DNA of 64,000 bases from Tagaea sp. (GCA_965229215.1 OZ245864.1:134360-198359); one strand, 5' to 3'. Positions 1 through 64,000 are shown, numbered from the stretch's first letter. The notes: generated from the letters alone by a model not told the origin. Numbers and translations are program-made.

Positions 1-1
1 C

Positions 2-88
2 AAGGAGACCGCGCTGAACGGCCTGCTCGGCGTGCCGCTGCATGCCGGTGCCGAACGCTTCTACAAGGAAGCGGGCCTGCTGAAGTAA
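2..88 (+). CDS. C-terminal fragment of TAXI-family TRAP transporter solute-binding protein (5' end outside window)
   Basis: Open frame from window edge to TAA at 86-88. The translated tail ...GVPLHAGAERFYKEAGLLK is typical of TAXI TRAP receptor C-termini, and it sits directly upstream of a fused TRAP permease. Confidence 0.5.
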   Translation, partial: KETALNGLLGVPLHAGAERFYKEAGLLK

Positions 89-165
89 GGCGCCGTTCCG
101 GCCCGACCCGACCCCGGACGCCCCGCCGCCGCGAGATCGGCGGCGGGGCCGCGAGGATTCCCCCG

Positions 166-2319
166 ATGCTCAAGCAGCCCACGGTCGACGAGCTCTCCCG
201 CCTGGAGGAAGAGCTCGATCCGGAGATGCAGTTCCGCAAGATGCCGGGCGGGACGGGAATGCTCGTGGGCGGGCTGCTGCTGGTTCTCTCGTTCTTCCAC
301 TACTACACGGCCGGCTTCGGGCTGCTGCGCGAGGTCACGCATCGCGGCGTGCATCTGGCCTTCGTGCTCGGCCTCATCTTCCTCGTCTTCTCCGCGCGCC
401 ATGCCGACGGGCGCGCCGCGAAACCCTCGACCCTGCTGCGCCCGGGCGGCATCCCCGTCGCCGACTGGCTGATGGCGGCGGCGGCGGCCGTGTCCAGCCT
501 CTATGTGCCGTGGATCTTCAACGATCTCGCCTTCCGCGTGGGCAACCCTTCGGGTCTCGACGTGGCGATGGGCACGCTGACGGTCGTGCTGATGATCGAG
601 GCCACGCGCCGGGCGATCGGCTGGGGCCTGCCGCTGATCGCGCTCTTCTCGATGGTCTACGCGCTCTACGGCACGTGGTTCCCGGGCATCTTCCTGCATC
701 CGGGCGCCACGTGGGCCACGCTCGTCAACCACCTCTATCTCACCAGCCAGGGCGTCTACGGCGTGGCGCTGGGCGTGGTCGCCACCTACGTGTTCCATTT
801 CGTGCTGTTCGGCGTGCTCGCCACGCGCATCGGGCTGGGACGGCTGTTCCTGGGCGTCGCCGCCGCGGTCGCTGGACGATTCGCGGGCGGGCCCGCGAAG
901 ATCTCGATCTTCGGCTCGGCCCTGTTCGGCATGCTGTCGGGCTCGTCGGTCGCCAACACCGTCACGGTCGGCTCGCTCACCATCCCGATGATGATCCGGC
1001 TCGGCTACCAGCGGCACTTCGCGGCCGCCGTGGAATCCACCGCGGCGACCGGCGGCCAGATCACGCCGCCGATCATGGGCGCCGCCGCCTTCCTGATGGT
1101 CGAGTTCCTGAACCTGCCCTATTCGACCATCGTCGTGGCCGCCATCGTGCCTGCCATGATGCACTTCTTCGGCGTGCTGATGCAGGTGCATTTCGAGGCC
1201 AGGCGCACCGGCATGCGCGGCCTCACCGAAGACGAGGTGCCCAAGCTGCGCGAGGTGTTCGCGGCCGACTGGCCCACGCTCGCTCCGCTGGTCGCCCTCG
1301 TGACCGTGCTGTTCAGCGGCTACACGCCGTATCTCGCGGCGTTCTGGGGCATCACGGGCTGCCTGCTGGTCGGTCTCTCTCGCGCGCGCGGTGCCGCCGC
1401 GCTCGTCTTCTCGGCCGTGATGCTGCTGGGCGCGCCGTTCGAACTGCTGCGCCTGCCGTTCGTCAATCCGGCACTGGCGCTGCTCTGCGCGGCCGCGATG
1501 CTGCACGGCGTGCTGTCGCGCGGAACGGAGGGGCGGCGCCTCGTCGCCGGCATGCTCGATTCGTTCGTGCTTGGCGCCAAGTACGCGATCGGCGTGGGTG
1601 CCGCGGCGGCGACGGTGGGAATCATCGTCGGCGTGGTGACGCTGACGGGCGTGGGATTCAAGATCTCGTGGATCGTCACCTCGCTCGCCGACCAGTGGGC
1701 CCACCTGGTCGTCGACAACCTGCCGGTGGCGCTGTTCGGGCTCAAGTCGGCCACGCTGTTCTTCACGCTGCTGCTGACGGCGGTGGTCTGCATCCTGCTG
1801 GGCTGCGGCGTGCCGACGACGGCCACCTACATCATCATGGTGACGGTGGCCACACCCGCGCTCGGCATGCTGGGCGTGTCGCCGCTCGTGGCCCACTTCT
1901 TCGTCTTCTATTACGGCGTGCTCGCCGACATCACGCCGCCGGTCGCCATCGCGGCCTATGCGGGGGCGAGCATGGCGGGGGCCGACCCGTTCCGTACCGG
2001 CAACACCGCGTTCCGGCTGGCGCTCGGCAAGGTGCTCGTCCCGTTCGTGTTCGCCTTCTCGCCGGCGATCCTGATCATGGTGCCGGAATTCACGGTCGCG
2101 AACTTCCTGCTCGCGACGGGAACGTGCCTTGCCAGCGTCACGCTGCTGTCGGCCGCGTTCGCGGGCTGGTTCCTCGCCCCGATGGCGACGTGGGAACGCG
2201 TGCTGATCGGTATCGCCGCGTTGCCGATGATCCACGGCTCGCCCGGCGGTGCCGCGATCTGCGCCGTGCTCGCGGCACCCGTGCTGGTGCGCCAGATTCT
2301 GGCGCGCCGGGCCGCCTAG
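166..2319 (+). CDS. TRAP transporter fused DctQ/DctM-like permease (TAXI-type, 717 aa)
   Basis: ATG at 166 with GAGGA 8 nt upstream. The long polytopic hydrophobic protein matches fused TRAP permeases and follows a TAXI receptor fragment. Confidence 0.85.
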   Translation: MLKQPTVDELSRLEEELDPEMQFRKMPGGTGMLVGGLLLVLSFFHYYTAGFGLLREVTHRGVHLAFVLGLIFLVFSARHADGRAAKPSTLLRPGGIPVADWLMAAAAAVSSLYVPWIFNDLAFRVGNPSGLDVAMGTLTVVLMIEATRRAIGWGLPLIALFSMVYALYGTWFPGIFLHPGATWATLVNHLYLTSQGVYGVALGVVATYVFHFVLFGVLATRIGLGRLFLGVAAAVAGRFAGGPAKISIFGSALFGMLSGSSVANTVTVGSLTIPMMIRLGYQRHFAAAVESTAATGGQITPPIMGAAAFLMVEFLNLPYSTIVVAAIVPAMMHFFGVLMQVHFEARRTGMRGLTEDEVPKLREVFAADWPTLAPLVALVTVLFSGYTPYLAAFWGITGCLLVGLSRARGAAALVFSAVMLLGAPFELLRLPFVNPALALLCAAAMLHGVLSRGTEGRRLVAGMLDSFVLGAKYAIGVGAAAATVGIIVGVVTLTGVGFKISWIVTSLADQWAHLVVDNLPVALFGLKSATLFFTLLLTAVVCILLGCGVPTTATYIIMVTVATPALGMLGVSPLVAHFFVFYYGVLADITPPVAIAAYAGASMAGADPFRTGNTAFRLALGKVLVPFVFAFSPAILIMVPEFTVANFLLATGTCLASVTLLSAAFAGWFLAPMATWERVLIGIAALPMIHGSPGGAAICAVLAAPVLVRQILARRAA

Positions 2320-3068
2320 AGCGCGACCGACATCCCGCCGTCGACGATGATCGTCTGGCCGGTGAGGTAGGAGCCGGCGTCCGAGCAGAGCAGCAGCGCC
2401 GCACCGCCCAGTTCCGCGGGATCGCCCCAGCGGCCCAGCGGCGTGCGGCGCACGATCATCGCGTTGAACTCGGCATTGTCGATCAGCGGCTTGTTGAGGT
2501 CGGTGGCGAAATAGCCGGGCGCGATGCCGTTGACGAGGATGCCCTTGGGCGCCAGCTCGATCGCCATCTGGCGGATCATGCCTTCGAGCGCCGTCTTGGC
2601 CGCGGCATAGGCGACCGTGTTGGGCCGGCCCAGATGCGCCATCAGCGACGTGGTGTAGAGGATGCGCCCCTTGCCGGTGGGCGCCATCACCTTGGCCGCC
2701 TCGCGCCCCAGCACGAAGCCCGCGCGCAGATGCTGGCCCACGACATTGTCGAAATCGGACGACTTGTACTCCGTGAACGCGCCGCGGATCGTGCCGCCGG
2801 CGTTGGAGACGAGGATGTCGAACCGGCCGCGGCGCTTGTGGATGTCGGCCACCGCCGCCACGCACGCGGCCTCGTCGGTCACGTCGAAGGCGAGCGCTTC
2901 GCCGCCGAGCTTCTTCGCGGCCGCCTCGGCTTCCGCCTTGTTGCGCGCGTTGATCACGACATGCGCGCCGGCGCCGGCCAGCGCCGAGGCCATCCCGAAA
3001 CCGAGACCCCGCGAGCCGCCGGTCACGAGGGCCACGCGGCCTTTTAGGTCGAACATCGGATGCGTCAT
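2316..3068 (-). CDS. SDR family oxidoreductase (gluconate-5-dehydrogenase/KduD-like)
   Basis: TGGSRGLG Rossmann motif and YxxxK catalytic motif in a 250-aa protein. RBS AAGGGGAA upstream of the ATG at 3068. Convergent 4-bp overlap with the TRAP permease stop. Confidence 0.8.
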   Translation of the reverse strand: MTHPMFDLKGRVALVTGGSRGLGFGMASALAGAGAHVVINARNKAEAEAAAKKLGGEALAFDVTDEAACVAAVADIHKRRGRFDILVSNAGGTIRGAFTEYKSSDFDNVVGQHLRAGFVLGREAAKVMAPTGKGRILYTTSLMAHLGRPNTVAYAAAKTALEGMIRQMAIELAPKGILVNGIAPGYFATDLNKPLIDNAEFNAMIVRRTPLGRWGDPAELGGAALLLCSDAGSYLTGQTIIVDGGMSVAL

Positions 3069-3155
3069 GTCGGCGGTTCCCCTTGTTTTCTTGGCGATCG
3101 TTAGGGGGATTGTATGCCGAACGCGAGGCGATGCTAAACCGATTTTTCAGGGGCC

Positions 3156-4169
3156 TTACGGCAGCTCCGGGATCTTCTCGTAGATTGCCGCCCCGGTCAG
3201 GCTGCCCATGAACGCGATCAGCTGGCGCCGCTCGGCGAAGGTGAGGCCGAGCGGGCGGATCTTGTCCGAAAGGCTCGGCCGTTTGATTCCGCCCCTGTCG
3301 TAGACGTTGATCACGTCCATCAGCGTGGCGGCCGACCCGTCGTGGAAATAGGGCGCGCTCAGCACCACGTCGCGCAAGGAGGGCGTCTTGAAGGCGTACT
3401 GCGCCTTGACGTCGCCCGGGAACAGCCGGCCGCGGCCGATATCGTCGCCCGGCAGGCCGATGTCGTGGAACTTGCCGTCGGTGAAGCGCCATGTGGAATG
3501 GCACTCGGCGCACATCGCCTTGCCGTTGAACAGCACGAAGCCCGCCTTGGCCTCGTCGCCCAGCGCGTTCTCGTCGCCCTCGACCCACACGTCGAACGGC
3601 GCCCTGCCGCTGACGATGGTGCGTTCGTACTGCGCCACCGCCTGCGCGATGGTCTGCGCGGTGATCGGGTCGCGCGGGCCGGGGAAGGCGCGCGCGAAAT
3701 GCGGCGCATAGCCGGGAATCGCCTTCACCTTTTCCACCAGATCGCGCTCGGGCGTGTTCATCGCCGGGCCGGACATGGCCGCGAGCATCTGCTTCTCCAG
3801 CGTGTCGGCGCGCCCGTCCCAGTTGAAGAGCGTGTCCCACGCGAGATTGGCGAGGCCCGAGGTGTGGCGCGGCATCACGTGGCCGAGCGGGGCGGGCGAG
3901 TTCGCCACGCCGTCACCCCAGCCGAGGCCGGGCAGATGGCACGAGGCGCAGGCGACCTCGCCGTTGAAGCCGATGCGCTTGTCGAAGAACAGCATGCGCC
4001 CGAGATCGACCTGGCTCTGGCTGAAGGGCCGGTCGGCGGGGAAGGGGATCTCCTTCGGGCGCACGTACTTCGCCTGCAGCGCCTTGATGTCGGGCGTCTG
4101 CGCCACGGTATCCGCTGCGAGCCCGAGGGCCGCGACGACGCACATCAATGTTCCGATCGTCCGACGCAT
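3156..4169 (-). CDS. di-heme cytochrome c peroxidase (CCP/MauG family)
   Basis: Signal peptide plus two CxxCH heme motifs (CASCH, CAECH) in a 337-aa protein. Confidence 0.85.
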   Translation of the reverse strand: MRRTIGTLMCVVAALGLAADTVAQTPDIKALQAKYVRPKEIPFPADRPFSQSQVDLGRMLFFDKRIGFNGEVACASCHLPGLGWGDGVANSPAPLGHVMPRHTSGLANLAWDTLFNWDGRADTLEKQMLAAMSGPAMNTPERDLVEKVKAIPGYAPHFARAFPGPRDPITAQTIAQAVAQYERTIVSGRAPFDVWVEGDENALGDEAKAGFVLFNGKAMCAECHSTWRFTDGKFHDIGLPGDDIGRGRLFPGDVKAQYAFKTPSLRDVVLSAPYFHDGSAATLMDVINVYDRGGIKRPSLSDKIRPLGLTFAERRQLIAFMGSLTGAAIYEKIPELP

Positions 4170-4292
4170 GGCTGCCGCTCCGCTTCGATCGAGGAGGCGG
4201 GAGTTTCGGCCAGCACGGCGCGAAAGGAAAGCGTTTCGACGCCTTACAGTTGCAGTGCAGTTAATCCTACATACGAAAGCTGTTAACCGCCC

Positions 4293-6315
<2,023 letters not shown>

Positions 6316-6348
6316 CGGGGCGGCCGCGCCGGTAGCGGCCGCGCATGT

Positions 6349-6912
6349 TCAATCGTGGGCGTGGACGAATTCGCCCCGGGCCATCGCGAGATGATGCGGC
6401 TGGTGGTGGCCGCCGCTTGTCATCAGGCCGATGAATCCGAGGCCGCGGATATGGGCGATTTGAGCCGGATTGCCTGACGTCACCACGAGGCGTACGCCGT
6501 CGGCCAGCTTCTCGGCCTTCGCGGTCCACCCGTTCATTTTTCCCAGTTCGGCGGAATGGGCGACGACCATGCGCTGGATGGCGCCGATCGTGCGCCCGGT
6601 ACCGGTCACGCGCACCTCGATGCCGCCGTCGACCTTCGCGACCTTCGCGTCGGCCTTCAGCGTGACGTCGTTCATGTCGATCAGGTGCTGGCGCAACGCC
6701 TCGAGATCGACCTTTGCCCAATCCGTTTTCGCATCGGCTTCGAGGATTCGGACGATCTCCTGGACCGTGCCGAACGCGTCCTGCCCTGGCATCGTCGGCA
6801 CCGTGACAGCCTGTGCCGCAGAATGCATGCCGGCATGCGGGATCTGCTGGGCTTGCGCGGCAGCAGGGAGGGCGGGCAGCAGCAGGGCAAGGGCAAGAAC
6901 GAGATTCTTCAT
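6349..6912 (-). CDS. secreted hypothetical protein with His-rich C-terminus
   Basis: Start at MKNLVLALALLLPALPAAAQA signal peptide (ATG 6910-6912, GGAG RBS). C-terminus HHQPHHLAMARGEFVHAHD suggests metal binding. Confidence 0.5.
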   Translation of the reverse strand: MKNLVLALALLLPALPAAAQAQQIPHAGMHSAAQAVTVPTMPGQDAFGTVQEIVRILEADAKTDWAKVDLEALRQHLIDMNDVTLKADAKVAKVDGGIEVRVTGTGRTIGAIQRMVVAHSAELGKMNGWTAKAEKLADGVRLVVTSGNPAQIAHIRGLGFIGLMTSGGHHQPHHLAMARGEFVHAHD

Positions 6913-6973
6913 GGGAAATGCTCCGGTTCGGTCGTTACGGCAACCTTCTTGCCAGACCGTCGGCCGCACCCAC

Positions 6974-7537
6974 ATGATAGGGATCATGTCGAAGGAATTG
7001 GCCGATCTTCTCGCTCCGCTGCCCTCGCGCGCCTGCACGTTTCCAGCCGGGCGATACCTGTTCCGGCAGGGCGACGGCGTGCGCGTGCTGCACTGGGTTG
7101 TCGAAGGCGAGGTGCATCTCGTCCGTCTGCAGCCCGACGGCGCGCCGCTGATCCTGCAACGCGCGCGCGCGGGATCGGTGCTGGCCGAGGCTTCGCTGTT
7201 TTCGGCGCGCTACCATTGCGATGCGACGGCCGTCGTTCCCACCCGCACGCTGGCCATGGACAAGGCGGCCATGCGCGCCGCTCTCGACGGACGGCCGGCG
7301 TTCGCGGCCGGGTGGGCCAGCTACCTCTCCCGCGAAGTGCAACGCACGCGCCTGCGGGCCGAAATCCTGTCGCTGCGCACGGTTGCCGCCCGGCTCGATG
7401 CGTGGATTGCGGCGAACGGTGGACGCCAGCCGGTGAAAGGCGAATGGAAGACGGTCGCGGCGGAAATCGGCACGAGTCCCGAAGCGCTCTATCGCGAACG
7501 CGCGAAGCGCAGGCCGCACCGCAATCATCGTCGGTAG
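6974..7537 (+). CDS. Crp/Fnr family transcriptional regulator
   Basis: cNMP-binding-like N-terminal domain plus C-terminal HTH. Start is ambiguous between ATG 6974 and ATG 6986. Confidence 0.65.
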   Translation: MIGIMSKELADLLAPLPSRACTFPAGRYLFRQGDGVRVLHWVVEGEVHLVRLQPDGAPLILQRARAGSVLAEASLFSARYHCDATAVVPTRTLAMDKAAMRAALDGRPAFAAGWASYLSREVQRTRLRAEILSLRTVAARLDAWIAANGGRQPVKGEWKTVAAEIGTSPEALYRERAKRRPHRNHRR

Positions 7538-7653
7538 CGTTTTCACCGGCGATGCACGTACGTCATACAATCGTGCTTCCTACAGTTGTGCGGTTGACGT
7601 AAAAACTTCTAAAATTGTACGATTGTCCCTCGATCCAGCGGGGACATTTCGAC

Positions 7654-8076
7654 ATGGCGCGAACGATCCTACTGCGGCATCCGGAGACGAACGAAGTCCG
7701 CAGGGGCTATTACGGCTTCTGCTGGTCCGGCCTGTTCTTCGGCGGCCTGCCGGCGCTCGCGCGCGGCAATCTCAAGATCGGCATCGCGCTGCTGGTGCTC
7801 GCCCTGCTGCCGTTCGTGCTCAAGGGCGTCTTCTACCGCTCGCTTGCCGGCTCGCTCTATCTGTTCGCCGTCGTCGTCTTCGCCAGCGAATATAACCGCT
7901 TCTACACGATGGCGCTGATCGACCAGGGGTTCCAGTTCTTCGACCGCGCCGAGCATGTCGCGGCCGCGAAGCGCAATCTGGGCTTCGTCTCCGGCCGCGT
8001 GCTCAACATCTTCGGCCGCAGGCGCGCCAAGCCCGCCGCACCCGCCGCCGAAACCAAGCCGTCGGAAGCCGCCTAG
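7654..8076 (+). CDS. hypothetical small membrane protein
   Basis: Two predicted TM helices. ATG 7654 preferred over the upstream 7615 start of the track ORF. Confidence 0.45.
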   Translation: MARTILLRHPETNEVRRGYYGFCWSGLFFGGLPALARGNLKIGIALLVLALLPFVLKGVFYRSLAGSLYLFAVVVFASEYNRFYTMALIDQGFQFFDRAEHVAAAKRNLGFVSGRVLNIFGRRRAKPAAPAAETKPSEAA

Positions 8077-8732
8077 AGAATTCCCTCGCGCCTGAAGACG
8101 CTGGCGAGGCTCTCGCCGCGCGCGAGCGCCGCGCGCGTGCGGTTTTCGCCCGAGACCTTGGCGAGCGCCGCGGCAAAGACCTGCTTCTCGATCTTCTTCG
8201 GGATCGCGACCGCGCCGTCCGCGTCGCCGAAGATCACGTCGCCGCTTTCCACGCGCACGCCACCCAGTTCGACCGGCACGTCGATCGCGGCGACCTCGCC
8301 GCGGCCCTTGCTGTCGAGCGGCCCGATCCCGCCCGCGAAGACGGGGAACTTGAGCTTGCGGATCGCGCGCACGTCGCGCGTCAGCCCGTCGGTGAGGCAG
8401 CCCGAGGCGCCCCGCGCCCGCGCGGCGGTGGTCAGCAGTTCGCCCCACGGGCCGATCTTCGGGTTGGCGGCGCAGGCCAGCACGGCCACCTCGAACGGCT
8501 TCAGGTCGTCGACCAGCGCGATTTCCAGCGTGTAGGGGTTGTGGCCCTTGGGCACGTGGAACACCTCGCGGTAGATCGCCGTGCGCGCGCGCCCGAGCAG
8601 GACGCGCGTGTCGTCGAGGGGGCGGATCGAGGGCGCAAAGGCCTGGTTGCGATAGCCCAGGCCGTCGAGCGTGTCGGAAACGACCGAGACGAAGAGCTTG
8701 CGCCGCTGGATCGCGAAGGGATCGCGCGCCAT
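8073..8732 (-). CDS. RraA family protein (HMG/CHA aldolase / oxaloacetate decarboxylase-like)
   Basis: 219-aa C-terminal part of track ORF 8073..9539 with an RraA-like fold. ATG 8730-8732 overlaps the upstream SDR stop in an ATGA junction. Confidence 0.8.
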   Translation of the reverse strand: MARDPFAIQRRKLFVSVVSDTLDGLGYRNQAFAPSIRPLDDTRVLLGRARTAIYREVFHVPKGHNPYTLEIALVDDLKPFEVAVLACAANPKIGPWGELLTTAARARGASGCLTDGLTRDVRAIRKLKFPVFAGGIGPLDSKGRGEVAAIDVPVELGGVRVESGDVIFGDADGAVAIPKKIEKQVFAAALAKVSGENRTRAALARGESLASVFRREGIL

Positions 8733-9484
8733 CAGTAGGTCGCCCGGCCGCCGGTGATGTCGAACACGCCGCCGGTGGTGAACGAGCATTCGGCCGAGGC
8801 GAGCCACGTCACCATCGAAGCGATCTCCTCGATCTGCACGAAGCGGCCCATCGGGATCTTGCCGAGCATGAAGGCGACGTGGGCCTCGGTCATCTGCTTG
8901 AGGATGTCGGTGTCGGCGACGGCCGGCGTGATGCAGTTGGCGAGCACGCCGGTCTTGGCGAGCTCCTTGCCCAGCGATTTCGTCAGCGCGATGAGGCCGG
9001 CCTTGGCCGAGGAATAGGCCGGCGCGTTCGGGTTGCCTTCCTTGCCGGCGACCGAGGCGATGTTGACGACCCGCCCGTAGCCGCCCTTGATCATGTGCGG
9101 CACGACCGCGCGGCAGCACAGGAACGGGCCGGTCAGGTCGACGTCGATGACCTTCTTCCATTCGGCGACCGGGTATTCCCACGTCGTCGTGTTGGGGCCG
9201 GTGATGCCGGCATTGTTGACGAGGATGTCGATGCCGCCCATCGCGCCGATCGTGGCGTTGGTCGCGGCCGAAACGCTCGCCTCGTCGGCGACGTCGGCGG
9301 GCACGATATGCACGCGCGCACCCGCGGCAAGACGCTTGGCGGCGGCATCCAGTGCCGCCGGATCGCGGTCCCACAGCGTCACGCTGGCGCCCGAGAGGAG
9401 GAAGCGTTCGGCGATGGCGAGGCCGATGCCGCGCGCGCCGCCGGTGATGATTGCGCGCTTGGCCTCGAGATCGATCTTGTTCAT
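8732..9484 (-). CDS. SDR family oxidoreductase (3-oxoacyl-ACP reductase-like)
   Basis: TGGARGIG and YSSAK motifs. ATG 9482-9484 with AGGGAG RBS, 11 nt after the aapM stop. Confidence 0.85.
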   Translation of the reverse strand: MNKIDLEAKRAIITGGARGIGLAIAERFLLSGASVTLWDRDPAALDAAAKRLAAGARVHIVPADVADEASVSAATNATIGAMGGIDILVNNAGITGPNTTTWEYPVAEWKKVIDVDLTGPFLCCRAVVPHMIKGGYGRVVNIASVAGKEGNPNAPAYSSAKAGLIALTKSLGKELAKTGVLANCITPAVADTDILKQMTEAHVAFMLGKIPMGRFVQIEEIASMVTWLASAECSFTTGGVFDITGGRATY

Positions 9485-9495
9485 GGGCAGTCTCC

Positions 9496-10542
9496 CTAGT
9501 GGCGCGTCCCCAGCCCGAGACGCTTTTCGAGGCCCGCACTCCAGCGTGACAGGCCGAAGCAGGCGAACCAGAAAATCAGTCCGGCGAAGACATAGGCTTC
9601 CATCGTCAGGCCGACCCACTTGGGATCGGCGAGCGCAGCATGCACGATGCCGAGGAGATCGAAAAGCGACACGACGAGGACGAGTGTGGTGTTTTTGAGC
9701 AGCGCGATGAACTCGTTGGCAAGCGCCGGCAGCGCCAGGCGCAGCGCCTGCGGCAGCACGATGAACCAGGTCGCTTTCCAGTAGCCGAGGCCCATGGCGG
9801 CGGCAGCCTCGGTCTGGCCCTTGGGCAGCGATTGCAGCCCGCCGCGGATCGCCTCGGCCATGTAGGCCGCGACGCACATGGCGAGGCCCACGACCGCGCG
9901 CACCAGCCGGTCGATGCCCACGCCCGCAGGCAGGATCAGCGGCAGCAGCATCGAGGCGAGGAAGATGACCGCGATGATCGGTACGCCGCGCCAGAATTCG
10001 ATGAACACGACCGACAGCGTGCGGATCAGCGGCAGGCGCGACTGGCGCCCCAGCGCCAGCAGCACGCCCAGCGGGAAGGCGCCGATCCCGGCATAGACGG
10101 CCATGAACACCGTCAGCATCAGGCCGCCCCATTCGCGCGTCTCGACCACCGGCAGCGGCCCGCCGCCCAGCAGCAGCCACAGGCCGAGCGGCGGGAAGAC
10201 GACGAGCGTGAGGAAGCCGGAGACCGTCTTGTACGGCGCCCCGTTCCACAGGAACGGCACGACGAAGGCGACCAGCAAGGTGGCCGCGAGGTCGATCCGC
10301 CATGTCTGGGCGGGCGGGTAGAGCCCGTACATGAACTGGCCGAAGCGCACGCGGATGAATACCCAGCACGCGCCGCCGGCCGCGCAATCCGTACGGTCGG
10401 CGCCGTTCCATGTCGCCTTCAGCAGCGCCCATTCGACCAGCGGCGGCACGTAATGGACCAGCAGCGCCGCGCACGCGAGCGTGACGGCCGCATCCAGCCA
10501 CGTGGCGAACAGGTTGGTGCGGACCCAGTCCAGCGCCTTCAT
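9496..10542 (-). CDS. aapM: polar amino acid ABC transporter permease (AapM-like)
   Basis: 348-aa permease with an EAA loop (GQTEAAAAMGL). ATGA overlap with the aapQ stop. Confidence 0.85.
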   Translation of the reverse strand: MKALDWVRTNLFATWLDAAVTLACAALLVHYVPPLVEWALLKATWNGADRTDCAAGGACWVFIRVRFGQFMYGLYPPAQTWRIDLAATLLVAFVVPFLWNGAPYKTVSGFLTLVVFPPLGLWLLLGGGPLPVVETREWGGLMLTVFMAVYAGIGAFPLGVLLALGRQSRLPLIRTLSVVFIEFWRGVPIIAVIFLASMLLPLILPAGVGIDRLVRAVVGLAMCVAAYMAEAIRGGLQSLPKGQTEAAAAMGLGYWKATWFIVLPQALRLALPALANEFIALLKNTTLVLVVSLFDLLGIVHAALADPKWVGLTMEAYVFAGLIFWFACFGLSRWSAGLEKRLGLGTRH

Positions 10543-11603
10543 CGCGTCACCAGCGCGATGCGCGCGTTGTACCAGTTCATGAACACCGAGACCGCGAGGC
10601 CCACGACCAGATAGACGCCCAGCACGATGGCGATGATCTCGATCGCCTGGCCGGTGTTGTTGAGCGCGGAGCCCATGAACACGCTGACGAGCTCGGGGAA
10701 CGCGATGACGGCGCCGAAGGACGAGTTCTTCAGCACGTTGAGATACTGGCTGGTCATCGGCGGGACCATGACGCGCAGCGCCTGCGGAATGATGATGAGG
10801 CGCAGCATCAGGCCGGGGCGCAGGCCCAGCGACGAGGCCGCCTCGGTCTGGCCCTTGCTGACGGCAAGGATGCCGCCGCGCACGATCTCGGCGATGAAGC
10901 CGGCGGTATAGGTGACGAGCGCGAAGAACAGCGCCACGAATTCGGGGATCAGCGCGAAGCCGCCGCGGAAATTGAAACCGGCCAGCACCGGCACGCTCCA
11001 CGCGGTCGCAGAGGCGGCCATGGCCGCGGCCAGGGCGGGGAAGGCCACGACGAGGCCAAGGCCCGCCGCGACGATCGGGAAGGGCTGGCCCGTTTCCGCC
11101 TGCCGCTTGGCCGCCCACAGACGCAGCGCCAGGAAGGCCGCGAGGCCCGCGACGAACGCGGCGACCGGCCACCAGACGACCGCGCCCGTCTCGGGCAGCG
11201 GGATCGACAGGCCGCGGTTGTTGAGGAAGAACAGGCCGCCGATGTCGATGCTGTTGCGTGGTGCCGGCAGCGCGCGGATGACGCCGAAATACCAGAAGAA
11301 GACGAAGAGCAGCAGCGGGATGTTGCGCACGAATTCGACGTACGCGCCCGCGAAGAGCGACAGCAGCCAGTTCTTCGACAGGCGCGCCACGCCCACCACG
11401 AAGCCCAGCAGCGTGGCGAAGACCATCGCGAGGACCGAGACCAGCACCGTGTTGGCGATGCCGACCATCAGCAGGTCGAAGATGCGGTCCTGCGGCGTGT
11501 AGTCGATCAGGCGGAAGGGGACGTCGATGCCCGACGTGCGCCACAGGAAGTCGAATCCCGAGGCGATGCCGGCCTTGACCATGTTCTCCGAGGCGTTCGC
11601 CAC
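10539..11603 (-). CDS. aapQ: polar amino acid ABC transporter permease (AapQ/YhdX-like); true N-terminus probably extends to about 11699
   Basis: Permease with EAA loop. Homology to YhdX-type N-termini (ARVRDWLAQIAV...) continues upstream of the first canonical start, GTG at 11603. A TAA at 11700-11702 leaves only a non-canonical ATC there. Confidence 0.75.
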   Translation of the reverse strand: MANASENMVKAGIASGFDFLWRTSGIDVPFRLIDYTPQDRIFDLLMVGIANTVLVSVLAMVFATLLGFVVGVARLSKNWLLSLFAGAYVEFVRNIPLLLFVFFWYFGVIRALPAPRNSIDIGGLFFLNNRGLSIPLPETGAVVWWPVAAFVAGLAAFLALRLWAAKRQAETGQPFPIVAAGLGLVVAFPALAAAMAASATAWSVPVLAGFNFRGGFALIPEFVALFFALVTYTAGFIAEIVRGGILAVSKGQTEAASSLGLRPGLMLRLIIIPQALRVMVPPMTSQYLNVLKNSSFGAVIAFPELVSVFMGSALNNTGQAIEIIAIVLGVYLVVGLAVSVFMNWYNARIALVTR

Positions 11604-11713
11604 GAAGAACCAGCCGAGCAGAAAAAGGCCGCCCGCGACCGCGATCTGGGCAAGCCAGTCGCGGACGCGGGCGTCGTAGAAATAGCGGCGGAGGATGGCT
11701 TACGCCCCTTCGC

Positions 11714-12745
11714 TCACTGGAACGGCGGCGTGAAGAGCAGGCCGCCCTTCGTCCAGAGCTGGTTGGGCCCGCGCGGCAGCTTGAGGGGCGAACCCATGCC
11801 GACCGTGCGCTCGTAGCTTTCGGCGTAGTTCCCGACCTGCTTGATCGCCTGGTACATCCAGTCGTTCGACAGGCCGAGCATCGCGCCGAAATTGCCTTCC
11901 GCACCCAGCAGGCGGCGGACTTCCGGATTGGCGGAAGACGCCTTCATCTGGTCGACGTTCTTCGACGTGACGCCGAGGTTTTCGGCGGCGATCAGGCCGT
12001 TGAGGACCCAGCGCACGACCGCCTGGAAGCGTTCGTCGCCGTAGCGCGTCGTCGGGCCCTGCGGATCGTTCGAGATCAGCTCGGTCAGGATGACGTTATC
12101 GTCGGGTGACTTCAGCTTGATGCGCTGGCCGGCGAGGGCGCCGAAACCGGCGGTGTAGGCGTCGCAACGCTCGGCGTCGTAGGCCGCGATGGCGTCGTCG
12201 TTCTTCTGGAAGTTGACGATCGTCACCTTCTTCTTGCGCTCGGCGAACCAGTCGGTCGCCTGCTTCTCTTCCGACGAGCCGGCCGCGACGCAGATCGTGG
12301 CGCCGTCCATCTGGTCGGGCTTGGTGATGCCGGCCTTCTTGCGCACGACGAAGGTCTGGCCTTCGTAGAAGTTGATGCCCTGGAAGTTCACGCCCAGCGA
12401 GGCGTTGCGCGAGAAGGTGATCGTCGTGTTGCGCGACAGCAGATCGACCTGGCCCGACTGCAGGATCGGCCAGCGCTGCTGGACCGACGTCGGGGTGAAC
12501 TTGACCTTGTTCGCGTCGCCCAGGATCGCGGCGGCCAGCGCCTTGCAGTAGTCGACGTCAATTCCCGTCCACTCGCCCTTGTCGTTGGCGAAGGAGAAGC
12601 CGGGCAGGCCGAGATGGACGCCGCACTCCAGATGGCCGCGGGCCTTGATGGCGTCGAGCGTCGGGCTCGGCGTCAGCGTCTGGGCCTGCGCGCTAAAGGA
12701 GATGGTCAAGGCGGCAAAGGCCGCCGCCAGAATTCCGGTTTTCAT
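11714..12745 (-). CDS. aapJ: general L-amino acid ABC transporter substrate-binding protein (AapJ-like)
   Basis: Start at MKTGILAAAFAALTISFSAQAQ signal peptide (ATG 12743-12745, AGGGGG RBS). Family-3 periplasmic binding protein. Confidence 0.85.
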   Translation of the reverse strand: MKTGILAAAFAALTISFSAQAQTLTPSPTLDAIKARGHLECGVHLGLPGFSFANDKGEWTGIDVDYCKALAAAILGDANKVKFTPTSVQQRWPILQSGQVDLLSRNTTITFSRNASLGVNFQGINFYEGQTFVVRKKAGITKPDQMDGATICVAAGSSEEKQATDWFAERKKKVTIVNFQKNDDAIAAYDAERCDAYTAGFGALAGQRIKLKSPDDNVILTELISNDPQGPTTRYGDERFQAVVRWVLNGLIAAENLGVTSKNVDQMKASSANPEVRRLLGAEGNFGAMLGLSNDWMYQAIKQVGNYAESYERTVGMGSPLKLPRGPNQLWTKGGLLFTPPFQ

Positions 12746-12885
12746 AAGGGACCCCCTGGATGGACGTCGTTCCGCATTTGCTGCGTTGCGGGGGATAATG
12801 GCGTCTGTAGCGCCCGTCGGCAAGATGTCATAGACGTGCGGTAGATACGGTGATTATTCTCGCGTTGGAATAGGGGGGAATAGCC

Positions 12886-13968
12886 GTGTCTGCCCGACTT
12901 GAGATCGATCGCGTCGAAACCGCGTACGGGAACGTGCGCGTCCTGAAGGGTGTCTCGCTGGACGTCGCACCGGGCGAGTTCGTCGCCCTGCTGGGATCTT
13001 CGGGCTGCGGGAAGACGACGCTGCTGCGCACGATCGCGGGTTTCCTCAACGCCACGTCGGGCGCCATCCGCGTCGGCGGGCGCGACATTGCGGGCGAGCC
13101 GCCGGACAAGCGCGGCATGGCGATGGTGTTCCAGAGCTACGCGCTGTGGCCGCACATGACGGTGGCGCAGAATATCGGCTACGGCCTGCGCCTGAAAAAA
13201 TGGTCGCGCGAGAAGATCGCGGCGCGCGTCGGCGAGATCCTCACGATGCTGAAGCTCGACGGGCTGGGCGAGCGCAATGTCAGCCAGCTTTCCGGCGGCC
13301 AGCGCCAGCGCGTGGCGCTGGGCCGGGCGCTTGCCGTCGATCCCGCGATCCTGCTGCTCGACGAGCCGCTCTCCAATCTCGACGCGCGCATCCGCGAGGA
13401 CGTGCGCCACGAGATCAAGGCGCTGCAGAAGAGCCTCGGCATCACCGCGATCCACGTCACGCACGACCGCGAGGAAGCCATGGTGATGGCCGACCGCATC
13501 GTCATCCTCGATGCCGGCACGATCGCCCAGGTCGGCCCGCCCGAGACGCTCTACAACCAGCCCAACTCGCCCTTCGTCGCATCCTTCATGGGGGCCAACA
13601 ACGTCGTGCGCCTGACGGGCACGCGGCAGGGCGACATGCTCGCCATCGCGCAAGGGCCGGGCAACCGCGCGACAAGCCTGCGCAAGGCGGCGCCGGCCGG
13701 CTTCACGCAAGGTTCCCTCGTCGCGCATTTCCGCTCCGAAGCGGCCGAACTCGCCGACGGGGCCAGCACCGACTCCGGCGCGCTCATGCTGCCGGGCACG
13801 ATCGTGCAGGCCGCCTATCCCGGCGGCATCTGGCGCTATGCGGTCGCGGTCGGCGACAGCCAGTACATGGTCGACGATCCAGACCGGCGCGAACTCGGCG
13901 CGAAAGTCGCCGTGCGCGTGCCGGCCGAAGCGCTGCACATCTACCCGGCCCCGGTGTCGCCGAACTGA
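12886..13968 (+). CDS. ABC transporter ATP-binding protein (PotA/FbpC-like with C-terminal TOBE domain)
   Basis: Walker A GSSGCGKTT, signature LSGGQRQR and Walker B LLLDEPLSNLD. GTG start with GGGGGGAA RBS. Confidence 0.85.
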   Translation: MSARLEIDRVETAYGNVRVLKGVSLDVAPGEFVALLGSSGCGKTTLLRTIAGFLNATSGAIRVGGRDIAGEPPDKRGMAMVFQSYALWPHMTVAQNIGYGLRLKKWSREKIAARVGEILTMLKLDGLGERNVSQLSGGQRQRVALGRALAVDPAILLLDEPLSNLDARIREDVRHEIKALQKSLGITAIHVTHDREEAMVMADRIVILDAGTIAQVGPPETLYNQPNSPFVASFMGANNVVRLTGTRQGDMLAIAQGPGNRATSLRKAAPAGFTQGSLVAHFRSEAAELADGASTDSGALMLPGTIVQAAYPGGIWRYAVAVGDSQYMVDDPDRRELGAKVAVRVPAEALHIYPAPVSPN

Positions 13969-14053
13969 CACGAAGGTGACGATACAAGACAAGCCGACGG
14001 GCGGGACCGGAAGCCCGGCGGCACAACGAAACCGGTCGAAGATGGAGAGAGAC

Positions 14054-15205
14054 ATGAAACGCAGGACGGTGATTGCCGCATTCGCGGCAGGCACGTTGCT
14101 GGCGGCGGCGGGTGGAGCCAACGCGCAGCAGATCAACCTCAACGTGATGACGGCGGGCGACCAGAACATGGTCGACTACATCACCGAGTATCTCGGGCCG
14201 ATGTTCGAGAAGGCCAATCCGGGCGTGAAGGTACGCGCGGTGGGCACGGGCCCCGGCGACGCCGGCTCGCAGCGCATCTGGGAGCGCCTGGAAGCGCAGA
14301 AGAAGGCGAACTCGGCGACCGTCGACGTCGACGTCGCCATCGTCCACCAGAAGATGGCGGGCGAGATGGTGAAGGGCGGCCTGCTGTCGAAGTACCGCAG
14401 CCAGATCTCGACCGGCAGCATGGCGACCAACGACGTGACGAAGAACGCGCTGGGCGTGAACGTCGACGGATTCGTCATCCCGATGTTCAACAGCCAGATC
14501 GCCATCGCCTACAACCCCGACAAGGTGAAGACGGCGCCGTCGAGCTACGACGATCTCGTCGCCTTCTCGTCCGCCAATCCGAAGCGCTTCGGGCACAACG
14601 GCATCCGCGGCGGCATGTCGGGCGTGGGTTTCGTGTTCGGCTGGCTCTACGCCTATGCCCCGCAGCCGGCCAAGCTGATCGAAGGCCCCTATGACGACGC
14701 GACGGTGGCGGCCCTCACGCCGGCGCTGCAGAAGCTCAAGGCCTTCAACGGCACGGCGACGATCACGCCGGGCAATGCGGGCACGCTCGACGCGCTCAAC
14801 CGCGGCGAGATCGACATGGGCCCGGTGTGGATGGACATGTTCTATTCCTGGCAGGCGGACGGGAAGCTCTCGCCCAAGCTGAAGCTGACGCTGCTCAAGA
14901 CCGGCCTGCCGGGCCAGCCGATGTACTATGTGGTGCCCGAGAAGGCGGCCAACGCGGCCGCCGCGCGCAAGTTCGTCGAAATGGCGACCTCGCCGCAGGT
15001 GCAGGCCAAGGGCATCGTCGAGCGCTTCAACTGGCTGCCGGGCATCGACGCCAGCCACGTGCAGCAGTATCTCGACAAGAAGATCTGGGACAAGCTGTTC
15101 CAGGACGTGCCGCCCGACATGCTGAAGGCGATGGGCAAGCCCATGCCGCAGTCCGACTACTTCACCAAGATCCAGGAACAGTACGAAAAGATCGTCCTGA
15201 ACTGA
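14054..15205 (+). CDS. ABC transporter periplasmic solute-binding protein (family 1, polyamine/iron-like)
   Basis: Start at MKRRTVIAAFAAGTLLAAAGGANAQQ signal peptide (ATG 14054, GGAGAGAG RBS). Lies between the ATPase and two permeases. Confidence 0.8.
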   Translation: MKRRTVIAAFAAGTLLAAAGGANAQQINLNVMTAGDQNMVDYITEYLGPMFEKANPGVKVRAVGTGPGDAGSQRIWERLEAQKKANSATVDVDVAIVHQKMAGEMVKGGLLSKYRSQISTGSMATNDVTKNALGVNVDGFVIPMFNSQIAIAYNPDKVKTAPSSYDDLVAFSSANPKRFGHNGIRGGMSGVGFVFGWLYAYAPQPAKLIEGPYDDATVAALTPALQKLKAFNGTATITPGNAGTLDALNRGEIDMGPVWMDMFYSWQADGKLSPKLKLTLLKTGLPGQPMYYVVPEKAANAAAARKFVEMATSPQVQAKGIVERFNWLPGIDASHVQQYLDKKIWDKLFQDVPPDMLKAMGKPMPQSDYFTKIQEQYEKIVLN

Positions 15206-15260
15206 GCTGACCGAAGGGGAGGGGCCGGCGCGGCGCAACCGCACCGGCCCCGCCGTTCCG

Positions 15261-16094
15261 ATGGGTCCATCGCGCAACATCTCCATCCTCCTGATCGTGC
15301 CCGCCCTCCTCGTGGTGGCGGCGCTATTCGTCTATCCGCTGGGTTTTTCGCTGGTCGGCGCCTTCCAGGACAAGGAATCGGCCTGGACGCTCGCCAATTT
15401 CGGTCGCGCGTGGGAGCTCTACCGCGTCGATACGGCCTTCACGGTCGTCATCGTGCTGGTGTCGTGCGTCCTCATCGCCCTCTTCTCGATCGCCATTGGC
15501 GGATATCTCACGCTGGGCGAAAGCCGCATCGCCAAGGCGATCCTGTCGTTCATCTACCGCTGGCCGCTCTTCATCCCGTTCATCGTCGCCGCCCAGTGCA
15601 TGCGCACCTTCATCGCGCGCAACGGCATGATGAACATGACGTTCGTCTATTTCGGCATCCTCGATCTCGACCAGGTCCAGGGTTTCCTCGACTGGCGCGG
15701 CATCATCATCACGTTCGTGTGGAAGCAGACGCCCTTCGTGGCGCTGATGGTGTCGGGCGCCATGGCCGGGCTCGACCGCTCGACGATCGAGGCGGCGCGC
15801 AACCTTGGCGCCTCGCGCTTGCGCATCCTGGTCGAGATCGTCGTGCCGCAGGTCTCGCGCACGCTTTCCGTCGGCCTCGTCCTGTCGTTCGTGACGATGA
15901 TGTCGGTCCTGTCGGTTCCGCTGATGCTGTCGGGCCAGAGCCCGTCGATGCTGACGGTCAACATGGCCTGGCGCATCAATTCGGTCGGCGACTACGGCAC
16001 GGCCAACGCGCTCGGCTTCGTCTCTTACTTCATGACCGGCTTCGCCGCGTGGTTCTACATCCGCCACGGCCTGCGCGAGAAGGCGGCCCAATGA
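15261..16094 (+). CDS. ABC transporter permease (PotB-like)
   Basis: Six-TM permease in the same operon. Confidence 0.8.
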   Translation: MGPSRNISILLIVPALLVVAALFVYPLGFSLVGAFQDKESAWTLANFGRAWELYRVDTAFTVVIVLVSCVLIALFSIAIGGYLTLGESRIAKAILSFIYRWPLFIPFIVAAQCMRTFIARNGMMNMTFVYFGILDLDQVQGFLDWRGIIITFVWKQTPFVALMVSGAMAGLDRSTIEAARNLGASRLRILVEIVVPQVSRTLSVGLVLSFVTMMSVLSVPLMLSGQSPSMLTVNMAWRINSVGDYGTANALGFVSYFMTGFAAWFYIRHGLREKAAQ

Positions 16095-16900
16095 GCCTGG
16101 CAAGCCTGCGCTGGCCGCTGCGCGCGATCGCCCTGATCCTCGTCGCGTTCGTCATTTTCGGACCGCTCGCCAACCTGCTGATCTGGTCGGTGGCCGAGGC
16201 GTGGTTCTGGCCCAACAAGCTGCCCACGCAGTGGGGTTTCCGCTTCTGGGAGATCGTCTTCCGCCCGACGGGCCGCGCGATGGAATCGCTGTGGCTCAGC
16301 GTGTGGATCGCGCTGCTCACCACCGCGTGCTCGCTGGTGCTGTCGATCCCGGCGGGCTATGCGCTGGCGCGCGGCCGGCTGCCGTGGCGGCCGGTGGTGC
16401 TGCTGCTGTTCCTGCTGCCGCAGGCCTTCCCGAGCCTGCCGGTCTACATCAACATCGCGCGCATCTTCTTCGCCTTCGACCTCAACGGCACGGTCACGGG
16501 CGTGGTGCTCGTCCACACGGTGCACGGGCTGGTCTATTCGGTGTGGATCGCGACGGCCGCGTTCGCCGCTATCGAGCCCGAGCTGGAGCAGGCCGCGCGC
16601 AACATGGGCGCCTCGGCTCCGCGCACCTTCTTCGAGGTGACGCTGCCGCTGGCGCTGCCGGGCCTTGTCGCCAGCGCGATCTTCGTGTTCCTCGAATCGC
16701 TCGACGAGTTCACCGGCAGCTTCTTCGTCGGCGCGCCCGAAGTGCGCACGCTGCCGCTGCTGCTCTACAACGCGGCTGCGGGCGGCAACACGCAGATCGC
16801 GTCGATCTCGGCGCTGATCCTGCTCGTGCCCTCGGTCGCGTTCATGCTGCTGGTCGAGCGCTTCCTCAAGGGCGAGGTGATGGCGAAGCTGGGGCGCTAG
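16091..16900 (+). CDS. ABC transporter permease (PotC-like)
   Basis: Start MSLASLRW at ATG 16091 forms an ATGA overlap with the upstream permease stop. The track only shows this protein inside a longer ORF. Confidence 0.8.
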   Translation: MSLASLRWPLRAIALILVAFVIFGPLANLLIWSVAEAWFWPNKLPTQWGFRFWEIVFRPTGRAMESLWLSVWIALLTTACSLVLSIPAGYALARGRLPWRPVVLLLFLLPQAFPSLPVYINIARIFFAFDLNGTVTGVVLVHTVHGLVYSVWIATAAFAAIEPELEQAARNMGASAPRTFFEVTLPLALPGLVASAIFVFLESLDEFTGSFFVGAPEVRTLPLLLYNAAAGGNTQIASISALILLVPSVAFMLLVERFLKGEVMAKLGR

Positions 16901-17340
16901 GCCTTCTTCGCCATCAGCATCTTCAGCGACGTGACGGCCACGCCGTAGCCCTCGGGGCCGAGGCCCGCGATCACGGCCGTGGCGACGCCGGAGACGAGCG
17001 AGCGGTGGTAGATCGGCTCGCGCCGGTGGATGTTCGAGATGTGCAGTTCCACGATGGGGGCCGGGAACATCTTCAGCGCGTCGAGGATCGCGATCGACGT
17101 GAAGGTGTAGGCCGCCGGATTGATGACGATGCCGCCCGCCCCGCCATCGATGGCCTCGTGGATCCAGTCGATGAGCTGCGTCTCGCTGTTGGTCTGGCGG
17201 AACTCGACCGGCGTTCCGCCGGCCGCCGCGCGGCACATCGCCTCGACCTCGGCCAGCGTCGTGCGGCCGTAGATTTCCGGCTCGCGCTTGCCCAGCCGGT
17301 TCAGGTTCGGGCCGTTGAGGACGTAGATCGGTCTGGTCAT
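16897..17340 (-). CDS. aroQ: 3-dehydroquinate dehydratase, type II
   Basis: 147-aa protein with the type II dehydroquinase signature (NGPNLN..GKRE..YG, HISN). Its start is 7 nt after the dctM stop. Confidence 0.9.
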   Translation of the reverse strand: MTRPIYVLNGPNLNRLGKREPEIYGRTTLAEVEAMCRAAAGGTPVEFRQTNSETQLIDWIHEAIDGGAGGIVINPAAYTFTSIAILDALKMFPAPIVELHISNIHRREPIYHRSLVSGVATAVIAGLGPEGYGVAVTSLKMLMAKKA

Positions 17341-17347
17341 GTGCGCA

Positions 17348-18649
17348 TCAGCCCTGGTAGCCCATCAGGCGCGGCAGCCAGAGGACGGTCTCTGGCACGA
17401 AAGTGATGATCGCCAGTGCCGCGATCATCGCCCAGATGAAGGGCACGCAATCGCGCACGAGATCGCGCAGCGGCACGCCCGCGATATTCGTCATGATGAA
17501 GAGCAGCAGCCCGTAGGGCGGCGTGATCAGGCCCAGCATGATGTTCACGACCACGATCACGCCGAAATGCACCAGATCGACGCCCAATGCCTTGGCGGTC
17601 GGGATCAGGACCGGCACGATGATGAGCAGGATCGTCGTGCCCTCGAGCACGCAGCCCAGCACAAGCAGGATGACGTTGACGAGGATCAGGAACTGCGTGC
17701 CGGTCAGGTCCCAGCCCCGCAGGATGACGCTCAGCGTGTCGGGGATGTTCTCGATCGTGACGACATAGTTGAACACGAGCGCGCCCGCGATCAGCATGCC
17801 GATCGACGCGGTGGTGCGCGCGCTGTGCGAGACCGACTTGTAGAGGTCGCCCCACGTGACGCTGCGGTAGACGCCGGCCGAGATCAGCAACGCGTAGGCG
17901 GCCGCGACGGCCGCGGCCTCCGTCGGCGTCGTGATGCCGCCATAGATGCCGCCGAGCAGCACCACCGGCATCATCAGGGCCGGGAACGCGCGCCACGTGA
18001 TGCCCGGCAGTTCGCGCAGCGGGATCGGATCCTCGACCGGGAACTTCTTCGTCTTCGCCTGGTAGTCGACGATGGCCATCTGGGCGGCCGCCATCATCAG
18101 GCCCGGGATCACGCCGCCCAGAAACAGGTAGCCGATGGAGGCGTCGGAGACGAGCGCGTAGATCACCATCGGGATCGACGGCGGGATGATGGGCCCGATC
18201 ACGGCGGTCGCCGCGGTCAGCGCTGCCGCGAAGCTCGGCGTGTAGCGGTTGTCGCGCGTCATCATGACCTGCATGACCCGGCCCGATCCGGCCGCGTCGG
18301 CGATCGCCGAGCCCGACATGCCGGCGAAGATGACGCTCTGCAGCACGTTGACCTGCGCGAGGCCGCCGCGGAAGCGGCCGACCAGCGCATTGCAGAAGGC
18401 GAGCAGGCGTTCGGTCATGCTGCCGATGTTCATCAGCTCGGCCGCGAGGATGAAGAGCGGGACAGCGAGGATGACGTAGTTGGTGTACATGCCGTTGAGC
18501 AGCTGCTCGGCGACGGTGCCCATGTCCTGGCCCGCGAGGAACAGGTAGAAGACCGAGCCTGCGATCATCGCATGGCCGATCGGCAGGCCGAGCAGCGACA
18601 GGGCGGTGATGGCGACGATGCAGAGGGAGAAGGGGCTCGCGAAATTCAT
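17348..18649 (-). CDS. dctM: TRAP transporter large permease DctM
   Basis: 433-aa protein with 12 TM helices. ATGA overlap with dctQ. Confidence 0.9.
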   Translation of the reverse strand: MNFASPFSLCIVAITALSLLGLPIGHAMIAGSVFYLFLAGQDMGTVAEQLLNGMYTNYVILAVPLFILAAELMNIGSMTERLLAFCNALVGRFRGGLAQVNVLQSVIFAGMSGSAIADAAGSGRVMQVMMTRDNRYTPSFAAALTAATAVIGPIIPPSIPMVIYALVSDASIGYLFLGGVIPGLMMAAAQMAIVDYQAKTKKFPVEDPIPLRELPGITWRAFPALMMPVVLLGGIYGGITTPTEAAAVAAAYALLISAGVYRSVTWGDLYKSVSHSARTTASIGMLIAGALVFNYVVTIENIPDTLSVILRGWDLTGTQFLILVNVILLVLGCVLEGTTILLIIVPVLIPTAKALGVDLVHFGVIVVVNIMLGLITPPYGLLLFIMTNIAGVPLRDLVRDCVPFIWAMIAALAIITFVPETVLWLPRLMGYQG

Positions 18650-19158
18650 ACGCCGGAACTCGCCTTGGTGGGATCGAAGGCAACCGGCGCCTTGCCGCGC
18701 AGCGCTTCCGCCGCGATCCAGATGTAGCGGGCGACGGCGGCGACCGCGAATATCACGTAGATCGAGAAGAGCCAGTCGAAGCGGATCTTCATGTAGGCCG
18801 TTTTCTCGACGCGCATGAACATCACGTAGTCGACGACCGCCGGCAGCGACATGCCGTAGAGCACGATCAGGGCGGCGGCGGAAACGATGCACATGACGCG
18901 GCGCGCGGACGGGCGTACGGCGCCGTAGATCAGGTCGAAGCGGATCTCGTCGGGTTCGCGCACGACGAAAGCGGCGCCCCACAGCACGAGCCAGATCCAC
19001 ATGATGACGCTGATCTCGTGCGTCCAGCCGACCGGAAGGTCGAGCGCGTAGCGGAAGACGATCTGCACGAGGAAGGCGACAAACATCACCGCGAGCATGG
19101 CGGCCGCGACGTTCTCGGCCCGCCGTCCGAGCCAGCGGTAGATCACGGGGAAATTCAT
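18646..19158 (-). CDS. dctQ: TRAP transporter small permease DctQ
   Basis: 170-aa protein with four TM helices upstream of dctM. Confidence 0.85.
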   Translation of the reverse strand: MNFPVIYRWLGRRAENVAAAMLAVMFVAFLVQIVFRYALDLPVGWTHEISVIMWIWLVLWGAAFVVREPDEIRFDLIYGAVRPSARRVMCIVSAAALIVLYGMSLPAVVDYVMFMRVEKTAYMKIRFDWLFSIYVIFAVAAVARYIWIAAEALRGKAPVAFDPTKASSGV

Positions 19159-19212
19159 GGAAGTATCGTACCGAAGGCGAGGGGGCCCGGAAGCCCCCTC
19201 GCCGACCGGTTC

Positions 19213-20199
19213 CTAGAGGGCGTTGATCTTCTGCAGCATTCCGGCCGGCCAGCTCTTGGCGAGATCGGAAGCGAGGTACATCTTCTGTGCATGGTCGCGG
19301 AACGCGGCCTGGTTCGGCGTGTAGACGTCGAGGCCCTGCGCCTTGAAGAAGTCGACGAGTTCCTTCTCCTTCTTGGCGTGCTCGGCGTTGCTCCAGCCCA
19401 CGGCACTGTCGGCGGCGGCCTGGAACGCCTTCTGCCTGTCGGCGCCCATATCCTTCCACACCTTGCTCGACACGGTGAGCAGGTCGAAGCCCACGAGATG
19501 CGAGGTCAGCACGATCTGCCCGCTCACTTCGTAGAACTTCATGTTCTGGACGTTGGGCAGCGGGTTGTCCTGGCCGTCGATGGCGCCGGTCTGCAGGCCC
19601 GTATAGACCTCGGCATAGGCCATCGGCACCGGGTTGGCGCCGAGCGAGCGGCCGAGGAACTGCCACGCGTCGCCGCCGGGCATGCGCAGCTTGACGCCGG
19701 CGAGATCGGCCGGGGTGTTGATCTTCTTCTTGCCGCGCAGGCCCACGTGGCGCGAGCCGAAATAGGTCGGGGCGAGGATGCGGATGCCGAGCTGGTCTTC
19801 GGCCATCTGCTTCAGCTGCTGGCCGACGTCGCTGTTGAAGACCTTGGTCATGTGGTCGACGTCGCGGAACAGGTAGGCAGCCGTCATGATCGACCAGGCC
19901 GGGACCTGGTTCGACACGTCCTGCGGCGCGATGTTGCCCATCTCGAGATTGCCGCGCTGGAGCGCGACGAGCTCGGTGCCCTGCTTGAACAGGTTGCCGC
20001 CGTAATAGTTCTGCATCGTGAAGTTCGCGCTCACCGCGTCGGTGAACTTCTTCATCATCTCGGCGCGGATGTCCTGCTCGGAGAACACGGCCGAAAAGCG
20101 CAGCGTCGGCTTGGCCTGCGCGCGCGCGCCGGTCGCGGCCAAAGCGAGAGCGGCCGTGCCGCTCGCAAGGAATGTCCGGCGATTGGGGGTCAGGTTCAT
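19213..20199 (-). CDS. dctP: TRAP transporter substrate-binding protein DctP (Tat signal)
   Basis: RRTFLASGTAALALAA twin-arginine signal. GGAGGAG RBS before ATG 20199. Confidence 0.85.
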   Translation of the reverse strand: MNLTPNRRTFLASGTAALALAATGARAQAKPTLRFSAVFSEQDIRAEMMKKFTDAVSANFTMQNYYGGNLFKQGTELVALQRGNLEMGNIAPQDVSNQVPAWSIMTAAYLFRDVDHMTKVFNSDVGQQLKQMAEDQLGIRILAPTYFGSRHVGLRGKKKINTPADLAGVKLRMPGGDAWQFLGRSLGANPVPMAYAEVYTGLQTGAIDGQDNPLPNVQNMKFYEVSGQIVLTSHLVGFDLLTVSSKVWKDMGADRQKAFQAAADSAVGWSNAEHAKKEKELVDFFKAQGLDVYTPNQAAFRDHAQKMYLASDLAKSWPAGMLQKINAL

Positions 20200-20374
20200 C
20201 TGGGTCTCCTCCAGTGGAAAATGCGCGTTTCGCGTCTGAGTGCCTGAATATTCTCTATGAGAAATAAAGTTTCAATATAAAAATCGAGTTTCATATGAGA
20301 TTTACATTTTTATCGGAGTTTTGGCAGACTCGTGCCATTGATATACGCTGCCGCCGCATCCGACAGGGACGGGC

Positions 20375-21727
20375 ATGGGTATCGAGTTCCACACGTCGAC
20401 CATCACCGAGAAGGTCTATGACCGCCTGCGCGCCGACATCATCTTCGGTCGCCTGGCGCCGGGCCGCCGGCTGCGCCTCGACGGGCTGACGCAGGATTAC
20501 GGGGCGAGCGTCAGCACGCTGCGCGAGATCCTGAACCGCCTCGCTTCCGACGGGTTCGTCGTCGCCGAAGGCCAGCGCGGCTTCGGCGTGGCGCCGGTGT
20601 CGATGGCGGATTTCCAGGAAATCGCCTCGCTGCGCCTGCTGCTCGAGACGCACGCGATCCGCCTGTGCTTCGCGGCCGGCGACGTCGAGTGGGAAGGCGC
20701 GGTCGCCGCCGCGCATCACAAGCTCGACGCGATGGAACGGCGCATGATCGCGGGCGAGCGCGGCGTCACCGAACAGTGGAAGCGCTACGACCGCGAGTTC
20801 CACCAGGCGCTGATCGCCGGCTGCGGCTCGCAGACGCTGCTCGACATCTATGCCGGCGTCTACGACCGCTACCTGCGCTACCAGATGGTCGCGGTGATCT
20901 TCCGCGGCTCGGTCGCGGCCGACGAGCATCAGGCGCTGCTCGACTGCGCGCTGCGCCGCGACGCCGACGCGGCCATTGCGATCCTGCGCGCGCATATCGA
21001 CGGCTGCGTGGCGCACACAAGGTCGGGCGGCCTGCTTGCACCGGGCGGCGCGCATGCGCCCGCCGCCGAGGCCGGCGCCGAGACCGTCGCCGACAACGCC
21101 TACCGGCGCATCCGCGCCGACATCCTGTCGGGCAGCCTTGCGCCGGGACAGAAACTGAAGCTCGACGCGCTCAAGTCGGGCTACGCCACGAGCGTCAGCA
21201 CGCTGCGCGAGATCCTGAACCGCCTCGCCTCCGAGCGGCTGGTCGTCGCCGAGGGGCAGAGGGGCTTCCACGTCGCCCCCGTCTCTGTCGCGAGCCTGAA
21301 GGAGATCGCGGCCCTGCGGCAACTCCTCGAATGCCACGCGCTGGAACAGTCGTTCGCGGCGGGCGACATCGAGTGGGAAGGGGGCGTCGTCGCCGCCCAC
21401 CACAAGCTCGCGCGCATGGAAGAACGCATGGCGGCGGGCGACGCAGGCGCGACGGCGGCGTGGAAGCGCTACGACTGGCAGTTCCACCAGTCGCTGATCT
21501 CGGCCTGCGGGTCGAAGGCGCTGATCGACGCGCACGCGGCCGTTTTCGACCGCTACCTGCGCTACCAGATGACGGCGCTCAGCTATCGCGGCGACATCGC
21601 CTCGGGCGAGCACCGGCAGATGCTGGAATGCGCGCTGACGCGCGACTCGGCGACCGCGTGCGCGGCGTTGCGCCGCCATGTCGAGGGCGGCGTCGCGCAC
21701 GCGCTCGCGACAGGGACGATCCGCTAG
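20375..21727 (+). CDS. GntR/FadR-family regulator made of two tandem complete wHTH+FCD modules
   Basis: One uninterrupted 450-aa frame. Residues about 10-215 and about 225-440 are paralogous: both contain SVSTLREILNRLAS...VAEGQRGF..VAPVS..., HHKL..ME.RM and RYLRYQM. Divergent from dctP. Confidence 0.8.
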   Translation: MGIEFHTSTITEKVYDRLRADIIFGRLAPGRRLRLDGLTQDYGASVSTLREILNRLASDGFVVAEGQRGFGVAPVSMADFQEIASLRLLLETHAIRLCFAAGDVEWEGAVAAAHHKLDAMERRMIAGERGVTEQWKRYDREFHQALIAGCGSQTLLDIYAGVYDRYLRYQMVAVIFRGSVAADEHQALLDCALRRDADAAIAILRAHIDGCVAHTRSGGLLAPGGAHAPAAEAGAETVADNAYRRIRADILSGSLAPGQKLKLDALKSGYATSVSTLREILNRLASERLVVAEGQRGFHVAPVSVASLKEIAALRQLLECHALEQSFAAGDIEWEGGVVAAHHKLARMEERMAAGDAGATAAWKRYDWQFHQSLISACGSKALIDAHAAVFDRYLRYQMTALSYRGDIASGEHRQMLECALTRDSATACAALRRHVEGGVAHALATGTIR

Positions 21728-21731
21728 GCCG

Positions 21732-23024
21732 TCAGCTTCCCCAGATTTCCTTCGCGGCCGAGGCGTACCAGCCGTGCGTATAGCTCGCCTCGTTGTGGCG
21801 GAAGGCGGCCGCGTCGGCCGGCGTGCGCGGGCTGACGCCGCCCGCACCCTGCACGGCGACGATGCCCTGTGCCGTCGCGCGGAAGATATCGGCGACCGAG
21901 ATGCCGTAATCCGGCCCCACCAGCGAATAGCAGGTGTTGGCGTAGACCGGCGCTTCGGCCGGCCGGCCGTTGATCGACGCGGCGATGGCGCGCGCCACGA
22001 ACTTCGCCTGGCTCGACGCCGCGAAGCCCGATTTCGGCATCGCCCCCGCGATCGACGCGTCGCCGATCACGTGGATGTTCTTGTGCAGCGTGGACTCGAA
22101 CGTGAACGGGTTGACCGGGCACCAGCCGGCCTCGTTGGCCAGCCCCGTATCGCGCGCGATCTTGCCGGCGAACTGCGGCGGGATCACGTTGGCGACCGCG
22201 ACCTTGTGTTTCTGCCCGAACTCGCTGACGAGCGTGAGGTCGCCCGGGATCACCTCGACGATCTTGCCGTCCTTGCCCAGCGGCACCCATTCGATCAGGC
22301 CGGGATAGAGGGCGGCCCAGCCGTCCTGGAACAGCGGCTGCTTGGAGAAAGCGTCCTTGGAATCCAACGCCAGGATCTTCGAGCGCGGCTTCGTCGTCTT
22401 CAGGTAGTGCGCGATCATCGAGATGCGTTCGTACGGCCCGGGCGGGCAGCGGAACGGGTTCGCCGGAATCGACAGGGCGACCACGCCGCCGTCTTGCATC
22501 GCCTCAAGCTGCTGGCGCAGCAGAACCGTCTGCGGGCCGGCCTGCCAGGAATGCGGCATGCGCGCCGAAGCGGCTTCGTCGTAGCCCTGGATCGCGCCCC
22601 AGCGCAGGTCGATGCCCGGCGACACGACGAGCCGGTCGTAGGCGAAGCTCTGCCCGCCTGCGGTGCGCACCGTGCGCGCCACGGGATCGATCGCGACCGC
22701 GAAGTCGCGCACATGGCGCACGCCGTGCGTTCCGGTGAGGGCCGCGTAGCCGTGCGTGATGTCGGACATCTTCCTGATGCCGGCGAGCACGTAGTTCGAG
22801 CCGGGGCAGGTCTGGAATTCCGACTTCGGCTCGATCAGCGTGACCGCGATGCCGGGATCTTCCAGGCGGATGAACTTCGCGGCCGTGGCGCCGCCGAAGC
22901 CGCCGCCGATGACGACGACGCGCGCCTTGGCGTTGGCGTCGCTCTGCACGGCGCAGGCGGAAAGGGCGGAGGCGGCCAGCAGCGAACCTGTGAAGCCGCG
23001 GCGGGAAAGCAGGGTGCGGGTCAT
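21732..23024 (-). CDS. fccB: flavocytochrome c sulfide dehydrogenase flavoprotein subunit (FccB/SoxF-like, Tat signal)
   Basis: Start at MTRTLLSRRGFTGSLLAASALSA (ATG 23022-23024, AAGGAG RBS). FAD-binding VVVIGGGFGG motif. Confidence 0.8.
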   Translation of the reverse strand: MTRTLLSRRGFTGSLLAASALSACAVQSDANAKARVVVIGGGFGGATAAKFIRLEDPGIAVTLIEPKSEFQTCPGSNYVLAGIRKMSDITHGYAALTGTHGVRHVRDFAVAIDPVARTVRTAGGQSFAYDRLVVSPGIDLRWGAIQGYDEAASARMPHSWQAGPQTVLLRQQLEAMQDGGVVALSIPANPFRCPPGPYERISMIAHYLKTTKPRSKILALDSKDAFSKQPLFQDGWAALYPGLIEWVPLGKDGKIVEVIPGDLTLVSEFGQKHKVAVANVIPPQFAGKIARDTGLANEAGWCPVNPFTFESTLHKNIHVIGDASIAGAMPKSGFAASSQAKFVARAIAASINGRPAEAPVYANTCYSLVGPDYGISVADIFRATAQGIVAVQGAGGVSPRTPADAAAFRHNEASYTHGWYASAAKEIWGS

Positions 23025-23035
23025 GGGGATCTCCT

Positions 23036-23356
23036 TCAGCGCCAGTTGGCCGAGATTTCCTTGGCGATCGCGACGATCTCGTCGTCGCTGAATCCCTTGG
23101 CGTGGCGGTTCATCACCGTCGCCGGACGGCGGTCGGTCTTGAACTCCTGCATCGCCTGGACGATCTGCGCCTCGGTGCGCCCGAAGATCGACGGGATCTC
23201 GCCGGCACTGCGCCCGGCGGGTCCGTGGCATCCCGAGCAGGTCGCCGCGAGCGTGCGGCCGCTGGGCGGTGGCGGGGTCTGCGCGTGTGCGGCCGTGGCG
23301 GAAGCTGCGACAAACAGCCCCAGCGCGAAAGCCAAATGGCGGATCGGGTGCTTCAT
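23036..23356 (-). CDS. fccA: monoheme cytochrome c subunit (FccA/SoxE-like)
   Basis: Signal peptide and a single CSGCH heme motif. ATG 23354-23356 with AGGAAGGAA RBS. Its stop is 11 nt before fccB. Confidence 0.75.
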   Translation of the reverse strand: MKHPIRHLAFALGLFVAASATAAHAQTPPPPSGRTLAATCSGCHGPAGRSAGEIPSIFGRTEAQIVQAMQEFKTDRRPATVMNRHAKGFSDDEIVAIAKEISANWR

Positions 23357-23523
23357 TTCCGGCGTTCCTTCCTGAATTTCCATTCAGTTCAGGCGAGTAT
23401 GGGGGTGCTTCGGCGTCGTTGGCAAGCCGTGCGGCCTGTGTAGTCCGAAGCGGACCTGCCCGACAATCCAACGTTTCTAAACGCCTCCTTTAGTTTGACG
23501 GTGGGCTTGGGTACAACAAACGG

Positions 23524-24573
23524 ATGCTCGTCGATCTCGCCCTCAGTTTCGCGACCCCGCACGGCCGCGATCCGCAGCCCGCGTTCGAGGACTATATCGC
23601 GCTGGCCCGCGAGGCCGACCGTGCGGACTTCGCCGGCGTGTGGGTCGCCGAGGCGCATTTCCAGGGCGATTTCTCGAAGGCGGCATGCCCGGACATGCTG
23701 CTGGCGGCGCTGGCGCGCGAGACGCGCAATCTCCAGCTCGGCTACGGCGTTTTCCCGATGCCGATCCACGACCCGCTGCGCGTGGCCGAGACGCTGGCGA
23801 CGCTCGACCTGCTGTCGAACGGCCGGGCAATGTGGTGCATCGGACGCGGCATCGCGGCGGAGGAACTGCGCGGCTTCGGCGTCGAATACGACCAGGCGCT
23901 GGCACGCATGATCGAGGGGCTGGGCGAGCTCCGGAACATCCTGATGCGCGGCGAGATCGAGCGCTTCGGCGTGCGCGCGACGGTCAACCCCACGCCCAAT
24001 GCGCGGCTCGTGCGCGGCTGGATGGCGTGCATCAGCGCGAAGACCTTCGATCTGGCCGCCGACCTCGGCATGGACGCGCGCTGCGGCCCGTTCGAGCCGT
24101 GGGGAATCGCCGTGCAGAACCTCGCGCGCTACCGCGAGCGCTATCCGCAGGGGCAGACTGCTTTCACGCTGGGCGCCTTCGTCCACGAGGACCGCGCCGA
24201 GGCGCGCCGCCTCGCGGGGCCGGGCCTCGGATGGATCTACCGGCGCATCCTCGACGTTTCGGGAAATCTCCTGAAGACGCAGATCGAGACCGACGAGGCG
24301 TTCGCCGCCTTCCGCTGGATGGTGCCGCTGATCGAGCGGCCGGTCTCGCTGCCGGCCCTCGAAGCGCTGGGGCTGGCGGTCGTCGGCACGCCCGACGATC
24401 TCGTGCGCCATCTTGAAAAGCTTGCCGCCGCGGGCCTCACGCGTGTCTCGCTGCTGCTGGGGGCGGGCGATGTGGCGCGCGACGCGCTGCTCGAATCCTG
24501 CCGGCTGATCGGCGCCAAGGTGCTGCCGCGCGTGGCCGAGCCGCGGATCATCGCGGAGAATCTTCTCGCCTGA
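23524..24573 (+). CDS. LLM-class (luciferase-like) flavin-dependent monooxygenase
   Basis: 349-aa TIM-barrel luciferase-like monooxygenase sequence. Confidence 0.8.
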   Translation: MLVDLALSFATPHGRDPQPAFEDYIALAREADRADFAGVWVAEAHFQGDFSKAACPDMLLAALARETRNLQLGYGVFPMPIHDPLRVAETLATLDLLSNGRAMWCIGRGIAAEELRGFGVEYDQALARMIEGLGELRNILMRGEIERFGVRATVNPTPNARLVRGWMACISAKTFDLAADLGMDARCGPFEPWGIAVQNLARYRERYPQGQTAFTLGAFVHEDRAEARRLAGPGLGWIYRRILDVSGNLLKTQIETDEAFAAFRWMVPLIERPVSLPALEALGLAVVGTPDDLVRHLEKLAAAGLTRVSLLLGAGDVARDALLESCRLIGAKVLPRVAEPRIIAENLLA

Positions 24574-24663
24574 CCGTCCGGCCGGTTGGCGCGCATTGAC
24601 GTTCGCGGCCCCGGACTGGCAGTCTCCCGCCGGCCACATAAAAACCGAACGGGGAGACTTGAG

Positions 24664-25701
24664 ATGACCGGCAATTCCGTCCGCCTTGCGGCCTTCGCGG
24701 CCGCGATGCTCGCCGCCCAATCCGTCCTCGCGCAAGCCGCCTTCGCGCAGGCGCCCCAGCCGGTCAAGTTCGCGCTCGACTGGGCACTGCAGGGCAACCA
24801 CGCCGTCTTCTCGATGGCCGTCGACAAGAACCATTTCGCACGCGAGGGAATGGTCGTCACGATGGACCGCGGCTTCGGTTCGGGCGACACGGTCACCAAG
24901 GTCGCCTCGGGCGCCTACGACATCGGCTATGCCGACCTCAACACCGTCATCCCGTTCAACGCCAATCCGGCCAACACGAACAAGATCACAGGCGTGCTGC
25001 TGGTGATGGACCAGTCGCTCGCCGCCGTGATCCTGCGCAAGGGTGCGGTCGCCAATCCCAAGGGCCTCGAGGGGCGCAAGCTCGCCGCCCCCGAAGCCGA
25101 TGCCGGGCGCATGCTGTTCCCCGCCTTCGCGCGTGCGCAGGGCATCGATGCCTCGAAGATCGTCTGGCAGACCGTCACGCCGCAGCTGCGCGAGACGCTG
25201 CTGGTGCAGAAGCAGGTCGACGGCGTGACCGGCTTCATCTCGACCAGCGTGTTCAACATCAAGATGGCGGGCGTGCAGCCCTCCGAGCTGATGGTCTACC
25301 GCTACAACGAATACGGCGTCGACCTGCTGGGCTCGGCGCTGATCGTCAGCCAGTCCTTCGCGGCGAAGAACCCCGAGCTGGTGCGCAAGTTCGTGCGCGC
25401 CTCCATCGCGGGCATCCGCGACGCGCTCGCCGACCCGAAGGCGGGCATGCTGCAGCTCAAGCAGCGCGATCCGCTGTTCAGCGAGGCGATCGAGCTCGAA
25501 CGCTTCGAGATGGTGCGGGATCTCACGATGCTCACCGACAACGTGAAGCGCAACGGCCTGTCGTCGGTGACCGCCGACCGGCTGGCGAAGTCGGTCGCGA
25601 CGGTGGCGGAAGCCTACGACGTCGCGGGCAAGGTCAACCCGGCCGACGTCTATACCGACGCCTTCCTGCCGCCGGCGGCCGAGCGCCGGCTCGTTCCCTG
25701 A
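24664..25701 (+). CDS. ABC-type NMT1/SsuA/TauA-like periplasmic substrate-binding protein
   Basis: Start at MTGNSVRLAAFAAAMLAAQSVLAQA (ATG 24664, GGGGAG RBS). No permease or ATPase gene lies adjacent. Confidence 0.75.
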   Translation: MTGNSVRLAAFAAAMLAAQSVLAQAAFAQAPQPVKFALDWALQGNHAVFSMAVDKNHFAREGMVVTMDRGFGSGDTVTKVASGAYDIGYADLNTVIPFNANPANTNKITGVLLVMDQSLAAVILRKGAVANPKGLEGRKLAAPEADAGRMLFPAFARAQGIDASKIVWQTVTPQLRETLLVQKQVDGVTGFISTSVFNIKMAGVQPSELMVYRYNEYGVDLLGSALIVSQSFAAKNPELVRKFVRASIAGIRDALADPKAGMLQLKQRDPLFSEAIELERFEMVRDLTMLTDNVKRNGLSSVTADRLAKSVATVAEAYDVAGKVNPADVYTDAFLPPAAERRLVP

Positions 25702-25702
25702 A

Positions 25703-26095
25703 CTAGAAGTCCGCGCGCCAGGCGGCGATCGAGCGCTTGTAGCCTTCGGGCATGGCGAGTCCCGCGATCTCCGCCGGCGCGAACAGCCCGAGCGCCTTGT
25801 GCTCGTGGCTGAGGCGCGGAACCACGCCCGTCAGCGGCGCGCAGGCGTAGGTGACGATCAGCACGTCGCCCGCGCCCTTGATGTCGTAGAGCCATGAATC
25901 GAGGATGCGCGTGACGCGCGCGGCGAGACCCAGTTCCTCGTCGATTTCGCGCAGGCATGCGGCGACCGGATCCTCGCCCGCCTCGAGCCGCCCGCCGGGC
26001 AGTTCCCATTCCGCGCGCTCGTTGCGCAGCAGGCAGAATTTCCCGTCGACCGCCACCACGCCCTTGACCGAGACGGGGAAGCGGGGCGGGCTCAT
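25703..26095 (-). CDS. NUDIX hydrolase
   Basis: Nudix box GGRLEAGEDPVAACLREIDEELG. ATG 26093-26095 overlaps the YeeE-like stop in an ATGA junction. Confidence 0.8.
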   Translation of the reverse strand: MSPPRFPVSVKGVVAVDGKFCLLRNERAEWELPGGRLEAGEDPVAACLREIDEELGLAARVTRILDSWLYDIKGAGDVLIVTYACAPLTGVVPRLSHEHKALGLFAPAEIAGLAMPEGYKRSIAAWRADF

Positions 26096-27192
26096 GCGCG
26101 CGCGAAGACCGCCTTGAGGGCCCCGGACAGCGTGCCTTCTTCCAGATAGCGCAGGCCGAGCACGCCGCCCGCGAGGATGGCGAGGATGGCGATCACGGAG
26201 CCGGCCGCCAGCGTCGAAAGTCCGGTGATGCCCTGGCCGATCGTGCAGCCCAGCGCCGTCACGCCGCCAGCGCCCATAAGTGCCGCGCCGGAGAGATGGC
26301 GCAGCAGGTCGCCTTTGTCGTTGAAGCTCTCGACGCGGAATTCGCCCGAGGCGCGCGCGGCGAAGAAAGCGCCGACGACCACGCCGAGCACGCCCGCGAC
26401 GCCGAAATTGATCTTCGCGCCGGTCCACGTGATCGCATAGACGAGCGTGTCGCCGATGGGCGCCACGAACGTGAACGAGGCGAGCTGGGCTGGATCGAAA
26501 TCGTCGTCGCCGACGATGCCGGTGATCGCCCAGCCCGCGACGACCAGCAGGCCGATGCCGATGCCGGCGACGATGTCGCGCGTGCTGGCGCGGAACGAAG
26601 CGTCCTTGAAGCAGTACCAGCCGAGGCCTGCGACCGCGATCCCGGCGATGGCCGTGCGTGCGCTTGCCAGCGCGATCCCGAGCTTCGCCGCGATCTCGGG
26701 CAGGCCCTGCGTGGCGAGGCCCGCGCGCTTCAGGTCGATCGCGGTCGTCTCGATGGTCGCCACGCGCAGCGCGCCGGTGAGGCCGCGCAGCGTCATGTAG
26801 GCGAAGAGGCCGAGGACGAGGAACACGACGAGGCTCTTGAGATTGCCGGCACCCAGCCGGACGAGCGTGCGGCTGCCGCAGCCACCCGCCAGCGTCATGC
26901 CGAAGCCGAACATCAGCCCGCCGACGATACCGCCGAGCCAGCCGAGGCCGGGGGCGAGATAGATCGACTTGCCCAGATCGATCAGGCCGGCGGCGTGCAA
27001 TGTCTGGCTGCCGGCGATCGCGACGGCCATGGCGAGCAGCCAGGCCCTCATGCGGTTGTAATTTTCGAGGAACAGGATGTCGGATAGCGCGCCCATCGTG
27101 CAGAAATTGGTGCGCTGCGCGATCGCGCCGAACGCGATACCGGCGGCGAAGGCCCAGAGGGCGACAAGCTGGTGAACGGGGAGGTCGGACAT
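26092..27192 (-). CDS. YeeE/YedE family sulfur-compound (thiosulfate) transporter
   Basis: Start at MSDLPVHQ. Polytopic protein with conserved Cys in the two halves (NFCTMGA, GGCGSRT, LGCTIGQ). Confidence 0.8.
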   Translation of the reverse strand: MSDLPVHQLVALWAFAAGIAFGAIAQRTNFCTMGALSDILFLENYNRMRAWLLAMAVAIAGSQTLHAAGLIDLGKSIYLAPGLGWLGGIVGGLMFGFGMTLAGGCGSRTLVRLGAGNLKSLVVFLVLGLFAYMTLRGLTGALRVATIETTAIDLKRAGLATQGLPEIAAKLGIALASARTAIAGIAVAGLGWYCFKDASFRASTRDIVAGIGIGLLVVAGWAITGIVGDDDFDPAQLASFTFVAPIGDTLVYAITWTGAKINFGVAGVLGVVVGAFFAARASGEFRVESFNDKGDLLRHLSGAALMGAGGVTALGCTIGQGITGLSTLAAGSVIAILAILAGGVLGLRYLEEGTLSGALKAVFARA

Positions 27193-27266
27193 CGCGCGAA
27201 TGTAGCCCTTGCCCGGATTGCGCGACAACCCGTAAGGTTTCCCGCCCTTTTTCAAGGTTTGCCGCG

Positions 27267-27494
27267 ATGACCGTTACGACTCTTGACGTCAAAGGCCTCA
27301 ACTGTCCGCTGCCCGTGCTGCGCGCGAAGAAGACGTTCGGCGCGCTGCCGGCCGGCGGCACGCTGCGCGTGCTGGCGACCGACCCGGGTGCCACGAAGGA
27401 TTTCGAGGCTTTCTGCCGCGCGACCGGCGCCACGCTTTCGAGCGTCAGCGAGGCCGACGGGGTCTTCACGTTCGAGATCACCAAGGCGCCCTGA
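27267..27494 (+). CDS. TusA-like sulfurtransferase (SirA/YedF/YeeD family)
   Basis: 75-aa protein with CPxP motif (LNCPLPVL). Divergent from the YeeE-like gene. Confidence 0.8.
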   Translation: MTVTTLDVKGLNCPLPVLRAKKTFGALPAGGTLRVLATDPGATKDFEAFCRATGATLSSVSEADGVFTFEITKAP

Positions 27495-27563
27495 TCCGGG
27501 CATGCCCGCCATGCCGGATTGGCGGGGGCCGCCGGCAGCGGACGCCGTGCTAGCGTCGCGTCC

Positions 27564-28475
27564 ATGATCGAACGCCAGCACCGCAGCGAGGGCCTCTGGC
27601 TGCTCGCCCTTCTCGCGATCTTCTGGGGCGCCAACTGGCCGGCGATGAAGCTCGCCGTGGGCGAGCTGGGGCCGTGGACCTTCCGCGTCGTGTGCGTCTA
27701 TGTCGGCGCAGGCGGGCTGTTCGCGATCGCGAAGCTGCGCGGCATCCCGATGGGCCTGCCGCGCGGGCGCGAGGCCATCTTCGCCGTGACGGCGATTCTC
27801 AACGTCGCAATCTGGCAGGTGACGTCGGCCTACGGGCTCAAGTTCATGTCGGCCGGGCGCGCGGTGCTCGTCGCCTTCACGATGCCGCTGTGGGCAGCCG
27901 TGTTCGGCGCGCTGTTTGCGGGCGACAAATTCACGCCGCGCAAGACGCTGGCGCTGGGGCTCGGCGTCGCCGGGCTCGGCCTGCTCGCACTTCCCGCGAG
28001 CGACACGCTGGCCAATTCGCTCGCGGGCCTGACACTGATGCTGGCCGCGGCCGTGGGCTGGGCGGCGGGCACGGTCACGCTCAAGGCGCAGCGCTTTCCG
28101 ATGTCGGCGGTGACGCTGACGGCGTGGCAGCTCGCCATCGCCGGCCTGCCGCTGGTCGTCGGCATGGTGTGGTTCGAGATCCTCGGGCCCGAAGGCGCGA
28201 TCCTGCCCAAGGGGGCGTTCTCGCTGCAGGGCTTCCTCGGCACGGCCTATGCCGCGTCGGTGCCGATGATCTTCTGCCACTGGGCCTGGTTCCGCACGCT
28301 CGAGATCCTGCCCGCGTCGGTCGCCTCGATCGGCACGCTGGCCGTGCCCGTCGTCGGCGTGCTGTCGTCGGCGCTGCTGCTGGGCGAGGCGGTGGGCTGG
28401 GCGGAATTCCTCGCGATGGTCTGCGTGGTCGCGGCGCTGGCGCTCGCCCTGCTGTCGCCGCCCGAACGGGCCTAG
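27564..28475 (+). CDS. EamA/DMT family transporter
   Basis: Ten TM helices with a duplicated EamA domain pattern. Confidence 0.75.
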   Translation: MIERQHRSEGLWLLALLAIFWGANWPAMKLAVGELGPWTFRVVCVYVGAGGLFAIAKLRGIPMGLPRGREAIFAVTAILNVAIWQVTSAYGLKFMSAGRAVLVAFTMPLWAAVFGALFAGDKFTPRKTLALGLGVAGLGLLALPASDTLANSLAGLTLMLAAAVGWAAGTVTLKAQRFPMSAVTLTAWQLAIAGLPLVVGMVWFEILGPEGAILPKGAFSLQGFLGTAYAASVPMIFCHWAWFRTLEILPASVASIGTLAVPVVGVLSSALLLGEAVGWAEFLAMVCVVAALALALLSPPERA

Positions 28476-29107
28476 TCGGCGGCGATCTTGTCCGGCGGAT
28501 TGGCGGCGGCGCGCGCGGCGGCCTTCCTGGCCTGCCGACGGTGCACGAGATACAGGATCGATGCCGAGAACACGAACACGCCGAACATGATGTAGAGGAA
28601 GTTGTCGGCGATATCGCCCATCGCCGCCTCGAGCGCATGGCCGAAGATGTAGCCGAAGCCGGCGAACGAGAACGCCCAGACGAACGCGGCGATGAAATTC
28701 AGGACCGCGAAGCGCAGCGGGTGCACGCGCGCCATGCCCATCGCGAACGAGGCGAAGTTCCGCACGCCGTAGACGAAACGGAACGACAGGATGAACCATT
28801 TGTCGTAGCGCTGGAGCATCTCGAGCGCGCCGTCCACGCCCGCCCGCCAGTTCGGCCGGCGTTCGAGGATCTGCGTGCCGTAGCGCCGCCCCAGCCAGAA
28901 CCACATCTGGTCGCCGCTGAAGCTGCCGAGCCAGGCCGTGAGGACGAGAAGCCAGAAATGGAGCGTGCCCTGCTGGGCGGCGGCGCCCGCGAAGATCACG
29001 AAGGTTTCGCCCTCGAGGAACGTCCACAGGAAGATCACGACGTAGACGAGCGTGCCGTACTGGCTGACCATGCTCTGGATGTCGTTCGAAAATTCCAAGA
29101 AACCCAT
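28472..29107 (-). CDS. DedA family membrane protein
   Basis: VTT/SNARE-associated domain (GETFVIFAG...GRRYG). Convergent overlap with the EamA gene. Confidence 0.85.
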   Translation of the reverse strand: MGFLEFSNDIQSMVSQYGTLVYVVIFLWTFLEGETFVIFAGAAAQQGTLHFWLLVLTAWLGSFSGDQMWFWLGRRYGTQILERRPNWRAGVDGALEMLQRYDKWFILSFRFVYGVRNFASFAMGMARVHPLRFAVLNFIAAFVWAFSFAGFGYIFGHALEAAMGDIADNFLYIMFGVFVFSASILYLVHRRQARKAAARAAANPPDKIAAD

Positions 29108-29213
29108 CCCGACCGGTTTGTGGTATCGTGATCGTCCGTCCCGTTTCGTGGGGCGACGTTAGCACGTCCGCATGCCCGTGAAAGGTTTACGGGCGATCTG
29201 CCGGAGAGGATCG

Positions 29214-29456
29214 ATGGGCCTTCGTCTTATTGCCGTCACGTTCGCCGCGGCGCTTGCGTTTGCGGGGCAGGCGCATGCCGAAGACCCGCGCCCGAACAGC
29301 TCGCCGCCGAAGGTCAACAAGGACGCGGACAACATCAACGCGGCGAACCCGCGCGTGTTCCATGCGGGTCCGGGCAAGCCGCTGCAGGGCGGCGTATGGA
29401 CGCCGCCTTCGGCAGTCGCGAAAAAGAACGAGAAGCCGGCCGCGGCCGGCCACTGA
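29214..29456 (+). CDS. small secreted hypothetical protein
   Basis: Signal peptide MGLRLIAVTFAAALAFAGQAHA with GGAGAGGA RBS. Confidence 0.4.
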   Translation: MGLRLIAVTFAAALAFAGQAHAEDPRPNSSPPKVNKDADNINAANPRVFHAGPGKPLQGGVWTPPSAVAKKNEKPAAAGH

Positions 29457-29461
29457 CCGGG

Positions 29462-29887
29462 TCAGGGGGCGGGCGTGCCCGCCGGTTCGGTCTGGAGCGC
29501 CGGCATCGCCGCGGGCGTCAGTTCGATGCATTCCGTCACGCCGCCGAGGGTGCGGGTGCAGCGATAGCGCGCATTGGGATCGGGCTTGGGTTCCGGCTGG
29601 CCATTGAAGCGGGCCAACTGGTCGCAGACGAGCGCGCGGTCGCCCGTCATGTACATGCCTTCGCAGCGTCCGGGCAGAAAGTTCGGGCCCAGCAGGATGG
29701 CCGCGCCGTAGGCGCCGGCGCCGATATGGTTGGTGTAGGGGGTCGTGAAGTTCTTGATCTTGTCCGGCACGGCGCTGAGTGGCGGGCTGCCGTGGAAGTT
29801 CGGCGTGTGCGTCGAGCACGCGGCAAGCCCCATGCCCAAGAGGAGCACGGCGGCGGCGGTCCGGATCTGGTGAGTTATCTTGAACAT
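29462..29887 (-). CDS. hypothetical lipoprotein
   Basis: Lipobox LLGMGLAAC after a signal peptide. Start at MFKITHQ. Confidence 0.5.
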   Translation of the reverse strand: MFKITHQIRTAAAVLLLGMGLAACSTHTPNFHGSPPLSAVPDKIKNFTTPYTNHIGAGAYGAAILLGPNFLPGRCEGMYMTGDRALVCDQLARFNGQPEPKPDPNARYRCTRTLGGVTECIELTPAAMPALQTEPAGTPAP

Positions 29888-29950
29888 GTCTAAAATTTGA
29901 ACCAAATTGATTAAGAAACCGTAAATCCCGGCAAATTTAGGCCGGTGCCG

Positions 29951-30730
29951 TCAGTTGTTCGCCTTGTAGATGGCCAAGTCATGGAAAAAGCTGTCGAAAG
30001 CGGCCTTCGGGGTGATCCCGGTCGCCGCCTCGAAGCGCACGACGGCCTCCAGCGGCAGCGTCCGAACCGGCGTGAACAGGTTGTCGAACACGGTCAGGAA
30101 GTCGGCCTTGGTGAACTGGGCGATGTCGAGCCCGTCGCCGATCTGCACGTACTTGTTGGGTGCGATGCTGATCGACGTCTGCTTGTGCTGCATGATCTTG
30201 AAGAGCCATTCGCGGCGCGTGTCGAAGCGCTTGAAGGCCTTTGCGATCTTCACGAGCACCATCCAGAAGATCGCCTCCGCGCGCGGGTCGGAATAGAAAT
30301 CGTCCCACGTGAAGGTCTCGCCCTTCTTCTCGCGGATCTCCTCGACGATCGCGTTGCACTGCGTGTTCCACTCGGTCTCTTCGTCGCCGACAAGCGAGTG
30401 GATGAAGAAGAAGAAATTGTGGAGCATGCCGCGGTCGAGCTGCTGGGACTGGAAGAAGTCCGACAGCGGATGCACGACGAGACGGCCGAAGGAATTCACG
30501 CGGCGATTCAGGTTCTGCGCATCGACGATCGTGCTGACGATCTGCTGGAAGACGGCGCGATAGAAATTGTCCATCTCGCCGGACGCCTTCATCGCCTCGG
30601 CGATCTTCTCGACGTCATCGGGCCCGATCTTGCCGCCGAGCCGGTCGACCTCCGATTCCACGGTCTTGACGAATGCATCAAGCATCGTGACGACGGCGTG
30701 GCGGATCTGGAGGGGACCTTTGGCGAACAT
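29951..30730 (-). CDS. hypothetical cytoplasmic protein
   Basis: 259-aa C-terminal part of track ORF 29951..31651. ATG 30728-30730. No recognisable family. Confidence 0.5.
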   Translation of the reverse strand: MFAKGPLQIRHAVVTMLDAFVKTVESEVDRLGGKIGPDDVEKIAEAMKASGEMDNFYRAVFQQIVSTIVDAQNLNRRVNSFGRLVVHPLSDFFQSQQLDRGMLHNFFFFIHSLVGDEETEWNTQCNAIVEEIREKKGETFTWDDFYSDPRAEAIFWMVLVKIAKAFKRFDTRREWLFKIMQHKQTSISIAPNKYVQIGDGLDIAQFTKADFLTVFDNLFTPVRTLPLEAVVRFEAATGITPKAAFDSFFHDLAIYKANN

Positions 30731-30847
30731 GATGGCGGCGAGTCTAACCTCTGGTGCGACGGATGGGAACTGTTGCGGCCTAAAGGGATGCGGAGAAGCG
30801 GCGGCCGATGCTAGTCTTTCGGCCGGCGACTCCGGAGGATTTGCGGT

Positions 30848-31819
30848 TTGACGTCCGATCCCGCGCTCTATGCAGGCAAGACGATCCTGGTGACGGGCGC
30901 GACCGGCCTCTATGGCCGCTCCCTCATTCCCCGGCTGGTTGCGGCAGGTGCCAAGGTTCGCGCGGTCTCGACGAAGGCCCCGCCGGCGGACTTTCCCGGC
31001 GGTCCTGCGGTCGAGCACCTGGCAGGCGACCTCACCGACCGGCATTTCGCCGACCGTGCGGCGGCGGGGGCCGACGGGCTGTTCCACCTCGCGGGGCGAC
31101 GCGGCTCGATCGCGATCCAGATCGCGCACGGCGCCACGATGCTGTCGCAGAACACGCTCATCTGCATGAACACGCTGGAAGCCGCGCGCCGGGCCAAGGT
31201 CGCGCGCATCGTCTACACCAGCACCGTCTCTGTCTATCCGCCGCTGGAGATCTATCGCGAGGATCTGGCCTGGTCGGCAAACCCGCATCCGGGCAACGAG
31301 TACGTCGCCTGGTCCAAGCGCATCGTCGAGAAGCTGATCGAGGCCTATGCCATCGAGTACGGCATGAAGAACATCGCGGTCGTCCGGCCGGTCAACACGT
31401 TCGGGCCGCACGACGACTTCGACCCGAAGACCGCGCTCGTGGTGCCGGCGCTGATCGGGCGCGCCCTTTCGGGCGAGAGCCCGTTCACGGTCTGGGGCGA
31501 CGGTTCGGCCGTTCGCGATTTCCTCTATGTCGAGGATGCGGTCGACGGCCTGTTCGCCGCCTACGAGCGCGGCCTCGGGGCCGGGCCCGTCAATCTGGGC
31601 AGCGGGCGCGGCTATACGGTGCGCGAGGTCGTGGCGAGCGTACTCGCCCATGCCGGCGTATCGCCGAAGGTCGTGTGGGACGCGAGCCGGCCCGCCGGCG
31701 AGGCGCGCAAGGTCGCCGATACGGCGCGCGCGAAGGAAATCCTCGGATTTTCCCCGCGCGTCGGCTTCGACGAGGGTGTGCGCCGCACGATCGAATGGTA
31801 TCGCGCGCAGCGCGGCTGA
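30848..31819 (+). CDS. NAD-dependent epimerase/dehydratase family protein
   Basis: VTGATGLYG Rossmann motif and YxxxK (YVAWSK). TTG start 9 nt after GGAGGA. Confidence 0.8.
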   Translation: MTSDPALYAGKTILVTGATGLYGRSLIPRLVAAGAKVRAVSTKAPPADFPGGPAVEHLAGDLTDRHFADRAAAGADGLFHLAGRRGSIAIQIAHGATMLSQNTLICMNTLEAARRAKVARIVYTSTVSVYPPLEIYREDLAWSANPHPGNEYVAWSKRIVEKLIEAYAIEYGMKNIAVVRPVNTFGPHDDFDPKTALVVPALIGRALSGESPFTVWGDGSAVRDFLYVEDAVDGLFAAYERGLGAGPVNLGSGRGYTVREVVASVLAHAGVSPKVVWDASRPAGEARKVADTARAKEILGFSPRVGFDEGVRRTIEWYRAQRG

Positions 31820-31829
31820 AACGCCGCGC

Positions 31830-32309
31830 TCAGCCCAGCGACACGCAGCACAGCAGCATGTCGGGCATTTCGCCGTCGTCGGACAGCGGCAGCACGATGC
31901 GCCGTGCGAAGCGGAAGTCGCGCGCGGGGAAGGCGAGCGGCATGTCGAGCGTCTGCGGTGTGCCCGTCCGCACGCATTCGTCGAGCCAGTCGCCGATGTC
32001 GTCGCGCCGGCCGGGGATCAGCACGTCGTCGAGGAAGCGGTTCGTGATGTCCTTGCCGATGGCGTTGACCAGTTCGGTGCCGACGAGGCGGTAGCGGTAG
32101 CGCATGCGCCCGCCGGTGCGCACGACGTCGTGCAGGATCAGGTAGGGAAGGACGCCGCGGTCGATCTCGATCATGTCGATGTCGCGGCGCGCGGGCATGC
32201 GCCGGTCACCGCGCTTGGCCTGCCAGTAGGCGTGGATGCTCGCTATGAGCGGTTCGCGCCCGCAAAAGGGGACGTCCCCGGCGGGGACCGGGCTCATGGT
32301 TCGTTGCAT
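31830..32309 (-). CDS. PAS_5-like (MopJ-type) PAS-fold protein
   Basis: Shares ..YW...RG.R.MPARRDID..E.....L.L.DV......RYRYRL.GT.LV motifs with the ORF at 61922..62440. Start ambiguous among TTG 32375, ATG 32309 and ATG 32297. Confidence 0.55.
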   Translation of the reverse strand: MQRTMSPVPAGDVPFCGREPLIASIHAYWQAKRGDRRMPARRDIDMIEIDRGVLPYLILHDVVRTGGRMRYRYRLVGTELVNAIGKDITNRFLDDVLIPGRRDDIGDWLDECVRTGTPQTLDMPLAFPARDFRFARRIVLPLSDDGEMPDMLLCCVSLG

Positions 32310-32559
32310 TCGGGGGAACAGGCTCCAAGACGTCTTGTTGGGCCGGGAATTAAGATTTGCGGATGCATTTTGCAATGCACAATTCGATGCCGCCTTCCGG
32401 GAGGAATCGACAGGTACTATCTAGAGGATTGAAATATAATAGAGTTTTCTAATGCACTTGGCAGTCTTCGCAGAACGCAAAGCTGCGTTGCACACCAAAT
32501 GTTCTTCGCCGGAAAGATTGCATCGACCGGCGGCGGCAAAACGGAAGTTTCGTGCGCGG

Positions 32560-33318
32560 CTATTTCCGGACGGGGTCCATGCCGGCCTGCGCCAGCACGG
32601 CCGCCGCCGCGGGGCCGGTCAGGTGCGCGAGCAGGGCACGCGCGGCTTCCGCCTGCCGGGGGGCGGCCGAAAGCCCGGCCGAATAGACCGTGACGAGCTG
32701 GATCGCGGCGGGCAGCGGACCGATCATCTTCACGCCCTTCACGGGCAGGATCTCGCTGATCTGGTGCACGACGATGTCGGCCTCGCCGCGCGCGACGATC
32801 TCGGCGACATAGCCGCCGGCCTGCACCTTCGTCTTGGGCGCCATCTCCGTCGCGAGGCCCGCGCGCTCCAGCCAGTTGCGGAAATAGATGCCGCTGGTGC
32901 CGCCGCCCGCCGGATCGACATAGGCGATGGCGCGCGCCGCGCGGAGCGCGGCCGTGAAGCTCTCGACCGTGGAGATGTCAGGGCTCCGCTCGTTCTCGCG
33001 CACGCCCACGCCGATGCCGACCGACGCGATGTCGGAGCGGCTGCCGGCGGCGAGCTTGCCCTTGGCGATCAGCGCGTCGATCGCGGCAGGCACGATGACG
33101 ACGACGTCGTAGGCTTCGCCCGCCTCGACGCGGCGCGTGGCGCCGCCGGCCGTATCGGCGGTCAGCTTCACCTTGTGGCCGGTGGCTGCCTCGAACTGGC
33201 GCACCATCGCCTCGACGACCGCCTTCGTGGCGCCGGTGCACAGCATGTCGATCTCGGCGGCATGCGCGGGGAGGGCCGCGAAGGCAAGGACGAGAGCGAG
33301 GACGGAAAGGCGGCGCAT
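32560..33318 (-). CDS. ModA-like periplasmic substrate-binding protein (orphan)
   Basis: Signal peptide MRRLSVLALVLAFAALPAHA. AGGAGG RBS before ATG 33318. No cognate ABC permease or ATPase nearby. Confidence 0.75.
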   Translation of the reverse strand: MRRLSVLALVLAFAALPAHAAEIDMLCTGATKAVVEAMVRQFEAATGHKVKLTADTAGGATRRVEAGEAYDVVVIVPAAIDALIAKGKLAAGSRSDIASVGIGVGVRENERSPDISTVESFTAALRAARAIAYVDPAGGGTSGIYFRNWLERAGLATEMAPKTKVQAGGYVAEIVARGEADIVVHQISEILPVKGVKMIGPLPAAIQLVTVYSAGLSAAPRQAEAARALLAHLTGPAAAAVLAQAGMDPVRK

Positions 33319-33433
33319 CGGACCTCCTGAGTCACGAACTGGCGAACGGGCCGGGAGACGATACGGCAAGCGGGGGGCGAGTCAATTCCGTCGGGCCTGC
33401 GGTTTTCCCCCGATCGGCGTATCCTTGCAGGCG

Positions 33434-33721
33434 ATGAGCGAACCGGACCGCAAGCCCGCGAACCGCCTGGCCGTCTTCGCGGTGGGCACCATGGGATGGG
33501 TGGTCGGCACGCTGTACGCGTGGCTGAACAGCCCGCTCTACCAGCATTGCCAGACGCTGTTTCCCGGCAGGTCGCTCGAATGCCGGCGTGCGCTCTATGG
33601 CTGGATCCCGCGCTTCGCGCTCTACTGGCCTTGGCCGATCCTCGGCGCGCTGGCCTTCGCCACCGTCTTCGTCCTCGCCATGCGGCTGCGCCGCGCGACG
33701 CGGGGAGATGGTGCCGGGTGA
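33434..33721 (+). CDS. hypothetical small membrane protein
   Basis: 95-aa ORF whose last codons and stop lie inside the tRNA-derived attL repeat. Confidence 0.35.
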   Translation: MSEPDRKPANRLAVFAVGTMGWVVGTLYAWLNSPLYQHCQTLFPGRSLECRRALYGWIPRFALYWPWPILGALAFATVFVLAMRLRRATRGDGAG

Positions 33722-33762
33722 GGGGATTGAACCCCCGACCTTCGGTTTACAAAACCGCTGCT
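33708..33762. repeat. attL: 55-bp direct repeat identical to the 3' part of tRNA-Thr (41754..41808)
   Basis: Exact 55-nt identity with the tRNA 3' region (anticodon arm through CCA) at the other end of the island. Confidence 0.85.
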
Positions 33763-33963
33763 ACCCCGTAGCAAGCTGGGGCAACCTGAGCGGATGGCCC
33801 CCAGCCTAGACACTCACAAAGCCTTTTATTTGCAGCATTGGATGCTATTTTCGAGCGATGGGGGGTTGCACGATGGTGCAACCTGAGCGACTCTTAAATC
33901 GTGGCTAGGGCGGTGGCTAGACCGGCTCGCCGACCCGCTAGCCACGGTTCGAGGGGTGCCCCG

Positions 33964-35388
33964 ATGAGCGGTTCAAAGCCTTTCCGCAACGACAAGGCGG
34001 CCAGCGATTGGATCAGGAAGACGCTGCGGAGCATGGCCTCGCCCCAGGTGCGCCATAACGACGGGCACGGTCTCTACCTGCGACTGTCGCTAGGTGGCAC
34101 GGCGACATGGACCCTCAAGCGCGCGGTCAACGGCAAGCCGCAGGAAAAGACCCTTGGGCACTTCCCCTCGGTCGGCGTGAACGCTGCCCGCGCGAAGGCG
34201 GCCGAATGGCGTGCGGCGATCGACGACGGCAAGGATCCGGCCAAGGACGAAGCGGAGGCACACGCGGCCGAGCTGGCAGCGCGGCAGGCCCGCGAAGAAT
34301 CCGAACGGCAGTTGAAGCTGCGGACGTTCAACGCACTGGCCGAGCGGTTCATGCGCGAACACGTACAGCGCAAGCTGCGTGCGTCCATGCATACGGCCTA
34401 TGGCAGCACCTTGGGTCTGTTGCCCGCGACCATCCCGTCACGTAGCAAGCTTGGGAAGCCTCGCCAGCGTCGTTGCTACGTCGCCGCATGGCGCAACAGG
34501 CCCATAAAGGACATCACGAGCGACGACGTCGACAACGTCTTGAACGCCATCTACACCGCGGCCGAAGCGAAGTTCCGAAAGCGTCATCCCGACTATCCGG
34601 CCGACAAGGAAGTACCTGCAGGCGTGGGCGCTGGCGGAAACCGGATACGGGTCTATCTGCACCGCTTTTTCGAGTGGTGCATCAAGGAACGCTGCATCGT
34701 CGTGAACCCAGTTATGCAGACGTCGCCGAAGGCCGCGGAGCGCAAGCTCGACCGTGTCTTGACCGACGCCGAACTGGTCGAAGTCTGGAACGCGATCGAC
34801 GCGAAAGGCGGCCAGTTTAAGACCGTCTTGAAGGTCATGGCGTACACCGGCCAGCGTGAAAACGAGGTCGCGGGCATGCGTCGGTCGGAGTTGACCTTGG
34901 ACGGGCCGGAGCCGTTGTGGTCCATGCCGCCGTCCCGTACGAAGAAAGACCGCGCGCACAACGTCCCGCTGGCGCCGCAAGTCGTCGACCTGTTGCGCGC
35001 CGTCCCGCCGCTCGAGGAAAGCGACCTCGTATTCACGACGACGGGCAAGACGCCCCTGTCTGGGTGGTCGAAGCTGAAAGCGCGTATAGACGCCCAGATT
35101 GCGCGGGCACGCCGGGCGGCAGGGATAGAGGCCGACATGCCGGCTTGGCGCTTCCATGACCTTCGCAGGACCGCCCGCACGGCCTTCGCGCGTGCTGGCG
35201 TCAAGCCAGAGGTCGCGCGCGCCATCGTGAACCACAAGGCCAAGGGTATGGACGCGATCTATGATCGCTTCGAGTACATGCCACAGCGTCGGGCGGCCCT
35301 GACGGACTGGGCGAACGAACTGGACGGCATCATCGCAGGGACGTCGCGGCATAACGTGGTGCAACTGCGGGCCGCTGGCGCGGCATGA
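33964..35388 (+). CDS. int: tyrosine-type site-specific integrase (P4-like, N-terminal arm-binding domain)
   Basis: Catalytic-domain residues in the HDLRRT and VNHKAKGMDAIYDR regions. Adjacent to a partial tRNA copy. Confidence 0.9.
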   Translation: MSGSKPFRNDKAASDWIRKTLRSMASPQVRHNDGHGLYLRLSLGGTATWTLKRAVNGKPQEKTLGHFPSVGVNAARAKAAEWRAAIDDGKDPAKDEAEAHAAELAARQAREESERQLKLRTFNALAERFMREHVQRKLRASMHTAYGSTLGLLPATIPSRSKLGKPRQRRCYVAAWRNRPIKDITSDDVDNVLNAIYTAAEAKFRKRHPDYPADKEVPAGVGAGGNRIRVYLHRFFEWCIKERCIVVNPVMQTSPKAAERKLDRVLTDAELVEVWNAIDAKGGQFKTVLKVMAYTGQRENEVAGMRRSELTLDGPEPLWSMPPSRTKKDRAHNVPLAPQVVDLLRAVPPLEESDLVFTTTGKTPLSGWSKLKARIDAQIARARRAAGIEADMPAWRFHDLRRTARTAFARAGVKPEVARAIVNHKAKGMDAIYDRFEYMPQRRAALTDWANELDGIIAGTSRHNVVQLRAAGAA

Positions 35389-35570
35389 TGGCCTAGATAC
35401 ATTTTCCCTCGCGTACCCTTCACGCGCGGGGGGACAGTGCGTTGACACCCCGCGCGGGTTGCACCATTCTGCCGTGCATCGGGCCGCTGCCAATTTACCG
35501 ATAGCCAAAACGTCGAAACGCCGAAGGCCTCCCACGTCCGCAACTGCGGACCCAAGGTCGGAGTTTTGAC

Positions 35571-35828
35571 GTGTCCGAGAAGCTCAAATCATACGTGCGT
35601 TCCGAAGCCATCCTGCGCCGGCAGGGTTGGAGCCGCTGGACGCTGGCCCGCAAGATGAAGGCCAAAGAGCGCCCGTTCCCTGCGCCAGCGATGGAACTGG
35701 ATGGCGTTCGCTACTGGTCCGCAGTGGCCTATGCCGCCTGGCAGGACGAACAGGAAGCCGCATCGGCCCCCCGCCGGCGTACACCGCCGACCCGCACCCC
35801 ACATGCCGCCGACCAGGTGGCCGCCTAA
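35571..35828 (+). CDS. AlpA-family excisionase/transcriptional regulator
   Basis: 85-aa protein with a MerR-like HTH pattern (...ILRRQGWSRWTLARKMKAKERPFPAPAMELDGVRYWSAVAYAAW). GTG start with AAGGTCGGAG RBS. Lies between int and the primase gene. Confidence 0.65.
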   Translation: MSEKLKSYVRSEAILRRQGWSRWTLARKMKAKERPFPAPAMELDGVRYWSAVAYAAWQDEQEAASAPRRRTPPTRTPHAADQVAA

Positions 35829-35964
35829 AACGAAAGCCCCGACGTGGAGGGACACGCCGGGGCTCGCAAGTTCAGTGTCGAAGAGATAACCGCCCAAACA
35901 CTGTACTCGCGCGCCTGTCGGACTGCAACCTTTCCGCGTCGATCCAGACATGAGGATCGACACC

Positions 35965-37977
35965 ATGCCTAATTCACAATCGACACTCGACGCAGCCTTG
36001 GCACTCGCGCGCCGGGGCTTCTACGTCTTCCCCTGCGTCGTCAAAGGCGAAAGCAAAAAGCCGTCCATCAAGAACTGGAAGACGGAGGCCACGCGCGACG
36101 AGGCGAAGATCCGCACCTGGTGGAACGGTGAATTTGAGCGGTGCGCCGTCGGTATTGCGCACGGCAAATTTGGCGATGGATCTTGGTACCTCGTCACGTT
36201 CGACTGCGACAACAAGCACGGCAAGAACGGCGCCGATCGGCTGTTCGAGCTCGAGCTGGAACATGGCGACCTTCCGCGCACATACACCCAACGGACCCAA
36301 TCGGGCGGCCTTCACTATGTATTCAAGACGCGGCACCCGCTCGATGGGCCTGCGGACTTTCGCCCAGGACTCGACATTCGTGGCGCCCGGAACCTCATCT
36401 ACGCCGCCGGCAGCGTGTGGAACGGCAAGGCGTACACGGTCGAAGTCGACGCCGACGTGGCCGAGGCGCCTGAGTGGGTTGTCGACCTTGTCGGGGTGCG
36501 GTCTGTGGATGAGCCCCGCGTCGGGGCGCCGGAGGGGTTGATTCTCGATACGCCGGAGGCTGTCGCTGCTGCGGTCGCGTACATCAACACCGAGTCCCCG
36601 GAGGGGCAGAGCGGTAACCGCGACGCACCAGCGTTTAAGACGGCCGCAGGATGCAGGGATTTCGCGTTGACGCCTGAGAAGACGCTCGAGTTGATGGATG
36701 AGTATTGGAACGGTGTGCGATGCGTCCCGGCGATGGATCTTGACCGGTTGGAAGAGAAGGTCGCGAACGCCTACAAGAGCGCGAGCTCGACGATCGGAGC
36801 GAAGGCGCCCGCCGCGGCCGAGATGCAGCCCGCAGAAGCGGCCAAAACGACCGAGCCGCCGACGACGCAGGCGCCAGCGGCCGAGCCCTTCGCGATCGTC
36901 GGTTATGACGATCCGATCGACACGCCGGAACCCGAGCCTTTGATCGACGGCATATTGGACAAGGGCGCCGCCGTGTTGCTTTACGGCCTGCCGAAGACGG
37001 GCAAGTCGTTTGTGCTGTTCGAGATGGGGCGGTGCGTTGCCGGGAGCGTCAAATTCGCCGACCGGTACACCGAGCACGGCGCCGTCGTCATCTTCTGTTT
37101 CGAGGGACACCCTGGTCTATCGCGGCGCCGCAAGGCGATGCGGCTGCATCATGGCGACAAGAACTTGCCCCTGTTCATCGTGAAGGCGAGGGGCAGCATA
37201 TTGTCGAAGACAACTCAGGCCCAGATGGCTGCGACCGTGGACACTATCGAAGCCCGATGCGGGCAGCGCGTCGTGTTGGTCGGCGTCGACACCGTTACGG
37301 CTGCAGCACCGGGTGAAGACCAATACGCCCCCGGTCCCGCTGGCAACATCGTCAATGCTGCGAAAGCGGTATCGACCGCCCACGGTCGCACGCTGGTTCT
37401 GGTCCATCACGCAGCTAAGGACAAAGGTAACTCCCCCCTCGGATCGGTTGCCTTCCAAGGCAGCGTCGACGCCGTGCTCAAAGTCGGAAAGGATGGGTCG
37501 TGCGGAAAGCTCGACGGCGAAATGATGCGCGAGCACGCGGCCGGCCAGCCTCTCGAGTTTGAGCTGCGGACGGTCCACGTAGGCACGACGGCCCGAGGGG
37601 TCGCGGTGTCGAGTGCGGTGGCGCTATTCGGACCGGCGACCGATTTCACGAAGGCACTGACACCCAAAGAGGCCGAGGTCGAAGAACTGGTTTTGAAGCT
37701 GGCGGCCGATTGCGTACCCGGCGCGGACGACGAGCACGCCGACATCCGCCTTGCTCAAAAGGACGTCGAGGACGCCTTAGTGAACCGGTCGGACCCGCAC
37801 AAAGACGGGATTCTCCGCGTTAGAGCGGAAACGGCCGCAAGGAACGCGATTAAACATTGGAGGGAGAAACGCGCACAAAGTCACAATGTGCGCGTTGAGA
37901 AGCACGGAAAGGCCAATTTCCTGTGTTTTCACCCGATGGCGTTCATCCGCACAAACGCGGAGAAACGCGCACAATGA
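35965..37977 (+). CDS. bifunctional primase-polymerase (PrimPol N-terminal domain) fused to an AAA_25/RecA-like NTPase domain
   Basis: N-terminal YVFPC...K.P...W PrimPol motif. Walker A GLPKTGKS at about residue 340. GAGGA RBS before ATG 35965. Confidence 0.8.
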   Translation: MPNSQSTLDAALALARRGFYVFPCVVKGESKKPSIKNWKTEATRDEAKIRTWWNGEFERCAVGIAHGKFGDGSWYLVTFDCDNKHGKNGADRLFELELEHGDLPRTYTQRTQSGGLHYVFKTRHPLDGPADFRPGLDIRGARNLIYAAGSVWNGKAYTVEVDADVAEAPEWVVDLVGVRSVDEPRVGAPEGLILDTPEAVAAAVAYINTESPEGQSGNRDAPAFKTAAGCRDFALTPEKTLELMDEYWNGVRCVPAMDLDRLEEKVANAYKSASSTIGAKAPAAAEMQPAEAAKTTEPPTTQAPAAEPFAIVGYDDPIDTPEPEPLIDGILDKGAAVLLYGLPKTGKSFVLFEMGRCVAGSVKFADRYTEHGAVVIFCFEGHPGLSRRRKAMRLHHGDKNLPLFIVKARGSILSKTTQAQMAATVDTIEARCGQRVVLVGVDTVTAAAPGEDQYAPGPAGNIVNAAKAVSTAHGRTLVLVHHAAKDKGNSPLGSVAFQGSVDAVLKVGKDGSCGKLDGEMMREHAAGQPLEFELRTVHVGTTARGVAVSSAVALFGPATDFTKALTPKEAEVEELVLKLAADCVPGADDEHADIRLAQKDVEDALVNRSDPHKDGILRVRAETAARNAIKHWREKRAQSHNVRVEKHGKANFLCFHPMAFIRTNAEKRAQ

Positions 37978-38011
37978 TATTTGCCCCATCTAGCCGGGAT
38001 GCGCACACGCA

Positions 38012-38032
38012 ACACCCCCCTTTAGGGGGTGT
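38012..38032 (+). terminator. GC hairpin immediately after the primase stop (ACACCCCC-CTTTA-GGGGGTGT)
   Basis: 8-bp perfect stem with a 5-nt loop, 35 nt after the primase stop. No T-tract follows. Confidence 0.35.
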
Positions 38033-38149
38033 GCGCGTCGCCCGTAGGGGTTGAAAGATACCGGCCGGACCTTTGACGGCATGATCTTTCGAAAGGGTCC
38101 GAAGGCCCGTTGTGTACGGATGCCGGTTCACCCGTTGAGCGAGGCAGCG

Positions 38150-38323
38150 TTACCGCTGCGTCGGCCCTTTCTTCTCGAACTGTTCCAGCTTCGCGATGAG
38201 ATGACGGAGGCGGGAATTCGGGATGACGATCGCGTCGTCGCCCTGGCGCATGTGGATGATACCGATGTCGGCGTCGTTGCCGACTTGGACGGACGCCCAT
38301 CCCTTTCCGAGGTCCAATTGCAT
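38150..38323 (-). CDS. hypothetical small protein (57 aa)
   Basis: AAAGGGGA RBS 7 nt before ATG 38321-38323. Lies on the opposite strand to the island replication module. Confidence 0.4.
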   Translation of the reverse strand: MQLDLGKGWASVQVGNDADIGIIHMRQGDDAIVIPNSRLRHLIAKLEQFEKKGPTQR

Positions 38324-38807
38324 GTAGATCCCCTTTCCGTTTGGTTTATCGCAACAGCGGTGACGGGAATATCTGGCTTTCACAATCCTCAGTCAAGATT
38401 AAGTTATTGAAACTGTTGCGATTTTCACAACTTTTCTAGTTAAGCCATTAAAAGTATGTAGCAAATAATTCTGCACGCAGGGGGTGCGCTGGCCGTCAGT
38501 TGCCAACCGACTCGCGCGGACACGCGGGAAGAATCCGCGGCGATCGACGGCGACGACCGGCCGACGCACGACACATGACGGCGTCAGGATCCGGCGCACC
38601 GGATGGCGCATCCGCTGCTATCGGCTGCAAGCTGCCGCAACGGCACGCATCCGCCGTCCAGAGCGTGACGACGGCGAAATAGCCACCGCTGTAGCCACGA
38701 ACGCCGGGAAGATGCACCAGCGACGACCGCAGCCGGACCGGCGAGGCGTTGGGGTGTCGACCCCACCCCCGGCCTCGAGCTTGGGGGATTCCGTTTTCGA
38801 GGGGGTA

Positions 38808-38837
38808 CCCCGGGAAATCGGGCCGGGGGGTCTTTTT
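38808..38837 (+). terminator. intrinsic terminator-like hairpin (CCCCGG-loop-CCGGGG followed by TCTTTTT)
   Basis: 6-bp GC stem, 9-nt loop, then a T-tract. Located in a 570-bp region with no convincing ORF. Confidence 0.45.
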
Positions 38838-38951
38838 CATCCACCGGCCGCGGAAGCTACATGAACTGTCTGTCACTTTTGTTTCGATTAACTCAACACA
38901 AGGTTGATTCCAGCTAGCCATGCCACTATTTAGTGTGCGTAAATACTCGAC

Positions 38952-39170
38952 ATGACCAAACCGAACTTCGACTTCACAGGCGCATCGTGCCGCTGGCTCG
39001 AGGATGACCCCCACGACCCGAGCTGCCGGCAATGCCCCAAGGCGCCAGCGGCAGGCCGGCCGTACTGCCCCGAGCATCAGCACCGCGCATATCAGCCGAA
39101 CAGCGCACCCCGGAAACGTGAAGACCTGGACCCTTGGGCCAAGGTCGCCGTCGATGCGGAGGCCGCATGA
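38952..39170 (+). CDS. small Cys-rich (zinc-ribbon-like) hypothetical protein
   Basis: 72-aa protein with C-x9-C-x2-C-x10-C spacing. Its stop forms an ATGA overlap with the next ORF. Confidence 0.45.
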   Translation: MTKPNFDFTGASCRWLEDDPHDPSCRQCPKAPAAGRPYCPEHQHRAYQPNSAPRKREDLDPWAKVAVDAEAA

Positions 39171-39895
39171 GAATCGCGGACATCGTTTCTCGCTTCACGT
39201 CACCCCCGCCCAGCACGGTCGCCATCGCCCAGGCGTCGGGGCAGTCGACCATCAGACTCTCGCTCACAAGGAACTGGAAACTGGCCATGACGATCATCGC
39301 CGAGAAACTCGACACCGCGCACGCCAAGCGGACGGAGCTGGTAGAGGCGCGACGTGCGCTTCTGCTCGACGCCGTACAGGGCGAGCCGGGCGCCGACCCG
39401 AAACTTCGCAAGATCGAAAACGAGATTGCGGATCTGGACCGGAGCGTCGCCCAGCTCAGGGACGCGAATACTCTGGCTCGGGAACGCGACGACGCCGAAC
39501 GAGAAGCCGCCGCCGCGGCCGAATACAAGCGGCTCAAAGCGGAATGGGAACAGCGCAACGCCGACATGCGCCAACTCGCAGAACACGCCGACGCGCTGGC
39601 GAGCAAGGCCGCCGCCGCATTCATCGAACTGGCCGATAAAGCCGAAGCCCAGGCGCGATCGGCGCCCGTCGAGCTTTACGGCTTCCCGGCCGACAGGCCG
39701 CTGGGCCAAGGGCGCACCGCATCAGCCGTGCGGAACGTACTCGCACGGCACGGACTCGATTGGGCGCGTTCCGGCTTTTTCCGCTGGCCCGACCCGCCGC
39801 TCATCGTGGAAGTCATCGACGCCGGCATCACTTGGGCGAAGTACGAAGTCGATCGTATCGAATCTCGCAAGAAAGCGGCGAAGTCGGCCGCCTAA
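39167..39895 (+). CDS. hypothetical coiled-coil protein
   Basis: Translationally coupled downstream of the Cys-rich ORF. Long charged heptad-like segment (KRTELVEARRALL...AEYKRLKAEWEQRNADMRQLAEHADALASKAAAAF). Confidence 0.5.
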   Translation: MRIADIVSRFTSPPPSTVAIAQASGQSTIRLSLTRNWKLAMTIIAEKLDTAHAKRTELVEARRALLLDAVQGEPGADPKLRKIENEIADLDRSVAQLRDANTLARERDDAEREAAAAAEYKRLKAEWEQRNADMRQLAEHADALASKAAAAFIELADKAEAQARSAPVELYGFPADRPLGQGRTASAVRNVLARHGLDWARSGFFRWPDPPLIVEVIDAGITWAKYEVDRIESRKKAAKSAA

Positions 39896-39916
39896 CCCGA
39901 AAGGAACAGCCCCCAC

Positions 39917-40105
39917 ATGACCACCAAGTATTTCGGACTGGATGTCGGTTTCGATGCAGCGCAGCCGATAACCGCGGCAGGGTCGACGACCAGCAAAGTC
40001 GTCGAGCTTTCTCTAACAACGGATACGTTGACGCGCGCCGATGCCGTCAACGCCGTCGAGCGCATCCGGCTTCATCTTTCAAATTGTTCATGGCCTCCGG
40101 CTTGA
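39917..40105 (+). CDS. hypothetical small protein
   Basis: AAAGGAA RBS before ATG 39917. Located in the island cargo operon. Confidence 0.35.
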   Translation: MTTKYFGLDVGFDAAQPITAAGSTTSKVVELSLTTDTLTRADAVNAVERIRLHLSNCSWPPA

Positions 40106-40106
40106 C

Positions 40107-40334
40107 ATGAGCGGATCCAACAAAGCCATCACGGAACGCGCCCGCCTGGTCGGCGCCCTTGGCGAGGTGCGCGGCATGTTGCTGCGCGAGCTGACCGAGA
40201 TGCGCCGCGAGTTGAAGGACAAGACGGAAGCGTTGCGGACCACGACGGCCCGGCTCGAGTACGTCCGCCGGCAAGTGGCCTTCCAGCGCGCACGACGCGA
40301 TCGGATCATGGGAAAGAAGCGGGGCCCGGCGTGA
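40107..40334 (+). CDS. hypothetical small coiled-coil protein
   Basis: Starts 1 nt after the previous stop. Charged helical sequence. Confidence 0.4.
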   Translation: MSGSNKAITERARLVGALGEVRGMLLRELTEMRRELKDKTEALRTTTARLEYVRRQVAFQRARRDRIMGKKRGPA

Positions 40335-40743
40335 ACCGAGCCCCGCCCTACTCGAGCCTATTTCAAGGCCCAGATCAAAATGGCGATCGCGCTGATGATC
40401 GCCGCCGGATCGATCCGAAATTCCAGCTTGGTTTTGCGAGCCATGGGTGTGGCTCCTTTTGTCCGAGAGTCCAAACCAAATTCGCGGTTTGGAACCACAA
40501 ATCCCGCTGCGGGGTTGATGCCTTGGCGGGGTTTGCCCCAGATGTGCCGAAGCGTGCGTTTGGTGCTGCGCTTGGCTTGCTTGGGACTGCGGATCGGCGA
40601 GCTTCGACTCTGCGTTTGTCTTCCCGTCGATCGGGAAGCTGGACGACTTCGCAAGCTGCTTACCTGATACCTAAATCTGACAGATTCGCTGCGAGCGCAA
40701 GAATTAAGAAGTGCCAACTCGCGCCACTGAAAGGAACGTCCCG

Positions 40744-41418
40744 ATGACCGATACACCGCCCACTACGGCCCCCGCCGACATCGGCCCCGCAACCGCGGCC
40801 ATGCTTCCGAACCTGACGCCAGACGCGGCGCGGGCGGAAATCGCTGCGTTGAAAGCCGGCGCGGAACCGGGATTCCTCGATGCGTACCTGGGCGGCGTCG
40901 GACACGAGGCGGCGCTGACGAGGATGAGCCACCTTCACAAGCTCGCCAGTGGCGAGGCCGCGGACACGGCGGCCCCTGCAAGCGCGACGCCGGGCCGCGA
41001 TGCCGCCGGCAGATTCACGGGCGACGCCAACGCGATCGACATCGCAGAATACAAGGACCTGAATCTTCGCCCCGCGGAAGGTTCCAGCATCGAGGATATG
41101 GCCGCCGCGAACATGGCGGCCCGTGAAACCGCGGCCGTGCTGGGCATCCCGCCCGACGAGGCGCGCGGCCACGTCGCATTGCTCGAGGAGTCCATCGCGC
41201 GCCGGGGCGGCAAGTCGATGGACGCGGGCGAGCTCGATACGATGGAGACGCATCTGCAGCGAGTTGCAGGCGCCGCCTATGGCGAAGTCGTCGCCGGCTT
41301 CAAGGATGCGATCGCGCGCGCCGGCAAAAACGGCGCCGGGCTGCGGAACGCGATCCTCGCCGCCGACCCGCCGATCGCAGCGATGATGATCGCGAACCTG
41401 GGCCGCAAGCGAGCTTGA
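40744..41418 (+). CDS. hypothetical protein (island cargo)
   Basis: AAAGGAA RBS before ATG 40744. 224 aa with no recognisable family. Confidence 0.5.
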   Translation: MTDTPPTTAPADIGPATAAMLPNLTPDAARAEIAALKAGAEPGFLDAYLGGVGHEAALTRMSHLHKLASGEAADTAAPASATPGRDAAGRFTGDANAIDIAEYKDLNLRPAEGSSIEDMAAANMAARETAAVLGIPPDEARGHVALLEESIARRGGKSMDAGELDTMETHLQRVAGAAYGEVVAGFKDAIARAGKNGAGLRNAILAADPPIAAMMIANLGRKRA

Positions 41419-41422
41419 ACCG

Positions 41423-41701
41423 ATGACCGACGCCCCGCTATCACGCGATGACATGCTCGACGGCGCCCGCGTGGCGGTGGCTCGTCGTATCGGCCGGCCG
41501 CCGGGTAGCCTCAACACCCGCACGAAGGACATCGCCGTCCGCGTGGCGAATCTGATGCAGAGCGGGCTCGACATGGTCGACGCCCTGGCCGTCGTGGCCG
41601 AGGACAAGACGGCATCGCTCGATCAGCGATTCGTCGCCTTGCGGCTACTGTTTGGTGCGATGGCCGGCCGGATCGTGCGGCCCGAGGGGCCGGGGGGCTA
41701 A
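41423..41701 (+). CDS. hypothetical small protein (island cargo)
   Basis: ATG 4 nt after the previous stop. Contains a RRIGRPPGSLN basic patch. Confidence 0.4.
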   Translation: MTDAPLSRDDMLDGARVAVARRIGRPPGSLNTRTKDIAVRVANLMQSGLDMVDALAVVAEDKTASLDQRFVALRLLFGAMAGRIVRPEGPGG

Positions 41702-41753
41702 TTCGTGGCTAGAGCCGTGGCTAAAGGCACGGTTTCAAAGCCAAATTGAAATT

Positions 41754-41808
41754 ATGGTGCCGGGTGAGGGGATTGAACCCCCGACCTTCGGTTTACAAAA
41801 CCGCTGCT
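41754..41808. repeat. attR: 55-bp repeat (3' part of the intact tRNA-Thr)
   Basis: Identical to 33708..33762. Confidence 0.85.
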
Positions 41809-41829
41809 CTACCGCTGAGCTAACCCGGC
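41755..41829 (-). tRNA. tRNA-Thr (anticodon UGU), CCA encoded
   Basis: Manual cloverleaf: acceptor GCCGGGT/ACCCGGC, D-arm GCTC-AGCGGTA-GAGC, anticodon loop TTTGTAA, T-arm GGGGG-TTCAATC-CCCTC, 3' CCA. Confidence 0.75.
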
Positions 41830-41991
41830 ATCTATCTGTTTGCTATTAGTTATTCCCGGTCGCGTTGTCCATCGTGGCGTGGCACATCGGGATCGCCGGC
41901 GGTGCGCCGGAACCGCGGAAGCCGCGATCATGCCCGCGGGAAACGACATCCGAGGCGAATGCCTTCGGCAATATCGGGTGTCGGTCGTGCG

Positions 41992-42402
41992 CTAGCTCTG
42001 CAGGACCGTCTGTATCGAGCGTCGCAGCGATCCGGCGGATAGCGGGGCATGCAGGTAAACGGCATGAGGCATGCCGGGCAACAGGGGGCCAGGTTCGCCC
42101 GCCCTGCTGAGAATCACGATCGGGGTCAAGCGAAGCGGCGGCATCGACTGAAACCACTGGCCGGCTTCCTGGCCGCTCACGTCGCGCAACTGCCGGCCCA
42201 GCAGTATTACGTCCGGGATCTGCATCCGGACAGTGGCGATCGCGGCGACGCCATTGTCGATCTCCTGGACCTCGTATCCGAGATCTTCGAGAACCATCCG
42301 ACACAGACGCCGCGCATTCGTGTCCGCATCGACAATCAGTGCCAATGATCGCAGTTTTGGCATGGTGGGCGCCGGCGAGGCCTCAGGTTGGAGATTTAGC
42401 AT
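41992..42402 (-). CDS. single-domain receiver-like protein lacking the phospho-acceptor Asp (FixT-like candidate)
   Basis: REC fold (ALIVDAD...PDVILLG...) with Gly where the phospho-Asp is expected. Immediately downstream of the fixK-like gene, as for fixK-fixT pairs. Confidence 0.5.
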   Translation of the reverse strand: MLNLQPEASPAPTMPKLRSLALIVDADTNARRLCRMVLEDLGYEVQEIDNGVAAIATVRMQIPDVILLGRQLRDVSGQEAGQWFQSMPPLRLTPIVILSRAGEPGPLLPGMPHAVYLHAPLSAGSLRRSIQTVLQS

Positions 42403-42428
42403 TTCCAGTCGGGGAGTTCCGGCCAGGC

Positions 42429-43136
42429 TCAGACGCAGGCGCCGAGCTCGCCGGCAGAAACTTCTTCCAGGCGATCCCGATCGAGGAATTCGATGCGATC
42501 CAAGGCAGGCAGCGCGATGAGTTTGTCGCGCTTGAGCTTGGTAAGGGTCCGCGAGACGGTCTCGACGGTCAGGCCCAGATAGTCGCCGATGTCGCTGCGC
42601 GTCATCGGGACGGAGACCTCATCTTGCGCATCGGGCTGCTGCTCGGCCATCAGCAGCAGGAAGCTCGCGACCTTCTCGGTTGCGGTCTTTCGGCCGAGGA
42701 GGAGCATCAGGTCCTGCGCGTAGCGGAGCTCGTCGGACGTGACGGCCCAGAGGCGCCGGGCAAGCCCGGGGACGCTGTCCACCAGCCGGTCGAACGAAGT
42801 ACGGGGGTATCGGCAGAGCGTGACGTCGGTGATCGCTTCTGCCGTATAGGCGTGGGTGCCGTCCGGTGCCAGGCCCAGAATATGCCCTTCGGTCGGGAAG
42901 CCCATGATCTGGCGGCGGCCATCGGAGAGAAGCCGGTAGAGGCGCAGGGTCCCGTGCACGACCTCGTAGATATAGTCGGAAGCATCCCCTTCGCTGAAAA
43001 TCGTTTCTCCGGCGACCTTGCGGTTCAGGGAGCTGATTTCCGCAAAGCGGCTGGCCGACTGATGTCCGAGGCCCCGGCACACGGCGAGAGAGCCGAAATC
43101 CAGTTTGGCGGCGCTTGAATTGGCTTGGACCTGCAT
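42429..43136 (-). CDS. fixK: Crp/Fnr-family regulator, FixK-like (no N-terminal Cys cluster)
   Basis: cNMP-binding fold plus C-terminal HTH (RSDIGDYLGLTVETVSRTLTKL). Located beside FixL-like and cco genes. Confidence 0.8.
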   Translation of the reverse strand: MQVQANSSAAKLDFGSLAVCRGLGHQSASRFAEISSLNRKVAGETIFSEGDASDYIYEVVHGTLRLYRLLSDGRRQIMGFPTEGHILGLAPDGTHAYTAEAITDVTLCRYPRTSFDRLVDSVPGLARRLWAVTSDELRYAQDLMLLLGRKTATEKVASFLLLMAEQQPDAQDEVSVPMTRSDIGDYLGLTVETVSRTLTKLKRDKLIALPALDRIEFLDRDRLEEVSAGELGACV

Positions 43137-43253
43137 TGCGCGTTCTCCCTTGGTATGCCCGTCCGGACTTCATCCGGCACAGACGACATTAGGCGCGCCA
43201 TTTCACGGGCCTATGTCGGGACATCGGGAAAACGGTCTCAATTGGCGACAGAG

Positions 43254-43269
43254 TGTGACGGTTTGTGAC
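43254..43269. promoter_or_regulatory. direct repeat TGTGAC-N4-TGTGAC in the fixK / response-regulator divergent intergenic region
   Basis: Two TGTGAC hexamers spaced 10 bp centre-to-centre, as expected for OmpR/PhoB-family sites. 34 bp upstream of the response-regulator ATG. Confidence 0.3.
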
Positions 43270-43302
43270 AGACTGCGGAGCCAGTTACCGGACCCGGACG
43301 CA

Positions 43303-44049
43303 ATGGCCAGCCAGTTTCATATCCTGATCGTCGACGACGATGCCCGTATCCGCACCATGTTGCGGCGCTATCTGACCGACGAAGGCTTCGCGGTCAGCGA
43401 AGCCCAAGATGGAGCTGGCGCGCGGGCGCTGATGGAGCGCGAAGCCGTCGATCTGATCCTGCTTGACCTGATGATGCCGGGCGAAGACGGGTTGTCGATC
43501 GCGCGGCACATACGGCAGGTCTCACAGATCCCGATCATCATGCTTACCGGAAAAGGGGACGTGATCGACCGCGTCGCTGGCTTGGAGGCCGGGGCCGACG
43601 ACTATGTCGCCAAGCCATTCCATCTGCGCGAAGTGCTTGCCCGTATCCGAACGGTGATGCGTCGTGGCGGTGGGCGGGAACCGGCTCCTGCCGTCGTTTC
43701 CCAGACCCCGGCGGGCGGGGCCTCGGCGGACGGTATCCGCCATTTCGAAGGATGGCGGCTCGATTTCCTGAAGCGCGAGCTCTCGCGTCGGAATGGCGAG
43801 ATTGTCGCCTTGACCAGCGGCGAATTCGACTTGCTCGGCGTTTTCGTCAGCCACCCCGGACGGGTTCTCAGTCGCGATCAGCTGATGGAACTTGCCAAGG
43901 GGCGCGAATGGGCGGCCTTCGATCGGGCGGTGGATACGCAGGTCGGCAGATTGAGAAAGAAGATCGAAGTCGACCCGGAGAATCCCAGCCTGATCAAGAC
44001 GGTGCGTGGTAGCGGCTATATCTTTGCGGCAACAGTGACGCCCGGCTAG
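43303..44049 (+). CDS. OmpR-family two-component response regulator
   Basis: REC domain (ILIVDDD...DLILLDLMMPGEDG) plus a winged-helix trans_reg_C domain. Confidence 0.85.
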   Translation: MASQFHILIVDDDARIRTMLRRYLTDEGFAVSEAQDGAGARALMEREAVDLILLDLMMPGEDGLSIARHIRQVSQIPIIMLTGKGDVIDRVAGLEAGADDYVAKPFHLREVLARIRTVMRRGGGREPAPAVVSQTPAGGASADGIRHFEGWRLDFLKRELSRRNGEIVALTSGEFDLLGVFVSHPGRVLSRDQLMELAKGREWAAFDRAVDTQVGRLRKKIEVDPENPSLIKTVRGSGYIFAATVTPG

Positions 44050-45674
44050 CCGCCGGATCGGGAATCGAGCAGTTCGCGGAGCTTTGCCTGCAGCTCCTTC
44101 AGGCCGTACGGCTTGCCGAGCCAGCCGGCCGCAGTCCGAAGAAGGCCGTCCTTGATCGCCGCCGGTTCGGCAAATCCGGACGTCAGGATGATCTTGAGAT
44201 TCGGCCAGCGCCGGCGAACTTCATGGGCGAGTTCGATGCCGCTGATGCCGCCGGCCATGATGACGTCGCTGAACAGAAGATCGATTTTCGGCTCGAGATC
44301 CAGAACGCGGAGCGCGGCAGGGCCGCTTTCCGCTTCCAGCACCGAATAGCCGAGTTCTTTCAGGCGCCGGATGGACACACGCCGGACGCGGGGATCGTCT
44401 TCCACGACCAGAATCGTCCGGCTGGAATTTTCGCGAAATGCCGGGCCTTTGGGCGCGCTTTGCTGGTTCGGGACGGGCGCCTGCTCGTGTACGGGAAGAA
44501 AAATCCGGATCGTCGTGCCGTGCCCCAGCTCGCTGACCAGCTGGATGTGGCCGCCTGACTGCTTGACGAACCCGTACACCATGCTGAGGCCGAGACCGCT
44601 GCCTTTGCCGGTTTCCTTTGTCGTGAAGAAGGGCTCGAATGCGCGCTGGCGCACTTCGGGAGTCATGCCCGTGCCGGTGTCGGTCACCGAGACGCTGGCG
44701 TATCGCCCCGGCCCGAGGCCGTCGATGGCGATCTGTCCCTTTTCGACATCCGTGCGGGCTGTTTCGATCGTCAGGCGGCCGCCATCGGGCATGGCATCGC
44801 GTGCGTTGATGGCGAGATTGAGCAGCACATTCTCGAACTGGCCCGGATCGGCCATGACCACGGGCGAATCGTCGGAAAATCTCGTTTCGATCGTCGCGTT
44901 CTGGCCGAGGGTCCGCCGAAGCAGGTCGACCATTCCGCCCGCCAGCGCACTCAGATCGATCGGCTTGGGGTTCAGCGGCTGTCGCCGTCCGAAGGCGAGC
45001 AGGCGATTGGCAAGCTGGGCGCCGAGCGCTGCCGCCTCCTGTGCTTCGTTCAGAAGTTCGAGATTCTGCGGGCTCTTCAGCCGCATCTGAAGCATCTCGA
45101 GATTGCCGGTGATCACGGTGAGGAGATTGTTGAAGTCGTGGGCGAGCCCTCCGGTGAGCTGGCCGATGGCTTCCATCTTCTGTGCCTGCCGCAGGTCCTG
45201 CTCGAGCTTGGCGCGCGCGGTCAGGTCGCGGATGAACCCGGTGAACAAGTGGGTGTCGGCAAGCTTCACTTCGCCGACGGCAAGCTCCATCGGAAAGATC
45301 GAGCCATCCTTGCGGCGCGCTTCCACCTCGCGGCCGATGCCGATGATGCGCTTTTGCCCGGTGCGCAGGTAGCGATCGAGATATCCGTCATGATTTTCCC
45401 GATGCGGCGTCGCCATCAGCATGCTGACGTTGTTGCCGATCACCTCGCCCGGCGAATAGCCGAAAAGACGAACTGCCGCGCTGCTGAAAGACTGGATGAT
45501 GCCGTGCCGGTCGATCGTGATGATGGCGTCCGGGGCCGTTTCCAGGACGGAGCGCAGGCGAGCCTCGCGCTCCTCGATTATCGCCAGCGTGCGCTTGGTC
45601 TGGTCGGATCGGTCGCCTTTTTTCGCCTGGCGCGGAGATGCCCGAGCCGCACGTTTCTTGATTGCCTTCTTCAT
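44046..45674 (-). CDS. fixL: FixL-like heme-PAS oxygen-sensor hybrid histidine kinase (PAS-HisKA-HATPase_c-REC)
   Basis: The PAS region closely resembles the FixL heme pocket (..NHDGYLDRYLRTGQKRIIGIGREVEARRKDGSIFPMELAVGE..FTGFIRDLT). H-box LAHDFNN and a C-terminal receiver. Confidence 0.85.
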   Translation of the reverse strand: MKKAIKKRAARASPRQAKKGDRSDQTKRTLAIIEEREARLRSVLETAPDAIITIDRHGIIQSFSSAAVRLFGYSPGEVIGNNVSMLMATPHRENHDGYLDRYLRTGQKRIIGIGREVEARRKDGSIFPMELAVGEVKLADTHLFTGFIRDLTARAKLEQDLRQAQKMEAIGQLTGGLAHDFNNLLTVITGNLEMLQMRLKSPQNLELLNEAQEAAALGAQLANRLLAFGRRQPLNPKPIDLSALAGGMVDLLRRTLGQNATIETRFSDDSPVVMADPGQFENVLLNLAINARDAMPDGGRLTIETARTDVEKGQIAIDGLGPGRYASVSVTDTGTGMTPEVRQRAFEPFFTTKETGKGSGLGLSMVYGFVKQSGGHIQLVSELGHGTTIRIFLPVHEQAPVPNQQSAPKGPAFRENSSRTILVVEDDPRVRRVSIRRLKELGYSVLEAESGPAALRVLDLEPKIDLLFSDVIMAGGISGIELAHEVRRRWPNLKIILTSGFAEPAAIKDGLLRTAAGWLGKPYGLKELQAKLRELLDSRSGG

Positions 45675-45751
45675 CGAGACCGGGCCCTCAACTGACAGGC
45701 ATCCAGTCTAGCCCGGCCGGCGGCCGGGAGCGACCGTCGTCGCGCCGGCCG

Positions 45752-45934
45752 CTACTCCGCGTCCGCGCCGTCGAAATGCCTTTTGATGAACTGGAAATCG
45801 AGAACGATCGAAAAGGCAAAGATTGCCAGACCGAAGAGATAGATGCCGGTATCGGCCGCGCGCGAAGCCATGAACAGGCCGACCAGGCCGAGTATTGTCG
45901 CGAAGACGGCGACGACAACTGTAGCGACGTTCAT
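45752..45934 (-). CDS. hypothetical 60-aa two-TM membrane protein, translationally coupled to ccoS
   Basis: ATG 45932-45934 overlaps the ccoS stop in an ATGA junction. Sequence MNVATVVVAVFATILGLVGLFMASRAADTGIYLFGLAIFAFSIVLDFQFIKRHFDGADAE. Confidence 0.45.
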   Translation of the reverse strand: MNVATVVVAVFATILGLVGLFMASRAADTGIYLFGLAIFAFSIVLDFQFIKRHFDGADAE

Positions 45935-46128
45935 TTCAGGCTCTCCTTTTCGGGGGTCTTGCGGGACTGGACGATTCCGGTTTTCGACGGTTCGTCGTCG
46001 AACAGGATGCGGCCGGCGGATCCGTCCAGGTCGCTGAACTGTCCGGTGTGCATCGCCCAGAGGAAGGCCGCGAGGCCGATTCCACCCAGAACGAGCGCTG
46101 CGGGAATGAGAATCAGAAGGCTGTTCAT
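45931..46128 (-). CDS. ccoS: cbb3-type cytochrome oxidase assembly protein CcoS/FixS
   Basis: 65-aa protein MNSLLILIPAALVLGGIGLAAFLWAMHTGQFSDLD... ATGA overlap with ccoI. Confidence 0.8.
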   Translation of the reverse strand: MNSLLILIPAALVLGGIGLAAFLWAMHTGQFSDLDGSAGRILFDDEPSKTGIVQSRKTPEKESLK

Positions 46129-48527
46129 TGCCGGTTCTCCCGACGCAGTGACAGGCGGAGCGCATTTCCGATCACGAGCAGGGACGAAGACGACATCGCG
46201 ATCGCGGCGATCAGCGGGGTCACCTTGCCTGCCATGGCGAGCGGTACGGCGCCGATATTGTAGAAGATCGCCAATGCAAGGTTCTGTCGCACAAGGCGTC
46301 CCGCGCGGCGCGCGACGTCGAGAACCTCCGCGATCGGTGCCAGCCGATTGCCCTGAAACACGATGTCCGCGGCGGTCTGGCTCACGTCTGCCGCCGTCGC
46401 GGGCGAGGCCGATACGTCGGCGGTCGCAAGCGCCGGCGCATCGTTCAGTCCGTCGCCGACCATCAGCGTCCGGCGGCCGGATGCACGAAGCGCGACGAGC
46501 CGTGCGGCTTTGTCGGCCGGGGTGCAGGCGGCCGTCCAATGCCCGATGCCGGCCTCGATTGCAGCCGGACCTACGGCGGCTGCGCGATCGCCGGACAGCA
46601 GTTCGATCTGCAGGCCACGCCCGCGCAGTGTACGGATGACGTCGCCCGCATCGGCGCGCAGGCGATCGGAGAACGCGAACCGGATTGCCGCACGATTCGG
46701 CATGACCAGCCACATTTCGGGTCCGGTGGTGGCGGATTCGATGGCGGGATCGATCCCGCAGAACGCGCGACTGCCCAACAGGACAGGTCCGGCGCCGGTC
46801 TCCATCGAGAGACCCATCCCCGGATGTTCGAGCACGTCCGCGGCGGGAGGCACCGGCGGGGCAGCCCTGACGAGGGCGCGCGAAAGCGGATGGCGGCTGG
46901 CCGCGGCAAGCGAAGCAGCCACCTGCAGATCCTCCGGCGTCCGCGACGGATCGGGAAGCAGTTCGAGGTGTCCTTCGGTAAGCGTCCCAGTCTTGTCGAA
47001 CACGACCGTGTCGACCGCTTCGAGCCGTTCCAGCGCGGTCGGCGATTTCAGGAGAATGCCTTGTCTGAGCAGCCGGCCACCGGCCACCACCTGAACGACC
47101 GGCACGGCGAGGGCGAGCGCACAAGGGCATGTAATGATGAGCACGGCCACCGCATTCAGGAGCGCCACCTGCCAACCGGCGTCTCCGAGCACGCTCCAGG
47201 CGATGAAGGTCAGCGCAGCGAGCGTATGGACGGCCGGTGCATAGGCGCGGGCGACCCGATCGGCCAGAACGACGAAGCGGCTGCGCCCCTGTTCAGCCGC
47301 CTCCATCAGACGCACGATCTCGGCAAGCAGCGTTCGGCTGCCGGTCGCCGTCACGACGATACGCAAGGGCGCGGACAGGTTCACCATCCCCGCAAATACG
47401 GCCGTGCCGACTGCCGCCGCCATCGGGGTCGACTCGCCGGTGACCAGGCTCGTATCCAGATCGGAGCGGCCGGACTCGATCTTTCCGTCGACACCGATCC
47501 GTTCGCCGGCCGCGACGATCACGTGGCTGCCGGGAGCGACCGCGTCGGCGCGCTGAGTGGCAATTCTGCCGTCGCCCTGCACGACGGAGACGGCACTCGG
47601 ACTCAGCGAAACAAGATACTCTGCAGCCGAATGCGCCCGTCCGCGGGACCTTGCATCGAGATATCGGCCGACCAGCAGGAAGAACAGGAGTGCCACCGCC
47701 GAATCGAAGTAGGCATGCTGGCCCGACGACACCGTCTCCCACAGGCTCATGGCGCCTGCCAGCAGGACTCCGATCGAAATGGGGACATCCATATTCGTCC
47801 GCCCGCCGCGAAGCGCCTGCAGGGCGGACCGGAAGAATGGCCGACCCGAATAGGCGATCGTCGGCAGGGCGACCAATGCGGAAACCCAGTGCATCAAGTC
47901 CCGGGTTGCCGGGCCCATGTCGCCGACTTGTCCGGCCCAGACCGACACCGAGAGAAGCATGATGTTGCTGGCGGCGAACCCGGCGACGGCCATCGCCTTC
48001 AGAAGTTCGTTTTCGTGTCGCGCCGTCGCGCTGGCGATCTTGGCGGGATCGTACGGCACAAGATGGAATCCCAGTGCCGCCGCGCGCGCGACATGGCGGT
48101 TTGCGTCGGCCGGCGATCCTTCCCAGCGCAGCAGGAGGCGTCGGGTAGACAGGTTAACGCGGCTGGAGACGACATCCTTGTCGTCGCTCAGGACGGTTTC
48201 AAGGAGCCAGACGCACGCGGCACAGGAGAGACCGTCGACAAGCAGATTGATCTCGTGCCGGCCGGAAGCGGCGCTCGTCGCATAACCCGAGCAGTCGTAG
48301 GTGCCTTCGGCATCCGGGCGCAAGGGCCGGGCGCCCGGCACGATACGCCGACGCCGATAGAACTGGTCGAGTCCGAGGCCCGTGACGATCGCATACGCGG
48401 CTTCGCATCCGCTGCAGCAGAACCCCCGCCCGCCGACGGCCGCCGCCGTACCGCAATGCAGGCAAGCCGGAGAATCGGCCGCTTCCGGTTTCGCGATGTG
48501 CTCCGTCCATGCCGCGACGTCGCTCAT
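46125..48527 (-). CDS. ccoI: copper-translocating P1B-type ATPase CcoI/FixI
   Basis: N-terminal Cys-rich region, CPC motif (ITCPCALALA), DKTGT phosphorylation site and GDGLND hinge. Start at MSDVAAW (ATG 48525-48527) overlaps the ccoH stop. Confidence 0.85.
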   Translation of the reverse strand: MSDVAAWTEHIAKPEAADSPACLHCGTAAAVGGRGFCCSGCEAAYAIVTGLGLDQFYRRRRIVPGARPLRPDAEGTYDCSGYATSAASGRHEINLLVDGLSCAACVWLLETVLSDDKDVVSSRVNLSTRRLLLRWEGSPADANRHVARAAALGFHLVPYDPAKIASATARHENELLKAMAVAGFAASNIMLLSVSVWAGQVGDMGPATRDLMHWVSALVALPTIAYSGRPFFRSALQALRGGRTNMDVPISIGVLLAGAMSLWETVSSGQHAYFDSAVALLFFLLVGRYLDARSRGRAHSAAEYLVSLSPSAVSVVQGDGRIATQRADAVAPGSHVIVAAGERIGVDGKIESGRSDLDTSLVTGESTPMAAAVGTAVFAGMVNLSAPLRIVVTATGSRTLLAEIVRLMEAAEQGRSRFVVLADRVARAYAPAVHTLAALTFIAWSVLGDAGWQVALLNAVAVLIITCPCALALAVPVVQVVAGGRLLRQGILLKSPTALERLEAVDTVVFDKTGTLTEGHLELLPDPSRTPEDLQVAASLAAASRHPLSRALVRAAPPVPPAADVLEHPGMGLSMETGAGPVLLGSRAFCGIDPAIESATTGPEMWLVMPNRAAIRFAFSDRLRADAGDVIRTLRGRGLQIELLSGDRAAAVGPAAIEAGIGHWTAACTPADKAARLVALRASGRRTLMVGDGLNDAPALATADVSASPATAADVSQTAADIVFQGNRLAPIAEVLDVARRAGRLVRQNLALAIFYNIGAVPLAMAGKVTPLIAAIAMSSSSLLVIGNALRLSLRRENRQ

Positions 48528-49006
48528 GGAATCACGATGCGCTGCGTCGAGCGCCAGACGCTGCCGTCGCGCCGCGCGTCGATCCGGGCGTCCCATTGGC
48601 CGCGCGGCATAGCGTCCAGAACGCCGACGTAGCGACCGCCGTCGGCGTGCAGAGTCACGCTGCGCGCATCGGCGGGCCCGACGGGGCGCGCGAGATCGAC
48701 GCGGATTTCGAGGCCTTCAAGCAACATGCCCTCGGCATTGACTGCGGCGGCCGATACCCCGCGACCGCCGGATTCGCTTCCGAATGCAAGATCGATCGAC
48801 CAGCCAAGCGCGTCCTGGCGTGCCGCTGCCGCGATCGCCCGGTTGAACGAGAGGCCGCGCTGGTAGGCGCGGTCGGCGGAAAGCCCGGACCAGGTGCTGA
48901 CGGCAAAGTAGATGAGGCATGCGTTGGCGAAGATGACGACTCCCATTCCCGCGGCGAAGTACCAGGGAATCAAGCGATCTCGACGCAGTACCGCGGATCG
49001 GGTCAT
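48524..49006 (-). CDS. ccoH: CcoH/FixH cbb3 oxidase assembly protein
   Basis: 160-aa protein with an N-terminal TM helix, located between ccoG and ccoI. Confidence 0.8.
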   Translation of the reverse strand: MTRSAVLRRDRLIPWYFAAGMGVVIFANACLIYFAVSTWSGLSADRAYQRGLSFNRAIAAAARQDALGWSIDLAFGSESGGRGVSAAAVNAEGMLLEGLEIRVDLARPVGPADARSVTLHADGGRYVGVLDAMPRGQWDARIDARRDGSVWRSTQRIVIP

Positions 49007-49009
49007 GGC

Positions 49010-50503
49010 TCAGCGATACTCCTGACGTACGGGACCACGGAATGCGGATGACTGCTCGATGACAGAGCCGGTGGCCGTATCTCGAAGGCGGAACGTGAAT
49101 GGCGTCGCCTCGCCGGCAAGTGCGGACCGCGGGGCCGTCAGATAGATCTTGTACGTTGCCACGTTGTCCGGCCGTACCTCGAGAAGGATTTCGGAAGCGG
49201 CATTGTCGAGACCGATGACGCTCAGCGCGGTCGTGTCGATCCCGGCGGTGGAAAGGCCGTATCTGCGGGGTTCACGCGCCTTGTTCAGGATCTTGAACGT
49301 ATAGCCATTGCGGATCGCGCCGTCCGATAGCGTGACGAACAGCGGCGCGCGGTCGGGAAGAACGCTGATCTCGACCGTCGTGCGAAACAAGAACGCCGTC
49401 AGGAGGATGGCGACGACGACGCAGAGAAGGGCGGAATAGAGGACGACGCGCGGGCGCATCAGACGGTAGGGCGCGGCCGATCCGGCGGCTCGGGCGGTCT
49501 GCGAGGCCAGCGTCGCGAAGGCGATGAGGTTGCGCGGGCGGCCGACCTTCTCCATGACCGGATTGCATGCGTCGATGCACAGGCCACAGCCGATGCATTC
49601 GAGCTGCTGCCCGTCGCGGATGTCGATACCCGTCGGGCACACCGCCACGCACTGGCGGCAATCGACGCAGTCGCCCCGGCCTTCCCATCCGTCGCCAGCC
49701 TTGTGCTTGCCGCGCTGCTCGCCGCGCCAGCCCTGATAGGTGACGGTCAGCGTATTCTCGTCGAACATCGCCGCCTGGAACCGTGGCCACGGGCACATGT
49801 AGGTGCAGACCTGTTCGCGCGCCCAGCCGGCAAGCACGTAAGTCGTCGTCGTGAAAAGTCCGATGAAGAAATAGAGTTCCGTGCTGGCGGTGCCGTTGAA
49901 GATCGCGCGCGTCGCCGTCGGCGCATCGACATAGTACATGACCCAGGCGCCGCCGGTTGCCGCGGCGATCAACAGCCAGGCCGTGTGCTTGACCAGTTTG
50001 CGTGCGGTCTTGCCGATCGACCACGGCTGGGTGTCCAGCCGAATCCGCGCATTCCGGTCACCCTCGATCAGCCTCTCGATCCACATGAACAGATCGGTCC
50101 ATACGGTCTGCGGGCAGGCATAGCCGCACCAGAGTCGTCCGAACAGGCTGCTGACAAGAAACAGCGCCAGTGCCGCGCAGACGAGCAATCCCGTCAGGAA
50201 ATAGATTTCCTGAGGCCAGATCTCGGCAGCGAAGAAGTAGGCGCGCGGACCCTGGATATCCAGGAGGATCGCCTGGTCGGGCGCGCCCGGCCCGCGATCC
50301 CAGCGTAGCCACGGGACGACGTAGTAGAGGCCGAGGCACATGGTAAGGACTATCCACTTCAAGCGCCGGAACGTGCCGGTTACGCGCTTGGGATAGACCT
50401 TGATGCGGTTGACGTAGATCGGCTGCTCGGCCTTGAGATCGCGCAACGACTGCACGGTCTCGGACGGAACATCGACTTGCGTTAACCCGCCTTCCGGCAG
50501 CAT
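49010..50503 (-). CDS. ccoG: CcoG/FixG 4Fe-4S ferredoxin-type membrane protein
   Basis: Two Cys clusters (CxxCxxC..CP) and TM helices in a 497-aa protein. Confidence 0.9.
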   Translation of the reverse strand: MLPEGGLTQVDVPSETVQSLRDLKAEQPIYVNRIKVYPKRVTGTFRRLKWIVLTMCLGLYYVVPWLRWDRGPGAPDQAILLDIQGPRAYFFAAEIWPQEIYFLTGLLVCAALALFLVSSLFGRLWCGYACPQTVWTDLFMWIERLIEGDRNARIRLDTQPWSIGKTARKLVKHTAWLLIAAATGGAWVMYYVDAPTATRAIFNGTASTELYFFIGLFTTTTYVLAGWAREQVCTYMCPWPRFQAAMFDENTLTVTYQGWRGEQRGKHKAGDGWEGRGDCVDCRQCVAVCPTGIDIRDGQQLECIGCGLCIDACNPVMEKVGRPRNLIAFATLASQTARAAGSAAPYRLMRPRVVLYSALLCVVVAILLTAFLFRTTVEISVLPDRAPLFVTLSDGAIRNGYTFKILNKAREPRRYGLSTAGIDTTALSVIGLDNAASEILLEVRPDNVATYKIYLTAPRSALAGEATPFTFRLRDTATGSVIEQSSAFRGPVRQEYR

Positions 50504-50512
50504 CGCCGCACC

Positions 50513-51382
50513 TTATCGCCCGCCGCCGAGCGAGTTGACGTAGATGCTCAGCATCTTGATCGTCTCGTCGCTCAGCCGGCCGTTCCATGCCGGCATGCTG
50601 CCGTTGCGCGAATAGGTGATCGTTCGCACGATCGAAGCCTTGTCGCCGCCATAGAGCCAGATTCCGTCGGCCAGATTGGGCGCGCCCATCTCCATGTTGC
50701 CTTCGCCCTTGTCGCCGTGACAGGCCGCGCAGTTCTCCCTGAACACGCCGGCGCCGCGGCCACCCGCGGCCGCATCCTTGGCGCCGCCCGACAGCGAGAG
50801 CACGAACTCCGCGGCATCGTTGATCTGCGCTGCCGTCAGGATCCCGTCCGCGCCGAAGCGCGGCATCTGCGAGATCCTGGAATCGGGGTGCGCGCTGCGG
50901 ATCCCGTATTGGATCGTGCGCTGGATGCTTGCGAGATCGCCGCCCCAGATCCAGTCGTCATCGGCAAGGTTGGGAAATCCCTTTGTCCCGCCGCCGCCGG
51001 ATCCATGGCAGGGCATGCAGTTATCCGCAAAGGCCGCCCGGCCGCCCGCAATGGCGAAGCCGAGGAGATCCCGATCGGCGCGTATCCGGTCGAGCGGCAG
51101 AGCCTTGATGCGGTTCACGAACGGCGCCCGGACCTGCTCCTGCTCGGCGATCTGCGTGATGACGTCTGCCCGGCTCCAGTAGCCTGTCACGCCCTTGAGA
51201 TGCGTCGTCAGGCTCGGCCAGGACGGATAGACCACATAGTAGCCGATCGACCAGACGATCGTCGCGTAGAACACGTAGAGCCACCATTTCGGGAGCGGCG
51301 TGTTGAGTTCCTTGATGCCATCCCACTCGTGCCCGGTCGTGTCGGTCCCCGTGACTGCATCCTTTTCGATTTTCGTCGGCAT
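50513..51382 (-). CDS. ccoP: cbb3-type cytochrome c oxidase subunit III, diheme CcoP
   Basis: Two CxxCH motifs (CMPCH, CAACH) and an N-terminal TM helix. Confidence 0.9.
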   Translation of the reverse strand: MPTKIEKDAVTGTDTTGHEWDGIKELNTPLPKWWLYVFYATIVWSIGYYVVYPSWPSLTTHLKGVTGYWSRADVITQIAEQEQVRAPFVNRIKALPLDRIRADRDLLGFAIAGGRAAFADNCMPCHGSGGGGTKGFPNLADDDWIWGGDLASIQRTIQYGIRSAHPDSRISQMPRFGADGILTAAQINDAAEFVLSLSGGAKDAAAGGRGAGVFRENCAACHGDKGEGNMEMGAPNLADGIWLYGGDKASIVRTITYSRNGSMPAWNGRLSDETIKMLSIYVNSLGGGR

Positions 51383-51391
51383 GGCGGTATC

Positions 51392-51544
51392 CTACTCCCG
51401 ATCCCTGAACGGTATCTGGCCGTGGCTTTCGAGGCGGTCGCGTCGCGAGGGCCACAGCGCCCAGATCACGATTCCCGTAAACAGGACCGTAAACCAGACC
51501 ACCCACAGGCTGCTCAGGACGGAATAGAACTGCATCATGTCCAT
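51392..51544 (-). CDS. ccoQ: cbb3-type cytochrome c oxidase subunit CcoQ/FixQ (50 aa, missing from the supplied ORF track)
   Basis: Hand translation gives MDMMQFYSVLSSLWVVWFTVLFTGIVIWALWPSRRDRLESHGQIPFRDRE in the ccoO-ccoP gap. Confidence 0.65.
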   Translation of the reverse strand: MDMMQFYSVLSSLWVVWFTVLFTGIVIWALWPSRRDRLESHGQIPFRDRE

Positions 51545-51553
51545 CTTCGGTTC

Positions 51554-52279
51554 CTACTGACGGAGGTCTTCGAGGCGGATGTCGCCGAACTTGACGAGCG
51601 TGCCCAACATCTGCAGGTAAGCGATGAGCGCGTCCATTTCGGTGACCTTGCCGGGATTGCCGTCGAAATCGGCGACGACCGCCTTGGGATAGCGCTTCAG
51701 GAGCGCGTCGAAATCCGCGTCCGGATTCTCCTGCGCTTCAAGATCGGCGCGTGCGTTGGCGATCATTTCGTCGGAGTAGGGAACGCCGACGGCGCGGTTC
51801 GCCTTAAGATGTTCCGCAATGTTGGCGTAAGCGAGCGCCTTGTCCGCCAGGAACGCATAACCCGGCATGATCGATTCCGGCACCACGGCGCGCGGATCGG
51901 CCAGGTGGAGCGCATGCCATTCGTTGGAGTACTTCCCCCCGACACGGGCCAGATCCGGGCCCGTGCGCTTGGAGCCCCACTGGAAGGGATGGTCGTACAT
52001 GCTCTCGGCAGCGAGGCTGTAGTGGCCGTAGCGTTCGACCTCGTCCTTGAACGGGCGTATCTGCTGGCTGTGGCACAGATAGCAGCCTTCGCGGATGTAG
52101 ATGTTGCGACCCAGCAGTTCGAGCGGCGAATAAGGCCGCATCCCTTCGACACGCTCGATCGTGGTCTCGATCGTGAAGAGCGGAACGATCTGCACGAGCC
52201 CGCCGATCGACACGGTAATCACGGTCAGGATCGCCAGCAGAACGATGTTCTTTTCGATTATTGCATGACGCGAAAGCAT
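51554..52279 (-). CDS. ccoO: cbb3-type cytochrome c oxidase monoheme subunit CcoO
   Basis: Start at [11 protein letters not shown] (AAGGAA RBS). CYLCH heme motif. Confidence 0.9.
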
Positions 52280-52289
52280 CTTCGGTTCC

Positions 52290-53762
52290 TTACCTAGCCG
52301 CGCTCGTTGCGTAGACGGCGGGAGTCGTTTCGCGTGCGACATCGCCGCGGATCGTCCGCCAGAAGTTGTAGACCATGACCAGCGCGCCGATCAGGAACAT
52401 CAGGCCGCCAAGCGCACGGATGACATAGAAGGGATGCATCGCCGCGACGGACTCGACGAACGAGTACTGAAGGAACCCGAGATCGTCGTACGCGCGCCAC
52501 ATCAGCCCCTGCATGATCCCGGAGACCCACATCGCGGTGATGTAGAGGACGATCCCCATCGTCGAGATCCAGAAGTGCCACGAGATCAGGCGCCGGGAAT
52601 AGACGTCGGCGCGGCCCCACATCACAGGCACCAGGTAATAGAGGGCGCCGAAGACGATGAATGCGACCCATCCGAGCGCACCCGAATGCACGTGACCGAT
52701 CGTCCAGTCGGTATAGTGGCTGAGCGCGTTGACCGCCTTGATCGACATGACTGGGCCTTCGAACGTGCTCATGCCGTAGAAGCCGACAGCTGTCACCGAG
52801 AAGCGCAGGCCGGGATCGGTGCGCAGCTTGTCCCAGGCGCCCGACAGGGTCATCAGGCCGTTGATCATGCCGCCCCAGGAGGGCATCCACAGCATGATGG
52901 AGAAGGTCATGCCCAGCGTCTGGGCCCAGTCCGGCAATGCCGTGTAATGCAGGTGGTGAGGACCTGCCCAGATGTAGAGGAAGATCAGCGCCCAGAAATG
53001 GATGATCGACAGCCGGTACGAATAGATCGGCCGTTCGGCGCGCTTCGGGATGTAATAGTACATCATGCCCAGGAAGCCCGCAGTCAGGAAGAACCCGACC
53101 GCATTGTGACCGTACCACCACTGGATCATCGCGCTCTGCACGCCGGCGGCGGCGGAGTAGCTGTGCGTTCCGACCAGCGACACCGGCATCGCGAGGTTGT
53201 TGACGATGTGCAGGACCGCGATCGTGAGGATGAAAGCGAGATAGAACCAGTTGGCGACGTAGATATGCGGCTCGGCGCGCCGGGCCAGCGTGCCGGCGAA
53301 GATCGCCAGATAGGCAACCCAGACGATCGTCAACCACAGATCGGCGTACCACTCCGGCTCGGCGTATTCCTTTCCCTGGGTGATGCCGAGGACGTAGCCG
53401 CTGGCGGCGAGCACGATGAAGAACTGGTAACCCCAGAACACGAACCACGCGAGGCTCGTTCCGCCCCAGAGGCGCGCGCGGCAGGTCCGCTGCACCACGT
53501 GGAACGAAGTGCCGATCAGCGCGCTTCCGCCGAATGCGAAGATCGCTGCTGATGTGTGGACGGGCCGCAAACGGCCGAACGTCGTCCATTCGAGTCCCAG
53601 ATTGAGTTCGGGAAATGCCAATTGCAGGGCGATGTAGAGTCCGGCCGTGAATGCGACGACGCCCCAGAAGATCGTCGCGAGTATGAAGGCGCGGATCACG
53701 TCATCGACATAGGGCGGACGCGAATTCTGGTCGGTCGCGTCGCCGGCGAGCGCTTGGGTCAT
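52290..53762 (-). CDS. ccoN: cbb3-type cytochrome c oxidase catalytic subunit CcoN
   Basis: 490-aa heme-copper oxidase subunit I with 12 or more TM helices and conserved His ligands. Confidence 0.9.
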
Positions 53763-53822
53763 GGGACTTCCCTGAAGATGTACATTGATGGCAAAGCTAG
53801 CGTCGAACGCGCCGGCGGCGCC

Positions 53823-53836
53823 TTGATCTGGGTCAA
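53823..53836. promoter_or_regulatory. FixK/FNR box TTGA-N6-TCAA (extended palindrome CCTTGATCTGGGTCAAGG) upstream of ccoN
   Basis: Perfect TTGA-N6-TCAA centred about 67 bp upstream of the ccoN ATG. Also upstream of the divergent DUF2189 gene. Confidence 0.55.
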
Positions 53837-53927
53837 GGTTTTACCATTGGATCTTCTGTAAATGGACCTTAAAGCATGGGAGCAGGCGGGATCGCCGCCA
53901 GCGAACGTTCGGGAGAAGGAAGGCCAG

Positions 53928-54701
53928 ATGTCTGAATCCGTGCCGGTTTTCGTGCCCCGAGGCCCTCGCATCCGCCGACTCCCCGTCGATCGGCCATGGA
54001 CCTGGATTTCCGCCGGCTGGGATGATCTTGCCGCGACGCCATGGCTGAGTCTGGGGTTTGGCGCAACGCTCGTCGCGGCCAGCGCCGTTTTGACCGGCGG
54101 CATCTGGTTGGCCGGTTCCGCCCATCTGCTGTTGCCACTGGCCGCCGGATTTTTCCTCGTGGCGCCGGTCCTTGCCATTGGCTTTTATGAAATAAGCCGT
54201 CGGCGGGAATCGGGCGAGCCGATCCGGTTGGCGGACATGCTGTTCGCGTTTCGCCGGAATGCGGGCCAGATCGCCCTGATGGGACTGGCACTGATGTTCG
54301 TCCATCTTCTCTGGGTTCGGATCGCAATGTTGCTGTTCGCACTGGCGTTTGGCGGAATCAATCCGCCGCTCGATCAGCTGATGGTCGTCTTGCTGACTTC
54401 GCCGGCAGTGTTGCCTTTCCTCGTTGCAGGAACTGTAATAGGCGGATTTCTGGCGGCGTTCACCTTCGCCATCGGCGCCCTGTCGATTCCGATGCTGCTG
54501 GATCGCGATGTCGGTGTGGCGACGGCGATCGCCACGAGTTGGATTGCTGTCCGCACGAACTGGCAGGCAATGGCCCTTTGGGCAGGTCTGATCGTCCTGT
54601 TCACGTCGCTCGGCCTCGCGACATTCTACGTGGGGCTTGCCCTGGTGATGCCGCTGGTCGGTCACGCGAGCTGGCATGCCTACAAGGATGCGGTCGAATA
54701 G
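53928..54701 (+). CDS. DUF2189-like membrane protein
   Basis: Start at MSESVPVF (GGGAGAAGGAAGG RBS). Multi-TM protein divergent from ccoN. Confidence 0.55.
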   Translation: MSESVPVFVPRGPRIRRLPVDRPWTWISAGWDDLAATPWLSLGFGATLVAASAVLTGGIWLAGSAHLLLPLAAGFFLVAPVLAIGFYEISRRRESGEPIRLADMLFAFRRNAGQIALMGLALMFVHLLWVRIAMLLFALAFGGINPPLDQLMVVLLTSPAVLPFLVAGTVIGGFLAAFTFAIGALSIPMLLDRDVGVATAIATSWIAVRTNWQAMALWAGLIVLFTSLGLATFYVGLALVMPLVGHASWHAYKDAVE

Positions 54702-54703
54702 CG

Positions 54704-55447
54704 TTACGCGGCGAAAGTCCTCGCGGCGAGGGCGAGCAGCAGAACGGCGTTCAGCACCATGACGGGCCGGGCGAGCATGCGCATCTGCGCGCGACGACGC
54801 TGGCCCAGCGCCATGCCGCCATATCCCACCGCAAAGAGAGCCGGGAAAGTACCGAGCGCGAAAGCCGCCATGCCGATGCCGCCGGCGAGCGACGTGCCGC
54901 ATCCGACGGATGCCGCCAGGGCGCCATAGAGCATACCGCAAGGCAGGAAGCCCAAGGCCACGCCGAGGACATAGCCGCCAAAGCCGGTACCATCACGGAC
55001 GGTCGCAGGCAGGTTCCGAAGGAGCCCGTCCGCACCTTGCGACAGCCTGCGATCCAGCCAAGGCAGGCGCAACGAGTGCTCGAAGACTTGAGCCAGGAAC
55101 AGCACGGCCGAGAGCGTCAGGAATATGGCGGGAATCCAGGCATGCTGCGTCAGGAGGGACACCGCGTCGGATATCCCGCCGGCGATCGCGCCAAGCAACG
55201 TATAGGTCGTCAGGCGGCCGAGATGGTAGGGAAGCAATGCCGCTGTTCCGAGGCGCGCGACCGCTCCGAACGAATTGACCTCGACATGCTCCAGACGCCC
55301 CGCCACCTGGGCCAGCACGAATGGCCCGCACATTCCGGCGCAATGCGCAAAGCCGCCTGCAAGGCCCGCAACGAGCATCGGCAGGAAGACGATGGCCTCG
55401 GCCGGCGCAAGGTCCGGGACGAGTAGGTTATGCAGATGTTCAAACAT
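54704..55447 (-). CDS. DsbD_2/TauE-like membrane protein with HCxxMCGP and PCG motifs
   Basis: Motifs GGFAHCAGMCGPFV and LGFLPCGMLYG in a 247-aa polytopic protein. Confidence 0.55.
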   Translation of the reverse strand: MFEHLHNLLVPDLAPAEAIVFLPMLVAGLAGGFAHCAGMCGPFVLAQVAGRLEHVEVNSFGAVARLGTAALLPYHLGRLTTYTLLGAIAGGISDAVSLLTQHAWIPAIFLTLSAVLFLAQVFEHSLRLPWLDRRLSQGADGLLRNLPATVRDGTGFGGYVLGVALGFLPCGMLYGALAASVGCGTSLAGGIGMAAFALGTFPALFAVGYGGMALGQRRRAQMRMLARPVMVLNAVLLLALAARTFAA

Positions 55448-55646
55448 GTGGAAGTGTCGCAGTTCAGGGAATCGCGGTTTTGATGCAGATCAAGATTCGC
55501 CCCAATTCGACTTTAACCCGATTCCGCGCCCGGCATCGGATCTCGGCTCGGCTGCCTGAATCGGCCGCGTTGGTGTGCTTCTTGCTCGGTCCGGCGTGCC
55601 CGACAGGTCCGACCGTCTCGATGCAGATCCCGAAAGTGAATCCGCG

Positions 55647-56762
55647 ATGACCGCTTTCCGCCGCACACTCGTACATCGTTTGCCGGCCGCCGCTCCTGAC
55701 GACATGGGGGCAATCCGCGCGGGTGTCGAGTGCGGCGAGATCCGCCCAGAGGGGATCGTCGCGGTGCTCGGAAAGACCGAAGGAAATGGTTGCGTGAACG
55801 ACTTCACGCGCGCGATGGCGAGCAGCGCGGTCAAGGCCGCGCTGGCCGGCTGGACCGGTCGCGACATGGACGACATCGCGCGCTCCGTCGCGATCGTTAT
55901 GTCGGGCGGCACCGAAGGAGGCCTGTCGCCGCACTGGCTCCTCTTCGAGACGCGGCCCTGCGAGAAGCCGGTGCCGGCCGCGCCGTCGCTGGCCGTCGGT
56001 GTGGCGATGACGCGCCCTTTCGCCCCCGAGGAGATCGGTCGCCATGCCCAGATCACCGCGACGACCGAAGCCGTCCGCGCTGCCATGCGGCAGGCTGGCA
56101 TCGTTTCGCCGGACGATGTCCACTATGTGCAGGTGAAATGTCCGCTGCTGACCAAGCAGCGCATTGCCGATGCCGAAGCGCGGACCCGTACGGTGGTAAC
56201 CGAAGATACCTATACTTCCATGGGGTATTCGCGTGGCGCGTCGGCCCTTGGCGTCGCCGTGGCTCTGAGCGAAGTCGCCGCTACGGCGGCGGTCGATGAC
56301 GCCGTGTGCCACGATGCTGCGCTCTATTCCCACCGGGCCAGCACATCGGCAGGCATCGAGCTCATGGAGAATCAGGTGATGGTACTGGGCAACAGCCCGG
56401 CGTGGGGCGGTGATCTCGCGATCGGTCACGGCGTCATGAAGGACGGCATCGACGTGGATGCCGTTGCCGTCGCACTCGCGTCGGTCGGCATTCCAGCCGG
56501 GATACGGCTAGGCGAGGAATCGCGGGCCCGCGTCGTGGCCGTACTCGCCAAGGCCGAGCCATCGCGAAGCGGGACCATCCGCGGGAACCGCCATGTGATG
56601 CTCGACGACAGCGACATTCACGCCTCTCGCCATGCGCGCGCCCTCGTCGGTGGCGTTCTCGCGGGGATATTCGGCGACACCCAGCTCTTCGTTTCAGGCG
56701 GCGCGGAACATCAGGGCCCGGATGGCGGCGGCCCCGTCGCCGTGATCGCCCGCCGGAAATAG
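55647..56762 (+). CDS. ring-opening amidohydrolase of the cyanuric acid hydrolase/barbiturase (AtzD/TrzD) family (tentative)
   Basis: 371 aa. Recalled family features (threefold repeat architecture, VKCPLLT-like segment). Start at MTAFRRTL. Confidence 0.5.
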   Translation: MTAFRRTLVHRLPAAAPDDMGAIRAGVECGEIRPEGIVAVLGKTEGNGCVNDFTRAMASSAVKAALAGWTGRDMDDIARSVAIVMSGGTEGGLSPHWLLFETRPCEKPVPAAPSLAVGVAMTRPFAPEEIGRHAQITATTEAVRAAMRQAGIVSPDDVHYVQVKCPLLTKQRIADAEARTRTVVTEDTYTSMGYSRGASALGVAVALSEVAATAAVDDAVCHDAALYSHRASTSAGIELMENQVMVLGNSPAWGGDLAIGHGVMKDGIDVDAVAVALASVGIPAGIRLGEESRARVVAVLAKAEPSRSGTIRGNRHVMLDDSDIHASRHARALVGGVLAGIFGDTQLFVSGGAEHQGPDGGGPVAVIARRK

Positions 56763-56824
56763 CGAATCTCGGTCAGGTACTGCGCGCGTCGCCACGTCCC
56801 GATTTCCGGAATCCGGTAAAAAAT

Positions 56825-58108
56825 TCAACCCAGGAAGAGCTTGGGTAGCCAAAGCGTGAGGGCGGGAATGTAGGTGACCAGGGCGAGCACGATCAGCATC
56901 GGGATGTAGAACACCATGATCGATTTCGACACCTGCTCCATCGTGACCTTGCCGATCGCGCAGCCGACGGCAAGCGTCGGGCCGACCGGAGGGGTGAGCA
57001 GGCCGATGCCGAGATTGAAGATCATGATGATACCGAAATGGACCGGATCGACGCCGAACTTGCCGATGATCGGCATGAAGATCGGCGTGCAGATCAGCAG
57101 CATCGGCGCCAGATCCATGAAGGTGCCGAGCACCAGAAGCAGGATGTTGACGTAGAACAGGAACGTGTATTTGTTGCTGGATATCGACACGAACATGTCC
57201 GCGACGACCTGCGGAATGCGCATCAGCGTCATCATGTAGGCGAAGGCGACCGAGAAGCCGATCATGATCATGACCATGCCGACGGTGCGCACGACGCGGC
57301 CGATCAGGTGCGGCAGCTCGCGAAAGCGGTAATCGCGATAGATGAAGACGGTGACGAGGAACGCCCAGATGCAGGCGACCGCGGCGCTCTCCGTCGGCGT
57401 GAAGACGCCCGACAGGATGCCGCCGAGGATGATGAAGACCGTCACGAGGCCCCAGACGGCCTCGTAGGCGATGCGGCCGGCCTGCTTCAGCGTGACGGGC
57501 TCGCCCTTCGGGAACTTGTCGCGGTGCGCGATGTAGAGGCACAGCACCATCAGCGACGCGCCCAGCAGGATTCCCGGAATGATGCCGGCGATGAACAGGT
57601 GTGCGACCGAAACCGTTCCGCCCGCCGCCAACGAGAAGATCACCATGTTGTGCGACGGCGGGATCAGCAGCGGCTGCAGCGAGCCGGAGATCGTGACGTT
57701 GACGGCGAACAGGCGCGGATAGCCGCTCTTGATCATCTGCGGGATCATCACCGAGCCGATCGACGCGGTATCGGCCACCGACGAGCCGGAGATGCAGCCG
57801 AACATCGTCGAGGCCAGGATGTTGACCAGCGCCAGGCCCCCGCGGATGAAGCCCACGAAGATCTTCGCAAGGTTGATGATGCGCTCGGCCATGCCGCCTT
57901 CGGCCATGATGGCGCCGGCGAGGATGAAGAACGGGATCGCCAGCAGCGGGAAATCGTCCATGCCGTCGGACGTCTTCAGCGCGATCGCCTCGAGCGGAAT
58001 GCCCATCCACAAGGCAGCGCAGATGGCCGACAGGCCCAGCGCGTAGGCGACCGGCATCGCCATGAGGCAGAAGACGGTGAAGGAACCGAGGAGTACGAGG
58101 GTATCCAT
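56825..58108 (-). CDS. dctM: TRAP transporter large permease DctM
   Basis: 427-aa protein with 12 TM helices. Confidence 0.9.
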   Translation of the reverse strand: MDTLVLLGSFTVFCLMAMPVAYALGLSAICAALWMGIPLEAIALKTSDGMDDFPLLAIPFFILAGAIMAEGGMAERIINLAKIFVGFIRGGLALVNILASTMFGCISGSSVADTASIGSVMIPQMIKSGYPRLFAVNVTISGSLQPLLIPPSHNMVIFSLAAGGTVSVAHLFIAGIIPGILLGASLMVLCLYIAHRDKFPKGEPVTLKQAGRIAYEAVWGLVTVFIILGGILSGVFTPTESAAVACIWAFLVTVFIYRDYRFRELPHLIGRVVRTVGMVMIMIGFSVAFAYMMTLMRIPQVVADMFVSISSNKYTFLFYVNILLLVLGTFMDLAPMLLICTPIFMPIIGKFGVDPVHFGIIMIFNLGIGLLTPPVGPTLAVGCAIGKVTMEQVSKSIMVFYIPMLIVLALVTYIPALTLWLPKLFLG

Positions 58109-58129
58109 TTCGACTGTGCTCCGCGGCGA

Positions 58130-58651
58130 TTATTCGCTCGAAATCGTTTCGCTGGCGTCGATCTCGTGCGGGGGCGGGAAGAATTCGCCCTTCAGGAAGC
58201 GCTCGACGATGAAGAGGGTGGTGACCGCTCCGCCGATCGGGACCGGCAGGTAGGAAACGCCCACGGACACGATCGGGAATTCGGCGATTGTCTGATACCA
58301 GGTCACCTGCACGAGCTTGATGCCGTACCAGAGCAGGAACACGTTGATCACGAGCATGCCGAACTCGACGACGATGCCCAGTACCATGCGCGGCGTGCCC
58401 TCGAGGGCGGCGGGCAGCGAGCCCACGGCGATATGCAGGTGCTCGCGATAGCAGACGATCGCGGACAGGAACGACAGCCAGATCATCATCAGGATGGCCA
58501 TCGGCTCGGGCCACGACGACGCGCTGTTGAGCACGTAGCGGGTGAAGACGCCCCACGGGATGATCAGGGTGATGACGACAAGCGCCACGCCGGCGAGGAA
58601 GACGCACGCCTTATGGAGCGCGTCCATCGCGCGGAAATAGGACTGGATCAT
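58130..58651 (-). CDS. dctQ: TRAP transporter small permease DctQ
   Basis: 173-aa four-TM protein upstream of dctM. Confidence 0.85.
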   Translation of the reverse strand: MIQSYFRAMDALHKACVFLAGVALVVITLIIPWGVFTRYVLNSASSWPEPMAILMMIWLSFLSAIVCYREHLHIAVGSLPAALEGTPRMVLGIVVEFGMLVINVFLLWYGIKLVQVTWYQTIAEFPIVSVGVSYLPVPIGGAVTTLFIVERFLKGEFFPPPHEIDASETISSE

Positions 58652-58738
58652 GACTGACGTTCGCCTGGTCTTTGCTGGAAGTGCCGCCGGGCCACGCCAT
58701 ATTGCGCGACCCGACGGCCCTGTTCGTCCGTATCCGCG

Positions 58739-59734
58739 TTAGGTGACCGCCTGGATGCGGTCGATCAGCGACTTGAGCGGGCCAGCATACTTGTCCCACA
58801 CCGGCTTGACCGCGTCCTGGAACTCTTTCTTGTTGGCGATCTGGTTCACGATCGCGCCGGCGGCGAGCATCTTCTTCATCGCCTCGATCTCGCCCTCGTA
58901 CCAGAGCTTGCGCTGCTCGAGCTGGGCTTCCTTGCCGAGCTTGGCGATCAGCGTGCGGTCCGCGGCCGGCAGCTCGTTCCAGGTCTTCTTCGAGAACACG
59001 ACGATCTCGGGGATCATCAGGTGCCCGGTCATCGAATAATACTTGGCATAGCGGTAGTGCTGGCCGCTGTCGTAGCTCGGCTCGTTATTCTCGGCGCCGT
59101 CGACGACGCCGGTCTGCATGGCGTTGATGAGCTGGTCGAAGCCCATTGCCACGCCGTTCCCGCCGAGCGCATTCATCGTGTCGACGAACAGCGGGTTGCC
59201 CATCATGCGGATCTTGAGGCCCTTGAGATCCGAGAGCTGAGTGATCGGCTTCTTGGCGTTGTAGACGTTGCGCGTGCCGGCATTCATCCAGCACAGGCCG
59301 ATCAGGCCGGCCGTCGGATGGTCCGACAGCTTCTTCATGATCTCGTCGCCGATCTGGCCGTCGATCACCTTCTCCATGTGCGCGTTGTCGCGGAACATGA
59401 AGGGAAGGTTGAAGACGTTCATTTCGGGAACCAGCGGGCCCATCGGACCGACCGAGATGCGGGCCATCTGCAGGGCGCCGAGCTGGGCCTGCTCGATCAT
59501 TTCCTTTTCGCCGCCGAGCTGCATCGACGGGAACATCTGGATCGACAGACGGCCGTTCGTCGCGGCCTCCAGCTTCTTGCCCATGCGCACGACGGCTTCG
59601 ACCGTCGGATAGCCGAGCGGATGCACGTCCGTCGCCCGGAGGACCATCTTGGCCTGGGCAGATGCCGGCAATGCGCCGACGGTCGCGGCTGTTGCGGTGA
59701 CGATACCGAGTTCGAGGAATTGACGACGCTTCAT
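58739..59734 (-). CDS. dctP: TRAP transporter substrate-binding protein DctP (Tat signal)
   Basis: Start at MKRRQFLELGIVTATAATVGALPASAQA. AGGGAGGA RBS before ATG 59734. Confidence 0.85.
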   Translation of the reverse strand: MKRRQFLELGIVTATAATVGALPASAQAKMVLRATDVHPLGYPTVEAVVRMGKKLEAATNGRLSIQMFPSMQLGGEKEMIEQAQLGALQMARISVGPMGPLVPEMNVFNLPFMFRDNAHMEKVIDGQIGDEIMKKLSDHPTAGLIGLCWMNAGTRNVYNAKKPITQLSDLKGLKIRMMGNPLFVDTMNALGGNGVAMGFDQLINAMQTGVVDGAENNEPSYDSGQHYRYAKYYSMTGHLMIPEIVVFSKKTWNELPAADRTLIAKLGKEAQLEQRKLWYEGEIEAMKKMLAAGAIVNQIANKKEFQDAVKPVWDKYAGPLKSLIDRIQAVT

Positions 59735-59865
59735 GTTCTTGTCCTCCCTTGTTCCGGCGCAGGGGGTCATCCTGCCGGGCGGCCCTTTGCGGGCCGCGAT
59801 CTTTTCGCTGGCGGGCCGGCTGCGCAATTGCGTGCAGGGCCGTCAGCGTGGTACGAAGTTGTACG

Positions 59866-60651
59866 ATGACCCGACAACAAAAGTCCAGATCGGAATCGCC
59901 GCGCGGCCGGCGCGGGGTCCTCACACCCGTCCGCCCGACGCTCAATCTCACAGACGAGGTCGTCGCGCGGCTGCGCGATGAAATCTCTAGCGGTCGCTAT
60001 GTTGCCGGGCAGCGCCTGCCGACGGAGCAGGAGATGGTCGCGGCGATGTGTGTGAGCCGCACCGTCGTTCGCGAGGCCGTTGCCGCGCTGAAGGCGCAAG
60101 GGCTCGTCACGACGCGCCAGGGCTCCGGCGCGTTCGTCAGCGCGGCGCCGACCCATCGGTCGTTCAAGCTCGATTCGGAATTGTTGCGTTCTCTCGATTC
60201 GGTGATCGACGTGCTGGAACTGCGTCAGGCAGTCGAGGCCGAGGCAGCCGGGCTGGCGTGCGAGCGTGCGTCGCCGGCCGGCCTTCGCGCCATTCGCGCT
60301 GCGCATGCCGCCTTCGCGCGCGCCGTCGCGCGCAACGAGACGGCAGCCGAGGAGGACGCGGCCTTCCATGCGGCGATCGCCGCGGCGACGGGCAATCCGC
60401 AATTCACCGAATTCCTGCGTTTCCTTGGCACGTTCGTGATCCCGCGTCGCGACAAGCGCGTCTGGAGTATGGCGAGCGACCGGCAGGCGGAGTATCTTGC
60501 CGGGATCCACAGCGAGCATGCGCGGATTGTCGATGCGATCGGCGCACGAGATGCGCAAGCGGCGCGGTTCGCGATGCGCGAGCATCTTACTCGTGCCGCA
60601 GCGCGATATCGGAAATTTTCGGGCAGCGCGAAGAGCGACGCCGCCGCTTGA
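59866..60651 (+). CDS. GntR/FadR family transcriptional regulator
   Basis: wHTH (MCVSRTVVREAVAALKAQGLV) plus an FCD domain. Divergent from dctP. Confidence 0.8.
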   Translation: MTRQQKSRSESPRGRRGVLTPVRPTLNLTDEVVARLRDEISSGRYVAGQRLPTEQEMVAAMCVSRTVVREAVAALKAQGLVTTRQGSGAFVSAAPTHRSFKLDSELLRSLDSVIDVLELRQAVEAEAAGLACERASPAGLRAIRAAHAAFARAVARNETAAEEDAAFHAAIAAATGNPQFTEFLRFLGTFVIPRRDKRVWSMASDRQAEYLAGIHSEHARIVDAIGARDAQAARFAMREHLTRAAARYRKFSGSAKSDAAA

Positions 60652-60767
60652 GCGATGGAATCCGCCAGCCGGCGGCAGGATAAATAAATTGCGGATGCAA
60701 TCTACTGGAACGGTATACTATTGATCCGTTCCTACTTCTTGCCGTCGCCCGGCCCGAATCGTATCGC

Positions 60768-61826
60768 ATGCAGAAAACGACAATCAGCGACGTCGCCCAG
60801 CTGGCAAAGGTCTCGATTTCGACCGTCTCGAACGTTCTCAATGGCCGCTCGAGCCAGATGAGTCCGAAGACGCTCGCGCGCGTGCAGCGCGCGATGGCCA
60901 CACTCGGCTACAGGCCCAACCGTGCGGCCCGGCAGTTGAAGACCGGCGAGGCCATGATGATCGGCCTGCTGGTGCCTTCACTCGGCAATCCGAGCTACGC
61001 GATGATCGCGCGCGAGATCGAGGCGGATTCCTGGCGGCGGTTCGGCTACCGGGTCATTGTCGGCAACACCTATCGCGATCCCCGCCGCGAGAGCGCGTTC
61101 GTCGATGACATGGCTTCGCAGAACGTGCGCGGCGTCATCGTCATCTCTTCGCTTGCGGACGAAAGCCATTTCGATGCTCCGGTCAAACGCGGGTTGATCG
61201 CGGTCAGCTACGACAGCCATGCGCGCCGGAATGTCCGGCCTATCTTCGATTACGTTTCTGCGGACAATGCTGCGGGTGCCGGATTGGCGGTGGCGCACTT
61301 CGTCGCAAAGGGCCATCGGACGATCGCCTTTCTCACGCCGAAGGTCTGGACATTCAGCCGTGCGGAAAAGCGCAAGGGGTTTCTCGCCGCGATCCGGGAA
61401 GCCGGCGCGCGAGGCGTCGTCATCGAGGGGGGCGTGGCGTCGAGCTACGCTGACGAGGAGATGGCAGAACTCGGCCAGAGCCTGGCAAAGCCGCTGGCCG
61501 ACCATCCCGACAGTCCGACGGCTGCCATCGCGATCAACGACATGATGGCGATCGGCCTGATCGCGGGGCTCAAGGATCTCGGGCTCTCGCTGCCGCAGGA
61601 TCTTTCGATCATTGGGATGGACGGAATCCCGCTGGGCGCATTCATCGCGCCGCCGCTGACGACTGTGAAGCTGCCGCTACGCGAACTCGCGCACACGATG
61701 GTCGACCGGATCATGCTGCGCCTGCGGGAGCCCGAGACCGAGCCGGGCGAGTTCCGCTTCGCGCCATCGCTGCTCGTGCGCGGTTCGGTCGCACCGCCGC
61801 CGCGGAGCCGCGAGACGAAGAAATAG
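60768..61826 (+). CDS. LacI family transcriptional regulator
   Basis: HTH_LacI (TISDVAQLAKVSISTVSNVLNG) plus a periplasmic-binding-fold domain. Confidence 0.85.
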   Translation: MQKTTISDVAQLAKVSISTVSNVLNGRSSQMSPKTLARVQRAMATLGYRPNRAARQLKTGEAMMIGLLVPSLGNPSYAMIAREIEADSWRRFGYRVIVGNTYRDPRRESAFVDDMASQNVRGVIVISSLADESHFDAPVKRGLIAVSYDSHARRNVRPIFDYVSADNAAGAGLAVAHFVAKGHRTIAFLTPKVWTFSRAEKRKGFLAAIREAGARGVVIEGGVASSYADEEMAELGQSLAKPLADHPDSPTAAIAINDMMAIGLIAGLKDLGLSLPQDLSIIGMDGIPLGAFIAPPLTTVKLPLRELAHTMVDRIMLRLREPETEPGEFRFAPSLLVRGSVAPPPRSRETKK

Positions 61827-61921
61827 ACCATCTGTTTTCGCGGTATTGCATTCCGTTGCTTGCGAAAGCATGTTGTTAAGGATTTCTGCGCCACCATCCG
61901 CCAGAGGAGCTTATCCCGGCG

Positions 61922-62440
61922 ATGACGACGACCGAGCCCGCTGACGAATGGCGCGAAGGCGACATCGCGGCGGCGATCACCTACCCCAACCTGCTCCGTC
62001 TCTATGACTATTGGCGCGCATGCGGCGACGCCGACCGGTTGCCTGCACGCCGGAACATCGATCCGGTCGAGATGGCGTTCATTCTCGGCAATCTTATCCT
62101 CGTAGATATCGAACGCGACTCCGATGGCGGCATCGACGGCTTTCGTTATCGGCTGATCGGGACAAATCTGGTCGACCGCCTTCACGTCGAGATGAGTGGC
62201 CGCCGCCTCGACGAACACCCGGATCCGAGCTTTCGCGTGTTCGCGCATCGCGTCTATCGGCGGGTCGCCGAAGGCGGCGTGCCGATCGTCCTGCGGCAGT
62301 CGGCGGTGGTCGACAATCGCCCGAGATTCTACGAGGTTGTTCTCCTGCCGCTGGCCGCGGACGGGCGCACCGTCGACATGGTACTGGCCGGGGTCTGGTT
62401 CGCGCCGTCCCCGCTCGAAAGCGGCAGCATCCGGCACTAG
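61922..62440 (+). CDS. PAS_5-like (MopJ-type) PAS-fold protein, paralog of 31830..32309
   Basis: Shares the YDYWRA..GD..LPARRNIDPVEM..ILGNLILVD.....DG..FRYRLIGTNLV motif set with the other copy. Confidence 0.6.
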   Translation: MTTTEPADEWREGDIAAAITYPNLLRLYDYWRACGDADRLPARRNIDPVEMAFILGNLILVDIERDSDGGIDGFRYRLIGTNLVDRLHVEMSGRRLDEHPDPSFRVFAHRVYRRVAEGGVPIVLRQSAVVDNRPRFYEVVLLPLAADGRTVDMVLAGVWFAPSPLESGSIRH

Positions 62441-62452
62441 ACCGGCCCATCG

Positions 62453-63253
62453 TTACATCGCAGCGAAGCTCGTATGCAGGCGGTTGGTATTGGTGTCGTT
62501 GACCGGGCGCGCCCGGCGCCCGAGCAGGGGCTTGCCGACATCGGCGAATGAATCCTCGCTTGCTTCGGCAAGAAGCTCGCGGCGCGGCATGGTCGCAAGC
62601 AGGAACTCGTTATCGTCGCGCCAGACCGCGAGTTCATTGCGCCGGAATCCGTACCAGTCGAAGCCGTGGACGCGGAAGGTCGAACGTTCGACGATCGCCG
62701 CCGTCACCTTGAAGCGCCAGTGTGTCGCCACATAGAAAAGCGAGGCGCGGACGATCGCGCGATAGATCAGCGGCTCGCCGGATACGTTCATCCCGCCGCC
62801 CATCCATGCAATGTGATCGGATTCGAGTTCGCGTGCGGATGGCGCGCTGACCTCGCAGCGGCGGCCCTGCCGACGCATCTCGTCGGCCCGATCGCCGTAC
62901 CAGAAGGTCAGGTCCTCCATTTCTTCGCGAAGCGAACGCTCGAGCCATATCCGGCGTGCCCCGACCATGGCACTGGGCATCGTCTCGCCTGTCCGCGTGG
63001 CGATGAATGCGACGAAATCCCCGCGCTCGACATCCGGATGGAAGGCGACGTCCTGAACCGGCGGCATGCGAATGGCGACGCGCTTGGCTTCGGGGAGGCT
63101 TTCCCAGAAACGCCGCATGTCGGCCATGTCATGCGAGACGGCGACGCGGAATCCGAGGGAACCGAAGCTGCCGTTGATCTTCGCCCAGCTGCGAAACGCG
63201 AGCTTGCGTTCGCACGAGGCTTTTTCCGGTTCGAATGCGTCTAGGAATTCCAT
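62453..63253 (-). CDS. hypothetical protein
   Basis: 266-aa ORF with ATG at 63251-63253. No recognisable family. Confidence 0.45.
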   Translation of the reverse strand: MEFLDAFEPEKASCERKLAFRSWAKINGSFGSLGFRVAVSHDMADMRRFWESLPEAKRVAIRMPPVQDVAFHPDVERGDFVAFIATRTGETMPSAMVGARRIWLERSLREEMEDLTFWYGDRADEMRRQGRRCEVSAPSARELESDHIAWMGGGMNVSGEPLIYRAIVRASLFYVATHWRFKVTAAIVERSTFRVHGFDWYGFRRNELAVWRDDNEFLLATMPRRELLAEASEDSFADVGKPLLGRRARPVNDTNTNRLHTSFAAM

Positions 63254-63317
63254 TGGCCGCCTTTACCGCCTTGAGACGCCAGACATCGACCGGCACCACA
63301 TCCGCCCGCGACCCCGC

Positions 63318-64000
63318 TTAGTTGAAATTCTGCGAAACCGAATCCTGGAGAATTTTCGACGTCGTGAGCACGAAATGGCGGCCGTCGAGCCGGAAGGGAA
63401 GTGCAAGCCGTTCGTAAAGGATCTTCCGGAATCCAAAATCGACACCGATGCGCGACACGGTGGGACGCTCGATGCCGGCAGCCTTGACGATGTGCCGGTC
63501 GATCATCGCGGAATACTGGATGTGGTGGCTGCGGTCGAGGACGCGCATGCCGATCTCGGCCTGCGTCGGCGCGTTGAATTTCGAGCCGATGTGATAGCAG
63601 AACGCTTCGCCTGACTTCACGGCGAAGAGCGAGCTCTCGCCGTTGCTCAGCATCGAGACGAGGTTGCCGAGCGGATTCTCGTAGAACCGGGTCTCGAGTA
63701 TGCCGCGCAGACGCTCATCGGCATCTCCCAGCGGCACTTCGATATCGACCCAGTCGTTCGGCGTGCGCTGCGAGGCACGCACGCGGCGTTCGAGGATCCG
63801 GCGCGCATCGGATTTCCACTCAAGTGTGGGATGTTCGTCGCCGGCGCGCACACGCACACGGTCGTAGGGCAGGCCGTCGAGCACGCCGAGCGCCTTCATG
63901 CAGGCGCGCGCATCGACATGCGCGCGATCGAATGTCAGCAGACCGAATCCATCCTGCTCGCCCACCGCGACCCACCCAAAGCCGCGACACACATAGTCGA
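63318..64000 (-). CDS. hypothetical protein (N-terminus may lie beyond the window end)
   Basis: Open frame continues to the window edge. The track start at 63992 may not be the true start. Confidence 0.35.
   Translation of the reverse strand, partial: DYVCRGFGWVAVGEQDGFGLLTFDRAHVDARACMKALGVLDGLPYDRVRVRAGDEHPTLEWKSDARRILERRVRASQRTPNDWVDIEVPLGDADERLRGILETRFYENPLGNLVSMLSNGESSLFAVKSGEAFCYHIGSKFNAPTQAEIGMRVLDRSHHIQYSAMIDRHIVKAAGIERPTVSRIGVDFGFRKILYERLALPFRLDGRHFVLTTSKILQDSVSQNFN

Follow-up and report, generated by a model that had tools for sequence, protein, structure and literature searches.

A putatively scaffold-derived protein and a stand-alone GcrA-type zinc finger in a conserved six-gene block of a satellite-like island of Tagaea sp.

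Piracy of capsid assembly is understood for only a few satellite systems, namely those based on P4 Sid, SaPI CpmAB and Ccm, PLE TcaP and SaPIpT1028 Rcm, and we know of none among these that has a T7-like podophage helper. Interference with the helper and packaging of the satellite itself are not mutually exclusive in known satellites. The coat-binding role of the scaffold C-terminus comes from the scaffolds of P22, 80alpha, T7 and SPP1. CpmB has the coat-binding motif of the scaffold, with which it competes (PMC5644958). The PICMIs are described as having no capsid-remodelling or packaging-redirection genes (PMC10803314). The sigma-interacting domain (SID) of GcrA contains a zinc finger of the form C-X14-C-X9-C-X2-H, and its residues W120, F130, F132, Y142 and Y151 were essential for contact with sigma-70 region 2 in two-hybrid tests (PMC5887438). 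Phage GcrA-like proteins, such as phiCbK gp222, have been reported as whole-protein members of the GcrA family, with 41 residues conserved with Caulobacter crescentus GcrA (PMC3556154).

We analysed a 64,000-nt stretch of Tagaea sp. DNA (GCA_965229215.1 OZ245864.1:134360-198359; hereafter the window), which contains an island of 8.05 kb (33708-41808) whose ends are a perfect 55-nt direct repeat at a tRNA-Thr gene (Table 1). The Rfam tRNA match at the attL region (33712-33780) is sub-threshold. The island displays a generic satellite architecture: an integrase, excisionase-like and primase-replicase genes, a length within the 5-20-kb size class, and att repeats. The true start of the integrase is probably the ATG at about 33964, and this protein is 87-89% identical to the integrases of two related islands, L001 and L002. 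The excisionase assignment is weak; the gene occupies this position in every related island and matches phrog_66, annotated as "excisionase and transcriptional regulator", its NCBIfam match is sub-threshold, and no Pfam AlpA match was obtained. The divergent 57-aa ORF, for which the consensus scan gave a promoter-like site at 38396-38368, is 25-29% identical to its counterparts in L001-L004, with G-K-x-W...Q-x-D...P residues conserved, and has a dN/dS of about 1. Searches with Pfam and PHROG revealed no capsid, portal or tail genes and no terminase in the island, and no helper phage was found within the window.

Table 1. Positions of the island features, counted from the first nucleotide of the window.
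Feature	Position	Strand	Basis or remark
attL, left island boundary	33708..33762		displaced 55-nt copy of the tRNA-Thr 3' part; perfect repeat with 41754-41808
Tyrosine integrase with arm-binding domain	33901..35388	+	Pfam Phage_integrase 1e-15, Arm-DNA-bind_3 9e-15; phrog_1 6e-51
Excisionase / AlpA-position small DNA-binding protein (weak assignment)	35571..35828	+	phrog_4745 3.5e-6; phrog_66 2.5e-4; Xis_Gifsy_1 2e-3
PrimPol primase fused to AAA_25 helicase-like ATPase, replication protein	35950..37977	+	Pfam Prim-Pol 4e-29, AAA_25 4e-27
Divergent 57-aa ORF, candidate regulator, coding status uncertain	38150..38323	-	57-64-aa minus-strand gene at same position in L001-L004
GTGGCTA-N5-GTGGCTA repeat, third copy, upstream of ORF1 operon	38680..38698	-	3 matches against 0.09 expected
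Putative promoter of ORF1-4, TTGATT-17-TATTTA	38903..38931	+	read by eye
ORF1, stand-alone GcrA-type sigma-interacting domain (CCCH zinc finger), 72 aa	38952..39170	+	Pfam, NCBIfam and PDB matches
ORF2, 242 aa	39167..39895	+	ATGA overlap with ORF1
ORF3, 62-aa orphan	39917..40105	+	57-82% identity in L001-L003
ORF4, 75-aa helical, coiled-coil-like orphan	40107..40334	+	1 nt after ORF3; 63-67% identity in L001-L003
GC hairpin over ORF4 stop codon	40321..40344	.	direct reading; minus-strand terminator-like site 40337-40323
Variable slot: antisense 28-aa hydrophobic peptide MARKTKLEFRIDPAAIISAIAILIWALK, AAGGAG SD	40358..40444	-	direct reading
Sigma-70-like promoter before ORF5, CTGACA-16-AAGAAT	40677..40704	+	consensus scan, 9/12 matches
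ORF5, putatively scaffold-derived, 224 aa	40744..41418	+	profile search and hhalign
ORF6, 92-aa orphan	41423..41701	+	4 nt after ORF5; invariant R-x-G-R-P-x-G-S-x-N motif
attR	41754-41808		3' 55 nt of tRNA-Thr(UGU)
tRNA-Thr(UGU)	41755-41829	-	ARAGORN; Rfam 69 bits

The six plus-strand ORFs listed by the initial annotation (72, 242, 62, 75, 224 and 92 aa) are present within the island, and all of them occur, in unchanged order, in the related islands L001, L002 and L003. Their GC3 values are 0.75-0.84, and their pairwise dN/dS values against these three islands are 0.12-0.64, all below 1. Together with the kept order, this indicates that they are not chance ORFs of a GC-rich genome; all six are under purifying selection. 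The islands have a 10-gene architecture in common, with 45-88% protein identity and signs of recombination between them. L003 keeps the block although its integrase is only 37% identical, its target is a tRNA-Asn gene and its primase is different. Conservation as a block, a property expected of a genuine module, is therefore seen even where integrase and primase have been swapped. The satellite-like setting proposed for these genes also holds, but the label of accessory cargo does not: the block is a conserved core that was kept while integrase and primase modules were exchanged.

The genes had been described as a single translationally coupled operon with ATGA or 1-4 nt junctions throughout. 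Such junctions exist between ORF1 and ORF2 (ATGA), ORF3 and ORF4 (1 nt), and ORF5 and ORF6 (4 nt), but ORF2 and ORF3 are separated by 21 nt and ORF4 and ORF5 by 409 nt. The latter gap contains the GC hairpin, then the variable slot, in which the antisense 28-aa ORF has a strong SD, and a promoter-like site. The two gaps and the contents of the longer one indicate that the block comprises at least two transcription units containing three coupled pairs. The hairpin is likely a bidirectional terminator. The variable slot of L001 encodes a similar antisense peptide; that of L002 and L003 contains a plus-strand 123-aa gene instead, a homologue of which lies upstream of the ORF5-like gene in L006 (1e-13). 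Good ribosome binding sites, ascribed to all six genes, were found for ORF2 (GGAGG), ORF3 and ORF5 (AAAGGAA), but ORF1, ORF4 and ORF6 have none. We infer a promoter in front of ORF1 from a site that the consensus scan did not return.

The repeat located upstream of the ORF1 operon has two other copies, at 33901-33919 and 41705-41723, which flank the att sites. L001 and L002 carry this repeat in the same three positions, and L003, which has a different integrase and xis, carries GACACCTAG-N3-GACACCTAG at the same three positions. That the repeat co-varies with integrase and xis and is also found 5' of the ORF1 operon suggests that the recombination proteins also regulate the hijack genes.

None of the six proteins had been assigned to a family. 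Two of them do show domain matches, ORF1 to the C-terminal domain of GcrA and ORF5 to domains of phage scaffolding proteins. A profile search of 1.84e9 proteins with ORF5 gave 87 hits, including about 48 full-length relatives (clusters at 50% identity) and about 20 scaffold-type proteins with a 50-aa domain at their C-terminus. The scaffold-type hits, of ~300 aa, correspond to phrog_3742 (1e-54), whose members are annotated as "capsid assembly protein" in pelagiphages and are encoded in the gene order portal, hypothetical protein, scaffold, MCP. Residues ~25-73 of ORF5 match the C-terminal domain of these podophage scaffolds (hhalign E 3.3e-17, probability 98.9%, 49 columns; up to 57% identity to P0070 by tblastn), with the common pattern ..P..A.AEI..L..D..F..AY.D...PGH..AV.RM..L.., and are followed by a disordered linker and a C-terminal helical domain. 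The C-domain of the ORF5 family in turn aligns with the central "WG.aYD" region of the scaffolds (hhalign E 5e-6, probability 86%). The AlphaFold model of ORF5 is all-helical and of low confidence (pLDDT 61); fold searches with it gave no match, and no structure of a phrog_3742-type scaffold was found. The shared domain is N-terminal in ORF5 and C-terminal in the scaffolds, an arrangement that speaks against coat binding.

Compared with the scaffolds of HTVC010P-type pelagiphages, Vibrio phiVC8-like phages and related T7-order podophages (phrog_3742, T7 gp9 position), whose last ~50 residues are those that align, ORF5 lacks the N-terminal ~120 residues and has the two shared regions in reverse order. 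The scaffold genes lie between portal and major capsid genes, whereas the neighbours of ORF5 are ORF4 with the variable slot on one side and ORF6 with the tRNA gene on the other. Neither ORF5 nor its close relatives matched a PHROG family; only P0032 touches phrog_3742, over 38 residues. Judged from these alignments, ORF5 appears to be a truncated, domain-permuted descendant of a T7-like or HTVC010P-like podophage scaffolding protein.

All contexts retrieved for ORF5-like genes were small integrase/primase elements or short contigs in which TerS follows the ORF5-like gene, and with the queries used no relatives of the ORF5 family were found in isolated phage genomes (INPHARED) or in IMG/VR. 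In L005, L006 and L012 the ORF5-like gene is coupled to one for a Terminase_2 protein or a PHROG terminase small subunit, and ORF6 fills the corresponding slot in our island. TerS is followed by TerL in L006 and L012, the latter also encoding a gp14-like internal virion protein. TerS is located elsewhere than beside the ORF5-like gene in L008 and the P0023 contig, and L014 has none. ORF6 itself, which forms 5 clusters only, is 88% identical in L001 and L002 with a dN/dS of 0.12-0.14; it showed no similarity to TerS in Pfam, PHROG or NCBIfam, gave no BLASTP alignment with it, and reached an hhalign probability of 0.3%.

We consider it probable, with some reserve, that the island is an integrative phage satellite of a new lineage that parasitises T7-like podophages, and that the six ORFs, organised in two units, are its means of exploiting the helper. 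Unit B, consisting of ORF5 and ORF6 under their own promoter, would act on virion assembly. ORF5 is predicted to bind the major capsid protein of the helper in competition with the helper's scaffold, because it keeps the domain of the scaffold C-terminus, the coat-binding end in scaffolds studied so far. Such binding could redirect or block helper capsid assembly, as with SaPI1 CpmB, and ORF6, given its place in the small-terminase slot, may confer packaging specificity or change it. A remodelled T7-type capsid would still be very large for a genome of 8 kb, and therefore concatemer packaging, as in PICMI, is equally possible.

A scaffold-derived protein could also work as an assembly poison alone. 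The block might then be defence or interference cargo, in which ORF5, as a decoy scaffold, and ORF1 poison podophage capsid assembly or transcription for the benefit of the host and the element is not packaged; the resemblance of the variable ORF4/ORF5 slot to defence hotspots of P4-like satellites, the lack of a terminase in the island and the absence of the family from virome collections are in agreement with this. We regard it as unlikely, however, since the ORFs gave only chance-level matches to the PADLOC-DB defence models (E at least 0.024) and the block is a conserved core and not a variable hotspot. Moreover, the coupling of an ORF5-like protein to TerS in three relatives, two of which have TerL, points to self-packaging. 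Thus, among the functions suggested for the module in the initial annotation, a tie to capsid assembly or packaging is supported for ORF5 by domain homology and gene neighbourhood, but defence is not.

ORF1 had been taken for a four-Cys zinc ribbon. C25 is absent in its homologues, and the conserved ligands, which are invariant in four islands, form a CCCH finger (C13-X14-C28-X10-C39-X2-H42) whose second spacer is one residue longer than that of GcrA. ORF1 matched Pfam GcrA (PF07750) with an E of 3.6e-5 over model positions 107-153 of 155, its score of 24.6 bits being below the cut-off of 26.9; NCBIfam sig70cofacGcrA (NF050816) with 1.3e-5 (25.5 bits against a cut-off of 280); and PDB 5yix_B, GcrA-SID with sigma70 region 2, with 7e-4. 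The aligned stretch corresponds to GcrA residues 117-159. The interface equivalents W15, P20, Y38/W, A46 and Y47 are conserved, those of GcrA F130 and F132 are C/gap and Q, and the tail beyond the finger (DPWAKV...EAA) is conserved as well.

For ORF2, ORF3 and ORF4 no informative homologues were found. The AlphaFold model of ORF2 (pLDDT 83) begins with a small helix-turn-helix-like domain, continues as a long antiparallel coiled-coil hairpin and ends in a "GLxWA...WP..PP" domain. ORF2 belongs to only 8 clusters among 5.8e9 proteins and had no relatives in Pfam, PHROG, PDB or Foldseek, the Foldseek search against PDB returning generic helical hairpins only. ORF3 gave no family match (Pfam and PHROG among the searches), and ORF4 gave weak matches to coiled-coil families only. 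Within the wider element family, firm homologues were detected for ORF3 in L006 (6e-15) and L005 (2e-9), where they adjoin the genes for the ORF5-like protein and TerS, and for ORF2 in L007 (4e-54), where it likewise overlaps by 4 nt a CCCH gene whose product is no longer recognisable by sequence. ORF4 has a homologue in L006 (9e-11). The ORF2 matches in L005 and L012 are weak, the latter being between the ORF2 C-terminus and the 223-aa product of the gene in front of the ORF5-like one (hhalign E 3e-4, probability 39%).

In the satellite model, Unit A (ORF1-ORF4) would combine takeover and assembly functions. ORF1, as a free GcrA sigma-interacting zinc finger, may attach to the host sigma-70 at region 2 and either compete with GcrA or, with its coupled partner ORF2, steer RNA polymerase. 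The match of ORF1 to the GcrA SID, the helix-turn-helix modelled at the ORF2 N-terminus, the ATGA coupling of the CCCH gene to ORF2, kept even in L007, and the GANTC sites that touch both putative promoters could also be explained by a purely regulatory module. ORF1 and ORF2 would then be a split GcrA-like activator of the island or of host cell-cycle genes, with ORF2 providing the helix-turn-helix and dimerisation and ORF1 the sigma-70 contact, ORF3-6 would be unrelated small regulators, and the island would not depend on a phage. We give this little credence. No similarity was detected between ORF2 and either the GcrA DNA-binding domain or an HTH family; the weak ORF2-like match in L012 is located beside scaffold-like and terminase genes, and no SID-like gene was noticed in that element in a non-exhaustive search; and the scaffold ancestry of ORF5 would be left unexplained. 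Finally, a decaying prophage or integrative-element remnant, with small ORFs devoid of current function, would fit small orphan proteins with very few homologues and no structural genes but is highly improbable, as the att repeats are perfect over 55 bp, every gene is intact, the six ORFs have dN/dS values below 1 and the 10-gene architecture recurs, with recombination, in three other islands.

Clear homology to phage structural or regulatory proteins had been named as an argument against a novel module. The homology that exists is at the domain level only, ORF5 having a scaffold fragment in permuted form and ORF1 a GcrA zinc finger on its own, and it sharpens the idea of a hijack module and does not refute the module. 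We tentatively suggest that T7-order podophages have a family of small satellites not described so far, with a circularly permuted scaffold that hijacks the helper coat as its hallmark, to which this lineage adds a free GcrA SID coupled to a coiled-coil partner. If so, this would be the first mobile element to employ the sigma-70-docking module of GcrA, the cell-cycle regulator of alphaproteobacteria, without the rest of the protein, and the free finger would be an anti-GcrA competitor or a two-piece device for sigma appropriation. With its isolated SID, ORF1 is a naturally occurring separation-of-function form of a sigma-70 cofactor; were it to bind sigma-70, satellite takeover would be tied to alphaproteobacterial cell-cycle circuitry, and ORF1 could be used to perturb GcrA-dependent transcription. 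As a scaffold-derived family confined to integrase/primase elements, ORF5-like proteins offer a sequence marker for such satellites in genomes and a testable mechanism, coat-protein competition via the common 50-aa domain; matching of this domain may allow satellites and helpers to be paired.

C. crescentus GcrA (PF07750; PDB 5YIX, 7YE1) resembles ORF1 in having a CCCH zinc finger of nearly equal spacing and in the W, P, aromatic-C, E-H and A-Y-Q-P positions, several of which are sigma-70 region 2 contact residues. GcrA has in addition an N-terminal m6A-DNA-binding domain (residues 1-45), a linker and a basic C-terminal patch, whereas ORF1 is the SID alone, with a different tail, no equivalents of F130 and F132, and scores below the family cut-offs. 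SaPI1 CpmB, which acts with CpmA in capsid-size redirection in Staphylococcus aureus (PMC5644958), is all-helical, satellite-encoded in a late/packaging operon near terS, and has the scaffold's coat-contact segment for a proposed scaffold competition, as we propose for ORF5. CpmB is only 72 aa long, however, and has just a 16-residue C-terminal helix-and-hook (RIIK) in common with its scaffold, whereas the 224-aa ORF5 has a 50-aa domain and a second scaffold region. There is no sequence similarity between the two, ORF5 is permuted with its scaffold domain N-terminal and its function is a prediction, and the helpers are staphylococcal siphophages for CpmB and, presumably, podophages of Proteobacteria for ORF5.

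P4-like satellites and Gram-negative PICIs (int, alpA, primase, then sid/psu/delta or terS/rpp/ppi) have the size class and tRNA integration of our island, and also its order of integrase, excisionase/AlpA-position gene, primase-helicase and a late operon of small genes. A zinc finger heading the late genes recalls Delta/Ogr, and the ~240-aa helical ORF2 recalls Sid. Nevertheless, none of the six ORFs matched the Sid, Psu, Delta/Ogr or alpha primase families in Pfam, PHROG or NCBIfam, the island shows no Sid, Psu, Delta, Rpp, Ppi or TerS homology, and the ORF1 finger is of the GcrA and not the Ogr/Delta type. The scaffold homology points to podophage helpers, whereas those of P4-like satellites and PICIs are P2-like or lambdoid. 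PICMIs, minimalist satellites of virulent phages in Vibrionaceae (PMC10803314), likewise measure about 6-8 kb, have a core of integrase, AlpA and primase, and share with our island a possible need for concatemer packaging; unlike them, this island contains a conserved module of six genes, about 2.7 kb in all, one product of which is a putative scaffold derivative.

A perfect 55-nt direct repeat bounds an 8.05-kb island whose right-hand end lies within a tRNA-Thr(UGU) gene, the second repeat copy being the 3′ part of that gene (Table). An Rfam search returned nothing beyond this tRNA and its att remnant, and scans with Pfam, PHROG and PADLOC gave no matches to capsid, portal, tail, terminase, relaxase or defence models within the island. 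Judged by its gene content the element fits the generic definition of a satellite, and its anatomy is that of a small phage satellite. A search of the rest of the window for a helper scaffold gene found none. The position and size of the small divergent ORF are conserved in all related islands; its relatives are 25-29% identical to the window copy, with a dN/dS of ~1. Possibly it is a repressor-like gene that evolves fast, possibly it does not code at all. The right flank (42429-53762) encodes a CRP/FNR (FixK-like) regulator, a response regulator and a PAS histidine kinase, as well as FixG/FixI-like genes and cbb3 oxidase subunits, assignments that, the CRP/FNR name excepted, were read from translations. 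The tRNA-Thr integration site adjoins a microaerobic respiration cluster. Its fixK/fixL-like and cbb3 oxidase genes, along with the GcrA-type domain of ORF1, suggest that the host is an alphaproteobacterium.

Features of the island and gene order around ORF5-like genes in other loci (coordinates refer to the window; TerS, TerL and ORF-like genes are listed from left to right)
Feature	Coordinates	Strand	Description
55-nt direct repeat, first copy	33708-33762		left island boundary
Island gene 1			tyrosine integrase with arm-binding domain
Island gene 2			excisionase-like protein, 85 aa
Island gene 3			PrimPol-AAA_25 replication protein
Island gene 4, divergent ORF	38150-38323	-	small; 57 aa (the longest frame would give 77 aa)
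Non-coding region			~570 nt, followed by the six ORFs
Putative promoter	38903-38931
ORF1	38952-39170	+	72 aa
ORF2	39167-39895	+	242 aa
ORF3	39917-40105	+	62 aa
ORF4	40107-40334	+	75 aa
ORF4/5 gap, hairpin			GC hairpin across the ORF4 stop codon
ORF4/5 gap, small ORF	40358-40444	-	28-aa hydrophobic ORF with AAGGAG SD
ORF4/5 gap, promoter	40677-40704		putative, sigma-70-like
ORF5	40744-41418	+	224 aa
ORF6	41423-41701	+	92 aa
55-nt direct repeat, second copy	41754-41808		right island boundary
tRNA-Thr(UGU)	41755-41829
GTGGCTA-N5-GTGGCTA	33901-33919	+	adjoins attL and integrase start
GTGGCTA-N5-GTGGCTA	38680-38698	-	inverted; non-coding region upstream of ORF1
GTGGCTA-N5-GTGGCTA	41705-41723	+	adjoins attR
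Locus L005			ORF5-like, TerS, ORF3-like
Locus L006			ORF3-like, ORF4-like, 123-aa slot gene, ORF5-like, TerS, TerL
Locus L007, first part			integrase, HTH, replication genes, (minus-strand gene)
Locus L007, second part			73-aa CCCH gene/ORF2 homologue (4-nt overlap), coiled-coil gene, ORF5-like
Locus L008 and P0023 contig			integrase, AlpA, PrimPol/DUF5906, ~207-aa coiled-coil gene, ORF5-like
Locus L008 and P0023 contig, between PrimPol/DUF5906 and ~207-aa gene		-	TerS and HTH-like gene (minus-strand HTH shown for the P0023 contig)
Locus L012, upstream part			integrase, HTH_17, primase; seen in L012 only, not L013
Loci L012/L013			TerS, 223-aa gene, ORF5-like, second TerS, TerL, gp14-like internal virion protein
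Locus L014			integrase, Arc-like gene, xis, RepB-primase/AAA_25, ORF5-like, two small genes, att

The sizes of the six plus-strand ORFs are exactly those given in the initial annotation. Because chance long ORFs are expected at 65% GC, their coding status was checked. All six displayed the expected codon-position pattern, with GC3 values of 0.75-0.84 versus ~0.9 for host genes. Orthologues of all six, in the same order, are present in three other islands (L001, L002 and L003), and pairwise dN/dS values range from 0.12 to 0.64. The tight junctions and good ribosome binding sites ascribed to the whole series hold in part: ORF1/2 share an ATGA overlap, and ORF3/4 and ORF5/6 are 1 and 4 nt apart, but ORF2/3 and ORF4/5 are spaced by 21 and 409 nt, and a recognisable Shine-Dalgarno sequence precedes only ORF2, ORF3 and ORF5. 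Since the ORF4/5 gap differs between islands, the block consists of ORF1-4, a variable slot, and ORF5-6. Nor is it cargo, as had been proposed. L003 keeps the six ORFs despite having a different primase, an integrase that is only 37% identical and tRNA-Asn as its target. The block is the conserved core of the element. Gene-wise similarities group the four islands incongruently (window with L002 and L001 with L003 for ORF5; L001 with L002 for ORF2; window with L003 for ORF3), which indicates recombination among the islands, taking place between co-resident satellites. L002 and L003 belong to one assembly (GCA_006364995.1), in which they have different integrases and target tRNA-Thr and tRNA-Asn, respectively.

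What fills the variable slot between ORF4 and ORF5 differs from island to island. In L002 (9162-9533) and L003 (9159-9530) it holds a plus-strand 123-aa gene that overlaps the start of ORF5, and a homologue of this gene (1e-13) precedes the ORF5-like gene in L006 (632-1006). In the window it holds an antisense hydrophobic peptide of 28 aa (MARKTKLEFRIDPAAIISAIAILIWALK) with a strong SD, followed by a hairpin; it looks like a type I toxin or small membrane peptide. L001 carries a similar antisense peptide. A second recurrent feature is the GTGGCTA-N5-GTGGCTA repeat, of which the window contains 3 copies versus 0.09 expected. It is found at the same three places in L001 and L002. L003 has another repeat with a 12-bp period, GACACCTAG-N3-GACACCTAG, at these places, and its integrase and xis differ as well, so that motif and recombination module change together. 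From the copy that precedes ORF1 it may be that the integrase arm domain or the Xis-like protein also regulates the hijack genes. Excision into a circle would place the integrase gene ~250-310 nt past ORF6 in the same orientation (41702-41753 plus 33763-33963), the range reflecting the choice of integrase start, and transcripts begun at the ORF5 promoter could then cross attP and enter this gene. The putative promoters that precede ORF1 and ORF5 are both touched by a GANTC (CcrM methylation) site, at or just past the -35 element; the GANTC density of the island is not notable (2.8 per kb versus 2.2 per kb in the window).

According to the initial annotation none of the six proteins matched a recognised family. 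Among direct Pfam, PHROG, NCBIfam and PADLOC scans of the ORFs and their orthologues, a named family was matched only by ORF1, namely GcrA in Pfam and NCBIfam; ORF6 gave weak PHROG matches to families of unknown function. A word-indexed homology search retrieved unnamed clusters only (8 for ORF2, 5 for ORF5 and 5 for ORF6). No match to ORF5, ORF6, an ORF3-like protein or the ORF5-family centroid was detected by tblastn in 50,697 phage genomes, and scans of IMG/VR with the ORF2 protein and with the ORF5 and ORF6 profiles returned none. The single IMG/VR match of a hand-made degenerate motif was a false positive located in a phage tail region. Profile searches of PDB sequences yielded nothing for ORF2, ORF5, ORF6 or the scaffold family. 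A 15-billion-protein collection lacks the exact sequence of ORF1, and on the identical ENA contig (L004) ORF1 and ORF3 are uncalled, a gap in the annotation of small genes.

For ORF5, neither the direct family scans nor the word-indexed search was informative. When 1.84 billion representatives were searched exhaustively with a profile, 87 hits were obtained, most of which form two groups. The first comprises ~48 full-length relatives of 185-282 aa. The second comprises ~20 proteins of 250-340 aa whose extreme C-terminus matches only residues ~23-75 of ORF5. These latter proteins are members of phrog_3742 (lowest E 1e-54) and match phrog_458 and Pfam Phage_T7_Capsid more weakly. In tblastn they correspond to the protein annotated as "capsid assembly protein" in HTVC010P-type pelagiphages and phiVC8-like Vibrio phages, in which the gene order is portal, hypothetical protein, scaffold, major capsid, tail tubular A and B. 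A Phage_capsid_2 gene is located directly downstream of the gene for P0070, a protein of the scaffold type. In profile-profile comparisons ORF5 residues 25-73 matched the last 50 residues of the scaffold (probability 98.9%, E 3.3e-17), and the C-terminal domain of the ORF5 family matched the scaffold central region (probability 86%, E 5e-6). These two matches therefore identify ORF5 as a truncated scaffold whose two regions have swapped their order. It falls outside the scaffold family, since it has neither a full-length match to it nor the gene position of its members. The AlphaFold model of ORF5 is all-helical with a disordered linker (72-112), and this low-confidence model (pLDDT 61) had no match in BFVD.

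Co-occurrence evidence for ORF5-like genes comes from about ten loci. The retrieved contexts are all of two kinds, small elements that have an integrase or primase and short contigs on which TerS comes after the ORF5-like gene; with the queries used, no ORF5-like gene was found in isolated phage genomes or IMG/VR. The packaging genes and the gp14-like protein in these relatives point to T7-order podophages as predicted helpers. The larger relatives (L012 5743-12667, L013 and L006 1674-2428) carry, behind the ORF5-like gene, two TerS genes, a TerL, a T7 gp14-like internal virion protein and further large orphans. No capsid or portal gene is present in their available sequence, and they may form a grade that lies between the minimalist satellites and those that make capsids.

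ORF6, 4 nt past ORF5, occupies the exact slot that TerS takes after the ORF5-like gene in L005, L006 and L012. BLASTP and hhalign showed no similarity to those TerS proteins, and a reading of ORF6 as a TerS homologue was rejected. It is strongly conserved and has an invariant R-x-G-R-P-x-G-S-x-N motif, from which one might guess at nucleic-acid binding. The confident AlphaFold model of ORF2 (pLDDT 83) consists of a small HTH-like N-terminal domain, an antiparallel helical hairpin of ~90 residues and two C-terminal helices. All that fold searches of PDB and BFVD retrieved for it were helical hairpins of a generic kind, among them the SerRS arm and fragments of tape-measure proteins, which speak neither for nor against a fold like that of Sid or TcaP. 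The C-terminal region of ORF2 has a weak resemblance to the product of the 223-aa gene that precedes the ORF5-like gene in L012 (E 3e-4, probability 39%) and to a fragment in L005. The 207-aa gene of L008 was rejected on comparison as a relative of ORF2. ORF3 recurs in L005 and L006, and ORF4 in L006; beyond these recurrences both remain orphans.

ORF1 matches the C-terminal part of GcrA in Pfam (PF07750, E 3.6e-5, model positions 107-153 of 155), NCBIfam (sig70cofacGcrA, E 1.3e-5) and PDB (5yix_B, E 7e-4). The sigma-interacting domain (SID) of GcrA comprises residues 105-152; this loop-rich zinc finger of the CCCH type, with ligands C118-X14-C133-X9-C143-X2-H146, binds to region 2 of sigma-70 (5YIX paper, PMC5887438). 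The ORF1 pattern is C13-X14-C28-X10-C39-X2-H42, and all four ligands are invariant in the four islands. The four-Cys ribbon proposed initially is thus replaced by a CCCH set, its fourth cysteine, C25, not being conserved. Equivalents of the GcrA contact residues W120, P125, Y142, A150 and Y151 are retained, and those of F130 and F132 are missing. Because it has no DNA-binding domain and stays below the GcrA family cut-offs, ORF1 is not a GcrA; it is a stand-alone SID-like module. The GcrA homologues of phiCbK-like phages are recognisable members of the Pfam GcrA family (PMC3556154), and we found no description of an isolated SID. L007 encodes a 73-aa protein (5382-5603) with the pattern C-x-W-x-D-P ... 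C ... C-x-x-H and a C-terminal DPF motif. Its gene overlaps that of the ORF2 homologue by 4 nt, so that the pairing of ORF2 with a CCCH protein is also kept there. HMM and Pfam searches did not support reading it as a GcrA SID that can still be recognised. It is probably an analogue of ORF1 that has diverged strongly, and the likeness is one of position, coupling and motif only.

Beyond the anatomy, conservation, two domain homologies and neighbourhoods observed here, we propose the following mechanism. The coat-binding domain of the P22, 80alpha, T7 and SPP1 scaffolds is C-terminal. CpmB of SaPI1 copies the coat-binding segment of the scaffold and competes with it, by which capsid size changes (PMC5644958). 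By analogy with the scaffolds and CpmB, ORF5 would bind the helper coat protein via the shared domain, and would then template a different shell or block that of the helper. ORF6 would act at the packaging step, and the docking site of ORF1 would be region 2 of sigma-70. Even without its DNA-binding domain, GcrA is reported to stimulate promoter opening slightly (PMC5887438). A SID on its own could therefore be a competitor of GcrA or a modulator of RNA polymerase, perhaps jointly with ORF2. With 8 kb, the island is about one-fifth the size of a 35-42-kb podophage genome, so that very small capsids or PICMI-like concatemers (PMC10803314) are possible.

The working mode proposed for ORF5 is like that of SaPI CpmB, but ORF5 is unrelated to CpmB in sequence and is built differently. 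The island as a whole is neither P4-like nor a PICMI.
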